A stretch of 64,000 nt of DNA from Blasia pusilla (Eukaryota), in the NCBI GenBank assembly GCA_050084515.1, contig CM114271.1, positions 6,510,001 through 6,574,000 on the forward strand, written 5' to 3'. The notes beneath the pieces were generated by a model, which was not told the origin of the DNA, ran no database searches, and saw nothing but the letters and a program-made list of their open reading frames with translations. The translations under genes and the position numbers were made by a program. Positions 1 through 64,000 of the stretch are shown piece by piece. Within the stretch, counting starts at the first letter, position 1, and each line of letters starts with the position of its first letter.

Positions 1-242
1 CTATTGGTCTTCCTTCCTGTATCAACATTCCTCCCTACGCAAAATCACTAGTATTAGTATGCACCTCGAACGGCTTGTTGAACTCCGGCAGCTTCGGTAC
101 TGACTCCTGCGATAGGATCTCTGTGACTCGGTTGAACACATCATTCACTTCTTGGGTCCAAGTTGTGTTAGCATACTTTGCGGTCCAATCTGTAAGAGAT
201 CTCACAATCCCCAAAAATATTCCTCACATAGGTTCGGTAGAA

Positions 243-935
243 CTACACCGCGCCGATAAACCTCCTCATTCCCTTCACTATGGAAGGCGGTTTCCACTCG
301 GCGATGGCTTTCACCTTGTTCATATCTGGACTAACTCCACCTTTTCTAACCACATGACCCAAGAACTTGATCTTGCACAACCCGAACTCACTCTTTTCCA
401 TATTTACGTACAACTTGTTCGCCCTTAGTTTCGACAACACCGCTCTCAAGTGTTGAGCGTGCTCCTCTAGTGCCTTCGAATAGATAAGTATATCATCAAT
501 GTAGATGATCACATACTCATCCGTCTCCTCGTGAAAAATGGAGTTCATGAATGTGTTGAACGTCAGAGGCACATTATACAGATCGAAGGGCATCACCACA
601 AACTCGAACAAGCCATATCTCGTTCTACACGCAGTCTTTTCCACATTTGCTTCAGCAATTCGAATTTGGTAATATACTGACTTCAAGTCAATCCTACTGA
701 AGTACTTTGCCCTTGACAGTCTATCAAAGAGGTCAAAAATCCCTATAAAAGGGTAATTTTTTCTCACCATCACGTTATTCAGTGCATGGTAATCCACACA
801 GAGTCTCATCTTTCCATCCTTCTTCTTCACAATGAGAACAGGCGCTCCATACGGTGACTTGCTGGTTCTAATGAAGCCCTTCTCTAAGAGCTCACTTAAT
901 TGCTTTTTCAACTTAGCAAGTGCCTCCTGATTCAA
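243..935 (-). pseudogene. Gypsy reverse transcriptase domain
   Basis: SPYGAPVLIVKKKDGKMRLCVDY, FSRIDLKSVYYQIRI, KTACRTRYGLFEFVVMPF, YIDDILIYS; frameshifted at its 3' end. Confidence 0.95.
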
Positions 936-2916
936 TTTGTATGGGGGCTTTGGAAGGTGGTTGAGATTCAGGAATAACCTCTATCTTATGATCGACTGCC
1001 CTAAGTGGTGGCAACTCGTTCGGAAGCTCATTCATCAAGACATCATCAAACTCCTTGACTACTCTCTATAGCAGTCCTAGGATTCCCCTCGAATTCGCGT
1101 CTTGATCTCTGCACTTCTTGCTTGTGACGTACTCCTTTTGTCTCATTAAGCAAAGGAACCCATCCTCCAACTCGGTGAGACTCCTCCTCGTAATGGCGTT
1201 CACCAACTCCTTTCTCACGGGTATCTTGCAAACCAATCTCACTTGCAACCGTTTGCTTTTCACTAAGACGCTCAACCTCATTGGCCTTTGTCTCAACTCC
1301 ACCTCATATGCATCCAGGAATCTGTTCCCCAAGACTCCGTCGATGCCATCCATTTCACACACTGTAAAATTCTCCTTCGACTCGAATACTCTGCATCCTA
1401 TCGCCAAACCCAGCACCAACTCGGAACTTCGATGAGACTTGCCTTTGGCAAAGCCTACTGAATGGGCTCGTCCACCTTAGAGGTTGACAAACCCAACTCC
1501 TTCATGATTCTCGGGCTCAGGAAGGAGTGCGAAGCACTTGTATCCACGAGCAACATCACATCGCGATCAGCAATCTTGGAGCTTAGGTACACCAAGTTGG
1601 GCGTCCTCTTGGTGACTTGAAGGGAGGTCTCCAGACCTCATGCTGACAAGTGCTTAGAAGCCAACCCAATCATACTCCCATTACTAATCTTCGATTTGGA
1701 GCATCCCTTTGCCATGTGCCCAGTTTCGCCACAGTTGTAGCATACCATCTTGCTGTTTCCTGACATCGGAAATTGCGCTCCCTTTTTCTTAGCATGGCGT
1801 TCCTGTCGGGTTGCCGCCGGGTTGAGAGACTCTCCTTGGTCCAGCGCAACCCCACTCTAGACTCTCTTGGGTGCCCCTTTGTTTTTCAAACTCTTGGAAA
1901 AACTTTTCATCTCAAAGGGCTTCGGCGTTTGGACCTCGTCGTCCCCAATCCACTCTGCTAGCCTCAACACTTCCACGCAGGTGTTCGGCAACTCCGACAT
2001 CCTATACAAGGCCTTCTCCGCACTCGGTTTGAGTCCACCGATGAAAATGGCTATCTGAGATTCCTCATGTATCTTATGCATGGAGTTCAACTTTGCGCTG
2101 AACTCCCTCACCTAAGCGCTAAGGGACCAAGTCTGCCGCAATCACACGAGCTCTACCCTATTGCGGATCTCTTGGTACTCCGGGGTGAATTGGTCACCAA
2201 TCAGCGTCTTGAACTCCTCCCAACTTAGAGGTGAACCACCAGCCAAATGTTCTTCTCACTAAGTTATCCACCACTGTAGCGTATTATCCTTTAGAAAGCT
2301 GACCGCCAATGCCACCTTATCTTGTTCTGCTGCTCTATGCGCCTCAAAGTAGTATTCCATCTCCATAAGGAAATCTTTCACCTTGCGAGAACGCCGCACT
2401 CCAGTGAATGGTGTGTGCAGGTTCGTTTTGCAGAGCTTCTTGCCGAAACTCAAAGCTCGGTTCGACTCAAGCTCTGCAATCCGCTTGTTTTGCAAGAATA
2501 CTTGCTCTGTCATCACCTTCACATAGTCCATCATTTGGGCAAAGAATCCCGGTTCACTTGAGTTTGGAGCCGTTGGCTCCATGGAAGGGTCTGTGTTTGG
2601 CACATCCTCATGTCTAGTGTTTGACACTCCGGGAGTTGGCGTTTCCTCCACCAGCTCCCGATCTTGCATCGCTTCGTCCCACGCTTCGCGTCGCTTGACT
2701 CGGCGTTTCCGTGGTTCATCTCCCTCTGTTGTCATCTTCAAGCCGCCACCCTCAGATCTCCTCCTTGTTTCTTGAGTCCTCGACTCGGCACCTCGTCAAG
2801 CTCAACCTTCCCTCTTTCTTAGGTTCCCAACACGAGCAAGTCTAGCAAGACTTGAGACAAACTTTCTGGTTAGTCTAGGCACCTAAAACGGCCTTTGTGC
2901 GCCTATCGGTCCCAAC

Positions 2917-3721
2917 TGTCCAACACACCTCGCATGAGTCCCCAAGCAAGACTCAAAATTATGAGTCGCGAGTTGGAATCCAATAGGGACCTCCAAAATC
3001 CACTCTATTGGACTTGGTTCGGGTTTCAAATCCCAACGCCAAACTCTCGATCCGTTCCGTGCCCTTCAGTCGCCCCACGGCGCCCAAAGTGGGGTTCGAG
3101 TCCCAAGCACCCTTGGAGACCTTCCCCCTTACTAGTACTTCTTGGGATTCCCGGGGCCCCCCTATCTTTGGGAAGGAGCACCCGGGCCCCTCTTTTTGGC
3201 CCTCGACCCCACTCCCCGCTCAGTGGGTTTTGGCCCATATCTCGGCTTTTGCTTAAGCGTTTTCCAAGATCTTTGGTACGTTGGAACTGGATCTATATAA
3301 GTTTTCCGACGCTATCTTACTTGTCCCAAACACATATTGGGACTAAAATTTATGGTCAAAGTACAGTCGGAAACTCCAAACGCTAGCCGCGTCCCAAGTC
3401 CGGTTCTCACCCCTTGGCCACGTCTCCTTCCAAGACTCGCCTTCGCTTAAGTGTGGGTTCCGCGTTTGGTTAGGATTTCTTGGTCGCGACCATAAACGCA
3501 TGAACACTTGAAATGCTCGCCGCGCTTTCGTCTCGCACTTGTGTTTTTCTAACTCCAAAGCGCAAACCATCCTAGCGTAAGCTCGCTAGAGTTCGGATGT
3601 TCTGCTTGCCGCTCGTTTGGTTATGAGGGTCGAAACACAACATGTTGTTGGCAAGTTCATTGTCTTTTGTCTACTTCTCATGTTTCATATGGAATTGGGA
3701 CAAAATCCCAATTCTCTTACA
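2917..3721 (-). repeat. Probable 5' LTR (~805 bp) of the left Gypsy element
   Basis: Minus strand starts TGTAAG (3721) and ends ..TGGACA (2917), followed by GT-TGGGACCGATAGG at the PBS position. TATA-like TTATATAG at ~3293-3300. The second LTR is outside the window, so the ends are unconfirmed. Confidence 0.6.
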
Positions 3722-5052
3722 TTTTATAAGAACGACTAGTTTGCATCTATGAGTGGATCTCATTTTCCATGGCTTTTAAGTCGATCTAGACTCCCAACCA
3801 ATTTTTGTCACTGAACCCTATAAGAATGTGAGTGTGAAACTAGACATTGTATAATGACTAGTATAAATCTGATAAAGTATTCGTACAGGCCAGTGGAAGG
3901 TGATCCCCAAAAGGAGACGTCTCCTAAATCCGTGACTATTAGGCTTGTGTGGATGATCCACTCCTGGATTAGTATTGCGCTCACACGGATTGAGTTCTGT
4001 GACCCCGTCTTTTCAGGGGTCGCCTTTTCTGGGGTCGCCAATCAGGAGGTGGATTCGTTCCGGTGAGGATTTGTAGTCTTTTGACGGATCATTTGAAAAA
4101 GGGTGATGTCTACGAACTTGACATGTCTCGTGGACAAGAGCAACGTGATGCAAGAATATTTCCTGAGTGTGAATCCCAAGAGTTCTTGTAGACCTGCATG
4201 ATAATGTGTTACATGCATTTCAACCTGCTCACAAATTTCCAACAGACCCCTCACCCTCATGTATCTCTTCACTCGCAAAAAAGGGTCTTCCATGTCAAGT
4301 TTTAACAGATGTGTCAACAAATTAAGACATTTAAACTTTCTACTTTTAGTCACTTGGGTGACTTCAAGTAGAAACATTCGTCAAATTTCCTTCTATAGAA
4401 TTAATGGCTATATTTTTCTTGCGGTAGGGGTTTAAAATGTTGGATGATTGTCCTGCAATGCTGACCACCAATAGCAATCACTGCCACTCTCTTCATTCTT
4501 TTGAAATATTGGTGATCTCCACGCCCCCACAAATACAACCAACCATGTCGAATAGTTGACCTTGTTAGACTATAATTCATGAACATCTCTTCAACATCAG
4601 CGAATTGGTCTTAGCGTACTCAAAAGTGTAATCAAAAAACCTTTGCCAGAATGCGGGGCCTGTACACAAGAGGAACAGATCCAGTTGATTCAGAAGCTTT
4701 TCAGATTTCTGAAGTTGAAAGGCTTGCTTTGTATTTCTTGGCACAAGATAACATTTGCTTGTGATCTAGCACTTAGCAAAATTTGTACACCCCACTAAAC
4801 CCAAGGGTATACAGTCCATGACTGTCACTGTGGACAAACGCTTAACACCGCGTCCAAAACAATCCCATTAGAATGATATCCTGTTTTCCAGCAGATTCCT
4901 GCTCTAAACCTCAGAGAACGGAGACAAAATTTTCAAATGTACACTTAAATCTGATGAAGATTGGTGGATGGTAGTTAATCACTGCACAACATCCCTTGAG
5001 TATTTGTGACCAGTGTACAATCCCTCATTTATCATTGGAAAGACGATTTCAG

Positions 5053-8000
5053 TTACACCTTCTCAGCAACAGCAGAAGCATTGCCAGTTAGCTGATTTCT
5101 ATAGTCTACGAGCTCTTTTGCCACCGACAGCTTGTTATATCGTTGTGCCTGCAAAAAATAATGGTAGAAATTAGTAGTCTGTGGTCCAGTTTTTCATGGA
5201 GCCACACTCAAGCCTAGGGGGGTTACTGCTTGTGAGCCAAGGACAGGATGGAAACTGAAGAATCAAGCTAGAGTTTGTGCAAGGCAAACCTGAAGAATAA
5301 GTTGTTCCAAGAAGTTGGTCTTGTCAACAGGGAAGTCGGGTGATGAAAGAAGCTCAAAAAGCTGCATAAAAAGAAAACATCAAGTCGAACTCATTGTGAC
5401 CAAGAAAGTCTTAACACAACCAAATTTGCTTCCTGTTGATGGCCCTCTATGGAATCTTCACATAACAGGGAATCATCTTGTCATTATAGAGGAGGAGAAA
5501 AATTAAGTATTACACTCCCATAATACGGTAAAAGCATAGGGAAGCAGGAGAGGTACCTTCTGTGTGTTGCTTGGTTTTACGTATCGTAATGCTTTGACAA
5601 TGGTCAGGAGGAAGTTAATAACTTCATCTCTATCCTTCTCAGTGCCTAATGGAGTGAAAACTACAACCCGCCTTTTTCGTTGGGATCTTGGTGGCTCATC
5701 AGATAGTGACTTGAGCTTTTCTAAACCACACAGCAGTTCCCCACATGGCGAAACGGATCTCTCCAAACTAGCTGCTGGAAGCTCTGCTCCTGTTAGTGAA
5801 GGCTGTTTTTCTCCTACTAACAATGCGTTACTTCTTCTTCCTTCAATACTCTCATCACCCATCTCTGAATCAAAAAAGGAAGTTACTTTAACTTCAATGG
5901 GCAAGGCCGGATCTTGTGCATCACTTAATCTCAGATCACCTTGCCTCTCAATCATCTTTAGCACATCAACAATCCGAGGACCATCTGTGCTTGGAGGCTG
6001 TGTGTCTGGTAAGGTTCTGGCCCGAGATGTGACCTCTGCATTGTTAGCTGAGGCCGCTTCTGAATTCCCATCCACTGCAGACCCCGAACTAGAAAGCGAC
6101 GATGTGGACACATTGGAAGACTCTTGCCGCCTCCTCCGCTTTCTCCCCCGGAAAAGTGGCCCACCTGGACCTTCCAGCCATGCCTCATCTGCCCCGTCAT
6201 TTTTCTCTTGTCTGTAAGGATTACCAAACATTGTCCTCTGCTGCTTGCTACGATCCTGCTCCTCAGCCTGTGAGCACATTGGTAAAACAATGAGTTTAAA
6301 AGTCACTTGACATCCAAATCATAATGACACATCTGAGGGACATCGACATGGTATGGTCAACAAGCTTCAAACTCATTGCGGAAAGTGACTGATGGCATAA
6401 TGGATATAACTGCATTTACATGACTACCCCAACTCAAAGACCATTTAAAAAGCCTTTGCCCATCATAAGAGTAAACCAATTATGAGAGATAATGAGCTGG
6501 AAGGTAAAATACTGACAAATGGATTCCGAGGAGGTTGCTGTTTCATGAGGGCCTCGTTGAAATCACCCATCTGCAGGGATATTTTCGTTTACAAAGCAAG
6601 ATGATCAAAAACATCTCAATCTAGGCTGCCAAAAAGTTCTGATCCTACCAACAGTATCAATATCTTCCCTTTATCAACAAAGAAACCACAGGCAGGTACT
6701 AGATCCACACGAGGCGACAGAGTACAGGACAAGAAAAGATTCAACAATGCTTCTTTGGAGCCCGACCAAATGGTATTGTGTGGAAACTCTCCCAAAAAAA
6801 TTTGTTCACATGAGGGAAGTATAGCTGAAAGAAAAATGCGGTAAAACTAACTCAAGATGAAATCTCCATGCAAATCAGCAACCCAAACAAATTCATTTGG
6901 GTCATACTCACAGGTCGCTCAATCTTAATTTCCAACATCTATTGCACTGATCCGTTTTGAACTTGACCAAAGTTTTATGATGAAATGACTACTGCACACT
7001 CACCTTCTCTATAGGCAGAGAATGACGAGCTTCATCTTCTTCTTTTGCTGCCAGACGAGCAGCAAGCACACTAATGGCTGAGCTCTTTCCCTTCCCATTA
7101 TCCATCCTCCGATTTTGGCGAGCATCCATTGCAACAGCAATACGGATAGGTAAATACTGCAACTGCCTGTACAAATAGTGGCAACGGAACTTCAAATTTT
7201 TTACTGTCATTTGAAACATGAAATAAAATGCTCCTGCAATTGAGATTTCACACAAAGAACACCAAGAGTCACCTGAGCAGTTGTTCTCGGGACACATCGA
7301 ATGGATTCTTGAACAGAGGTATGTCTTTCATAACTCCAATATTTGGAGAATTTGACAGACTATCATTGTTTTGAATTCCCATGTTGGGTCCATATCCAGG
7401 TATGTTTGGAGCTCCTGGTGCTGCAAACGTTCCAGGTGATGTGGCAAGAAATCCCGAGGTTGAAGAAGGTCCAGAGGGAATCAGAGCTTCCCAGCCTTTC
7501 CGGGCAACCAACTGATCTCCATGGCCTACGCCACGAATTTGCTGATTCAGCACAGAGGGTATAGGTAAGGTGTTGGACACAATGCCTGCATTAATTCCTC
7601 CTGTGAACCCAGGGGGGGCTTCTGTGTTCGGTGTTGAAGACACAGATGGGAGAGTTCGACCCTGATAGTTACCAGTTCCATTAGCAGTGCTTATACCGAG
7701 CGATTGCTGCTGTGTCTGCAAAACCACAGACATTTTGTAGACATACAGCTTAGCGGTCAAAATAACTCTTCAAACTATCAGCTAAGAAGGCTTTCTTTCA
7801 CCGGTGTTAAGACACACATCCATGATATAGTTGAATTCTTCCTTCCACACCCATCTCCATGGAATACAACTGTCCAAAATTTTCCTCACAGTTTAGCAAT
7901 CCAAGAAATTACTGCAAAATACTGATGAGAGTTCAAGACTTTGTGTGTTGGAATGGAATATGATTGACACCCTCTGCTGAGAACTATTCAAATTTACTCA

Positions 8001-11000
8001 TAGCTGTGAACTTGTTAACTTCTCAAGTTCTCCACTTTGATGTATTCAACCTTGGGAATGAGTGAACTCCTTACCAGTATCCGTTTCATCTCTTCATCTA
8101 GATCTGCTTTGGCTTGCATTTTTAGGCGCTTAAGCTGTGTTCCCACAAATCCTGATTCTATAGGTATACTATCCGGAACAACATGTGAATTCAAGCCCCA
8201 TCGTTTTAGTGCTGTTCGGAGTGGTGCCCCGTAGTATGAAGGGATACTATTGCAGTATCGTTCAATGTCTTGACGCCATTGTGGAAGTGGAAGTGGTGGT
8301 ATCTTGGCTGCACCAGACGATTTTGTCACTTGCTCCAAAAGCTGCCAAAGAACCTGCTCTCCAACAGCCATTCTCACTAATCGGTGTCACTCCATTGAAA
8401 CTTGCCACATCTTCAAACACTTCACAAGATTCAGTTCTACCCTAACTCTTGGACAAGCTCACATATACAACTATTTGCAGGTGATGTATCTAAACACTTT
8501 CCTTCAACAGTCTTAAAAAACCTATTCTTCCGTAGTGTTTTGAATCAGATAGAAAATAATTGGACCACAACGTTAGTATATTTATTGATTATGCCCCAGA
8601 GTTACTGACCGGATAGTTGTAGGGAAGAACAACCAAGGTCAATGTAGTCCCACCACGGTTAAGTCGGAGATACCTGTGTGATGCAGTATTTCAAAATTAA
8701 GTTCCCAGCTGACTATTCTGTGGCTTCACAGAGCTCGAGACCTTTTCTCAACATCTCAGCTCCTACAACTATCATCATACAAGTCTACCTGTCCACTCAT
8801 CACCAGAAGGTCTGGCAAGTATTTCTAGCTTATTTCTTATAACTTATGAAACTCTAGTTGACAAAGACCTGAAAGCATAGACAAGCTAACTTCAAAAAGA
8901 AACTCAAGGAGGGCATACATTCAACATAAAGAACATCTGAGAAACAGGGTGTCACATTATGTACCCACCCAAACGGGTCACCATAGCCATGGCTTGTTCC
9001 TTTACTGTTTTTGACATACACTTGCCAGCAAACTCCTGTGGCTGCCTTGAGGAGAAACCCCATAATTGGATTGGACTCAATCTGAACATATCACAAATCT
9101 GCTTTTAAACCACTGTCAAGGAGGCCAAAGAATCTCTCTGTGATTAAAGACAAACAATCAGCCAAGACAAAAACAGGTTTACTTTCATTAGAAATTTGTC
9201 TTGAGTATCATGAGGAATGGAAAGAAAATCCACGCATGGCACTACTTGCAATAAAATGCAGAGACCAAATCTGATGCAACAGATGTATATTAATGGAAGG
9301 AAAGGCGTGGCAATTGAACTTCCAATACTTTGCCTGGCCTAGTTCATATACAGTGAATGGTCACACAGGCAAATTGACATTACTTACATTTTGAATATTC
9401 CTACATCTAAACATCACAAATATATTTCTGGTCGTCTCCCAAACTGCAACCACAGCTCAGAGAGTAACTATGGGGCCACTTGGAACACAAAATCCTACAG
9501 CCTAGCAGCACAGGACATGTGTCCAAAAAAGAAATTTGGCATGTGCACAATAAACCACCATTACGAGGACTCACATCATATTTATCACATAAAAAGTTGG
9601 CAGGTATAGATGGATCTGCATCCACAGCTTTGTAGGCAATTGTTGGATGGGCTTCTCGTGGAGGGAGAACGGGGTGAGAGGGATCTGGCCAAAATGCCTC
9701 TGGAATAGGCCAGTGACCTTGCTGTGCCTGACCTCCCCTGACATATAGCATCTTCCGCAGGCAAGCTGTTTGGACCTGAAACCACACAGTGATGTGTAGA
9801 ATGAGGGCTCTCATTATTTACTCACTCAACACTTGACCTGGACACTTGCACGAAAAGGGCGGCATAATCGTGTTTCTTTTCCCCTTGGATGAGATTATAT
9901 CCTTGACTATTTTGACACACAAACCTTCCACCAAAACTCACCATGACTTCAGCCCAAACTTTTTCTTCTAGGCTATAAAATAATCAGAGTTACCGATGTT
10001 GATTACCTGAGGTGGAAGATTTTGGGATCCTGGCAGGGGCATGTGCTCAAATGATACAACCACGCAAGGTGGCAATCTTGTGGCCGTGACTTCCGTGTGC
10101 TGCATCAGGACTTTCCAGCTGGTGGCAACAAAGCACTTACCACTGGAAAAGACCACCAGATAATATGACAATATGACAAACCACACCTTGCCTAGAAGGT
10201 GTTTGAAGAGGGCAACTGAGTAGTAGGAAAAGGCAGATTTGCAAATCAGTAGCAGTAGCTTACATGAATGGATACAGAACACCATGTTCAAGTTATGGCC
10301 CAATTTTTTAAGGTTCAAGGCATTTAACTTCAGTATGATACCCCTCTTCTAGCAAGCATCAAAAGGACTTCTTGCTAGAGGAAATATAGCAAAAGAAACG
10401 TTTTCCAGCTGCAGACTGTAGCCTACAGATTCATGGGATGCCTTCCTGGCAATATTAAAGACAAGCAAACCTAGAAACTCCAAAAGGATGGAGATTTACT
10501 TCAACTCTTACCCAGTAAACTCACAGAAGCCTGATATAAGTTTATCCATTTGAACAGCAGTTTGTGAACCAGATATTGGAGCATTCTGGGGAATGGGTCC
10601 GCTCCTTTCTAAAACTGCGGAACTCACTGAAGGTATTCTGGATCAAACCATTTAAAGAAGATTTCATTAATGTAATAAAGACAACGCGTCATTTTACTTG
10701 GTTTTGAGACAAAACAGTGCTCCACTTTAATAGCACAATCACCTAGTATTCTCCAATATGATACAGTGAGCACCGAATCACTAAATCTAAAGTAAGGAGA
10801 GGTTTCATGCCCGTAGTGACCATGGCACCCTTCAAACTTTCAAATCAACCAAAGAGCTTTTGGATGACTCAGATTGTCAAAGCTCTACATAGATGGACTA
10901 AAGATTACTCCTCCTCGGTCCATCTTCCACTGGAATTTTATCAACATGAGTTTCGGGCATCTTCCTAGCAGGAAATGTCAAGGAACACATATGTCAAGAT

Positions 11001-12483
11001 GTTCCAGAAAGATGTAGGTTTCTGATGCAACGGATAATACTTCTCATATAATATCTAACCTGAGAACTGTTGCAAATACTCGCTGGTCCCATCTGAATGG
11101 TTGCATCGATAAATCAGCACCCACCGGACTTGGCCCATTTTGTATAAGATTCTGAGTCACACCTGCCTGCAATCAAAATGTAAAAAGGAAATTGTACAGC
11201 TAACCTTTCAAATCCTTGCTGACAAAGTGAAAGAGTAATGAGCGATCTAGTGAACTTGAAACAAATTGGAGATTTAGTACCAGAGAGGTCAATTCTGTGC
11301 CATCGGTTAAAAGCATAATGGTTGTAGGATCAATGGAGCATGGATTGCGTCCTTGACCTGCAAGAGAATCATAATCCTTCTTTGAGCACTTTTCAGCAGC
11401 ATCAGAACCCATTTGGCAAAAACACAAATAGTTTAACTGTGATTCAAGGCTGGACATGTGGAAAGTTATGAAAGAAGGCATACCGTATCTATCAATGTCA
11501 ACTGCCAATCTCTGGACATGAAGAAAGCTGAAAATCCTCTGCATCGCTGAACCTATGTTTGTAAGATCTCGGGCTTGCACACTCTTCAAGGCACGCATAA
11601 AATGCGTAAAAGGATACTTATCCACAGCCTGAAAACACACCTACAGATCTCAGTATGGAGGAAAAAAAAACTTCCACCAATAACCCTGAATATGCCAGTG
11701 TGGCCAATTTAAATAAAGGTACTTCAGACGAGAACAGAAGATTCAATCATTCGGCGTTCATTTTGTTTTGTGCTGCGAGCTGCTGATATATGACAAAGGG
11801 CACAAAACCATCATCTTAAACATTTCTCAGACCTAGTCGAGTCAAAAGCTACCTTGATTGCATCCGGCCCGTCTTCGCATGTAACCAACATATACCTGCA
11901 CCAGTATTCCGTGTGGGAGTCTGTCGATAATCAGTCTTTTTCCAAATAAAGAAACGGAATGTCGACGTAAACACATTTAGAATTCACAGAATTACTCGGC
12001 CAATTACGTCTTCAACCATCATTTGACTTGGAATTTTGTCTGAGAAATGAGTCCAGACCTGTCCAGTCGACACGACGCATCCCGGGAACGAACCTGCAAA
12101 ACCGAAGTCTCCATAAACAATAATGCAGAGAGTCCACTTGCCCACCTCGAGGGGAACAATAATGGATCCACACGAAGAAACTGCTCACAAGAACCACTTT
12201 ACTCTCCAAATCGAAGTGCGAGAGTGCAAATACACTCGTTTAGATGAAAATTCAAGGTCAATGGCCCAGTCATCCAGCATCAACGCACTTCAAATTCCAG
12301 AATTCCTGCTTAACAGCAAGTCAGCGATCAATCAATCCATCCATCTATCGCTCAATCGAACACCCAATCGCGCACCTTGTGGAAATGTTCCACGGAACTT
12401 TTGGCACAGTCCAGCAGAGAGAGTCCATTGGCGCAGCGCTGGTTCATGGACGCGCTGGTGTCCAGCAGAAACACCACCAACAT
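5053..12483 (-). CDS. INTS6: Integrator complex subunit 6 homolog (VWA domain + INTS6 C-terminal domain), about 17-19 exons
   Basis: Exon 1 (12376-12483) reads MLVVFLLDTSASMNQRCANGLSLLDCAKSSVEHFHK, like the animal INTS6 N-terminus. Later exons give DIDRYG|QGRNPCSIDPTTIMLLTDG, PFRWDQRVF, GHWPIPEAFWPD..LPPREAHP, DKYD|IESNPI, GDPFG|YLRL..LVVLPYNYP|VLWQLL, FGNPY, and terminal LFELLS..FLEQLILQ|AQRYNK..V-stop (TAA at 5053-5055). The junctions I checked are GT-AG. Confidence 0.93.
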
Positions 12484-12733
12484 TTTGTCTCTCTCTCCTC
12501 AACCGCCCCCTACGCAACACCCCGACACCAATTTTCTCCTCCCCAACCTCCATACAACAATCTCCCCTCCCCTCCACCATCCACAAAAAAATCTAACTCG
12601 ATCACGCACTCCTCCAAATTCTCCGAACTAGATCCGATCGATTCCTAAGAGCTCCACAGTGCGCGAAAATTCTGTCACTCCTTTCTTACTCTGCGATTTG
12701 CACGCTACGAATTCTTCCTGCTCTCTCACGGAT

Positions 12734-12743
12734 AAACCCTAAA
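12734..12743. promoter_or_regulatory. Telo-box-like motif (AAACCCTAAA) upstream of INTS6
   Basis: Exact AAACCCTAAA about 250 bp upstream of the INTS6 ATG; short motif, function untested. Confidence 0.35.
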
Positions 12744-13563
12744 CCCCCTGACGCCCTGTCATCTCTTCAGACGTCAGACCTGACTCCTATCCACCCTGGC
12801 TTCTTCAGTAGCGTAGATCTGACACCTGGACGACAGTACTAATCCGTGTCCGCCGTCCGATAAAATCTCGCCATCAAGAAGATGCAGCTCCGCCCATTAT
12901 TTGACGCCTCCCCAACCAATGTGGAAAGCCTCACTACATTGACTACAACCGACAACCTCCAAAGACGCTGGAGATTACTGTTGAGCAGTTTTCCGCTATT
13001 ATCGAGAGACCTGCGCTCCCTACACTTGCCTACAGTGACGAGACAAAAAAGACGCCACGTCCCATTGTCAGGACTTCCCAATTTAGTAAAGTTTGTGCTG
13101 CCGCAGCTGCCCGGGCCCCGCGGTGATGGTCGTCGTGCCTGACGTCATCAAATCTGCCGACAGTGTCGACGTGTCGGGCAGTCGTGCCTTGGGGATCTGC
13201 ACGTGTGCTATTGGTATGACTTTCCTACATAGACTGACCTGAGTCACCTGACATATTCTACAGCCTATCAGGATCGGGCTCGTGCACCCTTCAGACCGGC
13301 TAATCCTATCGCACCACGCGGCCACTCAAGCGTGTCGATGTTGCTCCGTGGCCACCAAGGACCCCGTCCCGCTCCTTTCCCAGTCGCAATCGAGTTCGTT
13401 GCGTCCGCCCTAATAGTTGGAAGAATTTTGTTTCTTAGCTGTTATTTCCGATTTATGGGTTACGGAAATGGGTGATAATCAAATTGGAAAGACTTTCTAG
13501 TCGCGTGAAATCCGGTTCAGGTCCCATTAACCGGTGTACGTTCCATCAGTAATCGGGTCCTAA

Positions 13564-13797
13564 GGGGCACAATTATATGGACACCCGCGGAGGTTGCGGC
13601 GACCCACTTTTTGCTCCCAAAAGGGTAATCCAACGATATACGGAGTAAAATCTTTTGGTCTCGGCTAAAAACTTCCGGTCCTCAATTAAATAAGGTCGCG
13701 AAGACGCTGGGCCAATTCTGCGCCCAAAAATTTTGGGCGTAGGAAAATCGACTACCCTCTATGGTCGCGGCGATCCTGCGCGCATGGAATCAAGCCC
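13564..13797. mobile_element. PIF/Harbinger (Tourist-like) MITE, copy 1
   Basis: Flanked by TAA/TAA in a C-TAA-G target, with degenerate GGG(G)C.. / ..GCCC TIRs. Reverse-complement homolog of 38944-39174. Internal palindrome CGCCCAAAAATTTTGGGCG. Confidence 0.75.
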
Positions 13798-16773
13798 TAA
13801 GGAGTAAGGACTGCAACGAATCACTGTTGTACCATAGAGCCTCCTATACGATGACGCCCTTACGTGTTGACGAGCGGTCACCAGCCTTAGGCAAAACGTC
13901 CCCGATTAGAGGTCCCGTGAGAAATTGTGACGAGTGGAGTCACATGTGGAAATCCAAAATTTCCGTTTCATAAGAAATGATGGTTTTTTTTTATGAAATA
14001 GTGGGTGGAAATTGGGAGAGGTTCAAAAATTATTATCTGCTTATATTGGTGTAGCATGTGCCTTCTAATGGATTAATTTTGATAAGTTGTGTTTCAAATA
14101 AAAAAATTTTAAAAACTATGTTACAAAAGTATTTTTTGGTTGCCCAGTTGTATGAAAAATGTTTTCTTGTTATCTACAGGTCGTGTCTCAATCAAACACG
14201 TGATTGAAAATAAATAAATAAAAGTATGAGCCCAGAGTAGCATAAATAAAGTATTGTTTAACCCTCTTATTCATTGGACTAGGGCTAATATTCATTTTCT
14301 CTTAAATTTCAAAACCAAAAAGAATTCTTTTGTAATATGAAAATATTTTCTTGTCGTCCAACATGAAATTGTTGTTAATTGAAATGTCATCCTCTCTTAA
14401 CAATATAACTAGATGGTGGGGAAGTCCAAAACACGGATGGCTAGAATTTCCACATCCTTTGGAGGATTGGAATAAAAATGGAAAGGAACAAAATTTTGAT
14501 TAGATGGGAGTATTCTCAAAAGTGGGGAAAAAATGATCCAAGGCAACATCCAATCGTCTACTATAACAAAAACTAGTATTTATGTGTGTGCACATGCATC
14601 CTCCTCATAAGGATCCAAAGGAGTTATCTTTGTCTTTGTATATGGAAAAGGATTCCTCCAACTCGATGCTCCCCTCCTCTCTTCCCCTTTTATGTATTTT
14701 TTATCCCTCTAGAAAGAATATGGATAGAGATAGAAGGATGAAGATGGACTCTCTCCTCGTCTGTACTCTTTGTCACTCCACATAAGGATGGAGAGGATCC
14801 ATCCCTCCAAGTTTTAGAGGAATGGAGAGAGTTGGAAGAAATTCGATTTGTTCATCTTCCCCAACCATCTCCTATTTCATTTATCTCATTTCCTCTCCCC
14901 TATTTAAAATTTATTACGACCCCTACTTATAGCCCCTATTTCGTGTCTTGGATCACCGTTTCACCACGTCTTCCCGACTTCAGAGGCGATGCAAGATGTC
15001 CACCTACCATAATGAGGGTCGTGTCGTCCTTACAACCAATAGAAGTATAGAGGTAACTCAAGAGGTCAGTTCGCCGCCAGTCGGTGAGTGTCACGACTCT
15101 TGCGCGATGTAACTCGACGTCAGGTTTTGGCGACCCGATTTCAAAAGATCGCATGCACTCCATTACACGCACTTCTAATCAGGGGATAGCTGATAAGGAT
15201 GCATACTCGTCTCTTTCTATTTTGATCAAATTTACTCATGCCATGTCAGTAGATGAAGGAATCAATCGGTTCTCTACAAATGAACGCAACACTATACCAG
15301 CTTTGCTCGTGTATAGGGCATTGCATAGCGTCGGTTGAAGGTCGGCAGCTAGTGTAATCTGTAACCTACCTTGTCACACATTTCGATTCGCATTAGTGAC
15401 ATGCGATCACCTCTGTCTCCATTCTTAGTAAGAATTGGTGTGAATTACAGGGATCAGACAGTGTATGAATTGTCTATTTCTGGAAACGATTGTGTCTATT
15501 AGGTTTCCAGCTGCAAATTTTGCATGAATGGCGATGGTAGACCTGTCTGAAAGCTAGGTGCGATGTAGTTCATAGCATCCTGAATTCAATTCCTTGCTTG
15601 CTACAATCACGGGGACTATTACATACAAGATCTTTGTTTCTCTGTGCTCGCACGACTATACTCTTTTATCCAATGTCTTGCTTCTTTGCTCTAGCTAGTT
15701 GCGGTTGGTTTGACACTCAAAATCTGAGTGCAATTTCCCTTGCTCTATCCCAGAGTATGGTGACAGCACCTAAAGCATATTTTAAGGCTGTACTAGTGCG
15801 CCTCCATCAAACTGGAGGCCCATGATCATGAGCTTTTATTGCAGGGCATAGCCACATACAGAAGGAATGATTGCTTTCCTATCTCTACTGATCGGTGTCG
15901 ACCGTATATGTATGTCATTTTCATAGGGTGTCTCTTGGCCCCTACTGTTAAATCGACAGCTGCTCCACTGTGCTCTCTTGCTGTGCATTCTTTGTTTGTT
16001 GTTATGCACTCCAATGGATATCGTTGGATCCTAGGTTTTCACAGGGAAGACAGGAGCAGCCAGCGATCTCACCTGCTGCAAATTGAGGTCCTACTGTTGC
16101 ACTGCTCACTCATACAATCTACCATACTATGAGTACATGACTATTTTCTTGCAAGAATATCATAGGTTCGCTAACTGACTTTATAGTCTGTTAACCCATT
16201 TCATCAGGATTTCTCTCACCGGTCGCTACATCTGCTAAGTTGTCATTCTCATTTCTCAAGCTCTAGCACACTACACGAATAGTGGTAATTCCTCTTGCTT
16301 CACAGCCCGCGTAACCCACTATCTAAGATTTCTTTGAATGGCACCGAAGGTTTGTGTCCAATCATTTTTGGACCACAAACACGCTCCGTGAATGTCTGGT
16401 GTGTGTATGTAGCCCAACTGACCAGGATTGCTCATATTTTTATTCTAAATTTAGGTATATATTTCACAACTTACACTGATGCATTTATCGACATACATGC
16501 TCACTACCAAATTATTCTTTTTTCCTATGCTTTGCCGTTGCTATTCATAATCCGTCTATAGTTCACACCTGATAACTAAACCTACCAGCAGCTTTTGTCT
16601 ATAGCTCTTCTCTGCTATCCATACTCAGATGCGGCCATGACATGACTGCCATTCCTGTACTTAAAAAATATCGAGTTGAAGCCTATTCAAAAATCAGTAT
16701 GGCAACAAAGTGATTGAGACGTCCACCTACAGGAATCCGGTTATACTCAGCCGCTACTCATCGCTCATATAAA

Positions 16774-17528
16774 CGTTGAAATCAAAATTCTACTTCCTCT
16801 CAGATCTTACTTTTAAAACTTTAAAGGATAGAAAGATAGTAGATCTCGACAGGATCCTCCACTGAACCATGTATATGAGGATAATCATTTACAAACCTAA
16901 AAGAGCAAATATGAAATGGATTCCATGTAGAACTGGTCTACAACTTCAATTGAGAATTGGGTGTTTGAAAAGCAACACCTTACTAGAATACACAAGTCCT
17001 AAAGAGAGGTGGTTGAAACCAAGATGCATGAATTTGTGCTAGATTGGTTCTTGGAGCATTCTCCACACCAATGCACATTCCTTCTTAGTTGATCAAGGCA
17101 CCATCAGAGGCTCAGGTATGTAGGAGCTAATCTCAAAACCCACAGCCTTGGAGGGCAAGAGTAGAAGTGAATCAAAGAAGAAGGGAAGAGAGGGGGAGTT
17201 ATATAGTTTCCTAGAAGAGACCAGCAGAAGGGACCACTACATGGTAAGGCAAGGTGGAAGGGCCAGCACAACAGGAGCAGGCCAACACACCACGAACAGA
17301 CCAACATATTATGAGCAGGACATCACAACATGCCAACACAGTAAGGTTAGGCCAGCACACCATGTGCACAATTAAACATAACCAAAACTCACAAGAATAG
17401 TTAAAGAGGTAACTAGTAAACTCACTGAGACTTGTAACTATGATAAACAACTAACCATAGTTTGCACAACTAACCATAGTTCAAAAACTAGAAGAAAACA
17501 TCAGAAAATTTTATGTGAAATCCTAACA
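16774..17528 (-). mobile_element. Solo LTR, copy 1 (Copia-like TGTTAG...TTCAAC termini)
   Basis: Reverse-complement homolog of 19215-19937; 5-bp TSD ATAAA at 16769-16773 and 17529-17533. Confidence 0.88.
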
Positions 17529-19214
17529 ATAAACTCACTACATCTAGTTTACCATACATACTTGTCGATCAGAGTTTCGAACTTCATGTTCGAACAAAGC
17601 ACCACTGCACATCCACTAGTTTCACTCAGCTTTAGGATGGTTGGCTATCATCTTGCAAATGATCGGAAACTTCATCGAGGAACCATCCATTGATCTATCT
17701 AGCCCCGCCGTGTTATAGTAAATCTTCATATCATACAACCGGCACTAATCCATCTTGTTTTGTGTGCATTTCAGTTGGTAGAGGTCATGGTTCGATAATT
17801 GACAAGCTCGAGGATCATGAGTTTACAAGACCAACTAAGAAAACACACTCAGCCTGATCCTAACTTTTTGATATAGCCAAAGCAGCTGAGACAAATCACC
17901 AAGATCGACTGCCTGCAAAGTGCGTGCCTTAAGACATTTAGATTAAAATTCAACTGCACTCATTAACTTGTCTGTGTAATCAAGTCATTTCCATATGCAA
18001 CATATGCCACACTCCTATGTATGTAGCATAATTGAATCAGCCGCCAGAATACTCTCACCATGATTAAATCTCTGAACAAGCCTTAACGAATTTCAAACTT
18101 GGTAATAAGCTAGACACATCCCCTCGTGTTTGTAACCGAGATGATTTTCATATGGGGTAACTTCCACATTCCTGCCTAATTCATATAACAAGATCAGTTG
18201 AGGATCAGCCCCCAATGTCATGTCATTGTACAGGCCTTGATAGCATTTAAAGTGGTGTTCAATTGCACTCATTACCTCAAGACAATGAACCATGACTTTG
18301 AGAATTATCGACAACTTCATCCATGAAGCATCTTTCGATCTATCCATCTACGACACCTAATAGTAAATCTTGATATCACACATCCGAAAGTGATCCAACT
18401 TGTTGTTTACGGGCTTTAGTTGCTAGTTTTTACCTTCGGCGCTTAACATGATTGGGGATAAGAAGGCTTGGAGATCAAGAGTTCACAACACCAACTGAGA
18501 AACACATGCAACCCGATCCTACCTACTTGATATAGCGAAACCACTTGAGATTGTGTGCTTGGGCAGTGCCCCAAGACATGTAGATTCAAATTCAGTTGGA
18601 CCCATTAACTCGTCTGTGCAACCGGTAGTGATTGTTCTTGTTGTTTATGCACTTCAGTTGATAGTGTTTACCCTCCGGTGCTTGACAAGATTTGGGATCA
18701 TAAGTCCATAGAACCAGTTGAGAAAATACAATCATCCACATCCTGCCTACTCACTTAACAAGATCAGCTAAACCAAGTTATGGATCATGTGCCTATGGAG
18801 GCCCTAACGACATTTAAGCTCAAAGTCCAACCGGGCTCATTACCTCGTCGTTGTAATTGAAATCATTTCCATACACAGCAAGTGCCCCAGCCCTGCTCAG
18901 CTATCATAACACAACCAAGCTGCGAGAGTACAGTCACCATAATTCTGCACTTGCACATGTCTTAACGTAATTTATGCTTAGTAATCAATTGAGCACATCA
19001 CATCATCTCTGTAACCCAGCTCATTTGCATATGAGGTAATTGTATCATCCCTACTTAATTGACATAACAAAACAGTGAGTGACGTCTTATTCCCCTACAG
19101 AACCTCACGACATTTAAGTCGGTGTTGATTGGAGCTCATCAACCCGTGTTAGTAATTCAGCTCACACCTCAGTTTGCCTCTCATTTGTCCTTGGTACCTT
19201 TCCGATCATATATG

Positions 19215-19937
19215 TGTTAGGATTTCACATAAAATTGTCTATTGTTTTCTTCCAGTTTTTGAACTATGGTTAGTTCTGCAAACTATGGTTGGAAGTTTAT
19301 CATAGTTACAAGTCTCAATTAGTTTACTAGTTACCTCTTTTAACTATTCTTATGAGTTTTGGTTATGTTTAATTGTGCACATGGTGTGATGGCCTCCCCC
19401 CCTGTGGTCTTTGGCCTATTCTCGGTGTGATGGCTCGCTCATCATCTTTGGCCCTTCCACCTTGCCCATGCAGTGGTCCCTTTTGCTGGTCTTTTCTAGG
19501 AAACTATATAACTCCCCCTCTCTTCCCTTCTTCTTTGATTCACTTCTACTCCTGCCCTCTAAGGCTGTGGGTTTTGAGATTAGCTCCTACAAACCTGAAC
19601 CTCTGATGGTGTCTTGATCAACTAAGAAGGAATGTGCATTGGTGTGGAGAATGCTCCAAGTACCAATCTAGCACAAACTCCTACATCTTGGTTTCAACCA
19701 CCTCTCTTTAGGACTTGTGTATTCTAATAAGGTGTTGCTTTTCAAGCACCCTGTTCTCAATAGAAGTTGTAGACCAGTTCTACATGCAATCCACTTCAAT
19801 TTTGCTCTTTTCAGGTTTGTAAGTGATTACCCTCATGTACATGGTTCAGTGGAAGATCCTGTCGGGATCTACTCTCTTTCTATCATTTTAAGGTTTTAAA
19901 AGTAGATTTGAGAGGAAGTAGAATTCTGATTTCAAAA
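19215..19937 (+). mobile_element. Solo LTR, copy 2 (same family)
   Basis: Starts TGTTAGGATTTCAC and ends GATTTCAAAA (CA mutated); 5-bp TSD ATATG at 19210-19214 and 19938-19942; internal TATATAA. Confidence 0.88.
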
Positions 19938-20712
19938 ATATGCTATGACAAGGATACATCTCCCCAAACATGTCCAAATTGTTCAACAAAGGTCTCGGCT
20001 AATATCTTGCAGAGTTTGAGCAAGAACTCGGACAACAAAGAGAAATAAGCTGCTACAAAGATCTGTCAACAAAGTGTGGTCTTTTATCTCTTCAATTCGA
20101 CAATCGTGGGTCCGCCAATGCTCTAATCCTATAAAGTAGATGGTGTGTCGTGGTTACTGCGGTGCAGTATCATAAAACAATGGCCAGTTACGTTTACAGT
20201 ATGTTCTCGGCTACCCGCCTTATGGACTCTGTAATGGATATATGCTATAGTATATGGTAGGTTCACCTGGAACTTTCTAGGTTTGTTGTCAATGCTCATC
20301 CACTACCAACGAGACGTCCATTGCTGCAAACACTTGCTCTAATGTCTATATGATACATGATTATATCAGAGATGTATTTGCACTAAACACGTTGTATCTA
20401 CAACTTTTATCCCTCGTGGACACAAGGATTGGCATAGAGACAAGATATAATGGTTTTCACCGTGGGTTTTTCCAGATCACCGCCCTCATTGAATGTCCTC
20501 TTGTTGGCTGGAATATGCCTCAGCCCACCACAGTCGACGCTCATCATATATCCAGGCAGATTAGCAAGGTTCTTTTAGTCAGCCTTCATGTGAATGAACT
20601 ATATTCACAATACATACCAGTGATAGAACTTCTTGAAACTACATGTGGTCTTGTTGTCTTGCCATCTTATTGTGTAGATAATATTGTAAAAGCGTGTCAA
20701 GAAAAGGGTTAG

Positions 20713-23210
20713 TTGACACATAGCATGGCAGCCGACCCATATAACGCAAAGTTAGATGTTCTCCAGGACATCCAATACTCTCTCCTAGTAAGAAAGAGGC
20801 CTTCCTATGACAATTTCCACAATGGAAACATTTTTCTCAGAGAGGCAGCCCATTGCAAGGAACATTTCTTCAATGACAATAACGATATTTCACTAGATAG
20901 TAGACTAACTATTGAAACTAGTATTTTTCCATTTTTATTCCCTTACCTACGAGGATATTTCACTAGAAAAACAACGTTTGCTGAGTATATATGTGCCCGA
21001 ATACAACAACTATTTATAGTTTTCACTCTTTATAAGCCATATATTCTTGTTATGCACCAATTAAGACAAGCTATTGCACTGGCTGCCTCTAGCTGTGTGT
21101 GCATATTGAGCAGAGAGCTAGACCTACTTAAAAAAAACATCTTGACTTGGCCAAAGAGCAATTGTATACTCGTCTATCCAAATATAGTTTCACCTCACAA
21201 ATTCCAGGAAGTCCTTCTTGGCAGAGGCGACACCTTCATGACCTTAAGGCAATGGTAAAAAAATGGGGGATGCTCAATTTTTTCCTTACCCTTACTTCAG
21301 ATGAAGTATCCAACAATAGATGGCCAAAAATTGATGATATAGAGTCCATTGCTAAAAAAATTAATCCTACCTTTACATGGAGAGATGCTCATATGGAATA
21401 TGCTGTTCTATTTCATACTCGTCTTAAGATATTTCTTCGTTACTATATTCTTGATGGGCCTCAAATTCTTGGTCGTGTCCAAAACTATCTTATAAGGTAC
21501 GAGCTTCAGAATAGAGGTAGCATTCACGCCCACATTATTTTGTGGGTCCATACCGCAGATGTAGATCAAACCACAAATGAAATCTCTTCTTATATTCCTT
21601 CAGTACATTCTATAACTCCACCTAATCAAGTTCGTTCTAATGAACTATCAATCCTCCACCACTATGTTGAAACCAAACAGATTCACAAGTGACGGGTATC
21701 AACATCATTGGAAGGACGGCAAACCACCCACCCTATTGCCCGATTAGATTTCCTTTCTTACATACCTATCATCTAAATGCATGTAGACCCAATTACCTTG
21801 AGATGGAACTATTACAGATCTGGACACCATCACATAAACGTTATACCCTACCATCCCACTGTTCTTTTACTTTGGAGAGCCCATATGAACCTATAGCGTG
21901 TAACAAACGTCCAATGGTCTCTTTACTTTCTGAAGTATGCACTCAAATTTGTTTGAATGTAACTACATGTGCAAGACAACTTGGACTCGATGGCCTAGAT
22001 GAGGTGAGACTCAAACTCGTGTCGGGATTAATATTAAACAAGTCGGTATCCTCAATTGAAGTTTCCTTAACAGTTGTGAAAATACCTATAATACAAAGGT
22101 CTCAGGGTGTCACTTATATTGATTCTATTCCACCATGTCGTCAAACAGCACTTTACAAAAACTTGACGATTCTCTGTATCCACCCGCCATATTGTATTGT
22201 CATTGATGGGAGTGTCTTTCTTAGCTAACCTTCATTTAGTTCTGGATAACACACGAGGAACTTAGGGTTGAATAAAAAATTGGTAACAACATTATTGCCG
22301 CAAACTATGTTGGCAACTTTGTGTACTATTAGCGGCTAGTGACCTTTAATCCTTTTTCAGGAAAGTTAATAATCGTTGTTGGTGATCTCTGTCAAGTGCC
22401 ACCAATGTGCCGTCATAACTCTGCCAGCTTTTGCATGTTATGTCATATTTCATCATCTCCATTCTTTCCTACACTCCCCAAGTACAACCTCACTATAGGG
22501 TTGAGACACAACTCTGATCCCCCATTTATGCATTTCCTCTGTAATGTCAGAGCAACTCTACCTACCCAAACTGATGTAGATCAATGTCTTGGCAATTGTT
22601 TTGTTGATGGAAACTCTACTACTGACTTCCTCGATGAACATAGACAAAAAATCTATTCTCACCGCTGCAACGTACAACTTTTCAATCTCATTGCAATTAG
22701 AAGATTATTTGGTGATGCTGACATGATTCCTGTCACAGTCATATCAAATGCACCTGCAGATCCACAATTTTAGAAATGGATTCATGGTCAAGAATTCCAT
22801 CAGCTCTAGTTTATTGCAATCAAATGCAAGGTCATGCTCACTAGCAATATCGACATATCCATACAGGCAGTCAATGGGGCATTTGCGTCTGTTGTAAACT
22901 GTGTATTTGTTTCCAATCAAATGAAAATAATAATTGCAAGGTTGCAGTCCAACAGCAGAGTTATCCCCATATCAAGAATGAACTTCTCTACTCTCTGACA
23001 TGGGCCCGACCAAAAATATAAAAAAACTTTCCCCCTCATTCTTACTTATGCAATGACGGCTCACAAAAGTCAAGGCATGAAAATAGATAGAAAATGCCTT
23101 CTTGTTATAAAAACAATATTTGTTCCTCGTCTTGTTTAAGTAATGCTCTCTAGGGTGAAGCCAAGGAAGAACCTACGAATCCTTGGATCAATTTTCCCAT
23201 TGGACTTACG
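20713..23210 (+). pseudogene. Helitron RepHel (HUH Rep + PIF1-type helicase), fragmented
   Basis: Rep motifs: IFPFLFPYLRG, PGSPSW..DLKAMVKKWGMLNFFLTLT, HUH motif YELQNRGSIHAHIILW (~21500-21545), PYHPTVLLLWRAHMN..YFLKYALK (~21845-21950). Helicase motifs: PFSGKLIIVVGDLCQVPP, LRHNSDP, VNGA, FPLILTYAMTAHKSQG, MLSRVK. No Walker A seen, probably deleted. Confidence 0.92.
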
Positions 23211-26200
23211 TGTTTTTGGCCAGAGGAATATAGATATAACCTAGTTGTTATTGCTCACAATATGATTGGTTTTAGCATGGCAAGCAGCGATAGCTCTGCA
23301 AAGGGTCGGGGAAGGAGACAACCCATTCCTACTGTTCTTAGTCATGTTGCAAAAAAAAACAGTTGTACCAGCTACACAGCGAGGTGGAACAATTTTCTTA
23401 AGTGACGGCAAGTCCGATGAAAAGTACAAAGCTACTCAAGCTCCGCTGCGACAACAACCTGATCAACACGCGCAAAACACCAATCAGGTTTGTGTAAACT
23501 CATTACCTGTCAATAGCGTAAGTCTTCAAATGACTATCACTAACTTAACTCAATCAGCTACCAAGATTGTACGTTGCCAAGATGATACTCAATGACATGC
23601 CTGAACTTCCACACGACAATCCCCCTCAGATTGTTCCCTCCGACAGATACCTAATTAAAGTATGCCAACAGCCACCTGCAACAGGTCAGCGGTGCATACT
23701 ACTTATGTTATGTTTATATGCGACATTACATTTGTGTTTCAGTATAACTTATAACTCTTATCCTATTCTGTGTTCAGGAATCCAGAAAGAGATTATGACT
23801 TTGAAGAGAGTTCCATTTGATGAATCTACCCTTTCAAGATAGCAAGCATCTGCCCACCATGTTAGGCTCACAAGTGGCATAAAGCCAGATCAGTTCCAAG
23901 GAGTGAGGCTTATCATGAAGCTTCCCATTAAACTCCTTGTGGACCTCTCATCCGCTAAGGCTACGCACTTGTTGTCGAAACTTCGAGATGCACGAGAAGA
24001 TGGAGAACTCTCTATTACTCCTACTAGTGATCAACATAGAAATGTCGTGGGCCAATTCTTAAACACATCTAGCAGTTTATACATGGTTGGCGCTACTGCA
24101 ACTCATGCATCGTCTGTGAACTTACAAGCCCCTAGTACCTCTTATGAGGAACCACTTGTGCCCGAATCAACAAACAAGAGAAAGTGTACATGATGCTTGT
24201 ACTTAGGTCTATTGTTTGCCCTCAACATGTTACTTTCCTAAACATTTCTTTCAAAACCTCTTTTTAACTAATTTTCTTGGTTGTGAACATGCAGGCCCAA
24301 CATCAACTAACATCCTCGATGTCTTGAACTACCCGCTTCTCTAATGTTGTCTAAGTAGTAGAATTTTCTGCGTGGGTGTTCACCTATCATTTAACTAACC
24401 GTTATAGCTATGTTTCATCCCCACTAGTATAGTTACTATCTGTTCACGGTTTCCACCTACAGTAGTGGGTTAGCACTACCTTCTTCACAGTCTTTCCAAA
24501 TATCTCGCAGTACTTCCGAAGTTTGCTTCGTCTCTGTATAACCTTCCTTTTTTTGGACATTACTTAACATCTTCCACCTGTTTCATTCAATATCTATTTC
24601 AATCTATCTGCTACAAATTTTCTCGACTATTTACTGTTGGTTTACATGTGAATCATATCAATGCTTGATATTTCAACTGAAATATGTCTTACACTTGTTT
24701 TACACTTGTTTCAATGTTATGAATTTTCTCTTTTACAACAATGATTATGCGTATTGGTTTTCATGGTGTAGTCTATTATTGAACTTATGAATTTGCACTC
24801 TGATTACGATCATCATTACTTGGTTATCTCTGAACACCCTATTGTTTTCACTTGTTGTTCATTCTTCACCTCTACTTATACATATGTTTGCTCTTGTTTA
24901 TTTAGTCCTTCTCCATGCTTACGTTATTCTAAAGCTGCCTTTCAATTCCTCTTCTTTTATGTTGCAGAAAAATAAGTAGGTTTGTTCTACAGCGAGTGAC
25001 CATAACTCACCTGCCAACAACATGCTCAAGAGTTCTACTGCCAGGTTCAAGAAACAACTATATGTACATCATGATGTCGATCACCAGACACTTAACAAAG
25101 GAGCTGGATCGTTGAAAATGGTTCCATTGTCTATGTTCAATGCATCAATGAAGAACATTGAAATTTTGCAAGAGCAATTCTCCAAAACGGATATTAGGAA
25201 TAAGACTCTTCATCAGGTCTTACGTTACATAAGTGAAGATCAGGGTCCTAACCTCGCCACTATCCTTATTTTATAGGGAAAAATCAATGAGATGAGTGAG
25301 GCGATTCATCTTGTAGCTACCTATTGTCGCGACATGCATCCAAATGATAATACGCCGCTCCACACATTTTGAATCTAGAAACAGTTTTCTTTGCATAGTA
25401 GCTTTAGTATGAAAATACTTGCCTAACAAACTCTTCTTGCTAAGCATCAATTTTTGGCTTAGTTCGACTGTCTAAGATGTATCCTTTTTTACCGACTGGT
25501 TGTGTGTTCATACACTTACTCCGTTGTCCCTTATACATCTTGTTCTATCTGAACTTTGATCAGTAAACCATTGAAATCTTTTCAAGATTTCAGTCTACAT
25601 GTCATTTTGAAACTTCACATTGACTCTGACTCTCATTTCACACATTGGTATGTTTTGCAAAGGAGAGACTTATCATTCTTTTAGTATATTCTTTCATGCA
25701 CAATTTCTCATTTTTTAACGTCAGCACTTTCTGTCAACGGTTAGGACTTGCACTTTCTTACCTATAAGCCAATAATACACGATTTCTCTTCGCCACATTC
25801 TTCCTGTCACTTCATTACAATTCTTAATTCCTACCATTCATCTATCATTATATTTCTAGAGATATTGATGTTGTGTGTCAATAACAACCTCATATGTCAG
25901 CGATAGGTTTCCACATTTCATAACTTTTACTTGCATACGTATTCTTGGTGCAACTTGTCTCACAAAGTTCGGCATTGTACTCAATTATTATGGTAGCATG
26001 ATTATTTCGTGCACTTTTATTTCAACTGTGTTCCTTATCCATGAACTTGCATTGCGTTGGTTCTAACATTCGATGTTCAATATTCACTTGTCATCAACTA
26101 CTCTGGCCGCCATATTCACCTCGTTTGAAATAGTTTCTAAGTTCTACTAATAGGTTGCCTCATCTAAAGCAGATGTCTGTGAATAAGCTTACTATGCTAT

Positions 26201-28215
26201 TAAGCCTCCCAGCCTCTTCGAACACACACCATCAAGGCTTGCACACAATTTGGATTGTCTTAATCAAACCACGATGCTCAGTCACAAAAATGTAAAGCCA
26301 ACTTAATATTCATGGAATGGCGGGAAAAACTAACATTCATGCACTATACGCATTGGTGCTCGATCTCTTTTGAATTCTTCTCTACCGATTCTAGCACAAC
26401 TAAGTTCACACACTATTGCAAGTTGTCTTATACATTGCATCCCCTCATTTTTATTGTCAACTTCATTATAGTAAGCTTTGTTCAACTTCTTCTCAACTCC
26501 ATTGGTACATCTCAGCCCATCGGCTTATTTTTTACTTCCTATTTTCGCACTACTCTACTATCACAACTACTTTTAGCTAGACGCATATCTTCACGTATTT
26601 ACATGTTACAGGTTCACTTGCGCTTACGCGATAGTGAATTTTTGGTTCCCACTTTTCACCGCACAACTCGCAACATGTTCACAACTTGGCAACAACTTTT
26701 CGGGGCTGCATTCTTGTTGAGTGTCTCTTCCCCCTCTCTTATTGGAAATTTAAAAATATTTTAAAAAGACCTTTAGAAAATCCTTTCTTTAGTAAAAAAA
26801 TTGTTTTTGTTGATTTTTTTTGAAATTCATGAAGTCCTCTCTTATTGAAAATTTTATACCTTTCTCCTTTCCCATCCCCTATTTTAAATCTATCCCTTAT
26901 TTTTGCTTCCCTTGCCTATTGAAATTTAAATAGCAAAAAATAGATCCACACAAGGAAACATTCTTTTATGAAAATTTGTCACCATCTTTTTCTTCCTCCC
27001 AAGTTTAAAATTACTTGTATCTACTATTTTTTTTAATCACTTGAATGAAATTTAATGTAAATTTTTTATAAAAAATATTATGATTGGATCAATCAAGAAG
27101 ATACATTTCAAGCCTTTTTCTATGTATAAAAAAATGAAACTTGTCCTAGAAGCGCAAACATCCTTATTAGAATAAATGTATCTTTACTTTTCAAAACTTT
27201 CATAGCTTTTCACAAGTCACTCCAGCATGAAAAAAATCTCACAAAGTTCTTAAAAACTAGTGTATCAAGGATAATCCAATTACTTACGTATACAAGATGT
27301 TCCTTACTTATAAATTGTGGTTGCAATCCGTAAAAGAAGAAACAAGGAACCTTTTAATTTTTTTTCAACAAAAACATAAATAATTTGAATTATACTATAT
27401 ATTTGAAGCTTTTCCCATGTTTTAGTTTCCATCATTGTCGCCAAGGCACCAAAGATCCAGATAAATGCACAAGCAAAAATCTTGCAATGGGCTTGGAGTC
27501 GTCCAAACTATAACTAAGGTTGAGGACCAGATAGAACGGCCTAAGAGAAATTCTTTAGATAAAGGGAGGGATGGATTTCTCTAGAATTATATCTAAGGGC
27601 AAAGATCTCCAAGGATATTTTGAACCTAAAATCCACCTAGGAAACCATGTGGGTTGAACCAAAGATACAAGATGGATTAAGAGGTTGCCTTTACGGTTTT
27701 GACGCAATGCAAAGTCCATATAGTTCTTAGATATTAACCTTAGATGTTAACATATGACTCAAATATTGAGTTGTACTTAAGACTTGTTTGAGTTCCCTTG
27801 GGTATTTCCCCTAGACATGTGAGCATCCTTTTAGGTCCCTTAATAATGAATGAAGTTTGTCTCAAGTCTTGAATGACTTACATGTGTGGGAGGGATGAGG
27901 AGTTAAGTCTAGATTTGATTCCTTCGGGATTTGTTGAGCTTGAAGGTTGACTTCACACCTAGACTGAAGAGATGCAAATCTGGTTGACCTAAAATGTATC
28001 ATGTATGAGTGTTTGGATGTAAATTAGTAAGGAGAACATGAAATTGAATGCAAGCTTCCGCGACACACAAGATTGACATTGAAGGAGATAGATGCACAAC
28101 ACATGGTATGAGAGCTAATCCTTGATAAGCGTGGACTCGGGTTATAGGAGGTGATTAGGCGCTTAGGAGATGTCATGGGCATACATATTGCTACACAATA
28201 CATATTGCTGGTCAC

Positions 28216-28582
28216 TGTTATGACCATACGGATTATGTCGTAGAGTATAGTGTGCTAGTAGAGGCCATTCCTTATGTAGGACCGTAGTGGCTTGATAGAG
28301 ATGCGGTTCCATATATAGGGTTGGGGGTTACTCAGTTGGGGGTGAGTCTCACAGAAGGGCCCGCTCTTAGGTTGGAGGATATAAGGTGGAGTGCACTCAA
28401 AGAACAGTCAGTTTTTTGAGTTGAGCCTGTTGCGTTGGGAGTTAGCCTTGGTATGAGTAGAGCTCTTGGCTATGGTGTTTCCCGCAAGCTTCGACCTAGA
28501 TTCTCCCATCGTGGAGTGGGTTTGGCTCGATTGTATGTGATTGTAAACGTGTTTTATGATAGTAGGTCTTTCACGGATTTCA
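28216..28582 (+). repeat. Terminal repeat A1 (367 bp)
   Basis: About 95% identical by eye to 37509-37876; homology stops after GGATTTCA. Confidence 0.95.
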
Positions 28583-30289
28583 CTCAAAGAACTGGAGTAG
28601 ATCGATGGTAGCTTCGATTGTAGATCAGTAGGATCTGGTTAGGGCTGATTGTGTACTCGGCCGTGGATGTTTGCGGCTTGTTGCCTATGTTGGAGGTGTG
28701 AATCAAGTGCGTAGTTGGTTGGGAAAGAAGCGCCTTGCTGAGAGCTTTCCAACGTGCTGTAGATCGCCGGATTTCGTCAAGGGAGTTGGAAGTTATCAAG
28801 CATTGAAGATTCTGGTTCGTGTTCGACAGTTTTCTGATGTGGAGAGCTTGGAGTGCGGAAGCTCTGTTGAAGTTCATCCAGATCGGGTGAGAGGTTCCTA
28901 TTGCTACTTGTATTGTGATCTCATGTGAAGCTATCTGCTCGAGTGCGTGGAGCGTTGCGGATTTCTGCGTGCATGAAATTTGGCGGAAGCGCTGTCGGAT
29001 TTGCGGTTCTAGAGGTGTGTGGACAGCAAGTTTGTCTGATTTTTAGCTCGGAGTACGGAGCTTGGATGTAGCTGAGTTTTGGTGGGGAGATAGCTATGGT
29101 GGTCAATTAAATTCTGATTGAAACAGATTTGATTTCGGTCACGTATTTGTGAAGTAATTTCTGATCGAAATTTCGCGGACTAGCTCAAGGTCTGGCTATG
29201 GTGGACAGCGGATCGGAGGGGTGGTTGGTTGGTCACTCGTTCATTTTTGGAGACGCCTATCCCGTTGGGGGCGCCCTGATTGGACCTCTCTCCATAGCGA
29301 AGCATGGCGAACGGGGCGATAGGGGCATGTCTCGAGCATTTGAGGCTTCGAGGCAACTCGTGGTAGCTCGGGGCGAGTGGGCGTGAGAGGCGGAGTAAGG
29401 AGCAAGGAGCAAGGAGCAAGCAAGCAAGCTTGCTTGCTTGGGCATGAGGCAATTTTTGCAGGATTTGGGATTTGAGTTTTGCATAACTGGTCACCCATCT
29501 TTGGGCTATTCTGCCTGGAGGACGCTTAATAGCTGAGTTCTTAACTATGCCGGTGTCTGCATGTTGTAGCTCATTTGGTCTTTGTTCGGAGATGTGTTAG
29601 GCGCTTTATGCATCTCAGTTTTTGGTTGATGTACCTCTAGCGCATAGTACGGTGTAGCCTCTCCATAGGTGATATTTTCAGGTGTCTTTGCGAGTTCGAC
29701 TAGCACGCGTCATCGACCATGGCGGAGTAGCTATTGCGTTAGAATTGTGTGGTGGGTTTTGTGGATTCAGAGGGCAACACGTTTGGTGGATTGTGTTACC
29801 TTGATTTCCATTTGCGACTGGAGGGTTGTCGTTGGATTTCTTGTGTTTGGATCCCCTCCATCGTGCTTCTTGCTTGCGCGCCCATTGTTAGGGTTGACGC
29901 TGATTTCCATAGTAGTGTTACTCCTGTGTGCTACTGATAGTGAGGCTGGAGTGATGACCAGTAGACCGTGGGAGGCTTCTTGTGGTGATGAGAGGTTAGG
30001 TTGCCTACACCCATAGCTAGTAGAGCTACAATAGTAGAGCGACATCGACGTCACTTGGATAATTTGGTGGTGGTGCGGCATCGGCGTTGGTCATCACGGA
30101 GCTGTCGGGTGGTCTGGTTGGGGACCGTGGTGCGGACAGTGGTGGTTTCACAAGGAGTGGATTTAGGTATCGGCTACCTTTTCCACTTCCGACGGTTGAT
30201 GAAGAGGAGGACGAGGGTGTTCCAAACACCGAGTCTTCTACGTTGTTATCGAGTGTTGCAGCTCCATTGAGTTGGGACATGGACGGTGG

Positions 30290-31470
30290 ATATGGGGCCA
30301 TGAAGGGCCCACGACGATACTGGGTGCAAAGTGGGTACCATTGAGTTGGAGGACTTCATGCGGGAGTTTGATACGTGGTGTGATATGCGGATGTTGCGGA
30401 ACGCACGTTGTTTACACCCTTCTTGGCTTGGAAGGGGTTGTTTCAGCACTTGGAAGGACCACCCATAGATGATTACCATGAGTTTAGGAAGGACCATGTT
30501 GCTGAGATTGAGGCATGGAGACAATATTGGTCTCCAGGCTATGTGTCTATCACCCATGGTGGTATTGGTAGTAGTGCTCCTACTATGCCGGCCCCCCAAC
30601 GCTGAGTGGTATGCAGTCTGAGCCGGAGTGGGGGTACCAAAGTGGAGGTACTAGTGGGGGTACTAGTGGAGGTACTAGTGCCCCACCATCGTTTAGCCTT
30701 GATTCTGAGAGTTCTTCAAGAGGTTGAAGAAGAACTATCAAGGAGTGAAGACGGAGAAGTTGAGGAATCTTAAGAACTTTGAGCGAAAGACTGGTGAGAG
30801 TCTTCGTGAGGCATACACACGTATGTGACGCTTGATTTCAGTTACCCAGGGTGTGATTGAGGATCAGGCAGTCCAGTTTTGGTATGGGATCTTGGACAGA
30901 GATTTGCGCCGTAGGGTACGTGATGCTACTCTTATGAGTGATGATTCACCCACATTGACCCATGTGTTTGCTCTATCTGAGAAGATTGAGCTTAACATGG
31001 TGAAGGAGAGAGTGGTGACATCCGCATTCAGTAGGGATACAACTACTACTTCTCGTGTTCAGCCGCCCACCTCACAGTCTCATAGTAGTGGTGGTGGTAG
31101 TAGTAGTGGGAGTCGTGGGGGGTACACGTGACCTCAGTCAAGTCCTAGAGGGACATTTGTGCAGAGACCATTGCCTTCATTTGCTGCCCAGCAAGCAGGG
31201 CGATCATGTTGGACATGTGGAGGTGATCATGTTAGGAAGTTTTGTCCCCAAGAGGATGGGAGACGGACTTTGGAGGATGGGCCTCGGTCGGCCCCAACTC
31301 GGTGTGATCATTGCGGGAGATTAGGTCATCCTCGAGAGCGTTGCTTTGATCTTCATCCGAGTTGAGATCAGGCCGTGGCCGTGGTGGAGTAGCTCCGAGA
31401 GGCCGAGGTGGTAGAGGTGGTAGGGGTGGTAGAGGTGGACCGGTGGTTGGAGAGCCTACGGTGGCTACCC
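30290..31470 (+). pseudogene. gag remnant with two zinc knuckles and an RGG tract
   Basis: LEDFMREFDTWCD, FERKTGESLREAY, CWTCGGDHVRKFC (~31207), CDHCGRLGHPRERC (~31303), GRGGRGGRGGRGG (~31400-31440). Confidence 0.8.
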
Positions 31471-32194
31471 CTACCACTCGACAAGTCGACTATGGTTGCC
31501 GGGATTGAGCAATTGGAGCGAGTTGGCTACTATGTTTGGTATCCAAAGATAGATCAGTTTGGGAGCAGGGGCTTCCACCTCTTATGGAGGGGATGATCTC
31601 TCTTATATGGCGAGTGCAAAGACAGGTTGAGGCATCAGTGCGATTCGAGAGGAGCCACTCGATCGTCGAGCCACGTGGTGCTCTATCAGAGTTGGACCCC
31701 TGCAGAGGGGTGAGGGGAGGCGAGGCTAGGCTTCCCAATCATTCTTGTTGGTGCTTAGGACTCCATCCATGGTTCCCTCGCAGCCTATTGAGCCGCTTGT
31801 GGGGGACCGAGGCATCTACATCGCGTGTAGTAGACACAGATGCGACATCAATGTAGTATTGCGGATGGCAACTTCGGTGTTGGGATCCCCATTATTTTCG
31901 GCCACGAGGCGATGGCTTTAGGAGTTGACTTAGCTCTGTATTTGATTAGTAGCCACGTTGTGAACGTGGGGTGTTTCTTGCTACACGTGTTGAGGTGGAT
32001 GAGGGTGTTGCGGTGGAGCGACCCTCTATGTCGAGTAGCATTGAGTACAAGTGCTACTTAGCGGCAAAGCGGGCGAAGATGGATGCATTACCGGCCCGGC
32101 CACCATTGATCGTGAGAGGCTTACACTGGTGTATGTATGTTGGACAACCGGAGTGGGATCTTCCGATTGGTGAGTCCCGGGGCAGTGTATAGAC

Positions 32195-32530
32195 CGGATA
32201 GAGTCTTGTTAGACTCGGTGCCCAACCTTGATGTTGGGAAAGGCGGCATGTATTGGTTTGGGTATTCGGAGGTCAGAGCTTGAGCCTTGCCCATTCCAGA
32301 TTCAAACATCACTTGGAGGAGCCAATGATAGGTCTCAATTCATGACACGGGAAAAGTTTTATGTACAATTGAGACCAGATCATGCGACTGATAGCTCTCG
32401 GTTGGGAGTATCTGCGGTAGTCACATCAGCCGAGTCGTATGATGTACTAGTTGGAGGAGCAGTATTGTACCCGATGGGTTTTCAGATGGATTCTTTGGTG
32501 AGACAAAGATCTTATAGACCAGGTTGGCAG
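32195..32530 (+). pseudogene. Aspartic protease remnant
   Basis: RVLLDS(G)AQPLMLGK across a frameshift at ~32218; YDVLVGGAVL closing motif. Confidence 0.7.
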
Positions 32531-32929
32531 TCCGGGGATGGACGTATGAGCCAAGTTCCTGTGAGATTTATTTCTGGGGCTCGACCAGGAGGGTCTTCCC
32601 CAAGAGTGTTAGCATCTGTGGCTGGTTTTAGTGGAGTAGTCACTTGGCCAGGAGACTTTTTGGAGGGTAATGTTTCTGCTATGGATTCTCCTGCCCATGA
32701 GGAGGTAGAGGAGGTCCCTATTTTTGCAGCAAATGGCATCCTCATCGTTGGATGTGCCACTTTGAGTTCAGCGGTGCACTACGGCAGAGGCGATTGCCTA
32801 GTGCAGAGGCTTGGTGTGAGGTGTTATACCTCACGAGGAAGAGGAGGCCCCACGGCGGACTCCTACTTCTGGCCTAGTTGGGTTATCCCCTTTGGATACT
32901 ACACCCATTGTATGGCAGTATCCGCCGGA

Positions 32930-33885
32930 GGGCATTTGTGTGTTAGATCTCTTTGGTGGGATTAGCACTGGTTTGGCTGCAGTGTTGCAGGCCGGTATTC
33001 TTGTGCGGAGATACGTGTATGTGGAGCGAGATGAGACGGCCCAGAGAGTCTCATCCCGACATATTGGTCAGTTGATGCGGAGATATCCTGAGTTGTTGCC
33101 GCCATCAGCTATTCGTGGGTACTAGCGTGCTTTACCATCACACATTGCATTGTTGGGGGCGCAGGACCTTGAGAGAATTGGTCCTATGGATTTGGTGATT
33201 GCTGGATGGCCATGTCAGGGTCATACACGTGCTGGTCGTGGTGAGGGATTACATGACCCTAGGTCTCGATTTTTTTGGGAGATGTTACGGGTGTTACGAC
33301 ATCTTCACGTTCATCGCACACGTGCTCTAGCTTAGCTTATTCGAGAATGTTCCATTGTTGGGTGACACTCGGACCCGGATGATGGCGAGTGTTCATGAGG
33401 TGCGGTCTTGATTGGACCAGCGGTGTTGTTGGATGCAGCATGAGTTGGCTCAGCGTGCACATCGCCCACGCTTGTGGTGGACAAACTTGTTGCCTAGGGA
33501 GGTTCTACGTCGAGCATATGATGCAGTGCAGCGGGATCCTCGCCTTACAGTGGATAGTATCTTGGATATTGGGTGACTTTCTCAAGTGGTGAGGGTTATT
33601 GATCGATCACCCATGGCAGCTGTGAACCATGTGGGCCAGCCTAGGATGGCGCTACCCACATTTGTGAGTTTTCCTCGTCACATGCCCTCTGAGGAAGGTG
33701 GTCGGGGCTTGTATGGGATTCTCATGTGCGGCGGTTGGTGGAGCCTAACGCTGATGAGAGAGAGAGAGCGTGCGATGGGATTTGCTACTGGTGTGACAGC
33801 GGTTGCTTCTATTTCTGAGGCTTCACGACGTCATGTGTTGGGTCAGGCCATGGACCTGAATTGTTTGACTTGGATTTTGAGTCTT
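32930..33885 (+). pseudogene. DNMT3-like DNA (cytosine-5) methyltransferase domain inside pol
   Basis: Motif I VLDLFGGI (~32940-32963), II YVYVE, IV DLVIAGWPCQ (catalytic Cys ~33213), V GLHDPRSRFFWE, VI LFENV (~33337-33351), VIII LLDAA..AHRPRLWWTNL (~33457), IX ERERAMGF..GVT, X SRRHVLGQAMDL. Unpermuted I-X order; stops and frameshifts present. Confidence 0.93.
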
Positions 33886-34239
33886 GGTATGGCCGAGCAG
33901 CGTCGACTTCGGACTATGTCTGTGGGTCTTCCACGCCTTGTAATGAGCTCGATGGCTAGGGGACAGTAGAGGCATCGGTCGGGGTGAGGAGAGTAGTATT
34001 TTGCATCCTTGGAGTAAATGGGATGTAATGGCTGGGCATGTGGAGTTGGTTGCTCATGCTAGTGGAGGAGTTATTTGCTCAGATGATGGTGTAGCTAAGG
34101 GTGTACCATCTTGTGAGGGGGTTGCGTAGCAGCCAATGGCATCGTCCTCTCCCTCTAGTGTGCCAGTGGAGGAGACTTGGGAGCCATTACTTGGGCCCAA
34201 GCTACGGCGGTGAGAAACGACGCTGACAAAGTTCCTACG

Positions 34240-35590
34240 TGCTTATAGGATTTGTTTTGCCTTTAGCATGAAGGAGTTGGGTTCTCTGGTTGGACCCGAT
34301 ATCTGATTGATTTGGCTAGTGATACGCCAATCTTCCGTCGTCCCCTACCGATATAGTGATATGGAGAGGGACTTGATTGAGTAGGACGTTGGACCTTTTG
34401 GAGGCTGGATTAGTGGAGTTGTCGCATGGAGAGTATGCATCGCCCACTTTGTCATGCTGCTAAAAAGGATATGCATGGCAACTACACGGATAGGCGGATG
34501 TGTGGAGATTACCGCCCTATCAATCGGAAAACCAAGGTCGATAGGTATGCCATGCCTACACCGAGGAGATCTTTGATGTGGTGGGACAGCAAAGATTTTC
34601 AGATTTTTGGATCTCGGCAGATACCATCAATTGCCGATTCGGGAGAGTGACAAGGCCAAGACAAAGATTAAGGGTGTCAACTCTTATGGCAAGGATTGTT
34701 TGTACCGGTGGAAATTCTTACCCTTTGGGTTGAAGAATGCACTGCCGAGTTTCAAAGAGTGATGATGGACAGGATCCTAGCGGGGTTGGATTTTGTTCGG
34801 TGTTACATTGATGATATCTTGGTGTTGATAACACGGTGGAGGAGCATCGATACATTTGCAGATGGTGTTTGAGCGGTTGAAAGCTCATGGTCTACGTTGC
34901 ATCCGAGGAAAGTGTAAGTTCTTCCATGAGGATGTTGAGTACTTGGGTCATGTGATCTATCCAGGTGGTTTGGGAGTTCGACAAGCAAAGGTGGAGGCTA
35001 TTGCACTTATTCGCGTCCGGTAGATGTGAGTAGAGTTCGAGCATTCATGGGATTGGCAAACTACTATTGGAGGTATGTGAAGGGATTTAGTGCTATGGCA
35101 AAGCCTTTGAACCAATTGCTGAAATCAGATCAAGAGTGGCACTTTGGGAGATGATCGGAGAGAGCTTTTGTGGAGCTTAAGGGCAGTTGGTGGCGGCGCC
35201 TATCTTGAGGAGACCTATCGAGGGCGCCCATTTCAGTTACACACTGATTGGAGTAGGTTGGGACTTGGAGCGGTGTTGACACAACATGATGATGAGCACA
35301 TGGAGTTTGTGGTGGCCTATGCAAGTCGTTCGAATAATGCAGCGGAGTCGCGCTATAGTTCATATGAGGAAGAGTGCTTGGCAGTAGTGTGGGCTGTGGC
35401 ACACTTTAGGTGTTACTTGTTTGGCACATTTACCCTTTTCATCGATCACCACCGCTCAAGTGGTTGATGGAGTCGGACAAGCTTACAGGGAAGCTTGCAC
35501 GGTGGGCTCTTATCTTACAGGAGTATGACTTCCATGTGGTACATAGACCTGGAGTTGCCAACCTTGATGCTGATGGGTTGAGTAGGAACC
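34240..35590 (+). pseudogene. Reverse transcriptase and RNase H
   Basis: RRMCGDYRPINRKT..DRYAMPTP, LPFGLKNA, CYIDDILV (34801-34824), [77 protein letters not shown]. Confidence 0.95.
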
Positions 35591-35979
35591 CATATACTAG
35601 CCAAGAGGATACAACTGGGGCTAGATGGCATGGCGAGGTTGATGAGGAGATGGTGCCAGGTTGGCATGCATCCGCCTTTTTATGTTGGTTAGGGGTGGAC
35701 TCTAGTATGGAGGACCACATGATATCTTACTCTAGTCAGAGGGTAGATGGCCAGCCTTCAGATCCTAAGGTTGGAGATGGTGGTACGGATCAGCGTGATA
35801 TTCATGATGATGCGTTGGTGTTGGAGTTCCTACGGACCAGTAGGGTGCCAGGCATAGTGAGTGCCAAGGAGCGAGACCGTGTTCTTCAACGTGCTAAGAG
35901 GTATCGATTGGAGGGAACACATATTCTCCGCGTGTGGGAGGATGGTAGAGTACGAGTAGTGCCACATTTGGCTCAGAGA

Positions 35980-37010
35980 GAGCGCATTGTGCGACATGCC
36001 CATGAGGAGTTGGGACATTTTGGGGTAAAGCGTACGTATAGCTTACTCCTTGGCCAATATTGGTGGCGTGGCATGCATACTCAGGTGCAGCAATTGGTGT
36101 CACGTTGTATGGTTTGTGACCAGGTAAGGGCATCATTTAATGCCCCTACACCACAATTACACCCCTTGCCTATTATGGGGTTGGGTTACCGTTGGAGTGT
36201 GGACTTTGCGGTACCGTTACCGTTGACTGTACGACATCATCGATATGTGTTGGTGATGGTGGAGCACTTCTCCAAGTGGATTGAGTTGGTGGCATTACCG
36301 GACAAGGCAAGTGAGGGAACGGCGTATGCGTTTCTGGATAGAGTGCTTAGTCATTTTGGTGCACCCGGTGAAGTCTTGACCGACCAGTCTGAGTTTTGGT
36401 GAGTTTGGTCTTGTGTGACAAGGCGTTGATTGATCATCGGACCACGTCTCGAGATCATCTTGAGGCGGATGGTTTGGTGGCGTGTGGTTCAGACGGTGAA
36501 GAGGGCATTGCGCAAGTATGGCCTCTGAAGGGCATCTTGGAGATTGGGATATTCGGTTGCCATGGTTAGCCATGGGGGTATAGGTTGATCGCCAAGCATC
36601 CTTGGCTTCCTTCTCACCTTATTTTTTACATTATCGGCCGAGATCCGGACTTGCCGAAAGCAATTGTCGGGAGTCTAGTGAGGTGGTGAACCTTGATGAC
36701 CGAGAGATGTGGATGAGGGTGTGTTCTCAACGGGCGGAGCTCTTTCGGAGAGTTATGCCAACAGCCTTTGAGAATCTTGCCATTGCTCAACACAGGGATA
36801 CGTTGCGGTATGCAACCATTCGGGGTGGAGGTTATCGACCATCGATTCGTAGGTTCCATGTGGGGGACTATGTCTATTTGCAGCAGATTGCCCCGACAAC
36901 GTTGGATGTGACGGCAGGCCACACTATTTTACGAGTGCGTGAGATGTTAGCTTTTGGAGTTCTCATGTTGGAGGGTCGTGATGGAGTTTTTTGGAAGGAC
37001 CATGTGCGTA
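35980..37010 (+). pseudogene. DDE integrase
   Basis: HHCC zinc finger (AHEELGHFG..YWWRGM..CMVC), WSVDFA, VEHFSKW, FGAPGEVLTDQ, RVVQTVKRAL, FSPYFL, FHVGDYVYL. Confidence 0.93.
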
Positions 37011-37084
37011 ATTGTGCGCCATGTCATCTTCCAAATGTGGATGGTACTGTTGACCCAAGCTTAGCCATGATACGTGCTAGCTTG

Positions 37085-37227
37085 AGGTGCATGTTGTGTG
37101 GGTCTCATGGTAACGCGGCCGTATGTTGGTGTGTGATCGGTGTTCTAGGGGTTGGCACATGATGTGTTTGACTCCACGTTTGGATGTTGTTCCTACTGGA
37201 AGGTGGATTTGTCCTCGATGTACTTAG
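37085..37227 (+). other. C-terminal PHD finger of the pol polyprotein
   Basis: RCMLCGSHGNAA/(frameshift)MLVCDRCSRGWHMMCLTPRLDVVPTGRWICPRCT-stop gives C4-H-C3 spacing with the typical W-x-C-P-x-C end. Confidence 0.9.
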
Positions 37228-37400
37228 GAGAGGTAGATGACTTGATCTTTGCATGATATGGATTACAAATGTGCGACTAACGATGGGGCAACCTAGCACC
37301 CGGCCTTCTGATTCGGGCACCCAAGAAGGTGTATAGCATGTAGTAGATGTATAGGGCTACCTGGGAGTTAGAGGGACCTAACCGCCTTGATTAGGGGCGA

Positions 37401-37982
37401 GTTGTGGTACACTTGCGTTTGTGGATACTCTCGTCTTTGTTATGTACGTATGTGAGTATGGTATGTCAGCGATGTATGGTGTATGACGATGTGGATTCGC
37501 ACGACAGCTGTCATGACCATACGGATTATGTCGTAGAGTATAGTGTGCTAGTAGAGGCCATTCCTTATGTAGGACCGTAGTGGCTTGGTAGAGATGCGGT
37601 TCCATACATAGGGTTGGGGGTTACTCAGTTGGGGTGAGTTTCACAAAGAGGGCCCGCTCTTAGGTTGGAGGATATAAGGTGGAGTGCACTCAAAGAACGA
37701 TCGATTCTTTGAGTTGAGCCTGTTGCGTTGGGAGTTAGCCTTGGTAGTGAGTAGAGCTCTTGGCTATGGTGTTTCCCGCAAGCTTCGACCTAGATTCTCC
37801 CATCGTGGAGTGGGTTTGGCTCGATTGTATGTGATTGTAAATGTGTTTTATGACAGTAGGTCTTTCACGGATTTCAGTTGTGGTACACTTGCATTTGTGG
37901 ATACTCTCGTCTATGTTATGTACGTATGTGAGTATGGTATGTCAGCGATGTATGTTGTATGACGATGTGGATTTGCACGACA
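37401..37982 (+). repeat. 3' split-repeat block B1(37401-37506)-gc-A2(37509-37876)-B2(37877-37982)
   Basis: B1 and B2 are 106-bp near-identical copies (GTTGTGGTACACTTGC...GCACGACA); A2 matches A1. Confidence 0.95.
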
Positions 37983-38943
37983 TCACATCCACACCACACC
38001 ACACAACACCGATCTTCCCGAACGCACGGGTAAATCCACACATATAAAAAAATGAACTCATGCATGTACGTCGAGATCACACAACAAAAGTAAACGGGAC
38101 ACTCGGCCTAAAACTCCACTCCTCAATCTACATTGGCATATTGAGCCTCGTCCACCCTATGCTATCAGGGAATCCGGACCCTAGCATCCTGATCCTATCT
38201 TACACAAGAACAAGAGAGGTGCTCCAACAACCCAACATGAGAGCAATGGCTCAGGAAAGCCATCCCTCTCCCATACATAGGTGTGGGAAGAGCCAAAATG
38301 CCCTTCCCCTAAAAATAGCAATCCTCCTAGAAACCTACGTGCACAGGTATGAGGGGCGGGTGACCTATTGAACAAGTCATCCGGATGTGAAAGACCCAAA
38401 CAAAAATTTCGTTAGAAACGATGATCGTGACACAACGGAACTATCCTCAACCCCATCCAACACCTCAAGACGAAGTTACACTCAAGACAGTCCACTGACT
38501 CTCTATGTCGTCGTCGCGATAGATCCCTACATATCGGCTACTCAGATGTGATAGAGAACACAAGGTTGTAATTGAGGTTTGGACACTCGGGGAGGGATGC
38601 AGGCGACAAATAAATAATTTAAACAAGCCAAGGCTTGAAGATGACACCATTGGATGGATCTTCACCAAAACGTCGAGTCCAATGCCAGAAACCAAGAGAG
38701 AAACCACTACCTAACTAGGAGCCAAAGAATTATACTTTAATATCCAACACACAATTTTTAGGCATGAGAATGTTATATATTTGAGAAATTCAAGCAAGCT
38801 TTCAACGCTAAATTCAAATGATCTGGGGCTCTATCTTGAAATGAAGGATCTCATGAATATCATGTGAGAATAAATGACCCAAAAAAATAAGTGAATGGTT
38901 GAGTTGGAGATGGATTGGGCATCCATTTCTATCAAGAAACTAA

Positions 38944-39174
38944 GGCCCGGTTCCATGCGCGCAGGGTATCAACGACGATAGAGCGTCGTAGAGTTTTGTG
39001 CGCCCAAAAATTTTGGGTGCAGAATTCATCCAATGTCCTCGCAACCCATTTAACTGAAATCCGTTAGAAACTAGTCGAAACCGTGGGTGTTTCCCTCCAA
39101 AACCGTTGGATAAAATTTTTGGAGCCAAAAAATAGGTCCGTGCAACCTCCATGCGTGCCCATGGAATCGGGCCC
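38944..39174. mobile_element. PIF/Harbinger (Tourist-like) MITE, copy 2
   Basis: TIRs GGCCCGGTTCCATG / CATGGAATCGGGCCC and TAA TSD. The reconstructed empty site AAACTAAGTG resembles the PIF target CWCTTAGWG (reverse complement). Confidence 0.82.
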
Positions 39175-41213
39175 TAAGTGTGTAAATAAGAAATTCCTTG
39201 AGAGAAGGAAACAAGGAAACATATTTGGATTATAGAGAATAAAAGAGAAACTAAAATTAAAACATTTATATCATTAAAATAGGTTAAAATTTGAAACTAA
39301 GTTGTCTTAATTTATTATTAAAGAAATAAATTCAAAAAATATAATGAGAAAGAGGAAATTTATCATTTAACAAAATATTCCAATTCATTCTAATATGCTC
39401 TAAATACGAGTTTTTTCTTTGACACATACAAGGTACTATCGCTAGATATTTCACAATATAAATTTTAAAATATTAAAAACTGGTGAGTTTTATTTATAGG
39501 AAAAAACTTGAGTTTCTTTCAAAATTTTTTCCTACTAAGTCTCTAGAGTATGCTTTATTAACAATGACTCGTGGGAATATTTTATATATATATATATAAA
39601 TAAAATATTCCCAAAGGGAATAAATTCTAAAAAAATAAATTTAAGGGATATTTGCATGTATGTTTCCAATGACCTAAGTGTGTATGAATTCACTTTTTTT
39701 TAGAATTAGAATGGTTAACTTGTTACTTATATTCATATCCTCCTCCCTCATTGGTAGTATATATTAAGGGTGTTAGTATGTTCTTACATGCCCTAAATTT
39801 CTTACATATGGCAAAGGGTTCAAACACATGTTCTTTTGATTGGTTTATGGCCCAACCATAATCATATTCTCATGACTTTATTATTCATTTGATTTATGAG
39901 AGAGAGAGAGAGAGATATTTCCAAATAAGAGAATGGAAGAGAAAAAATTGAGAAGTCTTAAGAAGGGAGGATCTCCAAGAGGAATTTTTTTTAAAAGAAT
40001 GGAAAAAGCCAAAAAGACTAATTTTTCAAAGGAGAATGGGAAGAGAGAAAGTGATATGAAAACTTTTTTTTAACTAGGGAGGACCTAAAAAAAAACTTGG
40101 AAGTGTTTACTTTTCAATAGGGATTGGGAAAATATCAAGGACTGGTTTTTTTTAAAGACGAGGTTTCCTAAGAAGTTTTTCACTAGGAGAGGACTAGGAG
40201 AGGGGAAGAGAAATTAAATTAAATTAAATTACATTAATTGGGCTCTGCTTAATTTAATTGGACATATGTGCACATAATTAATGAAGGAATAAAGAGTACG
40301 TAGTGAAAGTTCATCTCTACCTTCTCTCCATTCCTTAGAAGAGTAGAGTATAAAATTGATAGGACAAGAAAGAGAAGGCAAGTGAATGAGGAGATCCTAT
40401 ACTTTTGGAAAGAGGGTTAGTTAAATCGCATTGCAACTTCTTATTTTTCATCACCTTTTTATTCTTAACTTGGCATGAGGGACTTTAAGGCTTGGAAATG
40501 TTGGCCACATCATGTCTTAAATTGACATTTTCCACAAAACCAAACTTTGCCCGAAAAAGGAAACCTTCATTTCTAGTTTGCAAACAGTAAATGTCATGAA
40601 ATGCACATTTATATATATTATTATTGGAGAATGTCCCTTCATTGTTCAAACTCTTTTTAATACTTGGCACGTTTTAGCCAATATGATCACTCACCTTTTG
40701 AACCAATAGCGTCGTTCAAAGTTAATGTAAAATAATACTTGAAAATTTGAAAATTAATTATAATTTTGAGAGTCTTATACTTGTGTTTATAATCTAGATT
40801 TATTTTTAATTGGAGGGTGCCCTTTCATTTTGCAAACTCGTCTTTTCTTGATATTTTCAGCCAATAAAATCATTAATCTCTTAAACCAATAGAATCTCTC
40901 AAAATTGATTACGCCCATCGTATACTAGCTGTTTTTTTTTTCTCACTATCTAACCCACCCACATGTCCTTCACACGAGGTCGCACGTCGGCTCAAAATGA
41001 CACTTGAAAAATTTGAAAATTAAATACGCAAAACAATTTACACATGTTTAAATTAAATTATTTCCCATAATTACTTACCCCTCCGAATAATTATAGAAAT
41101 TTTAAATATCAGTTTAAATTAATTTCCACCCATACATGGATCCCATACATACGAGCAAACGTGGAGCAGAGATGAGGCGAGAATAGCGAGAACAGAATCG
41201 AAGCTTGGGATTT

Positions 41214-44200
41214 ATGAAACCATTTTCGCAGCTGAGGAAGGGGAATCCATCGGTGGGGAGCACAATGGGAATGGAGAATCGTTGCAATGCTGCAGGAGAA
41301 GGCGGCGACATGCTACCTCAGGTGCTGTGTATCGTGAGCGTTCACTTGTCTCTGAGGGATGTTTGCGCTCTGCTGTGCGTCAGCACCTCGTGCCACCATC
41401 TCCTCACTTCTCATGCTCCACTCTGGAAGGTGGGTTAATTCTCCTGCTGTTCTGGAGATTTCCGCTGTGGAATTCCACTTTTGTGATGTGCATCGATTCG
41501 TGGGACGCAGTGGAAATTCCGTTTTCTTCACCGTTTTGCCTTCCTGCCAGTGACGATACACAAGCTCAAAGCTGCATGCATCCTTGGTCTCTAAGCATCC
41601 AACAGTCTGGACCGACCTCCGACGAAGTAGGTTCCAGCTACGGTGCTAAGCTTTGTTGCTCCTTGGGGGTGGCGTTCATGGGTTGAATTTCAGAAGCTCG
41701 AATTGAAAGGTTTGGCCAACGCCGGGGAGCGCTTGGTCGCAGCTCTGTCGCTGGTGCGTTGTCTCGTTGCCTGCATCCCATAGGGGCGTGCTTGTTGAGG
41801 GTTTGCGAAGCTTGTGGTCTTGAAGCACGGTTGCTTGGAGTGTTTTTCCATGACCACGTTGTCTGAAAGAAGTTTGTGAATGAGTTAGAAGACAAACGCA
41901 GTGTATCAGATATAATGGGAGGAGCCGGAGGGGTGTAACCAACCTACAGTAAATTTTTTTAGTGAATGTTCCAAAATCCAAATGTTCTTGATATGATCGA
42001 GGGGTCTTGACTAAGTTAACGGTGCAAACAGAGCTGCTTCTCCCAGGTTTTGGATGGCGATGTGCTGGGGAAACTTTGTCTTTCCTGTGAATTTTGTATG
42101 CTGTAGGTTGCTGTTGAAAACTTGACTAGAACTGTCTTGTGATTTTCTGATCCTAGTGAATTTTAGAATCATGTCTCCTCCTTACGCGTTTGATCGTCCA
42201 GGTGAGGTTCATACGGACGAAGGCAACTGTGTCGACATCAAAGTAACTGCTTGCCGATTATTAGATACGGAAGATGCTTGTTTTGTAGTCACGCACATTG
42301 GGTTTCTGAGAATTGTGTGAGAGAGTGTAGGGGCTCTGCTCTCAGGTGCCGAAGAAATAAACTTTCTCTAGGAAAGGTCTGGTCCTCTAAACATGTAGAT
42401 ATTGTGCGAATGTTATGAACTGACAACTCCTTTTTTTGGGGGGTCATGGTATTTGGAATATTAGCCGAGGTACACTGATGTAGAGGAAATCAATCTTGAA
42501 TTTGCCAATGGTGTAGAAGATGAACACTTGACGTCAATTGCTCAAAAGGTATCCCATCACATCCCTCAGTATTAAGTTTTTCAAAGTTGTAATTCTTTAT
42601 TTACTTCCATTTCAAGGGTACATTGCAATTTCTTAAGTGGAGAAGCTTTATGTCTTAATGTGCACTCTCCATTTGATTGACAAGTTACAGGCTTTTGTGG
42701 AAGGTCACAACCTTAACAATGCATGATTGGCCTTGATGAATGGCCAAATTTGTGTGCATATTTCTTCACAGCAAGTGTTGGTTGGTGCAGAACTTGCAGA
42801 AGTTGAACTTGAATGCATGTCAGAAGATCACAGATGCTGGAGTCTGTGCTGTGGCGACTGCCAACCCCAATTTGAGATCATTTTCCATCTATTGGAACCT
42901 GAAGTGGGTTACTTGGTTTTTGTCCACATTAATTACAGTTACTCTTTATCAGGCTATGAAACATAGGCCGATGTCAAGATGATCTCACAGATTGGTCCTT
43001 CCTCTGCAACTAAAGGCTACAAAGTAAACGTCATGGGTTTTCAGGCAGTGCATTGCTATAAGTCAACTACTGTTCTTAAAATGGGTCTGGAGCAGCTCCA
43101 TGGCATGTTCCAAATTTTGCTTTTCCTTGTGGTGAATTTTCTGATGTAAAGATTGTCTGTGGCTGACTTAGAGTTACTGATGATGGGGTGGAGCATCTCG
43201 TCAAGACGTGCAGGCAACTTACAGAATTAAACCTCAGTGGATGCAAGGTCTTTTTCAGTCCAACTCTAAACTCTAAAACTTCAAAACCAACTGATCTGTG
43301 GGGGTTGATAGTAGTTTGCGCTTTGAGTTCAACCCATGTTGCCAACATTGGAGAGAACTGTGTTTGTAAACAAAAAATGTAAAGAAAACTTCCGCCGGCA
43401 TGTAATTTGGAAACAAAGAGGAAAAGTTTTCATGAGTAACAGCAATTTAAATGGAGCAAGTTCATCTGAGCTTCACAGAAGTAGAGAAATAAATGTTAGC
43501 TTAATGGTGCTTGAGGAGATTCCAAGAGAGTTGTGTGGCCAGTTTTTTATGCCGATGAGGTTTTTGGGAATATTTCTCATACTTGCAGAATATTTTCTGA
43601 CGCATCTCCTCATGTCTCCGTTGAATACATGCTATTTTGTAGAGCATCACAGATGCAAGCCTGCAGCATCTTGCGCAATATTGCCCAGGAGTTCACAGCC
43701 TGAATCTGACTAGGTGTGGTGTCATTGAGCTACTTTCTTTTTCCATGATCTCTGCAGCTGAAAGCTGCAGAGATATTTGAGAGTGTTCAGTTGGTGGTGA
43801 ATTACCCCTACTTGTTAGACAATTGGAAGCAGACCAGATCTTCCATAAGTCTGCAAGATTTTTATGGCCTGCAAGGTGAAGATGGTATCTTATTGGGTAC
43901 CTTCCGAGCTCTCTCAGTTGGAATACTGTTCTTGGACTCACCAGTCTTGTAATGGTCTTAGGTGGATGTGGAGGTTGCAGGTGTTTGAAGCTGACAGATG
44001 AGGGTTTGATACGGCTGCTTGAATCTTGCATCAACCTTCATGAGTTATATCTCTATGCTATTCCGAAGTACGTATTTTTCAATATAACTTGATTGAATTC
44101 TTGTCCAATGTAGATTTTGAATTTCTCCTTTTTGCAGGAAGTTTTCCAGAGGTCTCTTCTTCTACAAAATGCACTTTCTGGTTGTCTGCCAAAAGAGGGT

Positions 44201-45598
44201 CATTAGACATTTGTAGAAATTCCCTCATAATTCATGACCGACATCAGCCAATTTTGCATGCCGTACCGCAGCTTTACAGACAGGGCATACAGCAAGTTCT
44301 CCAATGTTCGTGAGCTATTACTTCTTGATGTGTGTGGAGCACAGGTAGGATGATACTCTTCAAAAGTTGGGGCCTATTTTATCATCAAACTTCCTTGTTT
44401 AGAAAGCTAGGGTGCACTATACAGTCAACTTCTACAAGAGCAGTACTGTTGGCTCTTTCATAGGCCATCCATTCCTAAAGATGTTGAGGAAAGAGTTGGA
44501 TTAGGTTGTTTTCAACGGCATTGTTTTAAGCAACCTGAAATTTTTAGTAGAGTTTGTAGAATAATAAGTTTTGAGAAATTCAACTGACATGTAAATGTTG
44601 TGTGTAGTATCTTACGGATGATGGATTAGGAGGAATTGCTGAGTGCTCAAAGCTGGTTTCACTGAACCTGACCTGGTCAGTGTTCAATTTTTTCTATGTA
44701 ACGAATACAGGACACGGAGTCAATTGGGGAGATATCAATTCACTTCCAGTACTTCTTGGTCACTTAGTCTGCATTCAGTGAAACAGTTCATGGGCTCCCC
44801 TATTTGGAGTCTGAACTTTACCTGGTCTTCCACCAATCTTTGCTGCAGGTGTGTAAGAGTGACAGATGTGGGGCTTGCGGCTCTAGCTTTGCATTGCACG
44901 TCCCTTGAGCTCTTAAGGTGGGTTATATCTCTTCCAACTCTTGTTAAGCTGAAGTTGACGGAATTCTTAGAGCATGGTAGCATGTTCTCATCTAGGATTG
45001 CTTTGCGTGTATATTAGTGCCTATTTCTGGTGTATGGAACCATGCTTTGAAACATGTTAAACAATCAAATCTGAACACCAATCTGGTGGCCTGTCAGCTT
45101 GCATGGACTGCTTGGAGTCACCGATGAAGGTCTTGAGAAACTAGCCAATTGCTGTGCACAATCTCTCCACACTTTGGATGTAAATGGCTGTGTTAACATC
45201 CAGGTGAGTTTTCGTAATCTAGATTTGTTTCATATGCAGGTGATGACATTCAAAGAGGGGAAATGTTAGGGTCTGTCAGAGAAGCATAGTAGAGATTCCA
45301 GAATTCAGCATACTTGATTGGCTTGACGTTCAGATGAAGTCCTCTGTACTTTTTTTAGTGTGGTCAGAAAAGTGAAGGGTCAACTCATACGTCTTTGATT
45401 TTTTTTCTATTCGGTAGCTTTGTTGACTGGTGTGATGCGATGTGGACTCGTTTATTTAGGGCATCATCTAGTAAAGAAGAATCTATGTATGTTACGTCAA
45501 AGCTGAGTGTAAACATATCATGGGCTATGCAGAGAAGATCAAAGGATGACTTGTTGAAGCTCTTTCCAAAGTTGACCACATTCTTAGTCCACACATGA
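41214..45598 (+). CDS. F-box/LRR-repeat protein (At3g58530-like), about 12 exons; start at ATG 41214 or 41265
   Basis: F-box exon LPQVLCIVSVHLSLRDVCALLCVS..LWK, then NAGERLVAALSL|PRYTDVEEINLEFANGVEDEHL, LNLNACQKITD, FSIYWNL, LNLSGCK, LNLTRC, LYLYAIP, LDVCGAQ, LNLTW|CVRVTDVG, LDVNGCVNI, RSKDDLLKLFPKLTTFLVHT-stop; GT-AG introns. Confidence 0.92.
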
Positions 45599-46644
45599 TT
45601 GGGCAGTCTTCTGTGAAATGATGTCAACATTGAGGGAGTTTGGTCAAACCACCTTCATGCTCATGAAGGATGGATGATGTAGATTTCCAGTTTTATGGAG
45701 CTCAACTCAGTCGGGGATTGTCGATGTGACTGTTCCAGCAGTACTGCAGTAGCACAAATGTGGTGACAGCATGTTAGCCTTTTACCAAGATACCATGCAA
45801 AATGTGTAATGTCCCCCAAAAAAGCAGTCTCGATCTAGGTTTCTGTGAACGAGGGCTGTACTATCTTGGCAAGGTATGGTCTGTCATGGAATTTGAAGAG
45901 GGATGCAGGCACATGTTGAGGATTGAGGATTGAAGATGTCTAGGTGAAACATCAACACGAGGATTGCCTTAGTGTACATCTGTGAAAGGAAAGGCATGTT
46001 AGCTAATTTGCAACGAAATGCAAGATTTTTCAAAAATGCATTCAACCAAGTAACGAGATTGCCATCAACTTGTGAGCGCACCATTTTACCCACCCACGGG
46101 GCCAGTACAGCATGATTTCCGAAATTTGTTTTTCCATATGGAAAGCCGTTGGAGACTGGACTAATTCCTGGAATATGATGTGTCTGTGTATAGTATGAAT
46201 GAAAGTGGTTTGGAGGTTGTCAAAGAACAATCATGAACACTTCATGAGTTTGTGATCCTGCACGTCTCCCGGACGCGGCTTTACTCATCACCGTTGGGTC
46301 ATGTGATTAACTCACTCAAACCACAGCCAGGAGAGGCAGTGATCGTCATCAGGGAACTGCTTCTAAATTGATATTCCTTGAGAATCATCAACTCGCAACA
46401 GAGCAGCTCAGTGCTGAATCCTACTAGCAGACTATCGATACTCATTTCAGTTGAGTCTACTGCAACTGAAGCTCTGCTTCGCAAGGCTCTGAAGTTATGG
46501 GATTCCTTACAAATGTGACTGAATTGTAGATCCATAAAATTCTAAGGACATTCTGTTCTCGAAGTGACCCATGATTCTGTTCTCGATTCTTTACTTACCT
46601 AGACTAGCGAAAGTAACCAATAAAAGAAGTACCAGATAGACGAG

Positions 46645-49600
46645 CTAAGAAGCTAAAGTCATGTCAGGGCAGAAGTTGTTTGAGGAATCACATCCCAGCA
46701 CATCTTGATATTTCCTGGAGATCGTGAAGTAGTCGTAAACTTGGCCATCACTGCTTTTCTTAAATTCAAGCAGGAGACTAGAATGATTGAAGGCTGTGAG
46801 CTTCGTAAATCCATAGTCCCTCTCCTTGACTAGTGACCAGCTTGTGTTTAAAGTTGTGAAGGAAGCCAAATGAGATCCTCCTCCTCCCACTACGAGATGT
46901 ATGGTTGCATTGAATTTGCCGGAGTAGTGATTTTGCTCTTGGCTTACACATATGTTCTGCCACAGCCAAACAACGATTGCATGCACGTCAGCACTTCGTA
47001 AATCCAATAACGGAACAATCGAGCGGCAAAAGTAGATTGATGTTGCTGCACGATGGATGGTTCATTTCCTTTCCTTCTATATACAATGTGCGGCATGCCT
47101 GAGAATAGAAGGATTCATCTGCTCACCTCATACACGGGACATGTCCGCTCGTAATGGTGAAGATGGCCATAGAAAGCAAGGTCAACTTTGTACTTTTGCC
47201 AAAGTACTTGTAGATCGTCTCTTCCCCAGGGTTCGGCGAAGGATCCTTCAGAAGCATATCTCGAACCAGAAGAGTACCCCAGCACCCGATGACTCATGAA
47301 TATCAGCCAGGGCTGTCTGTGCCTATCGACGCTTCTCATGCACTCCTCCAGAAACTTGTATTGTTCCGTCCCTTTGCGCCAGTCCTGTTCAGAGTCTGCA
47401 ACACAGAAGCGGAACATCCCCCAATCCGTTTGGTACCTACATCCGTCCCATCATCTTTCCAACGTCAGATATCATCCTGATTCGAGAAGCTCTGGTGCTT
47501 CTCCATTCATATGATTTTCTTTCTTTCTTTTCAGACATGATCCTGGGGCGGAACGACACTCGACTTTCAAGTAGGACGTCTTTCCAACATAAGCAGATTC
47601 CTAGAGCAAGTTCAATGTCGAGAGATGCTTCTGAAGCATTGGCATCAGTCAGGCGCAGGTAGTAAGAATTTACGACTGACCAGATCTTTCCAGCGTTCTT
47701 TGTAGGCATGTTGAATTCAACTTGTGCAGGTACACCACATTCGCCCCCAGAATCAGTCGTGTTGTAGAAACCTCCAGAGAGAGGCCAGCTCCGTTCATGG
47801 TTACCACTGATGCAAGAGTATTGGAAACAGATTGTTAAAGCTGGCAGATGTCTACAAGGATCTGACCCACGAGTGAATCATCCTACCACCTCGCTACACC
47901 AATGACCAATGTTTGCACCAGTGAACCATTCATCAAACCCAACACTTTTCCGGGACAAGACATGACTGAGTCACAACGTAAGAAACTGAGGATGGATACC
48001 TGGCAGTCATCAATGGCACACTAGAAGATATCTCTTCCACTTGCTCAATGAACTGATCCCATTGTGATACGTATCCATTTGAGTAACTCATGTCCCCGAT
48101 AAGGAACACAAGGTCGTAGTTGTCCACGTCTTCCACGAGCCTGTCGGTGGTGTTTAAGCATCCAGGCTGATAGTTAGCGTATTCATTGGACCCATCACGT
48201 TCTGCCTGGATGTGTACAATCAATAAAATTCATAATCATCAGCAACAATCCACATCCGTATGTTTCTGATGCTGACTCGTATTCGGCCCAAGCACTTCGT
48301 CTGGTGACAACGTATCATCGAGAAAACTTCCCTTCCAGCAACCAGAAGGTATGGTACCAAACTTAGCAGAGAGTCCGCCCAGTATAATCCATCTGTTTGG
48401 GCTCATGTTTGACATTGATGAAGGCCTCTTCTGCCATGTTCACGATGACAATCGTGTACTGGTTTATGAGATGGCGTGAGTTGCATGAAGTAGATCTGAA
48501 AGAAAGTGTAGGTGGCTACCTTGCCCATGTCACCAAAAATAATAACACGTTGCAACGAATCTTGGCCTGGAGAGGGTGCTGAATTGAAGAGGCCGGCCCT
48601 ACCCCATACTAAAGACCCGTCTTTCAGCCGATGGCCCAATTGGTAAACGTACCTGCCCAACGATCGATACCCTAGTGTCAGATTCAAAGCATCAGACTTC
48701 CAATACTCCACTCATTCTCTCTCTAGGATGATTAGCCAACGACCACTGATAAGGACCTTTTGGAGCAGCTGCACCACACATTCGTCTCTTTCGGGTGGGG
48801 TAAACACCGGAAGTTCTAGATGGGGTGGCCCAATGTAGAAAAAATGGTGACAAGATACAACGTTACCACACTTTCATGAATACTCGGAGATTTACTATGC
48901 AGGCTTCTTACATCTCCGTCCCCATGTTTATAGATGGTAGTTCAGGGATGCTTGACGAGTTGACGACGAACATCATTACCTTGTCAATTCCAGGTACGAT
49001 GCTAACAATAGACTAGCATTCTTCCAGGGCCCTGCCTTAAGTATCACCGATTTGATGGCAAGCAAGAACCAGATTCAAATTGGTAGGGATTAAAACTACA
49101 ACAGTTGACTCGGTAGAATTTCCTGGGGTGTAGTCTGCTCTGTTCAGTTCAGTTGTTACAAACTTTGCGAATGAAGTCCCATGATGCTTTTGGGTTCGGG
49201 TGGACAACAACTCACATCATTCATTCTTTCTAGCGGAATACGATGGGCGAAAGGGGAACAGGGATGCTAACGTGCAAAAGATAAGCCACCATCCGTCGAG
49301 AGAGATGGTTTTGACAATATTGCATGGCGGATACTGTGCTGGTCGACAAAAACTCCCACTTACTTCGTTTTGGGCCAGAGCTCCTTCAGGTAACTGGAGT
49401 GAATGTATCCAGGGTCCCGCCATCCGACCGTGCTTGCAGGAGGTCCTGCCAACAGAGAGCAAGCCATTTGGATCCAATCACTTCCAACATCTTGACTCTA
49501 GCCCGGCCAAATTTGTGATCCGACTCTAGCTCTCTGTCACAGATACTAATCCATCCTTTGCTTTTGCTTGAGATGCAACAATCGGTCCCGTTGAATCGTC

Positions 49601-51665
49601 TGGAAAAACTTACATTTTCCCACCTGTACATTTCCCGGGTCCTTGATTATCCTATTTCGAGCACATGTGTGCAATACTCTCCCTGGTACTGAACAAGTAC
49701 GAGAGTTTGAGGTGACGGACTCATGAATCACAGAATGTAGTAAATAAGTGTGAGGATTACCACACATGTCACCGCGAGTGAATGTGAGGGTGACGGCCGC
49801 GCTGGTGTGATTCTCATATCCATTCTGGATACCCCAGACTACAAAAGGAGTCGCCTCATCAGCATTGTAGCCACTCGTCCAGGTCACCGTTATCTGCGTG
49901 GGTGAGCCAGGGCGGCACCATCCAAATAAATTAAGCCCACCACGTCTTCAAAATGCCTTGGTCCTCTCCCTCTCTAGCTCAAAAAACCGTCAGTAGTGCT
50001 GCAACAATAGAACTACGACAAAATAACATCAGTGGATTTCATTATTCTTCAATGTCATCATGTGAGTCTTCTGTCAAAAATAACTCTCTTATGCACATTC
50101 CTCAAATTTCGTCGAACAAGCTTTCGTTACGCGACTCGAAACGAGTGGTGATGTTTCTGGTTTTTCCATACCTCGTTCCATTCCTGGCCTTGTGCCAGAC
50201 GTACATAGCCAGGAGCTTTGGGGTTGGCGAATCTGACTTTGTTGGACACAGCTATCAGCACCGGCTGTAAGAAATAGTGTGCAGAGATCAAGTCATTAGT
50301 TTGGAATGGAGAAGAAAGGCATGCCAAAGTGGTTGAGGCTATCGAAGAAGACAGAAGGAAGGCTCCTTGAGGCGAAGGAAACCAGGACTACCAAGTACAA
50401 ATGACCGAGATGGTGCCCTCTACGAAATCGGTGCAGGTCTTTGTTATTCCTAAGTGAGCGAGGGAGGGGGGGGGGGGGGGGGGGTGGGGTGGTGGGGGTC
50501 CTGAGGGTGCAGAGGAAGCCTTTGACGTGGAAAAAGAGTACTTTTCATCAAAGCATGGATAACTTTTTCTGCAAGAGGTGAAGTGGACCAGAGATACGAA
50601 ATTTCAACCTCGCAGTTCGCAATGCAAATGAAGAGCCAGATGCAGCTTCGAAGTCAAGAGAACACATACACTGCTGATATCCCCTGTGAAATATCCAAAA
50701 GCGAAGTCCTCCCGCTGATTGATCAATCGAAATGTCAAGCTCCCTTTTCCTGTGTTGACGTAATCTGGAGTGGAGAAGTTGGCATAGTTGTACTGCATCC
50801 GAAAGTCCCACTTCACTTTGAGACAAGCTTTGGACTCCAAGGGCTCCTAAACCTACCTGAATCCGACTATTAAGTAAACTCTCACCCATTGAGCTCATCG
50901 ATGAAAGGCAAGCTCAGCTCTTGTCAACACGAGGGGATGAAAGTAGGAAATCTTTCTTTCCTCAAATACTTTCTTCAGATAAAAGAGTGTTACCTTGATG
51001 GGCGCACTACAAATCATTGGCGCTGAGTTTTCACCATCACCACATATTGTTGCACTGCATCAATTTCACAACGAAAATTGAATCACTCGATAACACCATC
51101 CCTCCCATCCATGGACTGAGTAACTGACCCTTTTCTGACCTGGGAAAGGAAAGAGATAACCTCCAAAACAGCAGATGCAAGAAGCCCCAATGTGCTCTAA
51201 TTCAACTTTCTCTGGGAGTAAGCGTACTTGAATTCAGCTGGCGAGAAGACACCGATCCAGTCGCCAGCGCTAGCTCCAGAACCCCTTCCATATCTGACTG
51301 TAACGTAGCCTGCTGCTGTTCTGCCCAAGGACCTTGGCTGCATGACAGTCAGTGCAGGAACGTGAATTACTTAGGCAACCCCTTCCATCTTCGGAGTCTC
51401 GCTTCCTGCCACTGCTTTCGACTCATGGCTAGTCATTTAGAGCACTATTTTCCCGGATTGCGTACGAATGGGGAGTTGAATGAAGTACCTCGAGATCCAC
51501 AAGTTCAGGGGAAGCACTTATGGATGCTCCTGAGTCCAGTTGCATCAAAGACCGAGTGATTCGAACTGTGGAAAGGGGCTGATCGATAGGAGCGACCGTC
51601 GCAAGTGCAGGGTGGCTCACTTGTGCCAATGTTACAGCTAAGAAAACAAGCAAGGCCATCTCCAT
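46645..51665 (-). CDS. Purple acid phosphatase, PAP1/PAP24/PAP27 (nucleotide pyrophosphatase/phosphodiesterase) type, secreted, about 12 exons
   Basis: Signal peptide plus DQPLS; SDWIGVFSP-like exon; GKGSLTFRLINQREDFAF; VSNKVRFANPKAP; GWRDPGYIH; metal-ligand motifs GDMG, GDMSY, GNHE, SHR, GHLH; C-terminus GGGGSHL..DVLGCD..FCPDMTLAS-stop. Confidence 0.95.
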
Positions 51666-53939
51666 TTTTGGGCCAAACTGAGACACAAGCAGAGACATAG
51701 TCTTCAAGTTAAGAATCTCCATCGTCAAGACTCTTCAGAAACATTACTAAATTCTCAAATTATACCTTACATCAGGACCACACAGCCTCCACACCTGTCT
51801 CGATAACTTGTTGGTTGAATAACTTACGAACAGCGTCAACTAAAGAGTGAATGATTAGAGCCCAAGTTTCACGGCTGAGAATTGTTTGACAACCGTTACA
51901 GGCCTCGGAAAACGATAGTGAGGGATGGAAAGGAAATCCGATCAAACAAAGATCGGAATTGTGTCAGAGAAGTAGAGGTGGAATTACTTCACCCATGGAG
52001 AGAATTGAGCAAGGGAGTGCGAAGGAGGGAGTCTTCAAACTGCGCAGAAGGGACAGATCTGGAAATGAAGAGAATCGCTCTTGGATTCGATGGATCTGAG
52101 CTGAGCTACCCGTGGATTGCCCAGTGAGACTTCATCTGAACCTCAGCTCGCTATCAGCATCTTTATTTGTTTCTCTCTCTCTCTCTCTCCTCATCGAATC
52201 GAAGGCTACGACACACACTACTTAATGAATACAGTCTCTCCCCCTCCTTCCGTATCGAAAACACAAAATTCCTGTCATACACTGAATCTCTCCGTAGCTA
52301 GCTTCACCCAATCCAAGAATTGTCACCAGTTAAGTGAATCAGTAGCAAACTAAACCCATGACTTCGAACAGTTACAGAAATCAAGCACACCCACACTTTT
52401 CATAAGCTCCCGCAAGTTTATCCCACTGGGCTGTCCACAACGCAAATCACTCACTCACTCACTCACTCCTGGAACTGCTTACGATAGTGCGATGGAATTC
52501 ACTCTCTCATAAATTGATTGACCCATTGGCGAACTCACACGAGCCAGAGCAGTCAGAATTTCAAGGCAGCCCACCTCCTTCTCCTTCGCTCCTGCGAGCT
52601 TGCGCAATTTGGCAACTTCGGTCGGCACATTCCGATGCCTACAGCACCTTCCCGGCATCTAAGTACTAGTAACTACTGTCGTTTGTTATTTGGGATCCGG
52701 TCTTCGCATTGGCGCTGTGCTGTCCACGGTGGAGTCCATGATGACTTGACGTATCTGGAACTGGACGTAAAAAGGACGGTAATGTACTAATGTGGACTCG
52801 CGTAGCAGACTTCGGTGTTGTCGTTTTCCTGTCAGTCCAACTTGCGAGAGCTGGCCGCGTCGCCACTTAGGACCAAAGCAGAAGTAGATCGTAGTCATGG
52901 GACAAAACTAAGAGTCTAAGCACACTATTCACTTCTAATAGTAGCAAGAAGGAATATTAATCACAATGCATACGTGCATGGGTTTATGTCACTTTTTATA
53001 TTATTTAAGTTTTATTTTAAATTAATTTCATAAGAATTTTTTAAAAGGATTAATTTCATTGGGTGAAATTTTTAAATGAAAAATAATTTTTAAAATGAAA
53101 AAAACACTCTCCAATACACTATACGGAGCTCAAAAGAAGACAAGAGAAAGTCAACGATATCCAACTGAGAAAGGCAACTAGACTTTTCGGACGAAAGTAG
53201 GAACTTAGTTACCCCCATTTAAATATCTCTGTCAAAGCCTTGGAGGTGGGCCCGATGTCTCAAGTGAGGGCCTTGAATATCACACGATTTCCATCGTTTC
53301 CCCCCATCCCCCTTTTATGCTGCTTTTCTTTTCTTTTACTTCTTACTTTTGGTTTAGAGCAGGAATTTGCTTAAGTGGCCCCCTGCCCTACTTATGTTGC
53401 TTAAGTGGCCCCCCTACGAAATCTCTTGCTTGAGTGGCCCCCATGAACTGCCACGTCAGAGTTCCCACCGGTTGGTAGAAATGTTCTTCTACGTAGTTAC
53501 ACTAGCCCAAATGTTTTGGATATAGGAACAATCCCGAGTTAGGGTTTGTCACTTTCGAGTTAGGACTGTTGATCATGCAAATCGTGATCAACACTCGTAC
53601 TTACAATCTCTGGCACATGTTAATTTGTTTACTAATCAGTGTTTACTGTTCATAAGCTTGATTAGAGAATGGATGGTGTCCAGCTACCCAAACATCCTGA
53701 CCTCTCGTGTACTAATGACAATTTTCCAGACTTGAGCAGACAACATTTTCCTCTGGATGACAATGGATTTTCTGGTTCTAGTCGCAAAGACCAAAATTGT
53801 GGATCTTATGAACGAAGGCCATCATCAATAGAGTCATCAGCTGCTTTCAAGTTATGGTGAGCCTCCACTTCCAAGAATGATCCCTGTCTCGAAGGGTTCA
53901 GCCTGGAAGAAGGTAAGATGACGCCGGGTTTAGTGGGCG

Positions 53940-55290
53940 TCAAAATAGCCGCCGAGATGGAAACTCGATCCAGAAATGATGATTATTGTCGCAATAGGCG
54001 CCACCATAATCGAAATAGCCGCCGTTGTAGATTATTCGTTTTCTGAGAGGTGATCCTACTCAGAATAGCCGGGAAAATATCCGCCGTTGAAGTGATTTTG
54101 ATTTCCTGAGATGTAAGCCTCCTCACAGTATAGCCGCCGAATTAGCTGCCGTGGTAGTTTTGTAGTTATCCTGAGAGGGTCGCCTTCCCAAAATAGCCTC
54201 CGAATTAGCCGCCGTTGTAGTATTATTGTTGTCTTGAGAGTTGAGCCTAGTCATAAGAGTGGTCGACTTAGCCGCATTTGTAATTGATTTCCTTTCTTAA
54301 GAGCTTAGCCTATTGAGAATAACCACCGAGATAGCCGCCGTTGTTGTTGTTTTGTTGTCATGAGAGGCGAGCCAACTCAGAATAGCCTCCAAATTAGCCG
54401 CCGTTGTAGTTTTTTTGTTCTCTTCAGAGGTGAGCCAACTCAGAATAGCCGCCAAATTACCCGCCGTTGTAGTTGTTTTGATCTTTTCAGAGGTGAGCTA
54501 ACTCAGATTTGTCGCCGAATTAGCCGCCGTTGTAGTTGTTTTGTTGTCTTCAGAGGTGAGCTAACTCAGAATAGTCACCGAATTAGCCACCGTTGTAGAT
54601 GTCTAACTTTCCCTAGAGGTGAGCCAACTCAGAATAGCCGCCGAATTAGCCGCCCTTGTAGTTGTTTTGGTTTCGGGAGAGATTGGGCTTCTCAGAATAA
54701 CCATCCAAATAGCCGCCGTTGTTGTCATTTTGTTTTCATGAGAGGCAAGCCAACTCAGAATAGCCACCAAATTAGCCGCCGTTGTAATTGTTCTTTTTCT
54801 CCTCAGAGGTGAGCTAACTCAGATTTGTCGCCGAATTAGCCGCCGTTGTAGTTGTTTTGTTCTCTTCAGAGGTGAGCTAACTCTGAATAGTCACTGAATT
54901 AGCCACCGTTGTAGATGTCTAACTTTCACTAGAGGTGAGCCAACTCAGAATAGCCGCCGAATTAGCCGTCATTGTAGGTGGTTTGGGTTTTGGGAGATAT
55001 TGGGCTATATCGACTAGCCTCCGAAATAGCCGCCGTTGTAGTAATTTTTTTCTCTTCAAAGGTGAGGCTACTTAGAGTATCCTCCGTTGTAGTTTTTGTA
55101 CTCGATAGATGAGCCTACTCAAAGCGGCGGTTGCCGTTGCGAGAAGAGGTGATAGTACTCGAGAATAGCCGCCTAAATAGCGACCATTGCGGTTGTTTTG
55201 TACTCGAAAAGGTCACCTACTACGAATAGCCGCCGTTGCAGTTGTCTTGTACTTCTCAGAGGTTAGCCTACTCACAGTAGCCGCCGTAGT
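53940..55290 (+). repeat. Tandem array, 63-bp unit with ~315-bp higher-order repeat
   Basis: Unit GAGGTGAGCCAACTCAGAATAGCCGCCGAATTAGCCGCCGTTGTAGTTGTTTTG..; variant GATTTGTCGCCG recurs 315 bp apart; decays toward both edges. Confidence 0.9.
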
Positions 55291-55397
55291 GGATATTTGG
55301 ATGACATAATGTAAGTCTTCATTTTTTGATTTGTATTGGCGTGGCGTAGTCATCGTATTTGTGAAAGTTAGATTCATTAACAACCCTGGGTCATCAT

Positions 55398-58391
55398 GTG
55401 CGTAAGGGAGGAGGCATGCGGCGGATACAATTGAAGCAAGTGTTCGCGGCCGATGAGTTTGAGTTTTCACTAGATTGTTGGTGCTCGCTGAATTATAGAG
55501 CAAAGCATTGCGCACGCAGCAAGAAATGGTACCGGCTTAGAATATGTAGATTTGGCGCAAAGATCAAAGGCAAAGGCCTTCCTATTTTCCATGAGGACAA
55601 ACCCTCTAGCGGTTCGACGACTTCAAGAAATGGAACGTATCCTAAGAGGGAGGATACTCTTGTGAAGAAATGTAGTTTTGTATGCCATGGTATTAACAAC
55701 ATGTCCGACACGGGAGGATTGGAGGAAAATATTCAGGAATATTCAACGGCTGCTAATCAGAGTGGAAAGAAGTCGCATGATGTTAGGGGGAGCACGGCGG
55801 TTAATGTCAACGAAGTTGCAGTTAATGTGTGTGAATCCTCGCTTGGAGATATTGGGGGACATAGTGAAGAATTTCAAGACCCACGTATCTCGAGGCTTGC
55901 ATGTGGAATGGGGATCTCGTGGAGACCTCAACATAGTAAGAGGTTGAACCAGCCAATTTTCAAGAATTCTTTCTCGGAACCAAGCGTAAGCTTAGACGTT
56001 CCCACGGAGAAAAGGAGAAAGAGTGGTGAAGCGAGAGTCCCCACCGCCAGGAATGGGGCATGTGGTCAATTTGCTAGGTACATAATCTCAGGGAAGGAGA
56101 ATGGTACATCATGTAAAGATGATGTTTGTGAGTGGAGGGTCCGTTGCCAACAACATAAAAGTACAGGCTTATGTGAGATAACGGTGTGTAATTTGGAACA
56201 CACTTGTCCGGGGCACATTCATACATGGAGGGGTCCTACTCACAAGGCAAAGTGGTTATCAATGGTATTAGCAGATAGGGTTGTAAACCAACCAAGCATC
56301 CCTGTAGGTAGCCTTGTAGAAGTCCTTGCGCAGACGTACAAGAAGCGAACAACTTACTTTCCTGCATGGAGATGCAAAGAAATATGTCGGGATTGGATGA
56401 ATGGAGGTGAACGAGCAGGTTTCCATTTGATTTCGTCTTTCATACAGGCAGTAAAGGAAGCCGACCCCTTTGCCACCGCTACTTGGGATGTTTGGAATTT
56501 CGAATCTGCCATCTTCAAGAGGCTATTTATTTGTCCATCTGCCATGAAGAACATCATTCCTTATGTGCAAAAGGTAGTTGGATTGGATGCGTGCCATACA
56601 AAGAATAGGAAGTATCCCATGCAGATTTTCATTGCGTCCATGTTGGATGGAAATGCCAATACGATCATTTTGGCATTTGGCATATCTCCTCGCGAGAACA
56701 ATGAGGAATGGGAATGGTTTTGTGCACATCTGAAGAAAGCCATCCCAGCTTTAGATGATCCCAGAATTGTTATTGTTTCAGATAGACAAAAAGGCCTTTT
56801 ACACGCCGTGCGTACAATATTCCCCCAAAATATACATAGCATGTGTGCCCAATATTTGAGACAAAATGTTCAAACACGGTATGGAAAAGTTGCCGAAGGA
56901 TTTTTCATTGCCTGCCTTTACGCCAGGACCAGGGAGAAGTAAGCAAACTATCCATTTTATTCTTGCTTACATTTTGCATGTGGGAGTCTTGCATATTCAG
57001 TGAGGTGGAATATTGCATAGGCTGCGACTCATTTGGACTACTCTCCTCTATAGGACGGTGGCTATTCACAGTAAAGATGATTGCTATTCCCTAAAGGATA
57101 GCCCTTTGTTAGGGACATTTGCTATTTCCTATAGGCTATTCACTGTTAGGATGGCTGGTAAATTGATACCTTGTTAGGAGGACGGAGGTTAATCAGGACA
57201 AATTTGATCTCTAGATTCCAATCCTTTTAGGATGGCGGCTATTTTCAGCTAAATTGGCGTCTGAATTTGAACCCTTTGTGGTCGGCGGCTAATGACAGAT
57301 TATTTTTTGATTTCGTTATTCACAGTTATGCAGCGGTTAACAACGGCTAACAACCATTGAGGAACTTGTTTTCCAGGTATGACATGTGGATTAACGAATT
57401 GGAAAGGCATCATATTCAACGAATAGCTGATACAGCCTCGTACATACGAGAGATAGGACCAGAGAAGTTTGCGAGGTGTGCATTCCCTTTGCCACGCTAT
57501 GGCAAAGTGAGTTCAAATCTTGTAGAGGTCATAAATTCCGCCATCAAACCTATCAGGGAGGGACCTCCACTTGTCATTGCTCGTGAGTTGTGGAATTACA
57601 TGATGAAAACTTACGCATCAAGAAAAGTAGAGGCATGTCACCCAGAGAAGTTCTCCAACAAACTGACTACTTATGCATTTATTCGTTATCGAGAGAATGA
57701 AGCCAAATGTCAAAGTTTTGATGTAGTAGCCTCAGATGCAACAAATGCACTTGTCACTTCCACAAGTAGTGCACACCAATTTCATGTCCGCTTGCATCCT
57801 GAGTGCAGTTGTTCATGCCTAGAGTTCCAAGATACTTGTTGGTCATGTACGCATGTAATGGCTTGGGATGTCATTACTGGAATGGACTCACAGAAACTTG
57901 TTGATCCTATCTGGACCAATGACTTCATAAGGAAGATCTACAAAAGCAGTATAACGGTTGTGAAGAGTGACGAACTTATACCATCTTGGGATTGCCGACC
58001 TCCCCTTCCTGCAGTTCGGCGTGGTAGACATCGTTATGTGCGCATTCCTGGTGGAAGAGGTGGCGAGATACGAAGAGGACAAGGAGGTGGTGGAGAGATT
58101 TCTTATCCTGTATATGAAGAGTTTGTGAATGAAGATGATGTTGGGAGTGCCCAGCCTGAGTATATCCCACAACGAGGTCCGTTAGGTATTCGTAACGGGC
58201 GTAGGGCACCAACGACAAGGGTTGCCCGCACTTTTGAAAGACGTTGTGGCCATTGTGGACTTCAAGGGCATAATCGGAAAATGTGCCAAGTGCTGAAAGC
58301 GGACCAACTTGTAGGAGATCTATATCGATGTCCCAACACGAAGACGCCCCGATGCAAGTCGGTTTGTAGCAGAGTATGGAAATCAGAGTAG
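55398..58391 (+). CDS. MuDRA/MULE transposase (two main exons, intron ~56939-57376); start codon uncertain
   Basis: CEWRVRC..EHTC, FKRLFI, GLDACH (D), IVSDRQKGL (D), CAQY (CxxH variant), SNLVEVINSAIK (E), SWIM CSC..CTH, knuckle CGHCGLQGHNRKMC. Donor AA|GTAAGC and acceptor CCAG|G join the two ORFs in frame. Confidence 0.9.
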
Positions 58392-59059
58392 GCTTTACTC
58401 AGGAGTGGAAAGTTTATATTCCCAAGAGACTAGAGCAGATACTACTGAAGAACTTAATGTAAAGGGTAGTGTTGTATCAGGGGGAAATTTGGTGCAGTCT
58501 ACCATGGAGAATGTTTCCACTCCTATGGATCTTGGTAATAGCGCTTCTAATCGCATACCAAATAGTCTAGTATTTCCGAGTGTTTCTCTTGTTTATGGGA
58601 AGTCTGAATCGATGAAGAGTCGATGGTCGTGAGGAGCAAAAAATCTTGGCATATCCTTGGTAGAACTTGATACTGATTCCCAGTGGAATCCAGAGGAAGA
58701 AGCATTTCATATTAGCTTGGCAGAAGAAGCTGCGAAAGATTTTCAGATTGTAGAAAGAAATCTATAAACTCAGATGGAATTGTCATATGTAGCCCATTTT
58801 TTTCTTGGTGTGAAAAATTATGATATTTGTTCATGTTGGAATGCAAAATATGTTCTCAGTGACGTAATAAAGTTCACAAACCATAATGGACCAAACCCTT
58901 CCCGGTTCAAGAAGAAACAGGCTTGGAGTGACGCCTATTCTCCATGACTGCTAATCACACGCCGAGAACTAAATCACCAAACGTTATACCTCGCTCTTTC
59001 TGAGGCTTTTGTTTGTTTAACTCCCTTCCCTCCCTCTCCTACCTTCTCCACTCAAGCCC

Positions 59060-59700
59060 GACGGCTATTGTCGGGACGGCTGCTATTTCCGGGCTGGCGG
59101 CTACTCTCGGGACGGCGGCTATTGTCGGGCCGGCAGCTATGTTCTAGGCGGCTGGCTCTTCTCTGGACGGCTGCTAATCACAGTCCGACGGCTAATCTCT
59201 GGACGGCGGCTAATCACAGGCCGGCGGATATTGTTGGCACGACGGCTACTTTCTAGGCGGCTGCTATACACAGGCCGGCGGCTATGTTGTAGGCGGCTGG
59301 CTCTTCTCGACGGCATTTGCTAATCTAATCCGGAGGCTAATCGACGGGCGGATATTGCTTTGGGACGGCGGCTAATCTCGGACGGGCGGCTAATCACAGG
59401 CGGATATTATTTGGCACGGGCGGCTACTTTCTAGGCGGCTGCTATACACAGGCCGGCGGCTATGTTCTAGGCGGCTGGCTCTTCTCTGGACGGCGGATAT
59501 TGCTGGGACGGCGGCTATTTTCTAGGCGGCTGCTATACACAGGCCGGCGACTATGTTCTAGGCGGCTGGCTCTTCTCTGGACGGCGGCTATTCACAGGCC
59601 CGACGGCTATTGTCTGGACGGCTGCTAATCACAGTCCGGCGGCTATTCTCTGGACGGCGGCTAAGGGAGTTAGGCGGGCCTCAGGACGGCTGCTAATCAC
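59060..59700 (+). repeat. Tandem array of GGCGGCTA-containing ~20-bp units
   Basis: Recurrent GGACGGCGGCTA / TTCTAGGCGGCTG / CACAGGCCGGCGGCTA. Confidence 0.9.
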
Positions 59701-59749
59701 ATCCTCCCTCTCCTTCCATTTTATTTTCTTCTACACCCTCCCTCTCCTT

Positions 59750-60097
59750 TGTCATGAACATACGGATTATGTCGTAGAGTATAGTGTGCTAGTAGAGGCC
59801 ATTCCTTATGTAGGACCGTAGTGGCTTGGTAGAGATGCGGTTTTATACATAGGGTTGGGGGTTACTCAGGTGGGGGTGACTTTCCTAGTAGGGCCCGCTC
59901 TTTGAGTTGAGCCTTGGCTATGGTGTTTCCCGCAAGCTTTGACCTAGATTCTCCCATCGTGGAGTGGGTTTGGCGCGATTGTATGTGATTCTATACGTGT
60001 TTGTGGTGTTTGTGGATACTCTCATCTATGTTATGTAGGTATGTGAGTATGGTATGTCAGCCATGTATGTTGTATGACGATGTGGATTCGCACGACA
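59750..60097 (+). mobile_element. Solo A+B terminal repeat of the DNMT-Gypsy family, with internal deletions
   Basis: Starts TGTCATGAACATACGGATTATGTCG and ends GATTCGCACGACA; colinear with 37509-37982; flanks CCTT / CCTC (4-bp TSD, one mismatch). Confidence 0.9.
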
Positions 60098-61045
60098 CCT
60101 CCCTTCATGTTTCCTCCTTTCCCTCCTTTATTTTTCCCTCCCCTTCATTAATTTTTCCCTCCCCTTCCTTATTTTTCCTCCCTCTTCTTCAATTTTTTTC
60201 CTCTCCTCCCTTCATGTTTCATGCATTCCCTGCTTTATTTTTCCCTCTCCTTCCTTATTTTTCTTCCCTCTTCTTCAATTTTCTTCCTCTCCTCCCTTCA
60301 TGTTTTCTCCATTCCCTCCTTTATTTTTCCCTCCCCTTCCTTTTTTTTGCTCCCTCTTCTTCAACTTTTTTCCTCTCCTCCATTCCTTCACTTTTCTTAA
60401 CCCCTTCATGTTTTCTCCATTCCCTCCTTTATTTTTCCCTCCCCTTCCTTTTTCTTGCTCCCTCTTCTTCAACTTTTTTCTTCTCCTCCATTCCTTCACT
60501 TTTCTTAACCCCTTCATGTTTTCTCCATTCCCTCCTTTATTTTTCCCTCCCCTTCCTTGTTTTTCCTCCGTCTTCAATATCTTTTTTCCTCTCCTCCCTT
60601 CATTTCTCTTCCATTCCTAGTTTTTCCTCCCTCTTCTTCAACTTTTTCCCTCTCTCTTCAGTATCTTTTTTCCTCTCCTCCCTTCATTTCTCTTCCATTC
60701 CCTCCCCTTCATTTATTTTTCCCTCCCCTTCCTTATTTTTTCTCCCTCTTCTTCAATTTTCTTCCTCTCCTCCCTTCATGTTTCCTGCATTCCCTGCTTT
60801 ATTTTTCCCTCCCCTTCCTTTTTTTTGCTCCCTCTTCTTCAACTTTTTTCCTCTCCTCCCTTCATTTCTCTTCCATTCCTAGTATTTCCTCCCTCTTCTT
60901 AACCCCTTCATGTATTCTCCCCCCCCCGTCTCCTTCATTTCTTTCCCTCTCCTTCCTCAATTTTCTCCTCCCTCCCCACCCTAGTTTTTCCACCCTCTTC
61001 TCCCTTTTTTTTCCTCTCTTTTCAGATAGCTTCATCCCCTTCCTC
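60098..61045. repeat. Polypyrimidine (CT-rich) minisatellite, also 59701-59749
   Basis: Almost purely C/T on the plus strand, with recurring CCCTTCATGTTTTCTCCATTCCCTCCTTTATTTTTCCC units (~110-bp period). Confidence 0.9.
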
Positions 61046-61724
61046 TCAAAATATAGCCGCTGGTACAGAAGTGCGGCTAAGGGAGTTAGGCCGGCCTGCG
61101 GCTACGGTCTTGTGAGAAGGAGTCAAGCCGCTGCGGCTATTCTCAGACGGATGTAAGGAGTGAAGCACACTGCGGCTATAGTGCGTACTAGGGGACAGGC
61201 TAGCGTCTAGGTATGTAAATCGACCTTGGATATTGAATAGAAACCTAGAATGCATGCGCGCGAGTGGTGGACGGGCAAGCAGGGCTAGGACGTGAGGCCA
61301 ATTTTCAGATTCAACGTTGAGATTTCAATTATTAGGTCAATTTTCAGATTTCACATTTCAGATTTGAGGGTGATGAAGGTCGAATGTGCTCTTGGGCCGC
61401 TTGCGATTGCAGAGCGGAAGCGGCTACTGTGCGGATTGGGGATGAGCTTTTCGGCTGATTGCGAATGTAGAGGGACGGCTATCCTCTTGGGCGGATTGCG
61501 ATTGTGGAGCTTTGGCGGCTAATGTGTGGATTTCGGACACTAGGGTCTCAAGTGCAGCCCGCGGCAGGTTTGAGGTCAAATTTATGCCATTTGAAGTGAA
61601 ATGCCGAGCTTGGGGTTTCAGTGATTTCTCCTTTAGGTCAATTTGAAGCAATATGGTGTGGCAGATTTACCTTGGTTTTGCGGGTTTGGACGCAGGCGGG
61701 TAGATGCCTTGTTAGTAATACGCA

Positions 61725-62520
61725 AGATGGTAGAAATTAGCCGTAGCCGGCGGCTAATTTCAAGATGGAGGTACGAGCCGCTTCCGGCGGCTCATTTCAA
61801 GGCGGGTAGATGCCTTGTTAGTAACACGCAAGCTTCTTGAAATTAGCCGCAGCCGGCGGCTAATATCGAGATAGAAGAAATAGATACCTTGGTAGTAGTT
61901 TCAATATGGCAGAAATTAGCCGCAGCCGGCGCCTACTTGCAAGATGCTAGAAAACAACCGCAGAACCGCGGCTAATATCAAGATGGTAGAAATTAGCCTC
62001 AGCCCGTGGCTAATTTCAAGATGCTAAAAATCAGCCCCAGACGGCGGCTAATTTCAAGATGGAGGTATGACCAGCTGCCGACGGCTAATTTCAATATGGC
62101 AGAAATTAGCCGCAGCCGGCGCCTACTTGCAAGATGTTAGAAAACAGCCGCACAACCGCGGATAATTTTGAGATGGTAGAAATTAGCCCCAGACGGCGGC
62201 TAATTTCAAGGTGGAGGTATGACCAGCTGCCGGCGGCTAATTTCAATATGGCAGAAATTAGCCGCAACCGGCGCCTAATTGCAAGATGCTAGGAAACAGC
62301 CGCAGAACCGCGGCTAATTTCGAGATGGTAGAAATTAGCCCCATACGGCGGCTAATTTCAAGGTGGAGGTATGACCAGATGCCGGCGGCTAATTTCAATA
62401 TGGCAGAAATTAGCCGCAGCCGGCGCCTAATTGCAAGATGCTAGGAAACAGCCGCAGAACTGCGGCTAATTTCGAGATGGTAGAAATTAGCCGCAACCGG
62501 CGGCTAATTTCAAGATGGTA
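61725..62520. repeat. Tandem array of palindromic 38-bp units with 152-bp higher-order repeat; one more unit at ~63940-63985
   Basis: AATTAGCCGC-agccg-GCGGCTAATT-TCAAGATGG; variant GGAGGTATGACCAG at 62061, 62213 and 62365. Confidence 0.9.
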
Positions 62521-64000
62521 GACTTCTCCTCCCTTCGGGAGTTTTCATGGCGCTTGCAGTTAATTGATACAGCGGTTCATGGTGAGATTATCCTAGATGC
62601 GAGGCCTACGGGGACGTCAACTCTTCAATTTTGTGGCGATGAATGAGATCTCCTGCGAGTGGTTTTGTGGCTCTTGGCTTATATTTCGGAGATTGATTCG
62701 CAGGAAAAATGTCTCCAAATATTCTGGACAGATGACTCAAAAGCGGTTCAGGCTGTTGCGCTTTCACCGATACTTTCCGTGCTGGTTCCTAACGTCACGA
62801 GGAAATACTCTTCTGCCGTGGAGAATGCTGCACTAACAGGTCTTTTCCGCTCACTACTATCTCTCAAGCGGAACGGTGAGGCTGGGAAGGATAGGCAGTT
62901 GAGAGAAGGCAGGGCATCTTGTTTGTAATGTACTTGCATCACTCACTACATATGATTGATATGAATAAGACCAACGAATGAAGAAATTTTCTGCACGGTT
63001 TAAATCCATTCTCGTTAACTTTGGTGTGGACTCTGGAGCGTCACGCTTCCTGGACCAGCTTAAATATACCTCTGAACATTTGGTTAGAATGCATTCAGAA
63101 TTTGGAGATACGCTTCACGGCTAGAGTTCTGCTACTTCAATGCTACATTGACCTCTGCAAAGGCTTCATTTGGGTAACTTCACTGCTTTTGCTTACCTAG
63201 CCAATGCCACTTGTCCTGAGCCTCCAGGAGATGCAATGTTTTCTTGGATTGCTCACAATCACCAGAAGTTATGACCATCACTTAAGTATTTCTTCTGTGT
63301 TTGGATGCAAAAATCTGAATTTACACTTAATTTCATTATCAGTGGTTTATGTAAATACACAAATAGATTTTTGGCATGGTCCAAGCTCTTGTAATGATTT
63401 TTCATCCAACTTTCCAACCACTTCTTAGAAAGCAAGAACTTATTCTGTACTGACATTATGTGTATGCAGATGCTTGCAACATTTAGTGCTGATCACAAAA
63501 TTGTGTATCATGAAACAATTTTCAATTTTGAGCTGGAGGTATGAGAGCTTTGCCTCTTCTTCCTTGTATTTTATACATACAAGAGAAAACTGGTAATTTC
63601 CTTTGTTACTGTTTCTAACTGGGCAGGTGGACAGTGTCTCCTTATGAACTGGGATGCCTGCTCAGTCATGTCAGATGGGGACTCCAGAAGTGCCTCACAT
63701 ATCCTCTTGTGTGGGACTTCTATCTTTTTTCTCCTGCAGAGATTCACTCAAAGATTTGAGGCTTCCAAAACATCACAGATAGTTGATTCCTCAGCAATTG
63801 AAATTGGACTATCGACCATAGGACCTGAGCTTCCCTCCGGTAAAGCCTCAAGTACAGAGTCCTTGGGTAATTTGATTGGGCAGAATTTGTTTTTTCATCT
63901 GCTCTTCTGATCTCTGGTACTGGCTAATATCAAGAGGGTAGTAATTAGCCGCAGCCGGCGGCTAATTTCAAGATGGAGGTATGATGGCTTTGACAGTACT

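Follow-up and report, generated by a model that had tools for sequence, protein, structure and literature searches.

A decayed Gypsy-type retroelement with a DNMT3-like cytosine methyltransferase domain in Blasia pusilla, and its relatives in liverworts and mosses

The window analysed here, a stretch of 64,000 nucleotides of Blasia pusilla (contig CM114271.1, positions 6,510,001 to 6,574,000), contains between its positions 28216 and 37993 a Ty3/Gypsy-type retroelement copy that is decayed and non-autonomous. Inside it, a cytosine methyltransferase (DNMT) domain resembling DNMT3 is found between protease and reverse transcriptase. Taken together, the reading that this is a decayed Gypsy-DNMT3 element, that its DNMT is an integral and selected part of the family, and that intact copies would use it for self-methylation, is one we hold to be quite likely. 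Retrotransposon-borne DNMTs have so far been known from dinoflagellates and from one charophyte (de Mendoza et al. 2018, PMC5890265). In the literature, we found no description of Gypsy-DNMT3 elements in land plants, and the earlier note on this DNA knew of none either; on Marchantia genes of the family, and on Gypsy-DNMT3, nothing was found beyond a 2026 preprint.

Structure of the retroelement

The features recognised in the window, all on the + strand, are given below with the evidence for each.

28216 to 37993, + strand: whole retroelement, ∼9.8 kb, termini TG...CA (repeat pairs, reading of the terminal sequence)
28215 to 28582, + strand: repeat A1, 5′ member of the split direct repeats (96% identity over 370 nt to 37508-37876)
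30132 to 31359, + strand: gag-like region, CCHC zinc knuckle at 31303-31344 (tblastn of P0214, P0013 and P0027, 60-65% identity; CCHC pattern search)
32228 to 32731, + strand: protease-like region (tblastn, 72% identity to P0214 residues 697-864)
32826 to 33948, + strand: DNMT3-like C5 cytosine methyltransferase domain, pseudogenised (PF00145, DNMT3A as best solved relative, P0214 alignment)
34847 to 35455, + strand: reverse transcriptase (partial Pfam match) and RNase H (three-frame Pfam scan)
35971 to 36390, + strand: integrase, H2C2 zinc domain and start of the rve core (Integrase_H2C2 57 bits; rve 32.4 bits versus a cut-off of 32.6)
37114 to 37221, + strand: PHD finger, C-terminal end of the pol region (PF00628, 31.8 bits versus a cut-off of 24)
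37400 to 37506, + strand: repeat B1 (103 of 107 bases identical to 37876-37982)
37508 to 37876, + strand: repeat A2 (comparison with A1)
37876 to 37993, + strand: repeat B2, reaching the 3′ terminus (comparison with B1)
59750 to 60097, + strand: separate A-B repeat fragment of the same family (91-95% identity to parts of A and B)

The domains of the element follow each other on a single strand in the order gag(CCHC)-PR-DNMT-RT-RNaseH-integrase-PHD. This includes the Ty3/Gypsy succession of RT, RNase H and integrase, with an integrase of the DDE type, as recognised by Pfam. In the three-frame Pfam scan of 34847-35455, RVT_1 was detected below its cut-off (E 1.7e-4), together with RT_RNaseH (78 bits) and RT_RNaseH_2 (75 bits); by tblastn, the RT start has a match to the C-terminus of P0027, from 34271. 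Pfam gave no match for the protease-like region in the window ORF 32213-32965 of this copy, and P0214, from residue 684, aligns with the Asp_protease region of P0188, a protein of Klebsormidium nitens. An element of DIRS order was ruled out, as Integrase_H2C2 and rve are present and no tyrosine recombinase was found in the three-frame Pfam scan.

The repeats are laid out as A1 ... B1-A2-B2, i.e. split direct repeats in a DIRS-type arrangement, with A alone on the 5′ side, B-A-B on the 3′ side, and TG...CA at the termini. A TATA-like GGATATAAGG is read inside A1. One DNA contig joins 28215 to 37994, and the piece it omits starts with TG and finishes with CA. Three DNA joints spanning the element were considered as empty sites and rejected, because their shorter side consists of just 25-26 letters plus extra letters. 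No target-site duplication was recognised at the element ends, the flanks being different (GTCAC versus CCACA). The full A...B-A-B pattern was present in 2 of the 15 examined metagenome loci of at least 11 kb (L014 and L033), most loci being cut at one end.

The PHD finger has as best solved relatives the PHD fingers of CHD4, PHF12, PHF21A and ATXR5. In chromoviruses, which belong to the Gypsy elements, a chromodomain follows the integrase; the window element shares with them a chromatin-reader module at this place, but the module is a PHD finger.

The methyltransferase domain of the window copy

Three-frame translation of the + strand gives, in order, the motifs I (DLFGGISTG), IV (GWPCQG), VI (LFENV), VIII (AHRPRLWWTNL), IX (ERERAMGF) and X (LGQAMD). 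They are numbered as the conserved motifs of C5 cytosine methyltransferases, among which I (FxGxG), IV (PCQ), VI (ENV) and VIII (RxR) have signatures. All six are readable inside 32930-33885, where the earlier note had located the domain. The domain is there, but its true span is wider (32826-33948) and it is broken, with 5 in-frame stops (33123, 33333, 33441, 33574 and 33690) and 5 frame changes. The window copy is dead, and no enzyme is made from it. As the note had also described, the domain is intronless, has the same orientation as pol, and lies between the protease-like region (32228-32731) upstream and RT/RNase H (34847-35455) downstream.

A search with PF00145, which had been suggested as a check, gave 28 bits for the N-terminal half (32820-33332, one stop being read as X), where the cut-off is 22. 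The same half had DNMT3A as its best solved relative (E 3e-7), matched 63 longer database proteins with E down to 9e-86, and produced 1713 matches at E≤1e-3 against 1.84 billion representatives. The C-terminal half alone had no significant Pfam or PDB match; by tblastn, it is 61-64% identical to homologues. Over the whole domain, 288 of the 373 residues aligned to P0214 are identical (77%). Judged by these searches, the match strength lies far above chance. The companion domains of animal DNMT3, PWWP and ADD, were not found by Pfam beside the DNMT domain, and the PHD finger is far downstream, after the integrase.

Relation to DNMT3 and to DRM

A profile built from 18 homologues was compared with solved structures. 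The best matches were DNMT3A (E 1.2e-24), DNMT3C (4.7e-22) and DNMT3B (8.6e-22), followed by tobacco DRM (1.1e-13), DRM2 (2.8e-10), HhaI (5e-7) and DNMT2 (about 1e-5), while DNMT1 was absent among the matches at E≤1e-3. Three colinear segments align the profile to DNMT3A. An AF2 model of the homologue P0003 was obtained (pLDDT 85.2, pTM 0.87), and Foldseek found DNMT3A as its best match (E 1.9e-19, target TM 0.83), the top matches being all DNMT3A, 3B or 3C. By profile and predicted fold, the domain is closest to DNMT3, in line with the first proposal; this assignment is a ranking against solved structures, the trees described below being unrooted and made of element-type domains only, without host DNMT3, CMT or MET1. 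Among the matches listed in three homology searches, no host DNMT3 sequence was present.

With the catalytic domain of mammalian DNMT3A, its best match by profile and fold, the domain also shares the motif order and the style of motifs IX and X. It differs by its low identity (∼22%), by having neither PWWP nor ADD, by being part of a retroelement polyprotein, and by tens of extra residues separating motif VIII from motif IX (368 residues in the model versus 285 in the target). Plant DRM enzymes are DNMT3-related too, and can be aligned with the query in its N-terminal half (query residues 35-160 with DRM residues 227-350). However, motifs I-IV of DRM are in the C-terminal half of the chain, whereas in the window domain they are N-terminal to VI-X. 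Since motifs I-IV precede VI-X, no permutation is seen, and the unpermuted order (I, IV, VI, VIII, IX, X) means that the domain does not have the DRM arrangement; the exclusion of DRM, which had been argued on this ground, is upheld.

A family present in Klebsormidium and in bryophytes

Relatives of the element are encoded in 83 of 124 candidate metagenome stretches. Close relatives, with 64-80% identity, were found in Marchantia, Calypogeia, Riccia and Sphagnum; those in Closterium are more distant. The named matches are Marchantia polymorpha, Calypogeia fissa, Riccia sorocarpa, four Sphagnum species and Closterium. In public databases, the sequences of the family are entered as hypothetical proteins from Marchantia, Sphagnum, Calypogeia and Riccia. 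One natural ORF of 2327 aa, P0237, has the architecture CCHC-PR-DNMT-RT-RNaseH-IN. Pfam analysis of 33 long homologues detected PF00145 in 26, RT, RNase H or integrase in 15-16, and the PHD finger in 10; PF00145 scores were 40.1 bits for P0214 and 58.4 bits for K. nitens P0188.

P0188 (GAQ93235.1) has the architecture CCHC-Asp_protease-DNMT. It is colinear with P0214, the close relative of the window copy, over 593 residues of PR-linker-DNMT, with 30% identity (E 5e-59). The earlier note had mentioned the Klebsormidium elements, and a kinship with them is in this way borne out, the window being linked to P0188 through P0214, and P0188 being a candidate, not a confirmed, copy of the KnitGypsy-Dnmt3 element of de Mendoza et al. 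2018. As far as sequence can tell, the family appears to be the one first described as KnitGypsy-Dnmt3 in K. nitens. According to a legend in de Mendoza et al. 2018 (PMC5890265), the published element has "repeats as in DIRS, domains as in Gypsy". It has in common with ours an unpermuted, intronless DNMT3-like domain inside a Gypsy-type polyprotein, split repeats of the DIRS kind with Gypsy domains, and a DNMT under purifying selection, with a Ka/Ks <0.2 in that paper (PMC5890265). Several differences are found: the paper places the acquisition "in the K. nitens lineage", whereas the family is seen here in liverworts and mosses; the paper has few copies in K. nitens, whereas the family is very abundant here; and a PHD finger follows the integrase here, but is absent from the main text of the paper (PMC5890265). 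The protein P0188 itself differs by its identity of ∼30-37% and by its long separate branch in the tree.

SymbioDIRS-Dnmt3 of Symbiodinium is another retrotransposon carrying a DNMT3-type domain, and the only case with de novo CG methylation shown, in yeast (PMC5890265). It is however a DIRS element, described as distantly related to LTR Gypsy elements, of a dinoflagellate host and independently acquired (PMC5890265), whereas the window element has a DDE integrase.

Trees of element-type DNMT domains were made with FastTree, plus a 40-row IQ-TREE quick search, and are unrooted. The window copy falls within a 15-row clade (SH-aLRT 100) which contains all the rows of the reduced tree that are named as bryophytes, namely 4 of Marchantia, 4 of Sphagnum and 1 of Calypogeia. 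From this position, it appears to nest inside the bryophyte clade of the family. A purple-acid-phosphatase exon of the window was assigned by a protein atlas to Streptophyta and no lower (score 0.92). The Gypsy-DNMT3 family extends into liverworts and mosses, and this land-plant member of the Gypsy-DNMT3 kind seems to be new.

The window copy is broken and non-functional, and its domain might be taken for a fragment of a host DNMT3 gene, passively captured by this copy alone or present in it by chance. Against this, the same domain occupies the same place in relatives from at least 4 bryophyte genera, from Closterium and from K. nitens, it is found in the 83 metagenome stretches, and the DNMT is conserved to a degree comparable to gag. 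Passive capture of host DNMT3 by one copy is refuted by the family-wide occurrence and by the colinearity of P0188 and P0214, and we give it practically no weight. The DNMT domain appears instead to be an integral, selected part of the family, neither a one-copy capture nor a host gene.

Selection on the DNMT domain

The catalytic residues are nearly invariant in the 33 long homologues. In 18 sequences of 18, the Cys and Gln of PCQ, the Glu of ENV, the H, W and N of motif VIII, and E, E, E and G of motif IX are all invariant. The comparison of copies by dN/dS, also proposed in the earlier note, gave for the DNMT 0.78 at dS<0.1 and 0.33 at dS 0.7-1.2 (n=59 pairs), for gag 0.84 and 0.26 over the same comparison, and for the window DNMT versus loci 0.22-0.46 among the 15 lowest-dS comparisons listed, all of these being Nei-Gojobori values. 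They are crude, the codons having been taken from tblastn alignments in which the copies are broken, and they approach saturation where dS is highest. We read the values of 0.6-0.8 at low divergence as decay after insertion; between diverged copies, the DNMT appears to be under purifying selection. The outcomes which had been named as fatal to the proposal (one-copy capture, no purifying selection, lost catalytic residues) were thus not those observed, the domain being family-wide, apparently selected, and with its residues kept.

A conserved domain could nevertheless have a function other than DNA methylation, either as a binding or adaptor module like the inert DNMT3L, or on RNA like DNMT2. 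In yeast, in the sole published assay, the KnitGypsy-Dnmt3 domain induced no methylation, and RNA methylation was raised by de Mendoza et al. for a LINE-borne DNMT (PMC5890265). The authors nevertheless regard the yeast result as inconclusive, because human DNMT3B failed there as well (PMC5890265). Moreover, an inert adaptor need not retain the motif IV Cys-Gln, the motif VI Glu and the motif VIII residues, and profile and fold are far nearer DNMT3A (E 1e-24) than DNMT2 (E about 1e-5). We regard a domain inactive on DNA as rather improbable, and favour a DNA methyltransferase.

Copy state, abundance and transcription

No intact copy was seen as DNA: 46 metagenome loci out of 46 covering at least 340 of the 373 DNMT codons have 1-11 stops, and just 25 of 80 metagenome loci have an ORF of at least 250 aa. 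The family is very abundant in the organism holding the window, as 240,348 DNA contigs align at ≥90% likeness. Raw RNA reads aligned as well (4344 and 4165), and in the DNMT bins their depth was 36-63 for the first mate on minus versus 0-1.2 on plus. Only 209 of the 4344 and 156 of the 4165 were ≥99% alike to the window copy, so that most of the RNA comes from sibling copies. We conclude that sibling copies are transcribed across the DNMT from one strand, probably in sense if the usual stranded-library chemistry is assumed.

Proposed mechanism and wider meaning

In intact copies, the protease would free the DNMT from the polyprotein, and the freed enzyme may methylate DNA de novo at the C5 of cytosine, its substrate being the cDNA of the element itself or a fresh insertion. 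The methylated copy could then bear a host-like methylation mark, or have its own expression limited. The PHD finger, on the integrase side, might direct the complex towards chromatin in which the tail of histone H3 is in a given state.

The enzyme could also be active in trans, on host chromatin or the integration target and not on its own cDNA, where it might mark the flanks or shape the methylome. This would fit with a PHD finger akin to histone H3 tail readers on the same polyprotein, as in 10 of the 33 long homologues, and with a family that is very abundant and transcribed, but the methylome of K. nitens looked plant-like despite its Gypsy-DNMT3 elements (PMC5890265). We consider action in trans unlikely, and prefer methylation of the element's own copies.

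It is a rare reversal of the arms race when retrotransposons bear the very enzyme class with which their hosts silence them. If the family is widespread, abundant and transcribed in liverworts and mosses, the acquisition predates the Klebsormidium lineage, or has spread beyond it; the DNMT counts of bryophyte genomes then include transposon genes, and the question of how a transposon profits from a methyltransferase of its own acquires a laboratory model, the genetically tractable Marchantia. An active enzyme would mean that de novo methylation encoded by transposons adds to bryophyte methylation patterns, or mimics them. Tentatively, and with less than even confidence, we propose that Gypsy-DNMT3 is an old green-plant lineage which survived the move to land, and is high-copy and transcribed in bryophytes, with a DNMT3-type writer and a PHD-type reader. 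That the copies from liverworts, mosses and the window are so alike could also reflect horizontal spread among bryophytes.

By itself, the window copy is an ordinary dead insertion. The separate A-B repeat fragment at 59750-60097 is either a solo repeat or belongs to a truncated copy, as its 3′ end.

The DNMT domain and its element

Three-frame translation of 32700-34100 revealed methyltransferase motifs I, IV, VI, VIII, IX and X on the + strand, the same motifs and the same order as listed in the earlier note. A PF00145 search gave 28 bits (Pfam cut-off 22) for the N-terminal half (32820-33332, with X at the single stop). Its closest solved relative was DNMT3A (E 3.1e-7), followed by DNMT3B and 3C and next by DRMs and bacterial enzymes. 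Searched by itself against Pfam and PDB, the C-terminal half gave nothing significant. This weakness is explained by a homologue-guided map: reading the window domain requires five frame changes, and five stops are present (33123, 33333, 33441, 33574 and 33690, all TAG or TGA). We conclude that the retrotransposon-borne DNMT3-like domain is real and had been correctly read, and that the window copy is a pseudogene.

Pfam was scanned in three frames over 28500-37501, and the region upstream of the domain was mapped by tblastn with three homologous database proteins (P0214, a close relative of the window copy, P0013 and P0027).

28215-28582: repeat A1, 96% match to A2
30132-31359: gag, upstream of the DNMT domain (tblastn)
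31303-31344: CCHC knuckle, within the gag range (pattern)
32228-32731, +: protease-like stretch, upstream of the DNMT domain (tblastn, 72% identity)
32826-33948, +: DNMT domain (homologue-guided map, 288/373 residues identical to P0214)
34847-34957, +: RT, weak match (Pfam)
35225-35455, +: RNase H (Pfam)
35971-36132, +: integrase H2C2 (Pfam)
36187-36390, +: rve core (Pfam)
37114-37221, +: PHD finger, after the integrase (Pfam)
37400-37506: repeat B1, 107 nt, 103/107 identical to B2
37508-37876: repeat A2, 96% match to A1
37876-37982: repeat B2, 107 nt

The domain therefore lies on the strand of pol, between protease and RT, as first described. The repeats are ordered A1 ... B1-A2-B2, with B on both flanks of A2, and the element termini are TG...CA, the 3' one at 37993. 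The same arrangement was found in 2 of the 15 related metagenome loci examined (at least 11 kb, most loci being cut at one end), namely L014 (1676-2017, 10238-10805) and L033 (4741-5068, 13138-13703). A DDE integrase is present, and no tyrosine recombinase was detected in the three-frame Pfam scan of 28500-37501. Split repeats, a DDE integrase and TG...CA termini thus occur in one element, and the standard LTR scheme leaves the regeneration of such ends in reverse transcription unexplained. The family has a further A-B repeat fragment at 59750-60097, adjoining long tandem arrays (59053-59664 and 60098-60903).

Enzyme class and fold

A profile built from 18 aligned domain-length homologues was compared with solved structures. 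It ranked DNMT3A first (E 1.2e-24), followed by DNMT3C (4.7e-22), DNMT3B (8.6e-22), tobacco DRM (1.1e-13), DRM2 (2.8e-10), HhaI (5e-7) and DNMT2 (about 1e-5); no DNMT1 was matched at E<=1e-3. DNMT3A was matched in three colinear pieces and DRMs through their C-terminal half only, meaning that the DRM permutation is absent; the unpermuted order, and with it the exclusion of DRM, is upheld. The AlphaFold model of the homologue P0003 (pLDDT 85.2, pTM 0.87) had DNMT3A, 3B and 3C as top Foldseek matches (E 1.9e-19, target TM 0.83). As no host DNMT3, CMT or MET1 was among the listed homology-search matches, the putative DNMT3-like assignment rests on ranking against solved structures, not on a rooted tree.

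All 18 homologues share, without exception, the motif IV Cys-Gln, the motif VI Glu, three residues around motif VIII (His, Trp, Asn) and, in motif IX, three Glu and a Gly. The domain keeps all catalytic residues, with a predicted DNMT3A-like fold. The main rival explanation, a non-catalytic or RNA-directed role, is made less likely by this invariance.

Selection and decay of copies

Relatives were found in 83 of 124 candidate metagenome stretches, of which 80 were kept. Their presence there, in bryophytes, in Closterium and in Klebsormidium nitens excludes passive capture in one copy. An ORF of at least 250 aa remained in 25 of the 80 loci, and all 46 loci covering at least 340 of the 373 DNMT codons had 1-11 stops. 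By pairwise Nei-Gojobori on alignment-guided codons, a crude method near saturation in the top dS bin, dN/dS of the DNMT domain was 0.78 at dS<0.1 and 0.33 at dS 0.7-1.2 (59 pairs), with 0.71, 0.60 and 0.70 in the intermediate bins, and this low top-bin value points to purifying selection. The corresponding extremes were 0.84 and 0.26 for gag, 1.15 and 0.60 for the linker. When the window copy was compared with the loci, the 15 comparisons lowest in dS (0.68-0.84) had dN/dS of 0.22-0.46. Such a trend would be expected of a domain selected in active elements and decaying after insertion.

Relatives, host range and phylogeny

Scanning 1.84 billion representatives yielded 1713 hits at E<=1e-3 and 372 at E<=1e-10; 63 longer proteins were matched by the N-terminal half. 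The best matches (78-80% identical) are database entries without a name, clustered with proteins of Sphagnum jensenii and S. troendelagicum. Many Marchantia polymorpha proteins (60-76% identical) were found, along with Calypogeia fissa, S. fallax and S. tenellum, and Closterium at 42-45% (four strains named by look-up). Profile searches added Riccia sorocarpa and one Chromochloris zofingiensis protein. The K. nitens protein P0188 (GAQ93235.1), ordered CCHC - aspartyl protease - DNMT, is colinear with P0214 over 593 residues of protease, linker and DNMT (30% identity, E 5e-59).

Among the 33 homologues of at least 1000 aa, PF00145 was detected in 26, RT, RNase H and integrase domains in 15-16, and a PHD finger in 10. 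A PTM/DIR17-like Tudor domain occurs in two of them and a Dam (N6-adenine methyltransferase) domain in one, which recalls the dual-methylation 'EpiLTR' elements of a 2026 preprint (10.64898/2026.05.21.726589). Many divergent clusters (49-80% identical; P0039-P0055, P0214, P0366, P0013, P0027) end at ~1330 residues, shortly past the DNMT domain. ORF1 (gag-PR-DNMT) could have a conserved end here, RT-IN then lying in a second reading frame; contrary to this reading, P0027 continues into RT, and P0237 is one 2327-aa ORF (CCHC-PR-DNMT-RT-RNaseH-IN).

Two unrooted DNMT-domain trees (40-row IQ-TREE, 138-row FastTree) agreed. In the former, the window copy falls in a 15-row clade (SH-aLRT 100) with all nine named bryophyte rows (4 Marchantia, 4 Sphagnum, 1 Calypogeia), inside which it meets the Marchantia, Sphagnum and P0214 groups at an unresolved fork. 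Closterium is a separate clade, and a further clade includes the Chromochloris protein. K. nitens is a long branch, ~2.7-2.8 changes/site from its nearest rows, P0214 included. In both trees the Marchantia, Sphagnum and window domains are only about 0.45-0.5 changes/site apart, a liverwort-moss closeness that hints either at strong constraint or at horizontal spread.

Architecture differs in the Chromochloris-type clade, where DNMT lies between RNase H and integrase (P0171, P0245, P0267 and others), often accompanied by a G-patch and a PHD finger. One of these proteins is from C. zofingiensis. Over all fetched proteins, RT-DNMT-IN was counted 31 times, RT-DNMT 4, DNMT-RT-IN 8, DNMT-RT 11 and DNMT-IN 11. 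DNMT being found at two places (31 RT-DNMT-IN versus 8 DNMT-RT-IN), the domain either changed place or was gained repeatedly.

Abundance and transcription

Run X1, from an organism that is possibly the source, matches the element best (share 0.64); at a likeness of at least 90%, 240,348 of its DNA contigs align to it. Two 2026 RNA-seq runs of the same organism gave 4344 and 4165 reads on it, nearly all with the first mate on the minus strand, that is + strand RNA if the libraries follow the usual stranded chemistry. In the DNMT bins (32774-33796) depth was 36-63; it reached 185 in the integrase-PHD part and fell off at both element ends. Only 209 and 156 reads were at least 99% alike to the window copy, so most of the RNA derives from siblings of this copy. 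At one window stop (33440-33441), 62/65 and 39/39 minus-first-mate reads carried other letters. A variant without 35759-36755 (joint 35758-36756 with 9 extra letters) was seen in 16 and 31 reads, and a few reads join 30321 to 36837; both joints mark family members that carry deletions and are transcribed. The DNMT domain is a conserved, selected and transcribed part of the polyprotein.

Proposed role and comparison with known elements

The protease would free the DNMT from the polyprotein, and the enzyme would then methylate DNA cytosines de novo, on cDNA or a new insertion of the element itself. Alternatively, it may act in trans on host chromatin. The PHD finger may guide the complex on chromatin. 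Among solved structures it is closest to the PHD fingers of CHD4, PHF12, PHF21A and ATXR5, several of which bind unmodified H3K4. It may be a stand-in for the chromovirus chromodomain, or an echo of the DNMT3 ADD domain.

According to de Mendoza et al. 2018 (PMC5890265), KnitGypsy-Dnmt3, a K. nitens Gypsy element, has intronless, unpermuted Dnmt3-type domains in its Pol polyprotein, a repeat structure resembling DIRS elements and Ka/Ks <0.2, its acquisition being placed "in the K. nitens lineage". Of the enzymes assayed in yeast, those of Symbiodinium DIRS alone produced CG methylation; the K. nitens domain gave none, a result its authors call inconclusive (PMC5890265). The window element is a dead copy belonging to this already known kind, not a new kind. 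Retrotransposon DNMT3 in "streptophytes" is mentioned in PMC12344493 (2025, citing the 2018 paper) and in the 2026 preprint 10.64898/2026.05.21.726589. The earlier note knew of no land-plant description, and none was found in the literature searches or in passages of PMC11982613 and PMC6453930, though supplementary figures may show such sequences. New are the range (liverworts, mosses, Closterium, a related chlorophyte architecture), the abundance and transcription in the host, and the PHD companion.

Elsewhere in the window, exons of a purple-acid-phosphatase-like host gene were found (Metallophos_C 60 bits), exon 46645-47061 being plant-like with streptophyte nearest atlas clusters, which identifies the window's host as a streptophyte. 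The other features are:

243-980, -: unrelated RT (RVT_1, 102 bits)
21132-22773, +: Helitron-like ORF (Helitron_like_N, weak PIF1 match below cut-off)
46645-47877, -: purple-acid-phosphatase-like exons
54009-55085 and 61694-62522: long arrays of tandem repeats, units 71-88% identical
55365-58391, +: MULE transposase

Follow-up and report, generated by a model that had tools for sequence, protein, structure and literature searches.

In the 64,000-nt stretch of Blasia pusilla DNA analyzed here (the window), repeat finding and self-BLAST delimit an element of about 9.8 kb (28216-37982) with the layout A1-X-B1-GC-A2-B2 (Table 1). A1 and A2 are 96% alike, as are B1 and B2. Thus, B1 ends in the sequence of the element's right end (CACGACA), and A2 opens with that of its left end (TGTCATG; TGTTATG in A1). 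The outer ends read GGTCAC/TGTTATG on the left and CACGACA/TCACATCC on the right, so that the entire element is bounded by the 4-bp duplication TCAC. Between B1 and A2, the two ends lie head to head as CACGACA-GC-TGTCATG, in which seven of eight base pairs are palindromic around CAGCTG. The original prediction, made from this sequence before any comparison, was that the exact right end is joined to the left end through a 2-bp GC that is missing from both outer termini, and this is confirmed.

Table 1. Positions in the window of the repeats, coding domains, and putative signals of the element and of a solo copy of the same family
Feature	Position	Strand	Basis or remark
Target-site duplication TCAC, left copy	28212-28215	+	Matches 37983-37986
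A1, left terminal repeat	28216-28582	+	Self-BLAST; begins TGTTATG; 3' part is the probable R-U5
TATAAG in A1	28380-28385		
Decayed R-start segment TTTTTTGAGT in A1	28412-28421		
Putative self-priming primer-binding site, ACTCAAAGAAC	28582-28592	+	Abuts A1 end; complementary to TTCTTTGAGT in A
X, internal region	28583-37399	+	gag-pol frames broken
C-5 cytosine DNA methyltransferase domain fragment (PF00145)	33126-33332	+	Pfam, E value of 6e-7
Reverse transcriptase end (RVT_1)	34832-35020	+	Pfam, below the Pfam cut-off
RNase H (RT_RNaseH)	35123-35464	+	Pfam, E value of 7e-24
Integrase (H2C2 zinc domain and rve core)	35410-36399	+	Pfam
AGGGGCG, polypurine-tract-like	37393-37399	+	Immediately 5' of B1
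B1, internal copy of right terminal repeat	37400-37506	+	Ends CACGACA; putative U3 start
Integrase-end palindrome CACGACA-GC-TGTCATG	37500-37515	(.)	Head to head; sequence reading and motif scan
GC spacer	37507-37508	+	Separates the abutted ends
A2, second left-repeat copy	37509-37876	+	Self-BLAST; begins TGTCATG
TATAAG in A2	37673-37678		
Hairpin in A2, ACTCAAAGAAC / TTCTTTGAGT	37688-37698 / 37705-37714		
Drop in RNA depth in A2	37747-37882		
A2/B2 joint, TTTCA/GTTGTGG	37876-37877	+	Probable U5 end fused to U3 start
B2, right terminal repeat	37877-37982	+	Ends CACGACA; RNA cover nearly nil
Target-site duplication TCAC, right copy	37983-37986	+	
Solo A-B copy, same family	59750-60097	+	Repeat finding and self-BLAST; within CT-rich tandem repeat

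Two other kinds of repeat were noted in the window. Long inverted repeats (16776-17528 and 19215-19935), with arms of ~750 nt that are 87 to 96% complementary and about 1.7 kb between them, may be a foldback or long-TIR element. Tandem arrays lie at 54063-55297, 59054-59704, 60107-61042, 61713-62550, and 63921-63984. Their repeat periods are 63 nt, 18 nt, ~86/108 nt (CT-rich), and 76/152 nt, and two of the arrays flank the solo A-B copy.

The 91 stop-to-stop open reading frames (ORFs) of at least 45 amino acids (51 plus-strand and 40 minus-strand ORFs) were searched against Pfam, and matches were found in plus-strand ORFs only; the 40 minus-strand ORFs gave zero Pfam matches. The window integrase frame is interrupted ahead of the last residue of the D,D,E triad, the E, which lies beyond the break. 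In the alignment, H198, H203, C233, C236, D265, and D325 are invariant across 38 integrase sequences. The integrase ORF matches 150 longer proteins, the best of which is from Calypogeia fissa (82% identity); further homologues come from Marchantia, Sphagnum, Closterium, and Klebsormidium nitens, and many have PF00145, reverse transcriptase (RT), RNase H, integrase, and PHD domains. Retrotransposon proteins of K. nitens are 39 to 47% identical to the window integrase, and many of these carry PF00145. Intact relatives have the order protease, C5-DNA methyltransferase (DNMT), RT, RNase H, integrase (H2C2 plus rve), and PHD, and a C5-DNMT upstream of the RT is also found in P0055, P0036, and L017. 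Distant integrase homologues (P0110 to P0112 and P0117) carry a Dam-type adenine methylase (PF05869) in place of the C5-DNMT, with which the available text of a 2026 preprint on DAM-LTR elements agrees.

The Ty3/gypsy pol order of RT, RNase H, and integrase, with an HHCC zinc domain and a DDE core, is present in the window and its relatives. As in Ty3/gypsy elements, there is a putative primer-binding site (PBS) beside the presumptive U5, a candidate polypurine tract (PPT) beside the presumptive U3, and a short target duplication. In place of two identical terminal LTRs whose TG...CA tips are the integrase ends, the element has A only on the left and B-GC-A-B on the right. Judged by these sequence features, the window element is a decayed Ty3/gypsy-like element and a liverwort relative of the Gypsy-DNMT3 lineage (KnitGypsy-Dnmt3).

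The split-direct-repeat layout could also be read as that of an element of the DIRS order, recombining at the junction by means of a tyrosine recombinase. However, no tyrosine recombinase (PF00589) was found in the 91 window ORFs of both strands or in the proteins of five relatives, intact ones included, and pol encodes an H2C2 plus rve integrase. The TG...CA ends and the 4-bp duplications described below likewise contradict this reading, and we give it virtually no chance of being correct. The element encodes a DDE integrase, which agrees with the retroviral-type integrase of the original prediction.

Recurrence of the junction in related elements

The integrase alignment was used to scan metagenome contigs, in which it detected 80 loci. 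Before any counts were made, those with common flanks were merged (L002=L004, L005=L007, L034=L035=L036, L045=L047=L048, L008=L038, L019=L021, L039=L041, and L074=L076). Automatic layout detection skipped 14 of the 80 loci (<3 kb) and succeeded in 4; the remainder were read by eye.

With the window included, 19 independent B-NN-A junctions were obtained, and the distance from ...ACA to TGT... is exactly 2 bp in all 19, at integrase identities that go down to 41%. The spacer is GC in 10 of them (window, L007, L036, L013, L079, L018, L042, L050, L072, and L074=L076), AC in 4 (L053, L063, L080, and L066), GT in 3 (L037, L064, and L017), and AT (L004) and AA (L047) in one each. Thus, of the spacer conservation that was anticipated, the length is invariant but the sequence is not. 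The most distant families, with integrase identities of 41 to 44%, have kept GC (L042, L050, L072, and L074=L076). We infer that GT, AC, and AT may be what C>T changes on one or both strands of GC would be expected to yield, the cytosines of CAGCTG being in CHG context. Because 18 other independent elements also have their ends head to head with 2 bp between them, comparison indicates that the junction is a conserved trait of the family and not a product of chance.

The full A1-X-B1-NN-A2-B2 layout is found in the window, L004, L007, L036, and L047, and also in L080, where B2 is truncated; its right-hand parts are visible in L013, L037, L053, L063, L064, and L079. All of the complete A-X-B-NN-A-B copies examined have broken frames. 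Target duplications of 4 bp flank all eight two-ended elements (TCAC, TCTC, AAGG, CATA, TTTG, CCAC, TACA, and TGTT). The window copy is old and broken, and it could by itself be taken for a one-off rearrangement without a role, produced by tandem LTRs, nested insertion, or unequal recombination. However, the layout, the 2-bp spacing, and duplications that flank the whole recur in the 18 other elements, which belong to several subfamilies, and no duplication is found at the A/X or X/B borders. The related loci refute a one-off rearrangement, for which we see a negligible probability.

The expectation that other copies carry the junction, borne out by these 18 elements, does not hold for all copies. 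The junction is absent from 12 or 13 independent A-X-B loci, in which B is followed by unrelated DNA (L001, L006, L008, L010, L019, L023, L025, L029, L046, L068, L061, and L071; L067 is doubtful), and has been lost by internal deletion from two copies (L041=L039 and L011). Both ends are on the contig in L001 and L019, and each of these is A-X-B with a 4-bp duplication (TACA and TGTT, respectively). A search for B2 in L042, L050, L072, L066, and L076 found none; these contigs end, have a truncated A, or continue from A into X. For L017 and L076, which are intact relatives, the contigs go from A into X, so that B2 is beyond view.

An inverted-repeat scan with spacers of 0 to 8 was too noisy (185 matches over all spacings), and a motif scan with spacers of 0 to 10 was used instead. 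This gave 56 matches, with 21 at a spacer of 2 and 35 at other spacings; those of the 35 that were inspected were a repeat inside B or the R-start hairpin of L017 or lay outside the 3' region. Reads from the species cross the junction, and no insertions or deletions are listed at 37506-37509. The RNA reads with A in place of G at 37507 number 17 of 120 and 17 of 175; for X4 and X1, the corresponding figures are 4 of 2,078 depth units and 975 of 1,961, respectively.

Two further observations concern particular relatives. In a subfamily with 45% identity, the B end has two copies of GTCACGACA, 15 nt apart, and the inner one forms the end of L061 (~2330) and L071 (~2325), as though each of the two were able to act as the right integrase end. 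L074 and L076, which are one element (99.96% over 9.1 kb), represent an intact relative with a 2,082-aa ORF. Their contig continues from A into X again (a unit of 8,847 nt with a 99.9% repeat), which is either a GC-joined head-to-tail tandem array or an assembly loop.

Putative priming signals and transcript

A run of G is found immediately 5' of B1 in every family examined. For the window, where this candidate PPT is AGGGGCG, RNA reads place GG behind 37393 in 59 of 60 and in 101 of 113 reads. The bases adjoining the A end are complementary to a stretch of A that starts 26 to 33 nt after the TATA box, and the pairing is kept while the PBS and R-start sequences differ between families. The pairing is 19 nt long in L050, 17 in L007, 16 in L017, 15 in L080, 13 in L047, and 12 in L019; decayed copies, including the window, have 10 to 11 nt. 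Among 200 shuffles, the maximum pairing was 11 to 12 nt, and matches of 13 to 19 nt occur in five unrelated sequences (L050, L007, L017, L080, and L047). Complementarity was not above that of the shuffles in L042 and L076. The covarying pairing has the appearance of a signature of Tf1-type self-priming.

A second copy of the PBS (ACTCAAAGAAC) is found in U3 just 5' of the predicted RNA start (37688-37714 and 28395-28421 in the window). It pairs with the R-start segment as a 10-bp hairpin; L017 has a 12-bp hairpin in the same place, and L080 has none.

Two stranded RNA runs with the same species label were mapped on 37101-38100, where they have a strand bias of 50- to 100-fold. Depth is 130 to 220 from the end of X, through B1 and the GC, to the start of A2, goes from ~148 to 20 to 32 between 37713 and 37882, and is 1 to 4 in the first B2 bin and ~0 to 4 in the flank. 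Reads that pass from the A end into the start of X (CTCAAAGAACTAGAG...) number 27 in run X22, and 8 X4 contigs follow the same path. Because the reads span X-B1-GC-A2 and stop before B2, the working LTR would be B-GC-A, with the integrase sites within U3. In this arrangement, U3 would comprise B and the GC together with ~195 nt from the start of A, and the remainder of A would be R-U5. The transcript would then have the form R-U5-PBS-X-PPT-U3-R, with B2 outside the RNA.

Two features of the RNA data are not accounted for by the B-GC-A model. The sole pile-up of read starts (25 molecules, in X22 only) is at 37670, which is 35 nt 5' of the predicted RNA start, and 13 RNA reads (4 plus 9) have a back-joint from 37826 to 37538. 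The RNA cover has no depth step at R.

The original prediction also proposed that the junction could act as a template for a circle junction. This part is not upheld, as the junction appears to sit in the U3 of an ordinary U3-R-U5 unit (B-GC-A); normal reverse transcription would copy it to both ends, which makes a template unneeded. A related possibility is templating in the manner of DIRS elements, in which the outer ends are missing from the RNA, the internal B1-GC-A2 bridges and rebuilds them and closes a circle, and the integrase then opens that circle. The layout does equal the split direct repeats of PAT/Ngaro as given in the available text of PMC7192593 and in the legend of PMC5890265, and an RNA without the first ~190 nt of A1 (from the predicted start) and without B2 would fit such a scheme. 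However, the PBS is at the A end, the PPT is at the B start, and R is in A, and with these positions two-jump reverse transcription would restore B-GC-A at both ends with no bridging template. The nearly nil RNA cover of B2 also speaks against this kind of templating, as do the variable A/B joints described below, which resemble end joining rather than templated closure. We therefore regard it as quite unlikely.

From transcript to inserted copy

The joint between A and B is precise in the window, L036, L007, L053, and L047. Variants of it have an added A (L063 and L064), an extra ~7 to 8 nt (L079), or an extra 17 nt (L004), and L080 has an added AAT (three PBS-side nucleotides) and is missing ~150 nt of B. 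In the solo copy in the window, ~40 nt are deleted across the joint, and the flanks (CCTT and CCTC) are alike at three of four positions. The A/B differences between copies fall exactly at the joint, which probably represents the U5 end fused to the U3 start, a circle-type joint. Since an integrated copy is bounded by the A start and the B end and has A and B fused, its structure implies a cDNA, circular or otherwise end-joined, that is cut open within the palindrome. The integrated layout would thus call for an intermediate with its cDNA ends joined and one junction opened.

We consider it probable, although far from certain, that the element uses a B-GC-A LTR, that its cDNA tips are joined, and that its DDE integrase opens the internal palindrome before insertion. 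Transcription would begin ~30 nt past the TATA box of A1, pass X, B1, the GC, and A2, and terminate inside A2. The minus strand would be self-primed as in Tf1, with the 5' end of the RNA paired to the PBS abutting A1, and the plus strand would be primed at the G-run abutting B1. Given the PPT against B1 and the PBS against A1, the resulting cDNA would be (B-GC-A)-X-(B-GC-A). The integrase ends (TGTCATG... and ...CACGACA) would then be head to head inside U3, 2 bp apart, and not at the cDNA tips. The tips, that is, the U5 end and the U3 start, would be joined via a 2-LTR-type circle or by other end joining to form the A/B joint. The integrase would nick after CA on both strands in the palindrome of the 5' repeat, producing CA-3'OH ends with 2-nt 5' overhangs, and the opened A-X-B-GC-A/B would be inserted with a 4-bp stagger. 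The cut geometry that was first proposed is sound, as cutting CA/NN on both strands leaves overhangs of this kind, and the proposal that an integrase opens the junction gains support from the comparison of copies (layout, 2-bp spacing, and 4-bp duplications).

A symmetric circle predicts mirror copies with the layout A/B-NN-A-X-B, of which there are 0 among 14 independent left ends. This suggests either that one palindrome is preferred or that mirror copies decay faster. It is possible that the 5'-repeat palindrome is preferred because it is double-stranded first during plus-strand synthesis, and it is also possible that mirror copies are lost faster via their close A repeats. The A-X-B copies may have arisen directly, if a linear cDNA was cut at each of its two palindromes, which would require no circle, or they may be later deletions between B1 and B2.

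A free circle would also be unnecessary if the integrase cut the 5'-repeat palindrome in linear cDNA and inserted the new ends, with host repair then sealing the old A-end and B-start tips to each other in the chromosome. This route yields an identical product and accounts for the one-handedness of the copies if the 5' repeat is double-stranded first, and the heterogeneity of the joint fits end joining. However, it leaves a break in the chromosome until repair takes place, and overall we find it rather unlikely. In the favored reading, by contrast, the tips are joined before insertion.

The CAGCTG core (37504-37511) has a CHG cytosine on each strand, and the element encodes a C5-DNA methyltransferase. 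It is a very improbable speculation that this enzyme marks the core and thereby allows fresh cDNA to be told apart from junctions in the chromosome.

In the accepted view, what LTR retrotransposons and retroviruses integrate is a linear cDNA that has the integrase sites at its tips, and 2-LTR circles are seen as dead ends. The present layout is not obtainable from tip-to-target integration of linear cDNA alone, because the integrated copy keeps what appears to be the U5/U3 joint and is bounded by sites internal to the presumptive U3. Tentatively, and with rather less than even confidence, we propose a streptophyte lineage of DDE-integrase retrotransposons that is conserved between charophyte algae and liverworts and whose integrase sites have shifted away from the LTR tips to a head-to-head palindrome in U3. 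In this lineage, end-joined (circular) cDNA would be obligatory, and the integrase would open it in the manner of a site-specific endonuclease. If true, such a lineage would embody, in natural and fixed form, the "circle junction" model once put forward for retroviral integration and since abandoned, and split direct repeats would arise without a tyrosine recombinase. Confirmation would provide a natural system with joined cDNA as a productive intermediate and would mean that split direct repeats have arisen in association with two unrelated kinds of integration enzyme. Annotation would in that case be affected as well, because such elements would be misannotated by LTR finders built to look for a pair of identical terminal repeats.

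Comparison with known systems

The circle junctions of IS3 and IS30, in which abutted ends 2 to 3 bp apart are the active substrate of a DDE enzyme, resemble the present junction in their abutted ends and short spacer. However, these are bacterial DNA transposons in which the transposase forms the junction in each cycle and which have no reverse transcription. PAT/Ngaro elements of the DIRS order share the A1-X-B1-A2-B2 split direct repeats and, by implication, a joined or circular DNA as the integration substrate. They use a tyrosine recombinase and are not known to make target duplications, whereas the elements described here have a DDE integrase, TG...CA ends, and 4-bp duplications.

At the retroviral 2-LTR junction, 4 bp separate the CAs. 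In the window family, the ends are 2 bp apart, and the palindrome is inherited between B and A, inside the presumptive U3, with the probable U5/U3 joint elsewhere (A/B). Palindromic 2-LTR junctions are cleaved by the PFV and HIV-1 integrases, according to the available text of PMC1180852 and PMC1905944. The likeness is that a palindrome of abutted integrase ends is cut internally to give processed ends, as would be the case here; the difference, as far as these texts describe it, is that the retroviral palindrome is itself the U5|U3 joint and is made by end joining.

Tf1/sushi elements have a PBS that matches the beginning of their own RNA, and not a tRNA, by complementarity, and self-priming has also been predicted for the plant Tcn1 clade (available text of PMC6317226). 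These elements, as described there, differ from the present family in having ordinary LTRs, the tips of which are the integrase ends.

The closest likeness in layout is to KnitGypsy-Dnmt3 of Klebsormidium nitens, whose repeats are described as DIRS-like, A-coding-B-A-B, in the legend to Fig. 4 of de Mendoza et al. 2018 (PMC5890265). A literature search for a described mechanism for this layout gave that legend only, supplements aside. As far as PMC5890265 describes it, KnitGypsy-Dnmt3 shares with the window family a Gypsy-type pol with a Dnmt3-like C5 methyltransferase 5' of the RT, as well as the repeats. The hosts differ, being algal in the one case and, from the best match in Calypogeia fissa, liverwort-like in the other, and the main text of PMC5890265, its supplements aside, does not treat the junction, spacer, duplications, PBS and PPT, or mechanism. 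Thus, the repeat layout is known for an algal relative, and the internal palindrome, the fixed 2-bp spacing, the permuted LTR, and the implied joined-cDNA substrate appear to be new.
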